Positions 1 through 38,693 are shown, counted from the first letter of the stretch. The stretch: DNA of 38,693 bases from Bacteroidales bacterium (GCA_017998135.1 JAGODS010000002.1:1-38693), one strand, 5' to 3'. The notes: generated from the sequence alone by a model not told the origin. A program made the numbers and translations.

Positions 1-45
1 GCATAATATTTTAAATATATTTTGGTTTTAAGACTTTTATTTGTA

Positions 46-53
46 TAATTTTG
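46..53 (+). promoter_or_regulatory. candidate Bacteroidota -7 promoter box (TAATTTTG, matches TAnnTTTG)
   Basis: Exact TAnnTTTG match 78 nt upstream of the ATG at 131. A TTTG at 21-24 lies about 21 nt upstream as a possible -33 element. Confidence 0.35.
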
Positions 54-130
54 ATATGTTTATAATAATATTTTTTTATGAAACTATCATAATTATTTTA
101 ACGTATAAATTCAATTAATAATTTATTTTT

Positions 131-3100
131 ATGAATTTCTATAAATTTTTTAAAGTCGTGTGTAATAACCGATATTTTGGTTTATTTTTCATTTTTGTTT
201 TCATTTTTCTTATAAAAACAAATATTTTATCACAGGTAACAGGCGATTATCGTTCAGCAGGTTCGGGGAATTGGACAACTCTTGCTACGTGGCAACGATA
301 TAATGGTTCTTCATGGGTAACTCCAATTACTGGTCAAGGGTATCCCGGACAATTTACCGGTACCGGAGAAGTCTTAATACAATCCGGACATATAGTTACA
401 ATAGGAACAACAGGTCTAACAACATTTCCTATGGGAACTCTTACTATTGATAGTCCAAATGGGCAGTTATATCTTAATGGGGGCAACTCTACTACAAATT
501 ATTCACTTAATACAATGAATGTTGTTATTAAAACAACTTCCGGTTCAATATATTTTAGGAATAAAGCAAGTTTGATTTTACCTTTAAATGGTGTTTTATT
601 TGTTGGTTTAGGCGGGCTTGTTGGAGATTGTAGTAATAATGCTGAAATTAGAATAGGAAACAAAGTGTTTGCAGCCTGTAAGGGTGCTCCCGGTGATATT
701 TATACTTTTGACGAATTGATGACTGCTGGTACAGGAGAAAACCCTGGTGGAACAATTAATGCAATTCCATCTTCAAATTCTCCTATTTGTTCCGGTGCAA
801 CAATAAATCTAACTGGCGGTTATTCGGGTGCTGTTGTTACTGCACCAACTTATTACTGGAGTGTAATTGCACCTAATGATGTTACAACTACATATACGTC
901 TCAAAACGTAAATATATCGTCAGCCTTAGTTGGTAATTATATTGCCACTCTTACCGTTTCTTCTAATAATGACGGAACAATATATACAAATTCCGAAACA
1001 ATTAATGTATTGGTTAATCCATTTCCCACCCTTACAGGTGCAACTCAAGCTAATCCTGTATGTGAAGGAACCGGTGCTTTAATAAATCTAACAGGGCTCT
1101 TACCTAATACTACTTTTTCTTTAAATTATTCCATTAATTCTGTGCCTCAACCGACTATAGAAGGATTAATTTCAAATACATCAGGTATATCAAATTTTAC
1201 GACAGTTCCGCTTTCTATAAGTAATGATGGGCAAAATCTTTTAATAACGGGCATTACTATAACAAGCTCAACTTCTAATTGTTATAAGGCTTTTACGCAA
1301 AATCTTACTTTGTCCGTATTACAAAATGGAAGTTGGACAGGGGTAATTAGTTCGGACTGGAATAATTCCGAAAATTGGTGTGGTGGCATTCCTGATGCTT
1401 CTACTGATGTTATTATTAGAGCATCAGCAACAAATCAACCTATTATATCGTCAGAAAATGCATTTTGCAAGAATATTAATATAAATTCAGACGCTTCTTT
1501 AACAATTATTTCAGATAAAACATTGAATGTTTCAGGAAATTGGATTAATAACGGCACTTTTAATCCTGACAAAAGCTCTGTAATTTTTACAGGAACAACA
1601 ATTATTAGCGGTACAGCAATCAATTCTTTTTATAATATAAATATTACAGGATCTTTAACAGCATCTTTATCAAATATTAATATTGCTGGCAACTGGAATA
1701 ATAGTGGAACTTTTATTCATAATAATGGTACTTTAACTTTTAATGGTATTGAAATACAGAATATCAATAGCGGAGGCTCTGCTTTTTATAATTTGTCTTT
1801 AATCAATAATAATAATACTTGTACTGCATTATCAAATATTATTGTTGAAGGTGTTTTTAATACTTCTCAAAATACTACTCTTGATATGGCTACTTTTGCT
1901 CTTAATGTTAATAATGTAGAGCATTTAGGCACTTTGTTGACACAAAATACTTCTGCTACGCCTATCACATCTGCAAAAAACTGGGGCGGTCTGGTGAATT
2001 ATAATAGTGCTGCCCCTCAAACTCTTAGTAGTGGACTATATAACAATCTTACTGTCAGCACTCCAGGTGGAGCTACTGCCAATGGTGATATTACTGTTAA
2101 TGGTATTCTTAATCTGCCTGTTGATAATCCTAATGAAACTAATGGATTGCTTGAAATGACAAGGGACTACGGAGACTATTCCAATATTTATACTGAACCA
2201 TCTGATTTGATTACTACCAAAACACAAGCCCATGATATTCTGGATTCTTATATTCTTAATCTTGGTGCTAATGCTTTAATTACAGGAATAGGAGATGTTA
2301 CGGGAAGGATTAAACGTTCTTATTTTGAAAATAATAAAGAATATACTTTCGGAAATTCTATTACTACAATTAAGTTTAATAATAATACTTCGGGTACTTT
2401 GCCTTCTGAAATTATGTTTGTTATTACTAAAGGTAATGATAGAGGAATTCATTCAAATAAAATTGATGCAGTAGCGAGATTATTTCAGGTAATACGAAAC
2501 GGAGGAACTTCTCCTACTACCTTTTCAATTAAGTTCGGTTATAGCGAGTCGGAATTAAATGGAAACAATGAAACTGAGCTTGTAGTATGGGATCATCATA
2601 TACCCTATACTTCAGATAATACACCTCATAAGCATGGTAAAGCTTCTCAAAGTTTAACAGATAATTGGATATCGCTTCCGGGGCACGGGATAAATTATTT
2701 GAATACAAGTGAAGTAATTGGAGGGAACACAAAGTACTGGATGATAGCAGGTAAAATGTTTGACGGCATAAAATGGTTAGGAGCAGATATTGGAGATGAA
2801 ACTAACTGGAATAATCCTGCAAACTGGACTGCAGGTAGAGTTCCAAATGAAAATGATGATATTATTATCCCTTTAACAGCTTTTGGACCTACTTTTCCAT
2901 CCGGTCCTGTTGCAACAGTTAAATCAATTACAATAGAAAGTGGAGCTACTGTTAATGGTGCTGATGGTATATTATATATAAAAGGAGGAATACAAAATAA
3001 TGGAGGAACAGGATCTTGGAATAATTATGGTACTTTTAATCCTGGTAACAGCTCTGTGATTTTTGATTTTCCGCGTGATGTTAATAATGAAACTGCTACT

Positions 3101-6100
3101 TTAGCAGGCTCATCAAATTTTTATGATATAACTATTTCTGCCAATACATTTATGATGTTGCAATATCTTTCAACTATAAGTATTGCAGGTTCTTTAACCA
3201 AAACAGGTAATCTGGATGCAGGTACTTTTGAAAATACTTTCATTTATAATGGAACACAGGATCAGACGGTTATATTGCCAGATAATCCTGCTCCTAATTT
3301 TTATAATCTTATTCTTACTGGTACAGGTACTAAAACTTTGCCCGCTGTTGATTTGTTAATTAATAATGATTTGACTCTTTCTGGTACCGCTATTGTTGAG
3401 CCTGTTAATGCCTTATATATTAAAGGAAATTTGAATATTGGCAATGGAGCTTCTTTTACAGCAGGCAGTTTAACTCATACTATTGAAGGCGATTTTATTA
3501 ATAATGGCAGTTTTAATGGAGCAGGCAGTTCACTTATTATTAATGGGACAAAGGCTCAGACTATAGGAGGAACAACCCCCCCCAACCTTAATAATTTATC
3601 TGTTTCTAATACAAGTAATATTGTTACTGCTGCTGTAAACCTAAATTGCACAGGCGATTTCAACAATGAGGGGGTTCTGGATATGACTGATTATACTCTT
3701 TACGTTAACGGAGCTGTTTTAAATGCAGGTACTGTAAAAACTGCATCAACAAGTCCCGCTCCCCTGCCCTTAGGCAAAACCTGGGGCGGTACAGTTGAAT
3801 ATACTGTTGCTACTGGTTCACAAGAAATTGCGGGAGGTTCTTTTAATAATCTTACTTTGTATAATTCTATTGGAAATAATACTGCAAATGGTAATTTAAT
3901 TATTAATAATGGAACTTTATATATAACGGCAGGTGGTACTTTAGATATGGCTACTAATACTTTATCGGGTTCAGGTATTTTTAATAATAATGGAATGATT
4001 AAAACCGCTGTTACTACAGCTTCCTCTTCTACTCCTTTGCCGGTTGGTAAAATATGGAATGGAACTATTGAATACACTGCTCTTACAGGTTCACAAACTG
4101 TGGTTAGCGGTTATTATAATAATCTTAAATTACTTAATACAAGCGGAATAAATATTGCAGGCGGAGATATTGATATTAATAATGAATTAATTACAACTTT
4201 AGGGGGTACTATAGATATGGGTTCTGCTTATGTATTATCAGGTGGAGGTACTTTTAACAACAATGGTATTATTAAAACATCCGTGCCATCCGTTATTAGC
4301 TCTATACCTATACCATCAGGTAAAATATGGGGTGGCACCATTCAGTATGACGCAGTTAACGGTTCCCAAAGTATTGTTTCAGGAACCTATAATAATTTAA
4401 TAATTAGTAGTACTTCTGGGGTTAATACTTTAGAAGGTAACATTACTATTAATAATACTTTTAATTCTGCAAGCGGTGGAACTATTAATACTGAATATGA
4501 TATTAACTTTAATTGTTCTACAACCTGCGGTCAAATTATTAATGCATCTGCAGGTAACGTTAATTATTCTGTTTCTGCTATTAATATTTTAGAAGGAACT
4601 TATAATAACATAGAAATTAATAGTAATCCTGCTCATTTTTGCGGAGCTACAATTATAAATGGAAATTTTGCTCCCTCTGGTATTCTTAACCTTAGTAATA
4701 ACTTAACCTTAAATGGTTCGGTTGTTTGCGGAGCAGGTCTTATTAATGCTTTATCAGGGTCGGTTATTTATGCTATATTAACTGGTGGACAGAATGTAAT
4801 ATCAGGAACTTATTATGATTTAATGCTTAATAATACAAGTGGAATAAATACTGCCTGTGGTAATCTAACTGTAAATAATAATATTTCAACAGTTAATCAT
4901 GGGACTCTTGATATGACAACATTTCAATTGCTTGGTTCACTTAATACAATATCAAACAATGGTATTATAGAAACTGCCAATACATCTGCAAATCCAATCC
5001 CAGCGGGAAAAAACTGGGGTGGTATCATTGAATATTATGGTAATATATCTCAAAAGGCAGTGGGAGGTACTTTCAGTACTTTGGTTGTTAGCGGTACAGG
5101 AGGGGCTATTGCTACAGGTAATATTGTTGTTACTAATGATTTGCGACTTAATAACAATAACCCATCTTCTAATCAAGGTTTACTGGAAATGGCAAGCTAT
5201 ACACTCAATATGGGAGAAGCTGCCATAACCACTGGCATTGGTGATGTTACGGGCATTGTTAAAAGACAACATACTTTTTTAGGAAATATACCTTATACTT
5301 TTGGTAGCGAATTCAGCTCTATTACTTTTGTTAATTATCCAGGTAGTATTAAACCGGGATGGCTAAGTTGCAGGATTACCATTGGATCGGCGCCTGAATG
5401 GAGAACTCAGGCTGTTAAAAGATATTATAGTTTTGCAAAAGATGGAGGTGATGACAGAACAATTATTAATTTAAGATATTTGGACAGCGAACTGGATGTT
5501 GCCGAACCTGTTGAATCAAATCTGGTTATTTGGTGTGCGATAGGTCCCTCACCTGACTGGAATAATATTACAGAAGTCGGTAAATCTAACAATGATATTA
5601 ATAATAACTGGCTAAGTCTGGCAGGAGGTTCTATTCAAGGTATTGCGCCTTCTTCTTCTTTAGATTATAAACAAATTAGTTTTAGTTATTCTGATGTTAC
5701 AAAAATAATTTGGACAGGATTAGGAGTAGATGGCGAAGATTGGGCTCTACCCGGTAACTGGAACGGTGGCGTGCCTTCAGAAACGGATGATGTATATATT
5801 CCTGCCGGCGCCCCATTTTATCCTACTAAGAATTCAGATGTAATAAATTTTCCTGCTATAATAAATTCATTGGAAATTGAAGAACAAGCTTCTGTTACTA
5901 CTACTAATTTTGATATAACTATAAAAGGTGATGCAGGCGCCTGGATTAACAGAGGTTCTTTTTATCCTGAAACAAGAACAGTTACTTTTGCCCCTGTCTC
6001 AGTTGAAAATATCGTTTCAATTTCAGGAACAACTAATTTTAATAATTTGGCAATCGCCGATAATGCATATTTTCAGCCTCTGGCAGATGCTTATATATTA

Positions 6101-7993
6101 ATATCAGGAGGACTTAGTGCAGGTAGTGGTAGTATATTAGATTTTACTACTACCGATAATACTATTGAATATAATGGAGCTTTTCAAACAGTTATTAATC
6201 CTGTTGGTCCTGGTTCAGATAAAGGATACCATAATTTAATTATTAGTGGTAGTGGAAATAAAACTTTAGCGGATAATATAATTATTACTAATCAGCTTGA
6301 GCTTTCTGCAAGTACACTTTTTGTCGGAAATAAAACTTTACAGTATAATAAGATATCTATTAATCAAGGTGTTTTAACTACTAATAATACTTCAAATATT
6401 ATTATTACCGGCGATGCGGCTAATTCTTATATACCTGATTATTTAGGAACTATCCGCGATTTAAATAATCTCACAGTTAATCTTACATCTGCTGATGCTG
6501 TTGTTTATAATTTAAGTAACTTACATTTAAAGGGTATTTTAACTCTAAGTTCGGGAACTTTAAATACGAATAATAATTTGACTTTATTATCTACTGCTGC
6601 TCAGACAGCTTTAATATCAGGGTCAGGTACAGGTAATATTATTGGAAATATATCAGTTCAAAGATATATTCCCGGTAATAGTGGTTATCATTATTTATCT
6701 ACTCCCGTTACAAATGCTACTGCAGGGAGTCTTGCTGCTTATGGTTATGGTTCCCCTATTTGGGGACAGGATTATTCAACTTATACTTATGGACCTGTCA
6801 GCAATATCTGGAGATATGATGAAACAAATATTTCTGAAAAAATTCATTCAACGGGAACTATTATGAATGGATGGGTTTCACCGGCAGGAGCTAATGACTT
6901 TTTAAATCTTTTAGTAGGATATACATTAAATATTAATAGTGGAATTACTGCTCAGCTTATAGGAACTGCCGCTTCTGGTTTATATAGTATTAATGTAACA
7001 AAAACAACTTCTGTAAATCCTGATGATGACGGATGGAATCTTGTTGGAAACCCATATCCATCTCCTATTGACTGGGATGCTTTAAATGGGTGGACTAAAA
7101 CTAATGTTAATAATGCTATTTATATGTTTAAAACTTCTGACAGATATACCGGGAATTATTGTAGTTATATTAATGGTGTCAGTTGTGACGGTATTATAAG
7201 CAATATAATTCCTTCAATGCAGGCTTTTTGGATTAAAGCATCTGCAGACGGAATTCTTGCACTTGATAACAGGGTGAGAACCGAACATCTTAATACACCA
7301 TTTTACAAGAAACAAGATATTCAAAAACCTTTATTAAGACTTTCTGTTAAAGGAGTTGATAATGAGCTAATATCAGATAATACAGTTGTTTATTTTGATA
7401 AACAGGCTTCTGATAATTTTGACTCAAATTTTGATGCAGTTAAATTGTTTAATTCTAATCTTACTGCTTGTAATTTATTTACATTATCAGGAGATAATCA
7501 GAAATTATCTATTAATAGCCTTAATGAAATAAACTATAATCCAATCGTACAACTTAATTTTACTACTGATATTTATGGTTATTATATCTTAAAGGTTAAG
7601 GATTTTCTTAATTTTGACTTTTTCAATTCAATATATCTTGAGGATTTAAGTGCACATAAGTTTATTAAACTTAATTCGCAGACCGAATATAAATTCCTCT
7701 ATAACATTAATGAACCTAAACAATTTGTTCTGCATTTTAATAAAGATTTTAATAATATAGAATCAAAAATCAAGGATAATATCAAAATTTATTCTTCCGA
7801 AAACAGGATAAATATTATAAATTTAAATAATGATAAATATGAATTATTTATTTATAATATTATAGGACAGGAAGTTGAATCTCAGAAAATAAATAATACT
7901 GATTACATAAGCAAGGTTTTGGAGAAAGGAAATTATGTTGTTAAAATCGTTTCAGGTAATAATATTATAGTTAACAAAATTACTGTTTTCTGA
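131..7993 (+). CDS. giant (2620 aa) secreted repeat/adhesin-like surface protein with T9SS C-terminal sorting domain
   Basis: Uninterrupted 7.86-kb ORF with an N-terminal hydrophobic signal/anchor (YFGLFFIFVFIFLIKTNILSQ). The body is N/T/G-rich and beta-helix-like. One module, T..S.P.P.GK.WGG.(I/V)EY..GSQ...G.YNNL, recurs at nt ~1950, 3735, 4005, 4275 and 4975. Another, W.G....DW....NW..G.(I/V)P...DD(I/V).IP, recurs at nt ~1331, 2770 and 5707. A GNPYPSPIDW motif sits at ~7050. The last ~75 aa (KIYSSENRINIINL..GQEV..LEKGNYVVKIVSGNNIIVNKITVF) fit the type-A Por/T9SS sorting tail. Confidence 0.9.
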   Translation: MNFYKFFKVVCNNRYFGLFFIFVFIFLIKTNILSQVTGDYRSAGSGNWTTLATWQRYNGSSWVTPITGQGYPGQFTGTGEVLIQSGHIVTIGTTGLTTFPMGTLTIDSPNGQLYLNGGNSTTNYSLNTMNVVIKTTSGSIYFRNKASLILPLNGVLFVGLGGLVGDCSNNAEIRIGNKVFAACKGAPGDIYTFDELMTAGTGENPGGTINAIPSSNSPICSGATINLTGGYSGAVVTAPTYYWSVIAPNDVTTTYTSQNVNISSALVGNYIATLTVSSNNDGTIYTNSETINVLVNPFPTLTGATQANPVCEGTGALINLTGLLPNTTFSLNYSINSVPQPTIEGLISNTSGISNFTTVPLSISNDGQNLLITGITITSSTSNCYKAFTQNLTLSVLQNGSWTGVISSDWNNSENWCGGIPDASTDVIIRASATNQPIISSENAFCKNININSDASLTIISDKTLNVSGNWINNGTFNPDKSSVIFTGTTIISGTAINSFYNINITGSLTASLSNINIAGNWNNSGTFIHNNGTLTFNGIEIQNINSGGSAFYNLSLINNNNTCTALSNIIVEGVFNTSQNTTLDMATFALNVNNVEHLGTLLTQNTSATPITSAKNWGGLVNYNSAAPQTLSSGLYNNLTVSTPGGATANGDITVNGILNLPVDNPNETNGLLEMTRDYGDYSNIYTEPSDLITTKTQAHDILDSYILNLGANALITGIGDVTGRIKRSYFENNKEYTFGNSITTIKFNNNTSGTLPSEIMFVITKGNDRGIHSNKIDAVARLFQVIRNGGTSPTTFSIKFGYSESELNGNNETELVVWDHHIPYTSDNTPHKHGKASQSLTDNWISLPGHGINYLNTSEVIGGNTKYWMIAGKMFDGIKWLGADIGDETNWNNPANWTAGRVPNENDDIIIPLTAFGPTFPSGPVATVKSITIESGATVNGADGILYIKGGIQNNGGTGSWNNYGTFNPGNSSVIFDFPRDVNNETATLAGSSNFYDITISANTFMMLQYLSTISIAGSLTKTGNLDAGTFENTFIYNGTQDQTVILPDNPAPNFYNLILTGTGTKTLPAVDLLINNDLTLSGTAIVEPVNALYIKGNLNIGNGASFTAGSLTHTIEGDFINNGSFNGAGSSLIINGTKAQTIGGTTPPNLNNLSVSNTSNIVTAAVNLNCTGDFNNEGVLDMTDYTLYVNGAVLNAGTVKTASTSPAPLPLGKTWGGTVEYTVATGSQEIAGGSFNNLTLYNSIGNNTANGNLIINNGTLYITAGGTLDMATNTLSGSGIFNNNGMIKTAVTTASSSTPLPVGKIWNGTIEYTALTGSQTVVSGYYNNLKLLNTSGINIAGGDIDINNELITTLGGTIDMGSAYVLSGGGTFNNNGIIKTSVPSVISSIPIPSGKIWGGTIQYDAVNGSQSIVSGTYNNLIISSTSGVNTLEGNITINNTFNSASGGTINTEYDINFNCSTTCGQIINASAGNVNYSVSAINILEGTYNNIEINSNPAHFCGATIINGNFAPSGILNLSNNLTLNGSVVCGAGLINALSGSVIYAILTGGQNVISGTYYDLMLNNTSGINTACGNLTVNNNISTVNHGTLDMTTFQLLGSLNTISNNGIIETANTSANPIPAGKNWGGIIEYYGNISQKAVGGTFSTLVVSGTGGAIATGNIVVTNDLRLNNNNPSSNQGLLEMASYTLNMGEAAITTGIGDVTGIVKRQHTFLGNIPYTFGSEFSSITFVNYPGSIKPGWLSCRITIGSAPEWRTQAVKRYYSFAKDGGDDRTIINLRYLDSELDVAEPVESNLVIWCAIGPSPDWNNITEVGKSNNDINNNWLSLAGGSIQGIAPSSSLDYKQISFSYSDVTKIIWTGLGVDGEDWALPGNWNGGVPSETDDVYIPAGAPFYPTKNSDVINFPAIINSLEIEEQASVTTTNFDITIKGDAGAWINRGSFYPETRTVTFAPVSVENIVSISGTTNFNNLAIADNAYFQPLADAYILISGGLSAGSGSILDFTTTDNTIEYNGAFQTVINPVGPGSDKGYHNLIISGSGNKTLADNIIITNQLELSASTLFVGNKTLQYNKISINQGVLTTNNTSNIIITGDAANSYIPDYLGTIRDLNNLTVNLTSADAVVYNLSNLHLKGILTLSSGTLNTNNNLTLLSTAAQTALISGSGTGNIIGNISVQRYIPGNSGYHYLSTPVTNATAGSLAAYGYGSPIWGQDYSTYTYGPVSNIWRYDETNISEKIHSTGTIMNGWVSPAGANDFLNLLVGYTLNINSGITAQLIGTAASGLYSINVTKTTSVNPDDDGWNLVGNPYPSPIDWDALNGWTKTNVNNAIYMFKTSDRYTGNYCSYINGVSCDGIISNIIPSMQAFWIKASADGILALDNRVRTEHLNTPFYKKQDIQKPLLRLSVKGVDNELISDNTVVYFDKQASDNFDSNFDAVKLFNSNLTACNLFTLSGDNQKLSINSLNEINYNPIVQLNFTTDIYGYYILKVKDFLNFDFFNSIYLEDLSAHKFIKLNSQTEYKFLYNINEPKQFVLHFNKDFNNIESKIKDNIKIYSSENRINIINLNNDKYELFIYNIIGQEVESQKINNTDYISKVLEKGNYVVKIVSGNNIIVNKITVF

Positions 7994-8026
7994 TAAATAT
8001 TAATTTTTCTCCAACTTATTGATAAT

Positions 8027-8063
8027 AAAAATCCCCGGAAATTTTGTTTCGGGGATTTTTTTT
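8027..8063 (+). terminator. rho-independent terminator after the giant gene
   Basis: AAAAATCCCCG (8027-8037) pairs with CGGGGATTTTT (8050-8060) around a 12-nt loop and is followed by more T. It lies 34 nt after the TGA stop. Confidence 0.7.
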
Positions 8064-8237
8064 AAACCGAATTACATAATTTAATTCAATAAATTCCAAA
8101 ATGTTTTCAGAATTTGAAATTATTGTGTGTTCAATATTTTGCTTATTTTCAACAAAGTGAAGTTATTTTATGAACATATTATAATAAACTATAAATTTGT
8201 GAATAGGCTATTATATTATCTGTTAAAACAGCTAAGT

Positions 8238-8426
8238 TTATTTTTTTTCGCAGATAGTGTTTATTTTGAGTAGGGTGTATAAACCGCAAAAGCCAAATAT
8301 GGCAGTTAAAATCGGGATTAATCCGATTAAGCCCCACCAGCTTCTAAAATAAAGACCTAAGGCAATTATTACAATACCAATAATCCATCTGATTATTTTA
8401 TCAGTTTTTCCTATGTTGCATTTCAT
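8238..8426 (-). CDS. small inner-membrane protein, DUF2892 (YgaP-like) family
   Basis: MKCNIGKTDKIIRWIIGIVIIALGLYF..WWGLIGLIPILTAIFGFCGLY shows the typical DUF2892 N-terminal motif plus two TM helices. The track start at 8456 is a TTG; the ATG at 8426 (MKCNIG) is the more likely start. Confidence 0.7.
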   Translation of the reverse strand: MKCNIGKTDKIIRWIIGIVIIALGLYFRSWWGLIGLIPILTAIFGFCGLYTLLKINTICEKK

Positions 8427-8463
8427 ATATTTAAAATTATAATTATTAGAATGCAAAATAATA

Positions 8464-8471
8464 TATTTTTG
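8464..8471 (+). promoter_or_regulatory. candidate -7 promoter box (TATTTTTG)
   Basis: Exact TAnnTTTG match 31 nt upstream of the ATG at 8502. Confidence 0.4.
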
Positions 8472-8501
8472 CCGATTTAAAATAGTTAAATATTTATAAT
8501 A

Positions 8502-9881
8502 ATGAATTTACCTTTTACAGAATCTTATAAAATAAAAATGGTTGAGGCTATTAGAAGAAGTAGCCGGACAGAACGTGAACAATGGATGAAAGAAGCAGGC
8601 TATAGCTTGTTTTGTTTGCGTAGCGAGCAGGTCTTTATTGATTTGTTGACAGACTCGGGCACAGGAGCTATGAGCGATAAACAGTGGTCTGAGATTATGC
8701 TCGGCGACGAAAGTTATGCTGGCGCTAATTCTTTTTTCAAACTTAAAGAAGCTATTAAGGATATATTCGGCTTTGATTATGTATTGCCTACACATCAAGG
8801 CAGGGCTGCTGAGAATGTATTGTTTTCTACATTGATGAAAGCTGGAGACCTGGTGCCGGGCAATTCGCATTTTGATACTACCAAAGGACATATAGAATAC
8901 AGAAAAGCAATAGCAGTTGATTGCACTATTGATGAAGCTTTTGATACGACAATCTATCACCCTTTTAAAGGTAATATCGATTTGAATAAATTAGAAGCAG
9001 TTTTAAAGTCCAATCCTGCTGATAAAATACCTTTTATACTTATAACCGTAACCTGTAATACCTGTGGCGGTCAGCCCGTTTCATTACAGAATATTAAAGA
9101 TGTGTCGGCGCTGGCGAAAAAATATGGAGTGAAAGTTTTGTTTGATTCGGCGCGCTTTGCTGAGAATGCTTATTTTATTAAGACAAGGGAGGAAGCCTAT
9201 AAAAATAAAACTATACGCGAAATTGTTCGTGAGATGTATGCTGAAGTGGATTTAATCACAATGAGTGCCAAAAAGGATGCAATAGTAAATATTGGAGGTT
9301 TTATTGCTTTCAGGGACGAGGATATATATAAACGTGCCGGAGTAAATAATATAATTTTCGAGGGTTATCTGACTTATGGCGGACTGGCTGGCAGGGACCT
9401 TAATGCAATAGCTCAGGGATTAAGGGAGGGAACGGAGTTTGATTATCTTGAGACAAGAATAAAACAAGTGGCTAAATTAGGACAGGAATTGAAGGATTTT
9501 GGAGTACCTATGCAGGAGCCTTTTGGCGGGCATGCTATCTTTGTTGATGCAGATAGATTTTTTAGTCATATTCCGAGGGAGCAGTTCAGGGCACAGACTC
9601 TTGCTATTGAGCTTTACCTTGAAGGCGGAGTTAGAGGCGTTGAAATAGGCGGGTTGATGATAGACAGAGACCCTGTTACAAGGGAGAATCGTTACCCAAC
9701 TAATGAGTTTTTGCGTCTCGCTATACCCCGCAGGGTATATACGGATAATCATATTCATTATGTCGCTATCGCACTTGCTAATGTCTATAATCGAAGAAAA
9801 GAAATAACCAAAGGGTTTAGAATAAAATGGGAAGCTCCTATAATGAGGCATTTTACAGTTAAATTAGAAAGAGAAATTTGA
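8502..9881 (+). CDS. tnaA: tryptophanase / tyrosine phenol-lyase family PLP-dependent beta-eliminating lyase
   Basis: Full-length 459 aa. Contains YKIKMVE, VFIDLLTDSGTGAMSDKQW, LGDESYAGA, PTHQGRAAENVLF and the PLP-lysine motif MSAKKDAIVNIGGF (KK at nt 9270-9275). Tryptophanase and tyrosine phenol-lyase cannot be separated by eye. Confidence 0.85.
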   Translation: MNLPFTESYKIKMVEAIRRSSRTEREQWMKEAGYSLFCLRSEQVFIDLLTDSGTGAMSDKQWSEIMLGDESYAGANSFFKLKEAIKDIFGFDYVLPTHQGRAAENVLFSTLMKAGDLVPGNSHFDTTKGHIEYRKAIAVDCTIDEAFDTTIYHPFKGNIDLNKLEAVLKSNPADKIPFILITVTCNTCGGQPVSLQNIKDVSALAKKYGVKVLFDSARFAENAYFIKTREEAYKNKTIREIVREMYAEVDLITMSAKKDAIVNIGGFIAFRDEDIYKRAGVNNIIFEGYLTYGGLAGRDLNAIAQGLREGTEFDYLETRIKQVAKLGQELKDFGVPMQEPFGGHAIFVDADRFFSHIPREQFRAQTLAIELYLEGGVRGVEIGGLMIDRDPVTRENRYPTNEFLRLAIPRRVYTDNHIHYVAIALANVYNRRKEITKGFRIKWEAPIMRHFTVKLEREI

Positions 9882-10000
9882 AAATGTGCTGATGTAACCT
9901 CACCCTAACCCTCTCCTAAGAACAGGAGAGGGAATGTGCCGATGTGCCAATGTGTTAATCTGCTAATTTGCTAATTTGCTAATTTGCTAATCTGCTAATT
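9882..10000 (+). repeat. composite intergenic repeat: 8-bp-period array + palindromic CCTCACCC/CCCTCTCCT element + 8-bp-period array
   Basis: AATGTGCT GATGTAAC (9883-9898) comes first. Then CCTCACCCTAACCCTCTCCT-aagaac-AGGAGAGGG (9898-9932), which has a 9-bp perfect stem. Then 8.5 units follow: AATGTGCC GATGTGCC AATGTGTT AATCTGCT AATTTGCT x3 AATCTGCT AATT (9933-10000). The block starts 1 nt after the tnaA stop. Confidence 0.9.
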
Positions 10001-10028
10001 AGACAATTTAAATTCTCTGTTGACTAAT

Positions 10029-11459
10029 ATGCATAAAAAACTTATTATTTTTTTTAGTTTTTTTTTATTCGCTCTAATAGTAATTATTGGGACGTGTTCT
10101 TTGCCAATGTTTTGGGATATGACTTTTTACAGTCATTTAGCTTGTAATATTTATGATAATAATTTTTCTTTATCATCATTATATCTGCCAGCCGAAGCCG
10201 ATAATGGCAATCCACCCCTATATTCATTATATCTTGCCCTCTTATGGTCGTTTTTCGGTAAGTCTCTTCTTGTAGCTCACCTGGCAGCTTTACCTTTTAT
10301 TGCAGGTATTATATGTGAAATTAATAAATTAGTCAGCTTTTTCAAAGGTTCTGACAAGCTTTTGATTTTGTCTCTGCTAATATTAATTGCAGAGCCGACT
10401 TTCAGTACCCAGGTTTTGCTTGCAGGTTTTGATTTGGCTTTTGCTTTTTTGTTTTTACTTAGTCTTAATTCAATACTCAATAATAAACGAACTTTACTTG
10501 CAATAGCGGTTTTATTTATTGGATTAATTAATTTAAGAGGTTTGTATTTTGTATGTTCTTTATTTGTTATTGATATTTTATATAATAAATTTATACAAAA
10601 AAATAGCTTTTCGTTAAGTAAATTTTTACCTTATCTGCTTTCGTTTATAGTATTGCTAATATGGTTATACTTTCATAAGATTGAAACAGGCTGGTATATT
10701 ATCTCTGCTTTTAACAAGAAATTGTTTTTTATCCCTAATATTGAAAGATTTTTCAGAAACATTTTTTATGTTATTTGGAAAATAGCAGATTTCGGAAGAA
10801 TTATTTTGATAATAATTATAATAACAGGATTTATTACATTATATAAAAGGAATAAAAGATGGACTAATGAAATGAAGTTAATAGCTTTAATAATAATTAC
10901 TCCAGTTCTTATATATATATTATTATTTGGTTGGCATAGTTATCCTGTAGCGCACAGGCATTTTTTACCTTTATTTATTATTCTTGTCGTTTTTTCGGTT
11001 TATATTATTGAATTAATCAGTAAACTTTATTTAAAGACGATAATTTATGCAGGTGTTATACTAGTTCTTTATACTGGTAATAATTTGTATTATCCTGAGC
11101 GTTTCGGGAATGGCTGGGATTCGTCTCTTAAGTGTATAGATTTTTTCCCTGTGTATAGAGATATTGATTCTATTTTAAAAGCGCATAATATCAAACCTGA
11201 AGAGGTAGGAAGTAAATATCCTTTTCAGCAAAATTATAAATATGCTTACCTTGATAACAGGAATTTTTGTTTTGCAGATTTAGCTGAGCATCCTATTGAT
11301 TCTGTTAAATATATATTCTATACTAATGTTAGTAATAATTTCACAGATGCAGAGAGACGATATTTAAATACTGCAAAACAAGTTATTTATAAATATAAAA
11401 AAGGTAGGGTAGAGGTGATATTTTACAAATGTGCCTATGTGCCAATAAATAAAAAGTAA
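10029..11459 (+). CDS. polytopic membrane protein, possibly a GT39/ArnT-like glycosyltransferase
   Basis: At least 10 hydrophobic helices, with an early loop LPMFWDMTFYSH reminiscent of the D(E)-containing first loop of GT-C enzymes, and a soluble C-terminal tail. The track start at 10020 is TTG; ATG 10029 is preferred. The functional call is weak. The last codons (KCAYVPINKK) are encoded by two units of the 8-bp repeat family. Confidence 0.5.
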   Translation: MHKKLIIFFSFFLFALIVIIGTCSLPMFWDMTFYSHLACNIYDNNFSLSSLYLPAEADNGNPPLYSLYLALLWSFFGKSLLVAHLAALPFIAGIICEINKLVSFFKGSDKLLILSLLILIAEPTFSTQVLLAGFDLAFAFLFLLSLNSILNNKRTLLAIAVLFIGLINLRGLYFVCSLFVIDILYNKFIQKNSFSLSKFLPYLLSFIVLLIWLYFHKIETGWYIISAFNKKLFFIPNIERFFRNIFYVIWKIADFGRIILIIIIITGFITLYKRNKRWTNEMKLIALIIITPVLIYILLFGWHSYPVAHRHFLPLFIILVVFSVYIIELISKLYLKTIIYAGVILVLYTGNNLYYPERFGNGWDSSLKCIDFFPVYRDIDSILKAHNIKPEEVGSKYPFQQNYKYAYLDNRNFCFADLAEHPIDSVKYIFYTNVSNNFTDAERRYLNTAKQVIYKYKKGRVEVIFYKCAYVPINKK

Positions 11460-11463
11460 ATTT

Positions 11464-11802
11464 ATGAAAGACAGTGAAAAATATTCATTTTTTGAGCAGG
11501 TTTATGAAGTAACAAAGCTTGTGCCTTATGGGCGGGTAACTACCTATGGAGCGATAGCCGAGTATCTCGGGGCAAAGGGTTCGGCTCGTATGGTTGGCTG
11601 GGCTATGAATAAGGCGCATAGCCTCCCAGATGTTCCAGCTCATAGGGTAGTCAATCGTAACGGTTTGCTGACAGGAAAGTTTCACTTTGGCGGTGTGAAC
11701 GTTATGCAGGAATTGTTAGAAAATGAAGGTGTGAAAGTATTTAAAGACAAGGTCGTTAATTTTGATAAACTTCTCTGGGAACCAATGAAAGAATTAATTT
11801 GA
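11464..11802 (+). CDS. MGMT-family DNA-binding protein, alkyltransferase-like (active-site Cys replaced by Ala)
   Basis: 112 aa with VPYGRVTTYGAIAEYLG..ARMVGWAMN and PAHRVVNRNG, where active O6-alkylguanine transferases have PCHRV. The Ala codon GCT is at 11638-11640. Confidence 0.8.
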   Translation: MKDSEKYSFFEQVYEVTKLVPYGRVTTYGAIAEYLGAKGSARMVGWAMNKAHSLPDVPAHRVVNRNGLLTGKFHFGGVNVMQELLENEGVKVFKDKVVNFDKLLWEPMKELI

Positions 11803-11895
11803 AAAGGAGTTAAAACTTATAATCAGTCTAATCTGGTTAATTTATAACCCAGTAAACTATAAACAAAATATTACTGAAACCTAATGGGAAAGAGA

Positions 11896-11997
11896 ATCAT
11901 ATAACACTCAGACCTGTAAGGGCAAAATATATTAGCACAGGGCAACGCCCTGTGAAATGATAATCACATAACACACAGCCCTGTAAGGGTGAAATAA
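11896..11997. repeat. intergenic repeat: two direct copies flanking an 8-bp-stem hairpin
   Basis: AATCATATAACACTCAGACCTGTAAGGGCAAAAT (11896-) and AATCACATAACACACAGCCCTGTAAGGGTGAAAT (11963-) flank the hairpin CACAGGGC-aac-GCCCTGTG (11937-11955). Confidence 0.8.
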
Positions 11998-12285
11998 TTT
12001 ATATCAATAAATAATAATCTGTTTATCCTTTTTATCAAATACTTATGTGCATAGACAAACTCCTTAGATAAGGATAGAATCGGGGTGAGGTTTGATTGTT
12101 TTTAGATAGTAAAATTCAAATTATTAATTACCAAAGTCATGAAATATTGCATAAATGAAATTGTTGCAAACAATAAAATATATTAGTAATCATTTTAAAT
12201 GAGAATACAGTGCAGTTATTAAAATATGAATATTAATACTTTGTAAAATAATATTATGATAATGATGTTCAATTATTTAATCTGA

Positions 12286-13086
12286 TCAATGTTTTTCTAC
12301 TTTATTATTAATATATCCAGTGATAATCATTGTTAAAGAAGGCAATAATAATGACAATATGATGAATAAAAAAGAATTTATATTTAATCTTTTACTAATA
12401 TTATATATCCAAATTGAGATTCCTATTCTAAAAGCCAAACTTAAACCAAAACAATAGTATTCTATCCATATACTTGATTCATTTTTTAAATAATATGGAT
12501 CCCATAAATTTTTTGAATAATACGGCTCATATAAATTTACAAACAAAATAACAACAATAATTGAAATAATTAACATAATTATTCCTAAAACAAACAAGTA
12601 TTTATCTTCTCTATGTTCATAATCATTAAATAATTTTCTTTCTTCATTTATCTTCTTTCCCTTATTGGATAAAGTTTGTTTTTTATTATTATGAGTTAAA
12701 TCATTTTTTTTTGATTTTAGTAAATTGACAATTATTAAAATAAAAATCGGAATAAAGATAAAGAAAAAAAATTCTGTTAAATCGTAACTATTAAGTTCTG
12801 AATCCTTTGCAAAAGGCCAAAATTTATAAACTCCACTATAGCTATTCCAACCAATAAATAATAATACTAAGTGAATTAATACCCATAATAAATAAATTCC
12901 GATTATTAGGTTACTAATTTTAAAACCTAATATGGCTTCAGCTTTTGATAAAAAAACATCTTTGTTAAATTCATATTTTTTTTTTATTTCTTCACTGTCG
13001 CATAAAACTTCAGATTGCTTTATACCGCAATATTTACAAAAACGTGAATTTTCTGATATTTCTTTTCCGCAGTTATAACAATACAT
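12286..13086 (-). CDS. zinc-ribbon membrane protein (hypothetical)
   Basis: N-terminal CxxC-x11-CxxC (MYCYNCGKEISENSRFCKYCG) followed by several TM helices. Extremely AT-rich coding sequence. Confidence 0.65.
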   Translation of the reverse strand: MYCYNCGKEISENSRFCKYCGIKQSEVLCDSEEIKKKYEFNKDVFLSKAEAILGFKISNLIIGIYLLWVLIHLVLLFIGWNSYSGVYKFWPFAKDSELNSYDLTEFFFFIFIPIFILIIVNLLKSKKNDLTHNNKKQTLSNKGKKINEERKLFNDYEHREDKYLFVLGIIMLIISIIVVILFVNLYEPYYSKNLWDPYYLKNESSIWIEYYCFGLSLAFRIGISIWIYNISKRLNINSFLFIILSLLLPSLTMIITGYINNKVEKH

Positions 13087-13225
13087 AAATTATTGTGATT
13101 ATTGTTAAAAGTAAAATTTAAAAAAAATAATAAAACACTTAAATTAAAATATTAAACTTCTTTAAAATAAATGTCATTAAAATTTATCTTATTCTATTAA
13201 ATCATTTTTTCGGCTGTCGCTGTTA

Positions 13226-13894
13226 TTATTCATTTTTGGGTAATTCATTTAAATTCTCAATGTATTTATGGTATAATTTTTTTTCAATATTCTTTGTTTT
13301 ATAAATCATTATTAAAGTTACAATTAAAGTAGATAAATTAATAATGCAAGCATATAAAATAAATAAAAAAGAATATTTAAAGTGTTCTCTAATATTACTA
13401 CTAATTGATAAATTAAAATAATTAAGCCAAAATAAAATCCACCATATAATAATTATATTTGCAGATTTAATATTGTTAGTGTTTGCAGGTTCTTCTATAA
13501 CTAATTCCTGTGTTTTATACCAGATTTCTTTCATAATTAAAAAAGGTTTATATATATTATAAAAAGGAATAAACCAGCTATATATTGCAATATCAGGATT
13601 TGTTTTTGATTTTAGCTTATTTAAAACAGATAAATTATAATATGCAGTAAAAAACCATCTTATAAAAAAAATTACACAAAAAATCAATAAAAAAAAATGT
13701 ATTGTTTCAAGCCAATATTCTATACTGTATATTGTTTTTAAACCATGAAGCCAGAAGTAATTCTCTTTTGAAAAACTAAGAAAGTATATTGGTAAAGAAT
13801 ATGAAATTTTAACCAAAAAAATGTAAAACACAATAATAGCTCTATTATTGTTGTTTAAAACATTTACTGAAAATGCAGAATTGTCTCTTATCAT
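13226..13894 (-). CDS. DUF4328-like multi-pass membrane protein
   Basis: YSWFIPFYNIYKPFLIMKEIW matches the signature loop of DUF4328 (W-F-I-P-x-x-N-x-x-x-P-x-x-x-x-x-E-I-W). It is flanked by TM helices. Confidence 0.6.
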   Translation of the reverse strand: MIRDNSAFSVNVLNNNNRAIIVFYIFLVKISYSLPIYFLSFSKENYFWLHGLKTIYSIEYWLETIHFFLLIFCVIFFIRWFFTAYYNLSVLNKLKSKTNPDIAIYSWFIPFYNIYKPFLIMKEIWYKTQELVIEEPANTNNIKSANIIIIWWILFWLNYFNLSISSNIREHFKYSFLFILYACIINLSTLIVTLIMIYKTKNIEKKLYHKYIENLNELPKNE

Positions 13895-14007
13895 AATATA
13901 GAATTATTTAAATTTATTAATAGTTAATTAAAGATACATATTTAATAATGTTTTCCATATATTTTGTAATAATTAATAATTAAAATTGTATAGTTTGTTT
14001 TTTACTT

Positions 14008-14490
14008 TTATTTCTTTATATATGTTTTATTTCCATTACTATTGATATAGTATTGACCTCCTCTGGCACCTGTATGTATGGTTCTGCCAGAATTATTATT
14101 ATAAGAAGGAGATGAGAAAAAATTAGAATTGTTATATGTTGAATTGCTGTTATATGTAGGATATGAATTAATTGTTTTCGTAGAATTATATTTTCTTTCA
14201 TTAGCAGTTTTTGTTTTGTGAAGTTCCGTTGGGATTAATTGCATATTTTGAAGTTCATCCTTTCCTCCCTGAGATAAAGGGATTATATGATCTACCTGAT
14301 AGCCTTCAGGAACTTTGTCAAAGCCTTTACTTTTTAAAAATTCTTTTTTTACAGTAGTACTTCTCTCAACTTTAGGATAGCCTGTAGTTTTATAGGTTTC
14401 ATTATTTATATTAAATGATTTGTTTTGAGCAAAAGAACTAAATAAAAAGATTGTAAGAAAAATAGAAATAATACAGAATTTAGATTTCAT
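14008..14490 (-). CDS. signal-peptide HNH nuclease with a C-terminal basic GxRGGxYYIN tail
   Basis: Signal peptide MKSKFCIISIFLTIFLFSSFAQ. HNH motif YQVDHIIPLSQGGKDELQNMQLIPTELHKTKT. N/S/Y-rich linker. C-terminus GRTIHTGARGGQYYINSNGNKTYIKK resembles the PBCV-type basic adaptor motif. Confidence 0.75.
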   Translation of the reverse strand: MKSKFCIISIFLTIFLFSSFAQNKSFNINNETYKTTGYPKVERSTTVKKEFLKSKGFDKVPEGYQVDHIIPLSQGGKDELQNMQLIPTELHKTKTANERKYNSTKTINSYPTYNSNSTYNNSNFFSSPSYNNNSGRTIHTGARGGQYYINSNGNKTYIKK

Positions 14491-14560
14491 AATAAAATAA
14501 TTAATTAATTTTCACCTACTCTATTCAATAAGCTTTTCGGCATCCGCTGTTTATTTTCAA

Positions 14561-14597
14561 CCTCACCCCAGCCCTCTCCTTATTTAAGGAGAGGGGG
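14561..14597. repeat. copy of the CCTCACCC/CCCTCTCCT palindromic element
   Basis: CCTCACCCCAGCCCTCTCCTT-attt-AAGGAGAGGG, with a 10-bp perfect stem (14572-14581 / 14586-14595). Confidence 0.85.
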
Positions 14598-14764
14598 AGA
14601 ATTGGTTTTTTATCTTTGGTATATTTTGATAATGACTTTTGTAGTTTTGAATCAACCCTTTTTAGCATGTGTAGCTTTACACTGGTATATTGTTTGTGTT
14701 CAGGGATTAAATATTGAAGGCTAAACTGAACCGGGGACGCATTCACGGTAGGATAGACAGGATT

Positions 14765-14797
14765 AAATGTTTCACATTTGAAAAATGTGAAACATTT
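14765..14797. repeat. 33-bp perfect palindrome (15-bp arms, 3-nt centre)
   Basis: AAATGTTTCACATTT-gaa-AAATGTGAAACATTT, in the 734-bp gap between mutS2 and the HNH gene. Confidence 0.9.
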
Positions 14798-15224
14798 AGA
14801 GGATACTCTTTCAACGTAATCAAGGGTTTCAGAGGGTCTGACGGAATTGTAATATATTAAATTTGTAACAAGCATAATTTTTCATAACTGAGAGCAAAAA
14901 TAATAAATTTTTTGAAACAGGTTATTCTATTAAAATTTTTAACAATTTTTTAATATATATAATAATTTTAAAATGAGTGGGATTACTAAGAAAAAAATAA
15001 AGGGGTTTATGATAACTAAAAATATTTAACGGCTAAGACGCTAAGAATTAAAAAAATCATTGTTATCCGATTAAATTTTATGAATTTGCTTAAACAGGTA
15101 TAAAATTTAAGAATAAAAAGTAGGTCATGGGTCAGCATTAATTTTTCAAATTGGAAACAAAAAATGTATAAAATGTTTCTTTAGTGTACAGAAATTTTAC
15201 AAATCGAATCGCAGAAAAAATAAA

Positions 15225-17633
15225 TTATATAAAAGTAACGAGTGTTATACCGTCTCCGCCTTTTTCGGGCTCTTCATCATTAAAACTTTTTACATAGCTA
15301 AGTTTTTTAAGATAATCTCTGATGACCTGTCGTAGTATGCCGCTTCCTTTGCCATGTAATATTTTAATTTCTTTTATATTAATAAGTAATGCATCGTCAA
15401 TATGTTTTTGAACTATTATCAGCGCTTCATCAGCTCTTTTGCCTCTTAAATCAATAGAATAATGAAAGTTTTTTGTTTTTTCATTAATATCATTAGTAGA
15501 AAAAGATTTTTTTTCTGTAACAATTTTCTCTTTTTTTTCTGTTTTATCCAATTCACTTACAGGCAATTTGATTTTGTATTTATCAAAAGCTACTATTGCA
15601 AAAGTTTCATAAATATCTAAAATTTTACCTACTTGTGTTTGTCCTTTCATAATTACTTTATCCCCTTTTTTAAATATTGGAATAATATTTTCCTGATTTA
15701 TTTTAAACTGTATTGTTTGCTTAATGCTTTTATTAATAGCAATAGGGTCTTTAATATCTTTAATTTGTTTTTCAAAATTTTTAATTTTCTCTCTGAGGCT
15801 TTTAGTATTTTCTTTATCAGCCTGTGTTTCCTTTATTTCTTTGACAGTATGTTCAATAATTTTATTAGAATCGGCAATAATTTGGGAGGCAGTTTTTTTT
15901 GCATCTTCAATAATTGTTTTAGAAGATTTTTGAAGATCGTTGTATAATTTAGTGTATTTTTTTATAACTTCAGCCAGTATTTCGTCAGCAGCTTCCACCT
16001 GGTTTTTCTTTAAATCGTATTCTTTTTTTCTAAGCGATAGGTCGTCTAATTGTTTTTCGAAATCTATATGTTTAATATTAAGTTTTTTCTCAGCATTTTT
16101 AAGAATGCTTTTTTGAAAACCAATTTTACGGGCAATCTGGAAAGCGTAAGAACTGCCCGGTGTTCCGGTTTTTAAAAAATAAGTCGGTATGAGTTTTTCT
16201 TTATCAAAACTCATAGCACCGTTTAGGATACCGTTTTTTTTACCTGCAAGAAGTTTAAGGTTAGTATAATGAGTAGTTACAATACCCAAAGCCCCTCTTT
16301 CTTTAAGTTCTTCCAGTGCAGCTTCAGCAATAGCAGCGCCTAATGAGGGTTCGGTTCCGGAACCAAATTCATCAATAAATAAAAGAGTGCGGTTGTCGGA
16401 ATAATTAATAAAATGTTTAATACTTAATAAATGAGAGCTATATGTGCTTAAATCATTTTCAATAGACTGTTCATCACCTATTTCAAGAAATAAGTTGTTA
16501 AAAATACCTGTATGGTATGAGTTTTCGGAAACAGGAATAAGAAATCCGCATTGTAGCATATATTGAATTAAAGCAACAGTTTTAATACATACTGATTTAC
16601 CACCTGCATTAGGTCCTGAAATTACTAAGATCCTGTCAGTAGAATTTAACCGAAAATCATTAGCAATTATTTTTTTATCCTGCTTATTAAGCGATAATTC
16701 TAAGTAAGGATGCCTTGCCGCCTGCCAGTTAATAATGCTTTCATCAGTTAAAAGGGGTTTAATCGAATTGGTTTTAATTGCAAATCTGGCTTTACTATGA
16801 ATAAAGTCAATATTACCAAGTTGATTAAAGGCTTCGACAATATCATTACAATAAGGCCGAATAAAATCGGTTAATTCTAATAGAATTTTTTGAATTTCGC
16901 GTTTCTCGGCATATTCTAATTCTTTAATTTCATTATTAATTTCAACAATTTCGTCAGGTTCAAGAAAAACAGTATTACCACTTGCGGATTCATCCTGAAC
17001 AATACCTTTTAATTTCTTTTTATTAGAGCTATTAACAGGTATTACAGCCCTTCCGTTTCTGATAGTGGGCAAATCGTCGGCATTGGACCAACCTTCTTTT
17101 TTAGTTAAATTAAGATAATAATTAACTCTTTTTTCCAGGGAATGTCTTTTACTGATAATAGTTAATCTTATTTTTTTCAGTTCAGATGAGGCATTGTCTT
17201 TGATTCTTCCTTTTTCATCAATAATATTATTTATTTTACCGAGAATTAATTTTTCGCAACCCTTTGTTTTAATAAGAGTTTGAATACTTTGATATTCTTT
17301 AGCTTCACTGATAAAATTAAATGTTTCAATGAGTATATTAAGACTTAAACATAATTTATGAAGATTATCAGTATCAATAAAGGTTCCTTTTGTAGAAATT
17401 CTTTTAATTTCTCCGGTTATATCAAAGTATTCGGATAAAGGCAGGTGTTTGATTGAAATTAGCTGTTTTATCTCATCAACCAGATTAAGCTCATCTTGTA
17501 TAAAATTAAAATCAGAAGAAAAGGAGATATTTTTAGCTTTTTTCTTACCTAAATCTCCAAAACAATTATCAATAATTATATCTCTAATTTTGTCGAAATC
17601 AATCTTTTTTTCTAAATTTTTTGGATAAATCAT
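15225..17633 (-). CDS. mutS2: endonuclease MutS2 (MutS domain V ATPase + C-terminal Smr)
   Basis: 802 aa. Walker A VISGPNAGGKSV, LLFIDEFGSGTEP, VTTHYTNLK, a central coiled coil, and a C-terminal Smr domain IDLRGKRADEAL..ILHGKGSGILRQ. Confidence 0.93.
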   Translation of the reverse strand: MIYPKNLEKKIDFDKIRDIIIDNCFGDLGKKKAKNISFSSDFNFIQDELNLVDEIKQLISIKHLPLSEYFDITGEIKRISTKGTFIDTDNLHKLCLSLNILIETFNFISEAKEYQSIQTLIKTKGCEKLILGKINNIIDEKGRIKDNASSELKKIRLTIISKRHSLEKRVNYYLNLTKKEGWSNADDLPTIRNGRAVIPVNSSNKKKLKGIVQDESASGNTVFLEPDEIVEINNEIKELEYAEKREIQKILLELTDFIRPYCNDIVEAFNQLGNIDFIHSKARFAIKTNSIKPLLTDESIINWQAARHPYLELSLNKQDKKIIANDFRLNSTDRILVISGPNAGGKSVCIKTVALIQYMLQCGFLIPVSENSYHTGIFNNLFLEIGDEQSIENDLSTYSSHLLSIKHFINYSDNRTLLFIDEFGSGTEPSLGAAIAEAALEELKERGALGIVTTHYTNLKLLAGKKNGILNGAMSFDKEKLIPTYFLKTGTPGSSYAFQIARKIGFQKSILKNAEKKLNIKHIDFEKQLDDLSLRKKEYDLKKNQVEAADEILAEVIKKYTKLYNDLQKSSKTIIEDAKKTASQIIADSNKIIEHTVKEIKETQADKENTKSLREKIKNFEKQIKDIKDPIAINKSIKQTIQFKINQENIIPIFKKGDKVIMKGQTQVGKILDIYETFAIVAFDKYKIKLPVSELDKTEKKEKIVTEKKSFSTNDINEKTKNFHYSIDLRGKRADEALIIVQKHIDDALLINIKEIKILHGKGSGILRQVIRDYLKKLSYVKSFNDEEPEKGGDGITLVTFI

Positions 17634-17765
17634 AATTAATCAAAAATAATGCAAAATATTGATAATATGCTTCATTATTAAACAAAATAAAGCAGGTATA
17701 ATATGCTTTGTTCAGGGTAATTGAAGGAATTATTATATATAGTATTGCAGTTGCAAAAATATTAT

Positions 17766-17773
17766 TAATTTTG
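17766..17773 (+). promoter_or_regulatory. candidate -7 promoter box (TAATTTTG) upstream of the first protease-like gene
   Basis: Exact TAnnTTTG, 188 nt upstream of ATG 17961. I found no closer match, which implies a long leader that contains degenerate repeat copies. Confidence 0.25.
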
Positions 17774-17960
17774 CTAATTGAAAATATAAGTGGCATTAAA
17801 AAAACTATAAAAATATAACCTCAACCTCTCTTGAAATCAGGTTTGTGAAGAGATAGACGAAGCAAGGACGTTTCGCCTGACTTAGTTTTAGAGATGCGCT
17901 TAATTAACAGGAAAATTTAACATTTTTTATTTTTTAAATTTATAAAAAACATATCTAATT

Positions 17961-20027
17961 ATGAAACAACAATATTATTTTACCCGAATAATAGCTATTT
18001 TTGTAATAGTAGTATCATTATTTGCTTGTAAAAAGGATAAGGATGACAACAACTCAGATAACAAGCCGGCACCAGTGCCTACAGATAAGGAAAAAATTAT
18101 TTCAAGTAAGGAAGGTATTATAGGTTCTGGCGGTGGTAAAGTAATACTTGATGACAGCACAAGCGTAATTATTGCAGCAGGCGAATTAAATGCCGATGCA
18201 AAAATTGTAATAAAAAAGATAGGTAATGAACAAATTTTTGCAAAGGAGAATCGTAATTGCTACGAGATAACAGGCATACCCAAAGGCGCAAAAGCGACTT
18301 TAACTTTTTTAGTTCCCAAAGACTTGTTAGCGGATTATGTAGGGGTTTTTGCCTATAATCCAACCGACCTGTCAGGTTCGTCAATTACTAATCAATATAC
18401 TGCTTCAGAAGGTAAAATCACAGTTAGTGATTTTATATTTGAAAAGAAAAATAAAGGGGAAGAGCCGAGTTACCGGCGTTGGATAGTTGAATGGGATACA
18501 CCAGAAATAAATGCAAACCCGGGCGAAGAAAAATTAATACCTATGCCTTATTATGAACAGATAGGAGGCACCTGTTGGGCAGCGGCAACATTGATGCAAG
18601 CTAAAGCATATATTCCATATTCTGACCGTAAAACAGAAATAAGTATTAAAGACTTTATGAAAGATCTTAAAATTGACTTAAACGACGGGCTTGGTACTTT
18701 TACTTTTATGAAAGTTCTGCCTTATGTATATCATAGTTTAACTAAAGGAGCCGGAGCAACAACAATGACTTTCTGGAATAAAAGAAATTATATTAAAGAA
18801 CTCGTAAAACGACTTAAGGAAAATAAACCTATAGTATTATATTTACCGAATTACAGACACGGAGTATTGGCAGTAGGTTACAGAATACCTGCAAATGCAA
18901 CGAGTGTTGACGAATATGAATTTGTCCTTCACGACCCCAAAGGAACAATACCTCAAACTGCCAAAGACGGGGGTATGTATTCAGTAAGAACCGGCGAATG
19001 GTTGTTTAAAGATGCATACAAATTAGATTGGTTTCTAATAATGTATCCGGATGCACCAGTACACAATGAGCGCAGTCTTCAAACAGTTTTACTACCAAGT
19101 TATCCACATCAATCTGAAATATCGTTTAATGCTTTAATAAATTCCAAATGGACATTGATTTATTTACAATTTGATAAAGATAAAAAGACCGGATATAAAT
19201 GGGCGACCCAGACAGGAACCGAATATGAGGTTATCCCATCAACATTAAATAAATTAACCCTTAATTTACAACTATACAATGCCGACCTTGAAAAACCTAA
19301 AAATGTAAATCTTCAGATAACAATTCATAATAAAAAGAAAGATAAAACAACTTATGATAAAATAATTCCATTGACACTGTTAACAGACAAAAATAAAAAG
19401 ATGTATGAACTATCGCTGGATACTAATTTATGGCTCAAAAATTTCGGTGATACTACCAAAATAGATTATAACATAGAAATAAAACTGACAGACCCGGCCA
19501 ATTCTCTCTATCTTGACGGCTTTAATCTTGATTTTACAGTTAAAGGCTCTAAAGTTGATAAATATATTACATCTTTTCAATCAAAAGAATTAGATAATTG
19601 TCCAATAAACTTTGATAAATCAATAAAAGCGAATTTACAGTTTTTTATTAACGGAGATAAATTCAGAACAAAAGAAATATTTGGACCTAATGATTTAAGA
19701 ATTTATGTTCCTAAATTTCCAAATGGAGTAATGGAATATAATTTTAATGTTACTATTAATTATGATAATATAACACTTGATACATTGATCAACCCAAATT
19801 TTAAAGGCTATGACCCCATAGTAACAAAAACAGAATATATATTGGACTATATAAGTTATCCGCTTGAAAATAGTTCTATTATAGAAGTTCCGATAAAAGT
19901 AACAAAAAATAATCTGGAATTTTATTTACGCTTACATATAGGAGGGAAAAAGCAAACAAATGGCAGCAACTCAAGCTGGTCTGCTTTTCCTGACCTCTTG
20001 CATCTAAATTTTTGGTTTGACGAATAG
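17961..20027 (+). CDS. lipoprotein with papain-like (clan CA; C10/C39-like) cysteine peptidase signature, paralog A
   Basis: Lipoprotein signal IVVSLFAC followed by KKDKDDNNSD. Catalytic-type motifs are IPMPYYEQIGGTCWAAATLMQ (Cys205, nt 18573-18575), YRHGVLAVGY (His300, nt 18858-18860) and VLHDPKG (Asp325, nt 18933-18935). A ~330-aa beta-rich C-terminal extension follows. Alignable end to end with the ORF at 21366-23417. Confidence 0.7.
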   Translation: MKQQYYFTRIIAIFVIVVSLFACKKDKDDNNSDNKPAPVPTDKEKIISSKEGIIGSGGGKVILDDSTSVIIAAGELNADAKIVIKKIGNEQIFAKENRNCYEITGIPKGAKATLTFLVPKDLLADYVGVFAYNPTDLSGSSITNQYTASEGKITVSDFIFEKKNKGEEPSYRRWIVEWDTPEINANPGEEKLIPMPYYEQIGGTCWAAATLMQAKAYIPYSDRKTEISIKDFMKDLKIDLNDGLGTFTFMKVLPYVYHSLTKGAGATTMTFWNKRNYIKELVKRLKENKPIVLYLPNYRHGVLAVGYRIPANATSVDEYEFVLHDPKGTIPQTAKDGGMYSVRTGEWLFKDAYKLDWFLIMYPDAPVHNERSLQTVLLPSYPHQSEISFNALINSKWTLIYLQFDKDKKTGYKWATQTGTEYEVIPSTLNKLTLNLQLYNADLEKPKNVNLQITIHNKKKDKTTYDKIIPLTLLTDKNKKMYELSLDTNLWLKNFGDTTKIDYNIEIKLTDPANSLYLDGFNLDFTVKGSKVDKYITSFQSKELDNCPINFDKSIKANLQFFINGDKFRTKEIFGPNDLRIYVPKFPNGVMEYNFNVTINYDNITLDTLINPNFKGYDPIVTKTEYILDYISYPLENSSIIEVPIKVTKNNLEFYLRLHIGGKKQTNGSNSSWSAFPDLLHLNFWFDE

Positions 20028-20035
20028 CTTAAAAT

Positions 20036-20066
20036 AAAATACAAATGCAACCTTTTTGTATTTTTT
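20036..20066 (+). terminator. weak A/T-rich hairpin after paralog A (possible leaky terminator)
   Basis: AAAATACAAA (20036-20045) pairs with TTTGTATTTT (20055-20064) around a 9-nt loop, then TTG. There is only one G:C pair, so read-through into the serpin gene is plausible. Confidence 0.3.
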
Positions 20067-20123
20067 GTTGTCTATATTATAAAAATTAAATAGTTTTACT
20101 TTATAAAAATAAATGAAAAATAT

Positions 20124-21359
20124 ATGAAAAATACTGTTATTTGCCTGATATTATTAGGCTTTATGAGTGTATCCTGCCAAAAGAAAGAAAATGGAGAAAA
20201 TAATCTTCCCGACCCTATTAATGTCAATTTTACTGCAAAGGAGAAAAAACTTGCAGAGAGCGACAATCACTTCGGAATAGAATTTTTCAAAGAATTAAAC
20301 AGTAAAGAAGAGGCAGGTAAGAATATAATGGTATCGCCATTAAGCGTTGCGCTTGTATTAGCTATGATATATAACGGTGCGGATACCGATACCAAAACAG
20401 CAATGGAAAAAGCATTGTTACTTGAAGGAATGACAAGGGAAGAGATAAATAATTCGTATAAAGGATTAATATCTAAATTACAATCTTTAGACCCTAAGGT
20501 ATTGTTTGGTATAGCCAATTCAATCTGGTACAGGGATGATTTTCCTGTTTTGCAGGAGTTTATAAATACCAATAAAACATATTATAATGCTGAGGTAACA
20601 GCACTTGATTTTAACAATCCGTCATCTGTAAATATAATAAACAACTGGGTTGCCTCAAAGACCAATAATAAGATAAATAAAATAATAGACGAAATAACTG
20701 CTGAAAACATAATGTTTTTAATAAATGCAATATATTTTAAAGGAATATGGAAATATCAGTTTGAAAAGAAGAACACCAAGCCTTATCCTTTTCACCTGGC
20801 TGATAAAACAGTTAAAAACGTTGATATGATGGAGCAGAAGGCTGATTTTATGGTTTATAATGATAAAATTTTCAGAGCTGTAGAATTACCTTATGGTAAG
20901 GGGCAATATTCAATGCTGGTGTTGGTGCCTACAGAAGACTATACTGTTGAAGATATAATATCACAACTGACAAATGAGAACTGGACAAAATGGTGTAATA
21001 ACCTGACTCCTATTGAAAAGATGATAGTAGTACTGCCTAAATTCAAATTTAAGTATGAGAAAAAATTAAATGAAGTATTGATAAAAATGGGTATGGGCAT
21101 AGCTTTTGACAATAATGCCGATTTTAGCAAAATTAATCCAGATGCGGATTTATTTATATCCAAAGTATTGCATAAGACTTATATAGACGTTGATGAAGAA
21201 GGCACCGAAGCAGCAGCGGTAACAGTAATAGTAGTAAATACAACCTCAACTTTGGATAATTATTTCATAGCCGACCGCCCTTTCCTTTTTGTAATCAAAG
21301 AAAAGAATACAAATGCAATGCTCTTTATGGGAAAGGTAATGGAACCTAAATATGAATAA
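20124..21359 (+). CDS. serpin (inhibitory type), lipoprotein signal
   Basis: 411 aa. Contains FGIEFFKEL, NIMVSPLSVALVLAMIYNGA, NAIYFKGIWKYQF and the hinge/RCL EEGTEAAAVTVIVVNTTSTLDNY, followed by FIADRPFLFVIKE (nt 21195-21300). N-terminus MKNTVICLILLGFMSVSC-QKKENGE. Confidence 0.92.
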   Translation: MKNTVICLILLGFMSVSCQKKENGENNLPDPINVNFTAKEKKLAESDNHFGIEFFKELNSKEEAGKNIMVSPLSVALVLAMIYNGADTDTKTAMEKALLLEGMTREEINNSYKGLISKLQSLDPKVLFGIANSIWYRDDFPVLQEFINTNKTYYNAEVTALDFNNPSSVNIINNWVASKTNNKINKIIDEITAENIMFLINAIYFKGIWKYQFEKKNTKPYPFHLADKTVKNVDMMEQKADFMVYNDKIFRAVELPYGKGQYSMLVLVPTEDYTVEDIISQLTNENWTKWCNNLTPIEKMIVVLPKFKFKYEKKLNEVLIKMGMGIAFDNNADFSKINPDADLFISKVLHKTYIDVDEEGTEAAAVTVIVVNTTSTLDNYFIADRPFLFVIKEKNTNAMLFMGKVMEPKYE

Positions 21360-21365
21360 TGGGAT

Positions 21366-23417
21366 TTAATTATCAATATTAATGCCTGAGCTAAAAACAG
21401 GATTAAAGATATAAAAACATCCGGTGCCATCACTTTTAGTGTTGATATTCATATAAGTTTTAAAGCTGATTTCTTTATTATTTTTATCAATAGTAAGAGG
21501 TATATTCCACTCATTACCTGAGAGAGTCAGCCCACTTCCAGGATTAGGAATAAAAGAAGCAAAAGCAGAATAAACGACCATATCATCGCCATCGCATTCT
21601 GCACCTGGTAATTTCTTAATGTTGGATATTTTAATATTAAAATTATAAGTAACAGGGCTGCCTGTTACTTCAGGGATAGTAATTCCAGACGAGTAGGGTT
21701 TAAACCTGAATTTGCCTCCGCTGACAGAAGCATCAACATCAACAGAACATTTATCTATACCGAATTCAGTAAAAGTAAGTGTATATGTAGGAAAAGTATA
21801 AGAAGTAATATATTTTTCAGGTTTTTTCCAGTCAAGAGTAAAATTAAGTGCCCATCCGTCAAGATAAGTATTAGAGCCAGGAAAAGAAAGTTTAGTTTCC
21901 AATTTATAAGGCACAGGTTGGTCCATTGTATATTTACTGCTAATCCATTGAGCTGTATCAAGAGAAAGGTTAAATAAATATGGAGTTCTGTCATTGGGTA
22001 ATGTAACAGGGAAAGTATTGTCATAAGTTATTTTATTAACTTTTGTATCAGTAATTTTAACATTAAAATTGCATGCTATCTGCTTGTCAAGATTTGCATT
22101 ATAAAGTTGAAGCTTCATAATTAGCTTATTAGTTGAAGCGGGTAAATAAGTAAAAGGATCTTTATTAGGCTTAACCCAGCTATAACCGTCTTTAGCTTTA
22201 TAATCCCAAAAAAGATTAACAGTACCTTTTGAACCTTTATCAGTAAGATATTCAAATTGTAAATTATGAGAGCCTTCAATAGAGGGTAAACTAACAGTTT
22301 GCAAAGTTCTGTCGGGGTGAGGCGGATTATCTGAATATAAAACGGATAACCAGTCAAGAGTAGTAATCCCATCTAAAATCCAGCTCCATTTACGGTTTGT
22401 GTACATAGTGCCTTCCTTGGAATTTGGAGGATTTATTCCCTGGCTGTCATGCAGTATCAATTCCCAGTCCTTGCATTCTTTATCTAAATTAACTTTATAA
22501 CCAACAACAAGGACAGCATGTCCTTTATTAAGCATTTGCAGTATAGACGGTTTTCCCTGAGCTAATTGTGTAACAATTTCGCAAACCGCATTATCCATAA
22601 TAATAAAAGTTTTAGCAGTAGCGCCAGCGCCCCCAGAAACAGTATTAAATGCATAAGGAAATTGTTTAAGAAAGGGTTGCCATTTAATACCAGCATCAGT
22701 TTCTATATTCATAGCTTTAAGGAAATCTTTAATTTCCATTTCTTTTTCTCTGTTAAAGTATGGAGTGTATGATTTAGCAAGCATAGTAGCATCAGCAGCC
22801 CAGCAACTACCAAGAATCTGTTCGTAATAGGGCATAGGAATAAGTATTTCAAGTTCACCCGGCTTAGGTTTATCGCCCCATTCTACTATCCATCTTCTAT
22901 ATTTGCAACCGGATAATTTTTTCTGCAAAGTATAATTTTCAACCTTTATAATTCCCTTATCAGCATCATAGCTAAAGGGGGGCATAATGCCGTTAGGTAT
23001 TCCTGCATCGGGGTCATAGTTTAAAACGCCCACTAAAGCAGGGTCCTTATCTTTAGGGCAGGCAAAATTAAAAGTAACGACAGTTCCCTCAGGCAGTCCG
23101 GTAATATCATAAGAATACTTGTTATAATCGCCGAAATTTTTCTCTTTACCAATTTTAGATAATTTGATTTTGGTATCGGCATTTAATGCATTAGCAGGGA
23201 TTACAATATTAGAGTTGTCAGACAAGTTAAGAGTACCGCCTTTACTGCCAATAGTGGCTTCGGCTGAAGCAAGGACAGTTTCACTTGTTGCAGGCGGAGG
23301 AGTTACATTATTATTGTCATTATCATCTTTATCTTTTTTGCATGAGTTAAAAGAAATAGATAAAAGCATTACAATCAATAACAATAGGCTGTTTAAATAA
23401 TTTTTTATCGTTTCCAT
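21366..23417 (-). CDS. lipoprotein with papain-like cysteine peptidase signature, paralog B
   Basis: Signal LLSISFNSC followed by KKDKDDNDNN. Motifs are IPMPYYEQILGSCWAADATML (Cys205, nt 22803-22805), KGHAVLVVGY (His300, nt 22518-22520), ILHDSQG and a shared YRRWIVEW. Its stop lies 6 nt from the serpin stop (convergent). Confidence 0.7.
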   Translation of the reverse strand: METIKNYLNSLLLLIVMLLSISFNSCKKDKDDNDNNNVTPPPATSETVLASAEATIGSKGGTLNLSDNSNIVIPANALNADTKIKLSKIGKEKNFGDYNKYSYDITGLPEGTVVTFNFACPKDKDPALVGVLNYDPDAGIPNGIMPPFSYDADKGIIKVENYTLQKKLSGCKYRRWIVEWGDKPKPGELEILIPMPYYEQILGSCWAADATMLAKSYTPYFNREKEMEIKDFLKAMNIETDAGIKWQPFLKQFPYAFNTVSGGAGATAKTFIIMDNAVCEIVTQLAQGKPSILQMLNKGHAVLVVGYKVNLDKECKDWELILHDSQGINPPNSKEGTMYTNRKWSWILDGITTLDWLSVLYSDNPPHPDRTLQTVSLPSIEGSHNLQFEYLTDKGSKGTVNLFWDYKAKDGYSWVKPNKDPFTYLPASTNKLIMKLQLYNANLDKQIACNFNVKITDTKVNKITYDNTFPVTLPNDRTPYLFNLSLDTAQWISSKYTMDQPVPYKLETKLSFPGSNTYLDGWALNFTLDWKKPEKYITSYTFPTYTLTFTEFGIDKCSVDVDASVSGGKFRFKPYSSGITIPEVTGSPVTYNFNIKISNIKKLPGAECDGDDMVVYSAFASFIPNPGSGLTLSGNEWNIPLTIDKNNKEISFKTYMNINTKSDGTGCFYIFNPVFSSGINIDN

Positions 23418-23436
23418 AATTAAAAAATTTATACTA

Positions 23437-23444
23437 CAAAAGTA
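23437..23444 (-). promoter_or_regulatory. candidate -7 promoter box for paralog B (TACTTTTG on minus strand)
   Basis: Plus-strand CAAAAGTA is the reverse complement of TAnnTTTG, 20-27 nt upstream of ATG 23417. Confidence 0.4.
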
Positions 23445-23849
23445 ATAAAAATATTAATACACAAAATTGAAATATTTTTTAAATTATTAAAAATAAATAC
23501 AAGTCAATATAAATTTTGTTAAAAATATTATTTTTATTGTGTGATAATCGAAACAACAAAAAAGGGATTATATGTTGAAATAAATATTTAAAAACTTGAG
23601 AATGACTTCATCTCATCTTAAAAAAACATAGGTAAAGAAGAATGAAATTATTAATCTAAATAATTCATAAGAAAAATTTAAAACCGCTAAAGCGGTTAAA
23701 AAGAGATGTGGAGGAGATATTTTAAGACACCACAATAAATTATAAGCAATATTATATAATTTCAAAAGTGTTTATGAAATCGCTTCGCTTTTTATAATTT
23801 GTGAAATAACCAGATTTAATATTTTAATTAAATATTTTAAAAATTTTAT

Positions 23850-23857
23850 TAATTTTG
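23850..23857 (+). promoter_or_regulatory. candidate -7 promoter box (TAATTTTG) for the fibre-like gene
   Basis: Exact TAnnTTTG, 100 nt upstream of ATG 23957. Confidence 0.35.
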
Positions 23858-23956
23858 CAAAACACTATAATTTTATAGTCCCAATAAATGCACTTTAAAA
23901 GCTGCGCGTGCCGAAAAGCAGTAATAAAAGAAGTAGGCGAATTAAATTTATACTTT

Positions 23957-26008
23957 ATGAAAAAATTTGTATTTTATTTTAATGTATTGCTGATAATGAT
24001 ATCAGTAACAAAATTATTCGGACAAGCTCCTGAATATTTTAAATATCAGGCAGTGGCAAGAGATGTTAACGGCAATCTCATAAAAGAACAAAAAGTAAAA
24101 TTAAGAATTACTTTATTAAAAGGAAACATTTCCGGACAAGAAGTCTACACGGAAACACATAGTGTTACAAGTAATCAATACGGTTTGTTAAATATAGAAA
24201 TAGGTAATGGAGCTGAGAAAAAAGGCATATTATCAGAAATAAACTGGGGATCGGATATTTATTTTATAAAGAGCGAGATAGATATCACAGGAGGAACGAA
24301 TTATTTAAACTTAGGAACAAGCCAGTTATTAAGCGTTCCTTATGCCTTATATGCTAAGAAGGCTGAAACGATTACCGGTTCACTCCCGTCAATAATAAAA
24401 AATGATTCTCTGGTATTAAAAGATTCGCTTGGTTTTACACGAATGGTTTTTAATCCAAATTCAGGCAGTTTTAAGATGATGAATAAAGATACAGTATGGT
24501 ATGAAATAAGCGTAAAATCGCCAAAATTAACTTGTTATAAAATTTCAGATAATCAATATATGATAAACAAGGTAGAAGGTAATTCAGAAATATTTGAAAT
24601 ATATACATCTGGGAATTTACAAGGAAGATTAATAGAAGAAAGGGATTATACATCAGAAGGTTATGTGGTAAATAATAAGACACATGAATTTTATGCTAAA
24701 GACCCAGAAAGCAATGATATAAAACTATCAAAAAAAATAGAAGAGAAAGAATTAACAGATATATTCTATGATTCAGGGACAAGAACCGAAACAACAACAA
24801 TAGAAACAATCTATAACAATGGAAAAGAAAGTGAATCTACAACCAAACATAAAAATGTATTGCATAATTTATACAAGGAGATAACAAAATCTACAGAAAC
24901 AACTATATACAAACAATATGATAAAGACCATAATCTAATGATAGATAAAAAAACCGAAGTAGATAACTTAAAACATACTAAAAAAGAATATATAAAGACG
25001 ATGTTAGGAGGCGAGGAACAATACTATCTTGTAGAAGAAGAAAAAGATCCAGCAAAACAAGAAGTAAGTAAGACAGTAAAAAATGCAAAAGGAGAAGGCA
25101 CAATAATAAAACAAACACCTGATAAAATATTAATTTCCAATACAGGGTCTAATGCTCCAAGTATAGAATATACTTATGATGATTATCTTGGAAAAACTAC
25201 AATATACTCAATAAATAAGAACCAAGACAAACAACAGTTATTAGAAATATTAAACGATGCATTAAATATAGGAACTAACGGCAATATACAAACTACAGGC
25301 AATCAGACTAATTTAACCGGTACTATAACCAATACAGGAAATACGTCTTTTCAAGGTACTACTTACCACAACGGTACAAATTATTTTAATGGCAACATTT
25401 ATGGCAATCAAGCACAATTTAATGGAAATGTGAAAATAGGGGAATCTTCATTAAAACCCGGTGATTTACAATGCTCGGGAAATGCAGTTATTGAAGGAAA
25501 AACCAACATCAATGATAATACAGAAATAAAAGGGAGCCTAAATGTAAAAGGAGATTTATCAGTAGGAGGCAAAATGGATTTTAGCGAAGCAGACCTAAAA
25601 GTAGGTAATTTTAAATCAAATTCTGATATATCAGCAGCAGGGATAAAGAAATTCGTGATAGACCATCCAACAAATCCAACTAAATTAATACAGCACGCTG
25701 CGATAGAGTCAAATGAGGTATATAATCTATATACAGGAATTGTTCAAACTGATGATAAAGGATTTGCGAACGCCATTTTACCTGATTATTTTCAAAATAT
25801 AAATCTTACGAGCGGGATTAATTATCAGCTAACAATAAAGAGTTTTAATTTTGTTCAGGCGATAGTATATGAGGAATATGATTACGAAACCAATGCTTTT
25901 GTAATAAAAACGAGCGCACCTAATACAGAAGTACACTGGCAAGTTACAGCCAAACGTAATGACAACTATTTATTAGGCTATCCTTTTAAAGATGTGATAG
26001 ATAAATAA
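23957..26008 (+). CDS. secreted tail-fibre-like / adhesin-like protein
   Basis: Start moved to the MKKFVFYFNVLLIMISVTKLFGQ signal peptide (the track start at 23888 adds 23 non-signal residues). The N-terminal module FKYQAVARDVNGNLIKEQKVKLRITLLKG..GQEVYTETHSVTSNQYGLLNIEIGNG is typical of Bacteroidota fibre-like proteins. The middle is K/E/T-rich, followed by a G/N/T-rich repeat stretch. The C-terminal FVIDHPTNPTKLIQHAAIESNEVYNLYTG..LPDYFQNIN..YQLT..VHWQVTAKRND resembles the conserved C-terminal domain of tail-fibre-like proteins. Confidence 0.7.
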   Translation: MKKFVFYFNVLLIMISVTKLFGQAPEYFKYQAVARDVNGNLIKEQKVKLRITLLKGNISGQEVYTETHSVTSNQYGLLNIEIGNGAEKKGILSEINWGSDIYFIKSEIDITGGTNYLNLGTSQLLSVPYALYAKKAETITGSLPSIIKNDSLVLKDSLGFTRMVFNPNSGSFKMMNKDTVWYEISVKSPKLTCYKISDNQYMINKVEGNSEIFEIYTSGNLQGRLIEERDYTSEGYVVNNKTHEFYAKDPESNDIKLSKKIEEKELTDIFYDSGTRTETTTIETIYNNGKESESTTKHKNVLHNLYKEITKSTETTIYKQYDKDHNLMIDKKTEVDNLKHTKKEYIKTMLGGEEQYYLVEEEKDPAKQEVSKTVKNAKGEGTIIKQTPDKILISNTGSNAPSIEYTYDDYLGKTTIYSINKNQDKQQLLEILNDALNIGTNGNIQTTGNQTNLTGTITNTGNTSFQGTTYHNGTNYFNGNIYGNQAQFNGNVKIGESSLKPGDLQCSGNAVIEGKTNINDNTEIKGSLNVKGDLSVGGKMDFSEADLKVGNFKSNSDISAAGIKKFVIDHPTNPTKLIQHAAIESNEVYNLYTGIVQTDDKGFANAILPDYFQNINLTSGINYQLTIKSFNFVQAIVYEEYDYETNAFVIKTSAPNTEVHWQVTAKRNDNYLLGYPFKDVIDK

Positions 26009-26038
26009 TATAAGTATTAAAAAAGCACTTATTATGTT

Positions 26039-27116
26039 TTAATTATCTAAATATATCTGAACAATCAAAAACAAATCACTATAAGAATGATTTAAAGGGT
26101 TGCCTTTTTCGTCATAACAGTCTAAAATGATACTGAAAGAAAATTGTAAGCCTTTAGACTCTTTATCAATTCCAAAAGAGACATTCCAAATCCCAGAATT
26201 ATTTAGACTAATTTCTCCAGAACCACAAGTATATGATACTTTTTTAATATATGGAATATATTCGGCAGGTGGGTTCCATGGACCTCTGTTAATAATAATA
26301 TTAGTTAAACTTATTTGCATATTATAATTGACAGTGGGATTTTCTACATAAACCTTAGGGACATAAATTCGTAAGAATTTAGCATTTCCGTATTAAATAT
26401 CTTTGTCAATTCTAAGTTTATACCCTTCAATACTGAAATAATAATCGGCTTTAAAATATTTATTGCAAATAAAAACTGAATTTTGAGGGGAGTCGTAAGA
26501 GCTGACGTATTTGTATTCAAATTTAGCGCCTTTAACCATAAAAGCGACTGACCAGCCGTCTAAATAGTTATCAGCAAGACCTGAAGTAAGCTTACATTCA
26601 AGCTCGTATGGTATAAGGTTAGTGTCACCGAAATTCTTAAGCCATTCGGCAGTGTCAATAGAAATAGCCTGCAGAACACCTTTTCGGTCAGTTCCAAGAG
26701 TAACAGGATAGCTTTTCTCGAAGGTAATTTTATTCTTTCTTGTATTAGTAATTTTGATTTTAATATTACAGTCTTTAGAGTTGTTCAAATCGGCATTGTA
26801 ACATTGCAGATTAAGTTTAAGAGTTTTAACAGAAGCGGGAATAGTATCAAAGGGGGTCTCCATTAGGAGCAGCCCATCTGTAGCCGTCCGGTTTGTTATT
26901 ATCCCATAAAAGATTAATTCTTCCGGGTTTATCATTTTTATAATAAACAAAACTCATATTTTGAAGGGTGCTTGGTTCACCGGGAAAGCCAATAGTCTGT
27001 AAAGAACGGGCTGAATGCACTGAACTACCGGGGTACATAATCATATACATAGTAGTAGCAGCTTTGTCTTTAAGGAATCAGCTCCATTTTCTGTAAGTGT
27101 ACATAGTTTCTTTAAA
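26039..27116 (-). pseudogene. decayed, 5'-truncated third paralog of the protease-like lipoprotein family (C-terminal half only)
   Basis: Reading the minus strand gives KETMYTYRKWS*FLKDKAATTMYMIMYPGSSVHSARSLQTIGFPG.. (compare EGTMYTNRKWSWIL..LSVLYSDNPPHPDRTLQTVSLPS in B). It continues ..KTLKLNLQCYNADL.., ..YLDGWSVAFMV.., ..LRIYVPK.. and ..GSGEISLNNSGIWNVSFGIDKESKGLQFSF. Lesions are an in-frame TGA at 27078-27080, a frameshift at a G5 run (26852-26856), and an in-frame TAA at 26393-26395. The signal peptide and the Cys/His domain are absent. Confidence 0.8.
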
Positions 27117-27121
27117 ACTAA

Positions 27122-27173
27122 ACGAGTTGGCTTAAAAGCGAAGGAGGGACGACTGAGCTAAAAGCCAACTCGT
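27122..27173. repeat. 12-bp perfect-stem hairpin at the truncation point of the pseudogene
   Basis: ACGAGTTGGCTT (27122-27133) and AAGCCAACTCGT (27162-27173) are exact reverse complements separated by 28 nt. Confidence 0.8.
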
Positions 27174-27227
27174 AAAAAAGACCGCCAAAGGCAGATGAAA
27201 AATTTTTGAAAAATGCAAATAAAAATA

Positions 27228-27325
27228 TTGTAACTACTCAGTAGCTGATTAAATACCATGTATTAAGTACCAAGTACCAAGTACTAAGTTTCCAAACACA
27301 CATAATTTTATTTTTATTTTTTTTA
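27228..27325. repeat. intergenic element, copy 1 (TTGTAACTACTCAGTAGCTGATTA .. 7-bp array .. TTCCAAACACACATAATTTTATTTTT)
   Basis: Shares both end blocks with 37159-27227's counterpart at 37159-37227. It contains ATTAAGT ACCAAGT ACCAAGT ACTAAGT (27262-27289). Confidence 0.75.
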
Positions 27326-27531
27326 ACCTTAGTATAAAACTTGTTCCCTTATATATAAACCTTATTGGTTTATTTTGAAGTATAAATGTTAATAAAAAAG
27401 GTAATAAGGTAGATTTTGTTTCTTTTATTGCTTATACTAAGGTTTATAGGGTTTTTACAATATATAAACGCTTAAATTTCACTGCTGATTAGTTATAAAA
27501 AATTTTATATTTTTGCTGAAAATTTTTTATT

Positions 27532-27957
27532 ATGGATAATAAAATATTAATTGAGGATATTGCTTTTGCGATGCAGAATAATTCATGTTATTCATTTTAT
27601 AAGACAGCAACAAAAGAAGTAATAATGATACCTGAGGATGATGGATTCTGGATTGAAGAGGAAGAGGAAGAATATAATAAAATAATGGAAGATGATTATG
27701 AGGAAGGTGAATATATAAGAATAAGGAAATCAGATTCAAGAGAATCTTTCGGTCTTATGGAGAGTTTTACTGATGAACTTGAAGATGGGAGGATAAAAAA
27801 TGAATTATATCGTGCTCTAAGTGAGAGAAAGCCTTTCAGAACATTCCGGTTTGTTCTTGACGGCAATGATGAATATTTGCAAAAATGGTATAAATACAGA
27901 GATGATTATTATAACCAAAAAGCAATTGAGTTTTTGAAAGAAAATAATATTAAATAG
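27532..27957 (+). CDS. UPF0158-family protein
   Basis: 141 aa with an acidic middle. ..YIRIRKSDSRESFGLMESF.. and ..LSERKPFRTFRFVL..LQKWYKYRDDYYNQKAIEFLKENNI fit the UPF0158 pattern (P..se.y..M..F ; kg.FrrFkd.l.....W..fr......a.eWl..n.i). Confidence 0.65.
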   Translation: MDNKILIEDIAFAMQNNSCYSFYKTATKEVIMIPEDDGFWIEEEEEEYNKIMEDDYEEGEYIRIRKSDSRESFGLMESFTDELEDGRIKNELYRALSERKPFRTFRFVLDGNDEYLQKWYKYRDDYYNQKAIEFLKENNIK

Positions 27958-28250
27958 ACACAATAATAATAGCATAAAAAGAGCTATAAAAGGATATAGG
28001 TTTATTGTTAGTTCACAGATGGTTTATCATTCAAATTTTACTCCCACTTTATTTTCATATATTAGTGAGCATTCATAAAATTGGAAATTTAAAATTTTTA
28101 TCACGTAAAGACAATCGCAAAGAGCCGATATAACTTACCCTAATTCTTTTTACGATTTAGGAGAGGAAATAAAATGGACTTTATAGATGTTTACTAATTG
28201 CTATTAATTAACCTATTATATTGTTTATTTATAATTATTTATTTTAACAT

Positions 28251-29294
28251 CTATGAGAATAATTTTAGAATGCTTTGCGTATCGGGATTAATTATACCTT
28301 TTTCAGTGATAATACCTGTAATGTATTTAGCAGGCGTAACATCAAAAGCAGGATTGAAGTAATCGCTGCCTTCTGAAGCTATTCTTATGTTTTCTATTTT
28401 GCCTTTCTGCGTTAAGCCGCTAATGAAAAGTCCTTCATTGGGACTTCTTTCTTCAATAATAATATCTTTTCCAAAATTACAATTAAGGTCAAAAGTGGAA
28501 AGTGGAGCAGCCACATAAAAAGGGATATTAAATTCTTTTGCAATCACAGCTTTTTCAAGCGTCCCTATTTTATTGGCAACGTCACCATTAAGGGCTATTC
28601 TGTCGGCTCCAACAATCATCATATCCACTAAGTTCTGCTTCATAATATATGCGCCTGCACTGTCGGGTATAATCTTGTGAGGCACGCCTTCGTTAAACAA
28701 TTCCCAGGCGGTGAGTCTGGCGCCCTGACTGCGGGGACGAGTTTCATCAACCCAGACAAAGATATTTTTTTTATTTCTGTGAGCTTTATATATAGGTGAG
28801 AGTGCAGTGCCATAATCAACGAAAGCCAGCCAGCCTGCATTACAATGGGTCTCAATTCTGTAAGCATCTTTAATAATTTCGTTTCCATATTCTCCAATTT
28901 GAGAGCTGGCAAATAAATCCTCGTTTGCAATAAGTTTAGCTTCTTTAAAAACATTTGAAACTGATAATTTGCCTGAGTTATAAACTCTTTCAACAGCATA
29001 AAATAAATTACGTGCAGTAGGACGGGTTGCTTCTATTTCAGATTTTGCATTTGAAATATAATTAAGATAATTTTTTTTATCTGCTTCTAAGCAAGCCTGA
29101 GCCATAGCATAGCCTGCAGTAGCTCCAATAGCGCCTGCACCCCTGACTATCATTGATTTTATAGCCTCGCAGGTGATTTTATATGTCTTTGATTCATAAA
29201 TTTCAAATTCAAAGGGTAGTTTATTTTGATTAATCATAAAAACTGAACTGCCTTGCATCCAGACAGTTCTATAGTCAGTTCCATTTACACGCAT
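28251..29294 (-). CDS. mtnA: S-methyl-5-thioribose-1-phosphate isomerase (eIF-2B alpha/beta/delta family)
   Basis: 347 aa. Contains IVRGAGAIGATAGYAMA, VDETRPRSQGARLTAWEL, VGADRIALNGDVANKIGT and NPAFDVTPAKYITGIITEKG. Confidence 0.88.
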   Translation of the reverse strand: MRVNGTDYRTVWMQGSSVFMINQNKLPFEFEIYESKTYKITCEAIKSMIVRGAGAIGATAGYAMAQACLEADKKNYLNYISNAKSEIEATRPTARNLFYAVERVYNSGKLSVSNVFKEAKLIANEDLFASSQIGEYGNEIIKDAYRIETHCNAGWLAFVDYGTALSPIYKAHRNKKNIFVWVDETRPRSQGARLTAWELFNEGVPHKIIPDSAGAYIMKQNLVDMMIVGADRIALNGDVANKIGTLEKAVIAKEFNIPFYVAAPLSTFDLNCNFGKDIIIEERSPNEGLFISGLTQKGKIENIRIASEGSDYFNPAFDVTPAKYITGIITEKGIINPDTQSILKLFS

Positions 29295-29301
29295 TTTTTT
29301 A

Positions 29302-29309
29302 TAATTTTG
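29302..29309 (+). promoter_or_regulatory. candidate -7 promoter box (TAATTTTG)
   Basis: Exact TAnnTTTG, 40 nt upstream of ATG 29349. Confidence 0.3.
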
Positions 29310-29348
29310 CGGTAAAATTATACGTTTTTATTAAAAAAATATTTATTT

Positions 29349-29531
29349 ATGTCGAAATTTATTAAAAACAAGGGTTTTCGAATATCATATTTCTATTGCT
29401 TTAAGCAGGTAGTTGCGATATTGATAATATTTATTTTTCTTTTAAGCATCTTCTCTTGTCGGGGATTAAGAATAAAGAAGAAATGCGATTGTCCTACTTT
29501 TAGTAAAATTTCTAAATCCAATATTATTTAA
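29349..29531 (+). CDS. possible small lipoprotein (60 aa), hypothetical
   Basis: Hydrophobic segment ending in a lipobox-like LLSIFSC, with a promoter-like box 40 nt upstream. No recognisable family, so it could be non-coding. Confidence 0.3.
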   Translation: MSKFIKNKGFRISYFYCFKQVVAILIIFIFLLSIFSCRGLRIKKKCDCPTFSKISKSNII

Positions 29532-29536
29532 ATTAA

Positions 29537-29544
29537 TATCTTTG
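29537..29544 (+). promoter_or_regulatory. candidate -7 promoter box (TATCTTTG)
   Basis: Exact TAnnTTTG, 40 nt upstream of ATG 29584. Confidence 0.4.
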
Positions 29545-29583
29545 CAAAAATTTTAAACTGAACATACACTTTATCCGATAATT

Positions 29584-30675
29584 ATGAATAATAACAATTA
29601 TTGTGTAATAATGGCAGGAGGTGTTGGCACACGTTTCTGGCCTATTAGTAAAACAGCTCATCCCAAACAATTCATTGATATACAGGGAATGGGTAAAACC
29701 TTGATAATGCAGACTTACGACCGCTTCCTTAAGATTTGTCCTAAAGAAAACATTTATATAGTTACTAATATTACTTATAAAGAACTTATCAAAGAGCAAA
29801 TTGCAGGAATAGCAGATGAGCAAATTATTTGTGAGCCTTCACGCAGGAATACAGCACCTTGTATTGCTTATGCAGCTTACAAAATAAAGAAGATAAATCC
29901 TGAAGCCAATATGGTAGTGGCACCTTCCGACCATATTATCCTTAAAGAAGATAATTTTACCGAAATAGTTAATACGGGATTGAAAATATCTGCCGAAAAA
30001 GACTGGTTGCTTACACTCGGTATATCTCCCAGTCGTCCAGATACAGGCTATGGCTATATTCAGTTTTTGCAAGAAAATATTCTGCCTGAAGTTAAAATTT
30101 TAAAGAAAGTAAAAACTTTCACCGAAAAGCCCGCCCTGGAGACTGCAATTACTTTTCTAAAGAGCGGAGATTTTGTCTGGAATTCAGGTATCTTCATCTG
30201 GTCGTTAAAGAGTATCCTGAATGCACTTGAACATCATCTTCCTGAAGTAGATTATATCTTTAAAGAGGGTGTATCTATCTATAACACAGAAAAAGAAGAG
30301 GAATTTATAAAGAAGGCTTATAATATCTGCAAAAGCATATCTATTGACTACGGAATAATGGAAAAAGCGGATAACGTATATGTTTTACGTTCTGATTTCG
30401 GCTGGTCTGATTTGGGAACCTGGGGTTCTCTCTACGATAACAGTCATAAAGATATTAATGGAAATGCAATAGTAGGTAAAAATGTGCTAACTTATGATTC
30501 ATATAATTGTATTGTTAATGTGCCTAAAGATAAGCTCGTTGTGATGCAGGGCTTAGACGACTATATAGTTGTTGAATCCGATAATATATTGCTTATCTGT
30601 CGCAAAACCGATGAACAGCAAATCCGCAATTTCGTCAATGACGTTAAAATAGAAAAAGGCGAACAGTTTATATAA
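29584..30675 (+). CDS. manC: mannose-1-phosphate guanylyltransferase (nucleotidyltransferase domain only, no isomerase/cupin domain)
   Basis: 363 aa. Contains VIMAGGVGTRFWPISK..PKQF, APSDHII, GYGYIQ, and EKPALETA..SGDFVWNSGIFIW. Confidence 0.85.
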   Translation: MNNNNYCVIMAGGVGTRFWPISKTAHPKQFIDIQGMGKTLIMQTYDRFLKICPKENIYIVTNITYKELIKEQIAGIADEQIICEPSRRNTAPCIAYAAYKIKKINPEANMVVAPSDHIILKEDNFTEIVNTGLKISAEKDWLLTLGISPSRPDTGYGYIQFLQENILPEVKILKKVKTFTEKPALETAITFLKSGDFVWNSGIFIWSLKSILNALEHHLPEVDYIFKEGVSIYNTEKEEEFIKKAYNICKSISIDYGIMEKADNVYVLRSDFGWSDLGTWGSLYDNSHKDINGNAIVGKNVLTYDSYNCIVNVPKDKLVVMQGLDDYIVVESDNILLICRKTDEQQIRNFVNDVKIEKGEQFI

Positions 30676-30681
30676 TTTGGC

Positions 30682-30705
30682 ATTGTGCCAATGTGAGAAT
30701 TTACC
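30682..30705 (+). repeat. three units of the 8-bp-period repeat family just after the manC stop
   Basis: ATTGTGCC AATGTGAG AATTTACC, beginning 6 nt after the TAA (30673-30675). It overlaps a small hairpin, TTGGCA-ttg-TGCCAA. Confidence 0.6.
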
Positions 30706-30773
30706 AAGCTATTGCTGAACTATTTCATTTAGTTTTCATCCCTCTTATTATACGTGTCTTATTGGTGTTGTTA

Positions 30774-30828
30774 CGATAAGTTTAGGGATAGTTTACGGAT
30801 AGTCTTCGGATAGTTTAGGGATAGTAAA
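30774..30828. repeat. five tandem 11-bp units (consensus sGGATAGTTTA)
   Basis: CGATAAGTTTA GGGATAGTTTA CGGATAGTCTT CGGATAGTTTA GGGATAGTAAA, head to tail. The 11-bp period is about one helical turn. Confidence 0.85.
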
Positions 30829-31122
30829 TTGGTTTTTTCGGGATTTTTTAATACATTACTTTTTGTCTTTACTTTCCCGTTAGGCGAAGTGTCCACGCTT
30901 GGTCTTAGATTTATCTCCCTGTTTTTAAAATAAATTTTATAAAATTCTTTTTTTAGGTATTTATATACTATCAAATATTATGCCAAAACTGTGCCAAACG
31001 ACTTAAATTAATCTCCTATAATTGTTATTTGTCCAAAAAAAGAATTGTATATAAAGCAATTTATTATTAAACGATTTTGAGCAGATAATATTATACTTTT
31101 ATCTTTAGATTTAACCTCTCCG

Positions 31123-31150
31123 TTAGGCGAAGCATTGACGCTTCGCCTAA
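31123..31150. repeat. GGCGAAGC palindromic hairpin element
   Basis: TTAGGCGAAGC-attgac-GCTTCGCCTAA, an 11-bp perfect stem. Degenerate copies lie at about 30878-30905 (CCGTTAGGCGAAGTGTCCACGCTTGGTCT) and about 17858-17885 (GACGAAGCAAGGACGTTTCGCCT). Confidence 0.8.
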
Positions 31151-31227
31151 TTTACATTTAATTTCCACATCTCTCCGCTCTCGCTTCTAACCCTTTCCAA
31201 CCATAAAATAATAATTTTAATAAGGGT

Positions 31228-31298
31228 ATCTCTAAAAACTCCGTTTTCACTCTCCTAATTTTAGGAGAGGGTAAGGGTGAGGTAAAATTTTTATTAGT
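31228..31298. repeat. short copy of the composite element that also flanks the AAA_14 gene
   Basis: ATCTCTAAAAACTCCGTTTTCACTCTCCTAATTTTAGGAGAGGGTAAGGGTGAGGTAAAATTTTTATTAGT. It is near-identical to 34039-34108 and 35576-35646. Confidence 0.85.
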
Positions 31299-31342
31299 CC
31301 CAATAATTAAGACAATCTATGTTTTTAAGATAATAAATTTAA

Positions 31343-31645
31343 CTACTCTTCATATATAGCATTGCCATCCTTCTTTATTCTTATTAAATCAAGGACTTCC
31401 TCAGTATAAAAGAAAACAGCGTCTTTATCCCTAAAACTATATTTACTTTTTTCCATCCAGTGAGCTTCTACTATTATTTCTTCTGTTTCTATGTTTGAAA
31501 ATGTTTTCTGATAGATTAATCCTTCATTAAGAATAGCATCAATATCTTCAATGCTAAGATGCTTTAAGCAGGTTACAACATTATTCATATATATATGAAC
31601 TTTTTTGGCAAAAGGCCATTCGGCTTTAATGATTACTTTTTCCAT
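31343..31645 (-). CDS. hypothetical 100-aa cytoplasmic protein
   Basis: Clean ATG-started ORF 94 nt downstream of the AAA ATPase gene on the same strand. No recognisable motif. Confidence 0.5.
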   Translation of the reverse strand: MEKVIIKAEWPFAKKVHIYMNNVVTCLKHLSIEDIDAILNEGLIYQKTFSNIETEEIIVEAHWMEKSKYSFRDKDAVFFYTEEVLDLIRIKKDGNAIYEE

Positions 31646-31739
31646 ATTTAATAAAATTTGAGTTAATAAATTAGATAATATTTATATTTTTTATTTTTAT
31701 TTAAACCTGCGAGAATCAAAATAACCCGCAGTATTAAAT

Positions 31740-33428
31740 TTAAAAGCCTATAGTCTTTCTTTCGGCTTTATTTAGGTTTAATTCTTCATAACAAAGATTT
31801 TCAATTTCAGAAAAAGATAACTTTTGTTTATTAAGTAAGTTATGCAATACCATCTTTCTAATTATATTATCAATCTGTCCGCCTGAAATGTTAAAATTAA
31901 CAGCGAGCTGAGCTGCTTCCTGCTCATTTAACAGCTTGGTTTTACTAAGCCATATTTGCTTACGGACAGTTTCATCAGGTAACTCAAATTTAATTTTAAA
32001 CAAAAAACGTCTTTCAAAAGCTTCATCTAAGTTGGAAGTTAGGTTGGTAGTAGCAATAAATATTCCACGAAAGTCTTCCAATTCCTGCAACAATATATTT
32101 TGCATATTATTCTGCATCTGGTCAACACTGTGTGCTACTCCTATTCTTTTACTTATAAGGGCATCGGATTCGTTAAATAACAATATAGGTATATTATCAT
32201 AATATTTGAGGGCGCTGTAATACTCCTTAAATATCCTCTTTATATTTTTCTCCGATTCACCGACAAACATATCTCTGACAGAGCTTATATCGGGCATCAG
32301 CACTTTTCTATTAAGTTTTTTGGCTATTTGCAATGCTGTCTCGGTCTTTCCCGTGCCGGGATGTCCATACATTAGTATAGTAAATCCCTCTTTCATCTTA
32401 TTTTGTTTAAGTTTGTTCATTAGCATAGAAAGATGCTCATCAGACAAGTAATTATAGAGCGATTCAATTTTTTTTATATCCTTTTCATTATAGAATAACT
32501 TTTTACTTTCTATTTGTTCAGGTTCAATGAGTTTACTTAAAGAAGGTTTAAACTCTTTATTCTTATTTATATAATCAAAATCCTTACCCAGCAATATTTC
32601 AACTCCTTTCTCAGTCAGGTATAACGATTTACCTCTCATAAAACTTTCCTTTTCAAAAGCAACAATCTCATTTTTAGTTAAAATTGACTCTTTACGGATT
32701 AACTTATGTTGTAATCTATATTTAGCCGATCCATGTGGTAAAAAGGTATCCATAACCTGCTGCAGGTCAACCGTATCATTTATATCAACTAAAGCCTGTT
32801 TGACAGTATAAAGCAATAGAAGATTTTCAGGTATAGAAAGTTTAAGTTTGGCTATTTTCTTAAATAAGGGCAGTTCCTGCGTTAACTTTAATTTACTTTC
32901 AATTTCATTAAATAAACTGTCAAAGGATAATATGTCATCTTCCCTTTCACTGTATAGCATATCCATCCAATCAATAAAGTCGTTAAGGGTCTTAATAAAA
33001 ATACCGGATTTCTTAATCAGCGACTTATCAGCCGTCATCAAGGCTTTGATTATGTCTTCCCTTATGGTAAAAGTCTTATTTTTATTGATATTATATTTAC
33101 GTCTGGTGTTCATTTCTATGATAACAAGACGTTTTATCCCAAGCTTATCAATATCCTCATAATACTCAAGTAAGTCTAAACTTTCGCAAGCCAGAAATCT
33201 GTTAATATCATTATAAGTAACGCAATTTTCAGTCATATCAATGTAAAAGATAAGACTAAAACATAAAGCTTCTCTGTCAGTGCAATCAAGGAAAGCAGCT
33301 ATATTTTTAATATCCTGCTTTAATGTATTAATAATTTTGCGAGACAGCCCTGCGCCTCTTAAAGTTGTTGCAATTTTTTGAATACTTATCAAAATCTTAC
33401 TGCGCTCTTTTAAAATTCCTTTTTTCAT
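31740..33428 (-). CDS. classical-clade AAA ATPase with a ~330-aa N-terminal region of unknown function
   Basis: Walker A ILMYGHPGTGKTE, VGESEKNIKRIF, Walker B ILLFNESDAL, sensor/SRH ATTNLTSNLDEAFERRFLFKIKFELPD, then a C-terminal helical lid. The track start at 33461 is TTG; ATG 33428 (MKKGILKERSK) is preferred. Confidence 0.85.
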   Translation of the reverse strand: MKKGILKERSKILISIQKIATTLRGAGLSRKIINTLKQDIKNIAAFLDCTDREALCFSLIFYIDMTENCVTYNDINRFLACESLDLLEYYEDIDKLGIKRLVIIEMNTRRKYNINKNKTFTIREDIIKALMTADKSLIKKSGIFIKTLNDFIDWMDMLYSEREDDILSFDSLFNEIESKLKLTQELPLFKKIAKLKLSIPENLLLLYTVKQALVDINDTVDLQQVMDTFLPHGSAKYRLQHKLIRKESILTKNEIVAFEKESFMRGKSLYLTEKGVEILLGKDFDYINKNKEFKPSLSKLIEPEQIESKKLFYNEKDIKKIESLYNYLSDEHLSMLMNKLKQNKMKEGFTILMYGHPGTGKTETALQIAKKLNRKVLMPDISSVRDMFVGESEKNIKRIFKEYYSALKYYDNIPILLFNESDALISKRIGVAHSVDQMQNNMQNILLQELEDFRGIFIATTNLTSNLDEAFERRFLFKIKFELPDETVRKQIWLSKTKLLNEQEAAQLAVNFNISGGQIDNIIRKMVLHNLLNKQKLSFSEIENLCYEELNLNKAERKTIGF

Positions 33429-33458
33429 ATATATACAATTAATATTGTTAATAGAAAG

Positions 33459-33466
33459 CAAATATA
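33459..33466 (-). promoter_or_regulatory. candidate -7 promoter box (TATATTTG on minus strand)
   Basis: Plus-strand CAAATATA, 31 nt upstream of ATG 33428. Confidence 0.35.
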
Positions 33467-33682
33467 TGAAGAATAAATGAAAGAAAAAAATATATTTTCA
33501 AATTTTTGATCTTTTTTTTCTAAAAAGCAACTTTTAAATTTCTTTTATTTCTACAAATTATCTCTTAAACATTACTAAAACAAGGCTTTCGTAAAACTCT
33601 CATACTATTATAACATTAATAAAGTTTTATAAGGCTAAATTGTTAATTTTTATTAAACGGATTATTTATATTGGATTCAGGA

Positions 33683-33895
33683 AAAATTTAACTCACTAAA
33701 ATTTCCGCAGATAGCGCAGATAAACTCAGAAAAATTAAATTCAGCGAAATCGAAGAAATCAGTGATATCAGCGAAAATCCGCGAAATCAGCGGGAGATGT
33801 ATTTTTGAGTCAGTTTGAGAATTAATCAGATTGTATTCAGTCAAAATTGAACTCATTAAAATTCCCGCAAATAGCGCAGATAAACGCAGAAATAA
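33683..33895. repeat. composite intergenic repeat (two ~50-bp direct copies around an ATCAGCG-type short-period array)
   Basis: The two direct copies are AAAATTTAACTCACTAAAATTTCCGCAGATAGCGCAGATAAACTCAGAAA (33683-) and AAAATTGAACTCATTAAAATTCCCGCAAATAGCGCAGATAAACGCAGAAA (33843-). Between them is TCAGCGAAATCGAAGAAATCAGTGATATCAGCGAAAATCCGCGAAATCAGCGGG. Confidence 0.8.
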
Positions 33896-33960
33896 AAACA
33901 AACCACTAAGATACTTAGAATATTAAGATTCACTAAGATAGTTAAAGTTTATGAATAAAT

Positions 33961-34200
33961 CGGCTTAGTGCGTTTGTAAATATTTATTTTTTTCTTCCGA
34001 GACGCAAATAATTATAATTGAAATATAATTAATGGCAATTCTAAAAAACTCCGTTTTCCCTCTCCTGATTTTAGGAGAGGGTAAGGGTGAGGTTAATTTT
34101 TTATTAGTTTTTAGAAGTCCCCTTAAATAAGACCTTATACAACAGTCTTAATTAGCTCATTGGCACATTGGCACATCAGCACAATAGCACATTGGCAAGG
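33961..34200. repeat. left direct repeat flanking the AAA_14/DUF4143 gene
   Basis: CGGCTTAGTGCGTTT..ATTATAATTGAAATATAATTAA..CTAAAAAACTCCGTTTTCCCTCTCCTGATTTTAGGAGAGGGTAAGGGTGAGGTTAATTTTTTATTAGTTTTTAGAAGTCCCCTTAAATAAGACCTTATACAACAGTCTTAATT, then about 5.5 GCACATYR units (34155-34200). Confidence 0.9.
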
Positions 34201-34259
34201 AATAAATAAGATATTAAAAAAAATATTAAAAATTTCTGCTCCACCAGAAAAATTTGTAT

Positions 34260-34267
34260 TAATTTTG
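34260..34267 (+). promoter_or_regulatory. candidate -7 promoter box (TAATTTTG)
   Basis: Exact TAnnTTTG, 27 nt upstream of ATG 34294. Confidence 0.4.
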
Positions 34268-34293
34268 CGGTTTGAACAGAAAAATTAAAAAAA

Positions 34294-35442
34294 ATGATAA
34301 AAAGATTATTACAAGAAAAAATTAATACGCGGTTTAATGATAATAAAGCAATAATAATAACTGGTCCGAGACAAGCTGGAAAGACAACATTAATGAAGGA
34401 AATATCAAAGGACCTTGAAAAACCATTTATTTACTGGAATGGAGATGAAGCTGATATAAAAATTATGCTGGAAAATGCAACATCATCAGCATTAAGAAAC
34501 CTGATTGGAAATAATAAAATTATATTTTTTGATGAGGCGCAACGGATTCAAAACATTGCATTATGTATTAAACTGATTGTTGACAATATAAAAGATGTTA
34601 AAGTAATCGCTACAGGTTCTTCTTCTTTTCAACTTACAAATATAATAAATGAACCATTAACAGGCAGAAAATGGGAATTTATGCTCTATCCTCTTTCCTT
34701 TGAAGAAATGGCTGCAAATTCCGGTATAAATGAAGAACTGCGGTTATTAGAACAAAGAATGGTTTATGGTTATTATCCTGATGTAGTTAATAATCCTGCC
34801 CAATCAAAAGATATTTTAAAGGAACTTAGCGGGAGCTATTTATATAAAGACCTTTTATTATGGGAAAATATCCTGAAACCTGATAAATTGGAAAAATTAA
34901 TACAGGCTATCGCTTTCCAAATAGGAAATGAAGTATCGTTTAATGAGTTATCAAATATTACAGGTTTAAATAATGAAACAGTTGAACGTTATATAGATCT
35001 GCTTGAGAAAACTTATGTAATTTTTCGTTTAGGTTCATTCAGCAGAAACTTAAGGTCAGAACTAAAAAAGAGCAGAAAAATATATTTTGTTGACAACGGA
35101 ATACGAAACGCAGTGATAAATAATTTTAATCCCTTAGCCTTACGTGATGATACAGGAAAATTATGGGAAAACTGGCTCGTATCTGAAAGAATTAAATATA
35201 TAAAATATCATTCTCTTTATTCAAATCAATATTTCTGGAGAACATATAATCAGCAGGAAATTGATTATATAGAAGAAAGAGACGGAACAATGTTTGCTTA
35301 CGAATTCAAATGGAGTAAAAAAACTAAATATAAATTTCCAAATTTTTATAGTAAAACCTACCCTGACAGCAAAAACAAAATCATTAACAGGGAGAATTTT
35401 ATTGATTTTATCACAATGCAAAATAAAGAACATACTATTTGA
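34294..35442 (+). CDS. AAA_14 / DUF4143 ATPase (COG1373-type)
   Basis: Walker A IITGPRQAGKTTL, Walker B IIFFDEAQRI, ATGSS, YFVDNGIRN, and a C-terminal nuclease-fold-like QQEIDYIEERDGTMFAYEFKWSKK. Confidence 0.88.
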   Translation: MIKRLLQEKINTRFNDNKAIIITGPRQAGKTTLMKEISKDLEKPFIYWNGDEADIKIMLENATSSALRNLIGNNKIIFFDEAQRIQNIALCIKLIVDNIKDVKVIATGSSSFQLTNIINEPLTGRKWEFMLYPLSFEEMAANSGINEELRLLEQRMVYGYYPDVVNNPAQSKDILKELSGSYLYKDLLLWENILKPDKLEKLIQAIAFQIGNEVSFNELSNITGLNNETVERYIDLLEKTYVIFRLGSFSRNLRSELKKSRKIYFVDNGIRNAVINNFNPLALRDDTGKLWENWLVSERIKYIKYHSLYSNQYFWRTYNQQEIDYIEERDGTMFAYEFKWSKKTKYKFPNFYSKTYPDSKNKIINRENFIDFITMQNKEHTI

Positions 35443-35498
35443 TTATTAACCGTGAAGCTACCAAATTGCAATTAAAAAGTAATAAATTAGTATATTAG

Positions 35499-35827
35499 CG
35501 GCTTATCCAATTAGTGCGTTTATATTTAAAGGCGCCGAGATGCGAAGAATTATAATTGAAATATAATTAAGGACATCTCTAAAAACTCCGTTTTCCCTCT
35601 CTTGATTTTAGGAGAGGGTAAGGGTGAGGTTAAATTTTTATTAGTTTTTAGAAGTCCCCTTAAATTAGACCTTATACAACAGTCTCAATTGTTAAATTAG
35701 CACATTGTCACATCAGCACATTAGCACATCGGCAAATAGGCACATCGGCACATAAGCAAATTAGCACATCAGCACATTAGCACATCGGCACATTAGCAAA
35801 TCGGCACATCAGCACATCAGCACATTT
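35499..35827. repeat. right direct repeat flanking the AAA_14/DUF4143 gene, ending in a 16-unit 8-bp array
   Basis: Same core as 33961-34148, nearly identical over about 140 bp (35549-35686). It is followed by 16 head-to-tail GCACATYR units (35700-35827). These were read unit by unit, and every unit is exactly 8 bp. Confidence 0.92.
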
Positions 35828-35828
35828 T

Positions 35829-36865
35829 TTAGTCTAAGTCTTTGATTTCTTTTTCAATAAGTTTGAATTTGTCATTAATGTCGTCTGCATTATAAAAGGC
35901 GAAGAGATCCTGTCTGGTAAGATCGCCTTGCTGTAAAAATTTATCAAAGTATGTTTTATTGAACTCTATAAAAAGCATACTTTTGTGCAATTGTTCAAGA
36001 ATTTTTTTATTGTTTTTGATATTGTCTTCAACTAATTTTTTGATTGACATAATTTCTTCCATTGCTTTAATAATTCTGTTAATAAGCATAGAAAGCAGAT
36101 TCAAATCGTATTTTTTTTGTTTAGCATTAATAGCAATGTCTCGTGCAAGCAGATAGGCAATAAAAAGATTATCATAATATCCTTTATTAGTATCAATAAT
36201 AGCAATAAAGCCTACATTAGGAATAAATGCAACATTTTCGGTGAATTTGAGTATAGTAGCATCAATAAGTGAGCGATCTAATACAATAATGCTTACTTTA
36301 GCGTCCCGGTTAACCAGCGCTTCTAAGAGCTGACTCCAGGCAGTATCTGTTTTATTAGAAAATATATCTTTATTGGATATATCGCCGAGTTTAATATGTT
36401 TGTCAAATTTGCATTCAATAGTAATTTTAATATCAGGTTTATCTTCTAAACTGCAAAGTATATCGCCGGTTTTATTTTTGGGTATTGAGCCTGGTATTGT
36501 ACCTGTTAAAGCTACTGTGTCCTTAATATTTTTAGATTTGAGGTATTCGTCAAGTACCTGAGCAATAGCATTTTCTTCAATTAGTCCCTTGGTAGCGGTT
36601 TTAAGAATAGTTCCTTTTTCATATCAAAGATAAGTTTGAGGCTTTCTAATTGAGTGCCGAGTTCATTGCTGGTTTTGGCGAAGAAAGTAGAGAGCCTGTC
36701 TTCCATTAGAGCGAGAGTGCCTATATATAAGGCTCTAAAGAACTGCTCATCTCTTTCGGTTTCCTTAAGTTTGCCAAAATATTGAAAGATAATAGGATTA
36801 TCTATTTCAAAGGCATTTACTTCAAGTCTTTGAAGTTGCTGGTTAAGATTCTTGATAATTTTCAT
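35829..36865 (-). pseudogene. frameshifted ~345-codon gene encoding a protein with a D..ECK (PD-(D/E)xK-like) motif
   Basis: The N-terminal ORF (36865-36581, 94 aa) overlaps a second frame that I translated codon by codon. That frame is open from 36623 to the stop at 35829 (265 codons), but its only start is a TTG at 36104. The shift must lie in 36581-36623, most simply at the A5 run (plus-strand T5 at 36615-36619). The motif is GDILCSLEDKPDIKITIECKFDK (nt 36408-36466). Confidence 0.7.
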
Positions 36866-36917
36866 AAAATTTAATTATTGAATAAAATGCAAATTTGTAT
36901 TTAATTTTTCAAACTTC

Positions 36918-36925
36918 CAAATATA
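36918..36925 (-). promoter_or_regulatory. candidate -7 promoter box (TATATTTG on minus strand)
   Basis: Plus-strand CAAATATA, 53 nt upstream of ATG 36865. Confidence 0.3.
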
Positions 36926-37158
36926 TTTTATAAATAAAAGTTAAAAAACGTTTATAATGATAGCTTACAAATGCTAAAACGCTTATTTTATATTTTTTTG
37001 AAAATATGGACTCTGCACCTAACGGTAGCCTGTGTCTGACCTTTTATTGTTTTATACTATAAAGGGGTTAAATATTAACTATTGAAATTATTTATGAGTT
37101 TGCTATAAAAAGTCTATTTTTATAAATATGTCCATTTTTAATAAATTAAAGAAATTTG

Positions 37159-37227
37159 TTGTAACTACTCATTAGCTGATTAATAAGAAATAATAAAGGT
37201 TTCAAAACATACATAATTTTATTTTTT
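37159..37227. repeat. intergenic element, copy 2 (TTGTAACTACTCATTAGCTGATTA .. TTTCAAAACATACATAATTTTATTTTT)
   Basis: A 24/25 match to 27228-27252, and a similar 3' block to 27290-27325. Confidence 0.75.
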
Positions 37228-37388
37228 AAATATAGATATTAATAGGACAAAAATAGAATATTATTTGAACTTAAAATTAAGTAAAGACTTTGTTTCATTT
37301 TCTATTCCAAAGCTTTAACATTTTTTTCCCTTAGTATTAATAAAATATTATTAATTTAGCTCTTTTAAATTTTAAGCTTTTATCTAAG

Positions 37389-38387
37389 ATGAACCTTAGT
37401 CAATATATTAAAGAACTGTTATTTAAAACCAATTATGTAGTTATCCCTAATTTTGGTGCTTTCATCATAAATTATTCGGATTCACATATTAATTCAGCTA
37501 ATAATTTTTTTTCTCCCCCTTCGGCAGGTATCAGTTTTAATATCAATTTGAACAAAAATGACGGTGCTCTCGCAAATTTCATCTCCCGAAAACTTAATAT
37601 TACATATCACGAAGCTCTTAGGATTGTTAAAGAATATTCAGATGAGCTTAATATGCGTCTCTATTCTAATAAATCCATTGTATTTGATAGTATTGGCGAA
37701 ATAAAACTTAACAAAAATAATAATATTGAATTTCAATCTTATCAGTCCGAGCTTTTATTTCCTTACTCTTACGGGTTGTCTGGTTTTATTGCTTATCCCG
37801 CTAACAGAAATGTTCTGACAAAAAAAATAGAGAAAAACCTTATAAATAAAACTAACCAGTTTAAATCTAAAAGAATTTATAATACTACTAAATGGGCAGC
37901 GGCGGCGGCTATATTAGTTTTTATCTCCCTGCTTATAATCAATAGGTTTAACCGTTATGATTCAGACTTTGTTTATACAGATCTTTTTTCTCATATAAGT
38001 TCTAAAATTTATAATTCTCACATAACAAACACTGATATTAAAAAATCGCCCCTTATTATTGATAAAGCAGTTGAGCCTAATATTTCTTCTTCCGAACAGC
38101 CTGTCAGCAAACAAAGAGCTGAAAATAAAAATGAATCAGGACAGGAGCCTATATCCGAAAGTGAATATTTTATTATTTGCGGTTGTTTTAGTATGGAAGA
38201 AAATGCAAATGCTTTAGTAAAAGAATTAACCGATAAAGGCTATAATGCCTTTATTTGCGGTAAAACTAAAAATAATTTATTCAGAGTTACATACGGTTTG
38301 TACAAAAATATGAATTCAGCCCTTACAGAATTACAACAAATTAAAAATTCTGATAACCCTTCTGCCTGGATACTTAGAAAAAATTAG
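37389..38387 (+). CDS. HU-CCDC81-like N-terminal domain / TM / C-terminal SPOR domain protein
   Basis: The N-terminus LSQYIKELLFKTNYVVIPNFGAFIINYS is an HU-like fold motif. A TM helix follows (WAAAAAILVFISLLIINRF). The C-terminal YFIICGCFSMEENANALVKELTDKGYNAFICGKTKNNLFRVTYGLY is a SPOR repeat. Confidence 0.8.
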   Translation: MNLSQYIKELLFKTNYVVIPNFGAFIINYSDSHINSANNFFSPPSAGISFNINLNKNDGALANFISRKLNITYHEALRIVKEYSDELNMRLYSNKSIVFDSIGEIKLNKNNNIEFQSYQSELLFPYSYGLSGFIAYPANRNVLTKKIEKNLINKTNQFKSKRIYNTTKWAAAAAILVFISLLIINRFNRYDSDFVYTDLFSHISSKIYNSHITNTDIKKSPLIIDKAVEPNISSSEQPVSKQRAENKNESGQEPISESEYFIICGCFSMEENANALVKELTDKGYNAFICGKTKNNLFRVTYGLYKNMNSALTELQQIKNSDNPSAWILRKN

Positions 38388-38410
38388 TCAATTTTCGCTC
38401 TTAGTTTTAT

Positions 38411-38692
38411 ATGCCTAAACATAAACTGCAGAGGTTTGCAGATATTAAAACTTATTATAATGTCCTTGAACCAACTTATAAGGAAATTATTAATGATTAT
38501 AAATATAAAGGTAAATGGAATTCTCTTTTTTTTAAAAATAATAATCCTCTTTGCCTTGAATTAGGCTGCGGTAAAGGTGAATATACTGTCTGGTTTGCCT
38601 CTAACAGACAACATATTAATCATTTAGGCATTGACATTAAAGGCGCAAGAATATGGAGAGGCGCCAAAAACCTTATTGAGCAAAATATCTAA
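38411..38692 (+). CDS. trmB: tRNA (guanine-N7)-methyltransferase TrmB, N-terminal 93 codons only, closed by TAA at 38690-38692
   Basis: Contains KHKLQRFADI, KGKWNSLFFKNNNPLCLELGCGKGEYTVWFA and LGIDIKGARIWRGAK. A full TrmB is about 220 aa. The ORF hits a stop one base before the window end. Confidence 0.75.
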   Translation: MPKHKLQRFADIKTYYNVLEPTYKEIINDYKYKGKWNSLFFKNNNPLCLELGCGKGEYTVWFASNRQHINHLGIDIKGARIWRGAKNLIEQNI

Positions 38693-38693
38693 A

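Follow-up and report, generated by a model that had tools for sequence, protein, structure and literature searches.

A miropin-type serpin gene between two papain-fold lipoprotein paralogs of a Bacteroidales bacterium: a juxtaposition of one lineage

Bacterial secreted proteases whose gene adjoins, on the same strand, that of an inhibitor-class protein are represented by the staphopain/staphostatin pairs and by the KLIKK proteases and potempins of Tannerella forsythia. The serpin miropin, also from T. forsythia, is a surface lipoprotein of broad target range that inhibits both serine and cysteine peptidases, the clan-CA papain and the calpain-like Tpr included (bioRxiv 10.1101/2025.09.05.674453). 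In another context, Zhang et al. (2012, PMC3482391) describe exported proteins, among them those of Bacteroidetes, in which a papain-like peptidase toxin is joined to an N-terminal ZU5 domain. The locus presented here, within a stretch of 38,693 nt from a Bacteroidales bacterium (the window, by which we mean the whole stretch analysed), shares something with each of these systems, and departs from the protease/inhibitor pairs in that its pairing is confined to one lineage.

A serpin gene lies between two lipoprotein genes, A and B, of which B is convergent with it (Table 1). The coordinates, the lengths of the ORFs and the gaps given by a previous sequence-only reading (96 nt from the stop of A to the start of the serpin, and 6 nt between the stops of the serpin and of B) were all reproduced, and the products of the three genes carry lipoprotein signals. 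The paralogy of A and B, put by eye at 35–45% identity, is borne out by end-to-end BLASTP, with 36% identity and 54% positives over 652 aa (E=3e-126), far beyond chance. After the lipobox Cys, KKDKDDN begins at residue 24 in A and 27 in B, YRRWIVEW stands at 171 and 173, and PMPYYEQ at 194 in both; all the motifs that had been quoted are thus present, and Cys205 and His300 have the same numbering in A and B, although the Asp of LHD, which had been placed at 325 in both, is residue 325 in A and 324 in B. A third copy, interrupted by a frameshift and an in-frame stop, has retained homology only to residues ~337–650; its catalytic part is gone. The locus lies in a variable stretch of surface-protein genes, which also holds this pseudogene and a fibre-like ORF.

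Table 1. Features of the locus, in coordinates of the window.
Feature	Coordinates	Strand	Evidence
Paralog A, lipoprotein, 688 aa: signal peptide and lipobox (SLFAC, Cys23), acidic KKDKDDN tether, ZU5-like domain, C39_2-like peptidase domain, two beta-sandwiches	17961..20027	+	ORF; AlphaFold mean pLDDT 80.8; family alignment
ZU5-like beta-sandwich domain of A, residues 42-162	18084..18446	+	Pfam in homologs; all-beta model
Papain-fold (C39_2/UfSP-like) catalytic domain of A, residues 170-372	18468..19076	+	Conservation; AlphaFold; Foldseek
Two C-terminal beta-sandwich domains of A, residues 373-530 and 531-688	19077..20024	+	All-beta model
Weak A/U-rich hairpin followed by a U-run, A–serpin spacer	20036..20064	+	MFE -7.2 kcal/mol
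Miropin-like lipoprotein serpin, 411 aa (lipobox MSVSC, Cys18)	20124..21359	+	Pfam Serpin; miropin match
Hinge and reactive-centre loop of the serpin, residues 358-387, EEGTEAAAVTVIVVNTTSTLDNYFIADRPF	21195..21284	+	HMMER alignment to miropin
Paralog B, lipoprotein, 683 aa, architecture as A (lipobox Cys26; Gln200, Cys205, His300, Asp324)	21366..23417	-	ORF; BLASTP; motifs
Decayed third paralog (pseudogene)	26141..27107	-	tblastn pieces, E=3e-38; translations

Neither A nor B gave a significant match to Pfam (none at E<=1), to NCBIfam or to PDB sequences, so that their family placement is transitive, through their relatives and a predicted structure. They belong to an unannotated family of 485 clusters at 50% identity, whose members are all publicly named "hypothetical protein", and the profile search that yields nothing for the paralogs themselves does reach these relatives: Peptidase_C39_2 (PF13529) is matched by 39 of 62 divergent members (best E 1.1e-10) and by 6 of 11 close homologs (best 2e-5), Peptidase_C70 by 15 and 5 of the same sets, and BtrH_N by 3 of the 62. 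The active-site set of A (Gln200, Cys205, His300, Asp325) corresponds to a Gln, Cys, His and Asp(Asn) invariant in the 11 close homologs and nearly so in ~130 divergent representatives (Q200 134/137, C205 135/137, H300 138/139), position 325 being Asp or Asn in 121/122 (D 101, N 20). When the domain was modelled with AlphaFold (pLDDT 76, pTM 0.79), the Cys was placed as the first residue of helix 41-51, the His as the first of strand 136-144, and the Asp directly after strand 156-160 (domain numbering), and the best Foldseek matches of this model were UfSP1/2 (TM 0.56–0.62, probability 1.0), with the Josephin-type clippase BpJOS, staphopain, SpeB and calpain among the others. Together, the profiles of the relatives, the conservation of these residues and the predicted structure support a clan-CA papain fold of the C39-like kind for A and B, as had been read from the motifs, and we infer that both are cysteine peptidases of the cell envelope, probably displayed at the surface.

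With Peptidase_C39_2 they share the order Gln...Cys...His...Asp and the contexts PYY-Q-x4-C and H-x-V-L-V-x-G-Y, but they are below its detection, and their domain is set between ZU5-like and beta-sandwich domains in a lipoprotein. UfSP1/UfSP2 (MEROPS C78) and the Josephin-type deconjugating peptidases have the same Cys/His/Asp papain-fold site, at 11–15% sequence identity; these, however, are enzymes of the eukaryotic cytosol (or effectors) with ubiquitin-like modifiers as substrates. A and B, by contrast, are exported bacterial lipoproteins with no sign of a Ubl-type substrate. The kinship with Peptidase C10 (streptopain, Bacteroides Bfp) that had also been suggested was not upheld, as there is no Pfam C10 match (the family is neither among those listed for the 11 close homologs nor among the 25 that head the list for the 62 distant members) and Foldseek places SpeB at E=0.11, TM 0.32, and interpain at E=0.6. 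C39 proper, the bacteriocin-processing domain of ABC transporters, was also rejected: no transporter domain is present in A, B or their relatives, and neither an ABC exporter nor a peptide precursor was found in the neighbourhood of the locus.

The domains that surround the catalytic one are newly recognised here, as is the decayed third copy. ZU5 (PF00791) is matched by 13 of 25 aligned homologous N-domains (best E=4.5e-7), and since A and B have no direct match, the assignment is made solely through this alignment; in the model the domain of A is all-beta, with pLDDT 80–95. Inspection of residues 44-69 and 125-199 turned up neither an autoprocessing motif of ZU5 (His-Phe-Ser or CxH) nor any Ser, Cys or His that is invariant, and an F-x-Y-D-x3-G that is partly conserved in the N-domains of the family is missing from A. 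What A and B share with the polymorphic toxins and bacterial surface proteins that contain ZU5 (Zhang et al. 2012, PMC3482391) is an N-terminal ZU5-like domain before an enzymatic, sometimes papain-like, domain, but they have neither the RHS, SpvB or beta-propeller parts nor the C-terminal toxin cassette, and a conserved autoprocessing motif was not found. No Pfam model covers either of the C-terminal beta-sandwich domains, the first of which in A bears conserved LYNADL and YLDGW motifs (Asn440, retained in 124/127 sequences of the family alignment, and Asp519, in 91/95). B is hypervariable in its last domain, at 70.6% identity against 100% in the catalytic domain. Many of the relatives have lipoprotein signals and extracellular modules (TIG, PKD, SLH, LRR, dockerin).

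As regards the serpin, the claim that it is a serpin with its own lipoprotein signal was confirmed by a full-length match to Pfam PF00079 (E=5.8e-118, profile positions 2-370 of 370), the lipobox and an inhibitory-type hinge. It matches 193 serpin sequences of the PDB at E<=1e-20, the closest solved structure being miropin (5ncs, E=7.7e-89), and more than 6,683 clusters of related serpins were counted at E<=1e-60. The hinge EEGTEAAAVT (residues 358-367) is identical to that of miropin, with small residues at P15–P9 (G-T-E-A-A-A-V), and it is common, like the lipobox, to the many homologs, whereas the reactive loop is variable. To the hinge and the lipoprotein signal shared with miropin is added a T-S pair in the loop, which nevertheless reads VVNTTS where miropin has MVKTSS, is three residues shorter and offers no basic P1; P1 is probably Asn372, Thr373 or Thr374. 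As a further difference, the organism here appears, from the source names of related MAGs, to be environmental. Judged by its sequence, this is an ordinary Bacteroidota lipoprotein serpin whose inhibitory-type hinge is intact. That serpins may cross to cysteine peptidases, another point raised earlier, agrees with the inhibition of clan-CA enzymes by miropin, its nearest solved relative (bioRxiv 10.1101/2025.09.05.674453).

The adjacency of the serpin to A and B occurs only in two contigs (L005 and L006) that belong to the same species and are 98% identical to the window; at 12 other independent loci of the protease family, no serpin lies within the 1–10 kb flank on either side. A 91%-identical copy of B (L030) stands in a different context with no serpin adjoining it, its homology to the window ending exactly at the stop codon of B and 57 nt upstream of the start. 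Conversely, at five loci of serpin homologs (L021-L029, several on short contigs) no homolog of A or B was found at E<=1, the neighbours being MsrAB, NUDIX, a T9SS beta-helix protein and a C25 peptidase, and the serpin family is spread more widely than the protease subfamily by a factor of thousands. No neighbouring gene is conserved across the family loci. Unrelated lipoproteins of ~200 aa adjoin family members in L002/L017 and L007/L016. Within the window, the hairpin of the A–serpin spacer (z=-1.56 versus shuffles) may be a weak terminator, and B cannot share a transcript with the serpin because it is convergent. On this sample of family and serpin-homolog loci, the pairing is lineage-specific; since adjacency unique to this genome was the observation chosen beforehand to decide against a dedicated protease/serpin module, that reading falls, and the pairing is probably a chance neighbourhood and not a protease–inhibitor system.

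The cognate module as it had been proposed, with the serpin turned in this lineage into the dedicated regulator or self-protection factor of both adjacent cysteine peptidases, which it would trap on the cell surface through cleavage of its reactive loop and a covalent (thio)acyl complex, seems to us unlikely, although several observations suit it. The spacing is tight, with only a weak hairpin between A and the serpin on their common strand, and all three products have lipoprotein signals; the hinge is of the inhibitory type and the nearest characterised relative acts on papain and Tpr. The arrangement is retained in two independent contigs of the species, in L029 a C25 cysteine peptidase gene is followed directly by a serpin homolog, and the small unrelated lipoprotein genes next to other family members would agree with a protease whose partner varies from locus to locus. 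Yet the adjacency amounts to a single evolutionary event, missing at the 12 other loci of the family and beside the 91%-identical copy of B, the far more widespread serpin family has orthologs with other neighbours, and nothing in the reactive loop points to the preference of C39/UfSP-type enzymes for small or Gly-Gly residues.

The papain-fold domain could also, instead of degrading proteins, cleave peptidoglycan as an amidase or endopeptidase, or catalyse some other acyl transfer, in lipoproteins that face the periplasm; the serpin would then be irrelevant. Peptidase_C39_2 is discussed among the domains of phage endolysins, to go by the titles of papers, and a C39-like protein has, by the title of a recent paper (PMC13642728), reportedly been found with a non-peptidase activity; both count for this possibility, as do the matches of the model in BFVD to phage endolysins and peptidoglycan-binding proteins (TM 0.48–0.55, probability 1.0), the weaker ones to the non-peptidase papain-fold enzymes CtaG and AziU3, and the few BtrH_N matches. 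However, the best solved-structure matches are peptidases or deconjugases, relatives carry extracellular modules of the adhesion type, and the acidic KKDKDD after the lipid-modified Cys resembles the surface-export signal that Lauber et al. (2016) reportedly described in Bacteroidota; we hold such an enzyme to be rather improbable. Very improbable is a system like the polymorphic toxins, in which ZU5 would autoprocess and free the peptidase as a toxin against competitors, with the serpin as immunity protein. The described ZU5 and papain-like peptidase toxins of Bacteroidetes, the position of the serpin immediately downstream of A, the hypervariable last domain of B, and the expansion and decay of paralogs could be cited for it; but the peptidase domain lies in the middle of the protein instead of at its C-terminus, RHS and filamentous repeats are lacking, the family has no immunity gene conserved downstream, no conserved autoprocessing motif of ZU5 was found (A is without even the partly conserved F-x-Y-D), and B is convergent with the serpin.

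The explanation we favour, and hold to be somewhat better than an even bet, is that of two surface-lipoprotein, cysteine-protease-like paralogs and an independent miropin-type serpin in a lineage-specific juxtaposition that forms no conserved module. A and B would be surface-displayed cysteine peptidases, with Gln200 as the oxyanion residue, Cys205 as the nucleophile, and His300 and Asp325/324 completing the site; their beta-sandwich domains would position or bind the substrate, and the last domain would be the fast-evolving part that bears the specificity. The serpin, by analogy with miropin, would most likely be a suicide-substrate shield against foreign proteases, and its place beside A and B a lineage-specific arrangement within a variable stretch of surface-protein genes.

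The want of a conserved adjacency is nonetheless compatible with a recently evolved functional link between the serpin and A and B, and inhibition of these enzymes by the serpin is biochemically plausible, if without genomic support. A more speculative thought, to which we give little credence, is that this lineage has taken over a miropin-type serpin to act as cognate inhibitor, or as self-protection or "immunity" factor, of its surface-anchored ZU5/C39-like cysteine peptidases, and that members of the family may more generally have interchangeable lipoprotein partners, here the serpin and in L002/L017 and L007/L016 the unrelated lipoproteins of ~200 aa. If this were true, it would be a case of a bacterial serpin whose dedicated target is a papain-fold enzyme of the cell's own.

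The three ORFs at the centre of this locus (paralog A, a serpin and paralog B) have exactly the coordinates, lengths and gaps that the sequence-only reading had assigned to them, with spacers of 96 nt between A and the serpin and 6 nt between the serpin and B, and the ORF between A and B encodes a serpin of full length (PF00079, E=5.8e-118). The paralogy proposed for the two flanking lipoproteins was borne out by an alignment that runs nearly end to end (residues ~38 to ~670, 36% identity, E=3e-126); all three products carry a lipobox cysteine, followed in A and B by KKDKDDN. The catalytic motifs described earlier are all present in both paralogs, but the Asp of LHD, said to have the same residue number in each, is residue 325 in A and 324 in B (numbering hereafter follows A). 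The spacer between A and the serpin holds only a weak hairpin and a U-run, promoter and terminator scans gave signals not above shuffled expectation, and a search of the window for tRNA genes found none.

Features of the window, of related loci (L numbers) and of the model of paralog A
Feature	Position	Strand	Description
Giant ORF	131-7993	+	2620 aa; no Pfam match at E<=1e-3
HNH ORF	14008-14490	-	160 aa
MutS2	15225-17633	-	MutS_V + Smr
Paralog A	17961-20027	+	688-aa ORF
Serpin	20124-21359	+	411-aa ORF
Paralog B	21366-23417	-	683-aa ORF, convergent with serpin
Last beta-sandwich of B	21366-21826	-	
Repeat-rich ORF	23888-26008	+	706 aa
Decayed third paralog	26141-27107	-	
N-terminal beta-sandwich of A	residues 45-160		AlphaFold model
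Short disordered linker of A	residues 163-168		AlphaFold model
Alpha+beta domain of A	residues 170-370		AlphaFold model
Two beta-sandwich domains of A	residues 374-530 and 536-688		AlphaFold model
Tandem family copies	L019 32-2083 and 2424-6446		Bacillota MAG
MutS2	L002 9854-10837		~7 kb from family homolog
~200-aa lipoprotein genes	L002 116-724 and L017 9332-9952		one family
~200-aa lipoprotein genes	L007 6476-7093 and L016 9500-10126		another family
Serpin and Peptidase_C25 / T9SS gene	L029 3758-9233		
Three serpin paralogs	L027 8001-16355		one MAG

Direct scans of A and B against Pfam and NCBIfam gave no significant match, and sequence searches of the PDB gave no usable one with A alone, with an 11-sequence profile or with a profile of the N-terminal domain; a 62-sequence profile matched only TIG domains, borne by some relatives, and, below threshold and at the His motif, cathepsin C and xylellain. 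A word-indexed search returned only 10 relatives, mostly from Bacteroidales MAGs and three of them with PF13529 (Peptidase_C39_2), while an exhaustive profile search recovered 485 representative clusters at E<=1e-3, 88 of which reach E<=1e-30 (clusters at the 50% identity level, ~485 in all), distributed among Bacteroidota, Chloroflexota and Bacillota. Most of these clusters have profile positions ~10-530 in common, and the public name of every member is ‘hypothetical protein’. Several paralogs per genome are a tendency of the family: the window has three copies, counting a decayed one, a Bacillota MAG has two in tandem, and the Bacteroidales MAG KA792 has at least three (P0003, P0008, P0011).

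The papain-fold, C39-like reading of A and B is supported, because the Pfam matches of relatives, the conservation of the catalytic residues and the matches of a predicted structure all point to it. Among the close homologs, Peptidase_C39_2 was matched by 6 of 11 and Peptidase_C70 by 5 of 11; among divergent members the figures were 39/62 (best 1.1e-10) and 15/62, with BtrH_N in 3/62, all three of which we take to be families of the papain-fold clan. Counted over about 130 representatives with mutual identity no more than 50%, Gln200 (134/137), Cys205 (135/137) and His300 (138/139) are near-invariant, and position 325 is Asp in 101/122 and Asn in 20/122. Run with the full-length model, Foldseek mostly matched multi-domain beta-sandwich proteins (transglutaminases, arrestins and GH2 enzymes, TM ~0.13) and was uninformative, and the catalytic domain was therefore modelled on its own (pLDDT 76, pTM 0.79). 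In this predicted domain the Cys opens a helix, the His opens a strand and the Asp ends the next strand, and its best matches among solved structures are UfSP1/UfSP2 (TM 0.56-0.62, probability 1.0), followed by a Josephin-type clippase, staphopain, SpeB, CtaG and calpain. As for narrower assignments, the membership test rejected both the C10 family, which the local context in A and B had been said to resemble, and a true C39 identity. A transglutaminase, also a clan CA enzyme with Cys, His and Asp, was rejected since the matches listed include no Transglut_core and those of the domain modelled alone are to peptidases.

The full-length AlphaFold model of A (pLDDT 80.8) has four parts after the signal peptide. 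The N-terminal domain of A and B is ZU5-like, judging by PF00791 (ZU5), which 13 of 25 aligned N-domains of the family matched (best E=4.5e-7). Exported enzymes of bacteria, among them papain-like peptidase toxins from Bacteroidetes, can begin with a ZU5 domain, which has been regarded as autoprocessing (Zhang et al. 2012, PMC3482391). Autoprocessing is not supported by the sequences of this family, because no conserved motif of that kind (His-Phe-Ser or CxH) was found in it and F-x-Y-D-x3-G, partly conserved in the family, is missing from A. In the first C-terminal beta-sandwich, which no Pfam model covers, Asn440 and Asp519 are near-invariant.

The closest solved relative of the serpin is miropin of Tannerella forsythia (5ncs, E=7.7e-89), and the hinge of the window's serpin, EEGTEAAAVT, is of the inhibitory type; this serpin differs from miropin in a reactive loop (VVNTTSTLDN) three residues shorter, and it lacks a basic P1. 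At E<=1e-60 it matches more than 6,683 clusters, the best (50-59% identity, 408-420 aa) in Bacteroidales and Bacteroidota MAGs, and the homologs inspected keep the lipoprotein signal and the hinge, with a variable loop. By these matches the serpin is unremarkable within a Bacteroidota serpin family that is very common. Miropin itself is a lipoprotein anchored at the cell surface; its inhibitory range takes in serine proteases, papain, the calpain-like Tpr and the gingipain Kgp, and it is thought to protect surface proteins against foreign proteases (bioRxiv 10.1101/2025.09.05.674453).

The earlier proposal was of a dedicated surface protease/serpin module, to be abandoned if the adjacency were unique to one genome. 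The order A then serpin is kept in two loci 98% identical to the window (L005, L006), both of the same lineage. Twelve further distinct loci of the protease family (L001, L002, L007, L008, L009, L013, L015-L020), each with 1-10 kb of flank per side and from MAGs labelled Bacteroidales, Saprospiraceae, Draconibacterium, Bacillota, Dehalococcoidia and, once, Alphaproteobacteria, showed no serpin near the family gene (0/12), whether searched by tblastn (E<=1e-2) or through precomputed Pfam calls; one of them, L002, shares a MutS2 neighbour with the window, yet lacks the serpin. At L030, whose copy of B is 91% identical in DNA, homology with the window breaks off at the stop codon of B and, on the other side, 57 nt before its start; the 77 nt of downstream flank hold no serpin sequence. 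Conversely, no homolog of A or B was found in five distinct contexts of serpin homologs (L021-L023, L025/L026, L027/L028, L029), some on short contigs, where the adjacent genes encode MsrAB, NUDIX and phosphoribosyltransferase proteins, a T9SS beta-helix protein, more serpins and, in one case, a C25 peptidase. A metagenome scan for close serpin relatives gave only four short loci and carries little weight. Since in these loci the serpin lies beside the protease only in one lineage, and serpin homologs elsewhere lack the protease, the adjacency is one evolutionary event; by its own criterion, the module is not supported, and the serpin/papain-like cassette has no comparative support.

No conserved neighbour gene of any kind was found for the protease family. 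Two unrelated families of ~200-aa lipoproteins directly adjoin its genes, each in a pair of MAGs, one lying 47 nt upstream with an acidic CNKDDDDD tether and the other ~175 nt downstream; these lipoproteins may act as partners or as inhibitors. On the serpin side, L027 has its three paralogs inside 8 kb, and at L029 a serpin 53% identical to that of the window lies 185 nt downstream of the gingipain-like Peptidase_C25 / T9SS gene.

The surroundings of the three genes are variable. The decayed third paralog is homologous to residues ~337-650 only, its catalytic domain gone, and is interrupted by an in-frame stop (…YRKWS*F…) as well as by a frameshift close to position 26850. Compared with P0006, the 91%-identical homolog at L030, B is identical throughout the catalytic domain (207/207) and only 70.6% identical in its last beta-sandwich, a pattern that, with the end of homology at the gene borders, suggests cassette-like recombination or diversifying selection on the C-terminal domain. 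The ORF between B and the pseudogene has Asn/Gly/Thr-rich repeats and weak matches (Bdellovibrio mosaic adhesive trimer N-domain, 1.5e-3; bactofilin-like, 3e-3), and may encode a fibre or adhesin. MutS2 adjoins A, as it does the 98% ortholog of A in L005; the A-type gene may originally have stood on the MutS2 side, the serpin and B having been added later. Further upstream, the HNH ORF has an HNH nuclease motif (2e-6) and, at its C-terminus, a PBCV basic adaptor domain (5.5e-5), behind an N-terminus that resembles a signal peptide, and it is unusual for an HNH protein to be apparently exported.

The reading that we favour, with fair though not strong confidence, is that A and B, members of an uncharacterised ZU5/C39-like family, are cysteine peptidases that are exported and probably displayed at the surface, and that the serpin is an independent shield of the miropin type. 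In this reading the three share a variable stretch of surface-protein genes, with the pseudogene copy, the fibre-like ORF and the mosaic divergence of B as signs of flux. That the serpin is instead a lineage-specific cognate inhibitor of A and B is plausible on biochemical grounds, clan-CA enzymes being among the targets of miropin, but the comparative evidence argues against a functional pairing and makes this unlikely. The viral models matched by the catalytic domain are C39-like endolysin domains, which point towards a cell-wall or other non-proteolytic hydrolase, an identity that we consider quite unlikely, and a polymorphic-toxin/immunity arrangement, which the architecture does not fit, is very improbable.

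In summary, both components are of known kinds, a C39_2-like papain fold and a miropin-like serpin. What has been delineated is a sizeable and wholly unannotated family of exported proteins that combine ZU5-like, C39-like and beta-sandwich domains with a conserved catalytic tetrad; its lipoproteins may merit description. The locus also offers a cheap and concrete way to test for inhibition of clan-CA enzymes by the miropin-like serpins of environmental Bacteroidales and, were the pairing functional, this would be the first case in which a bacterial serpin is shown to control a cysteine peptidase of its own cell.
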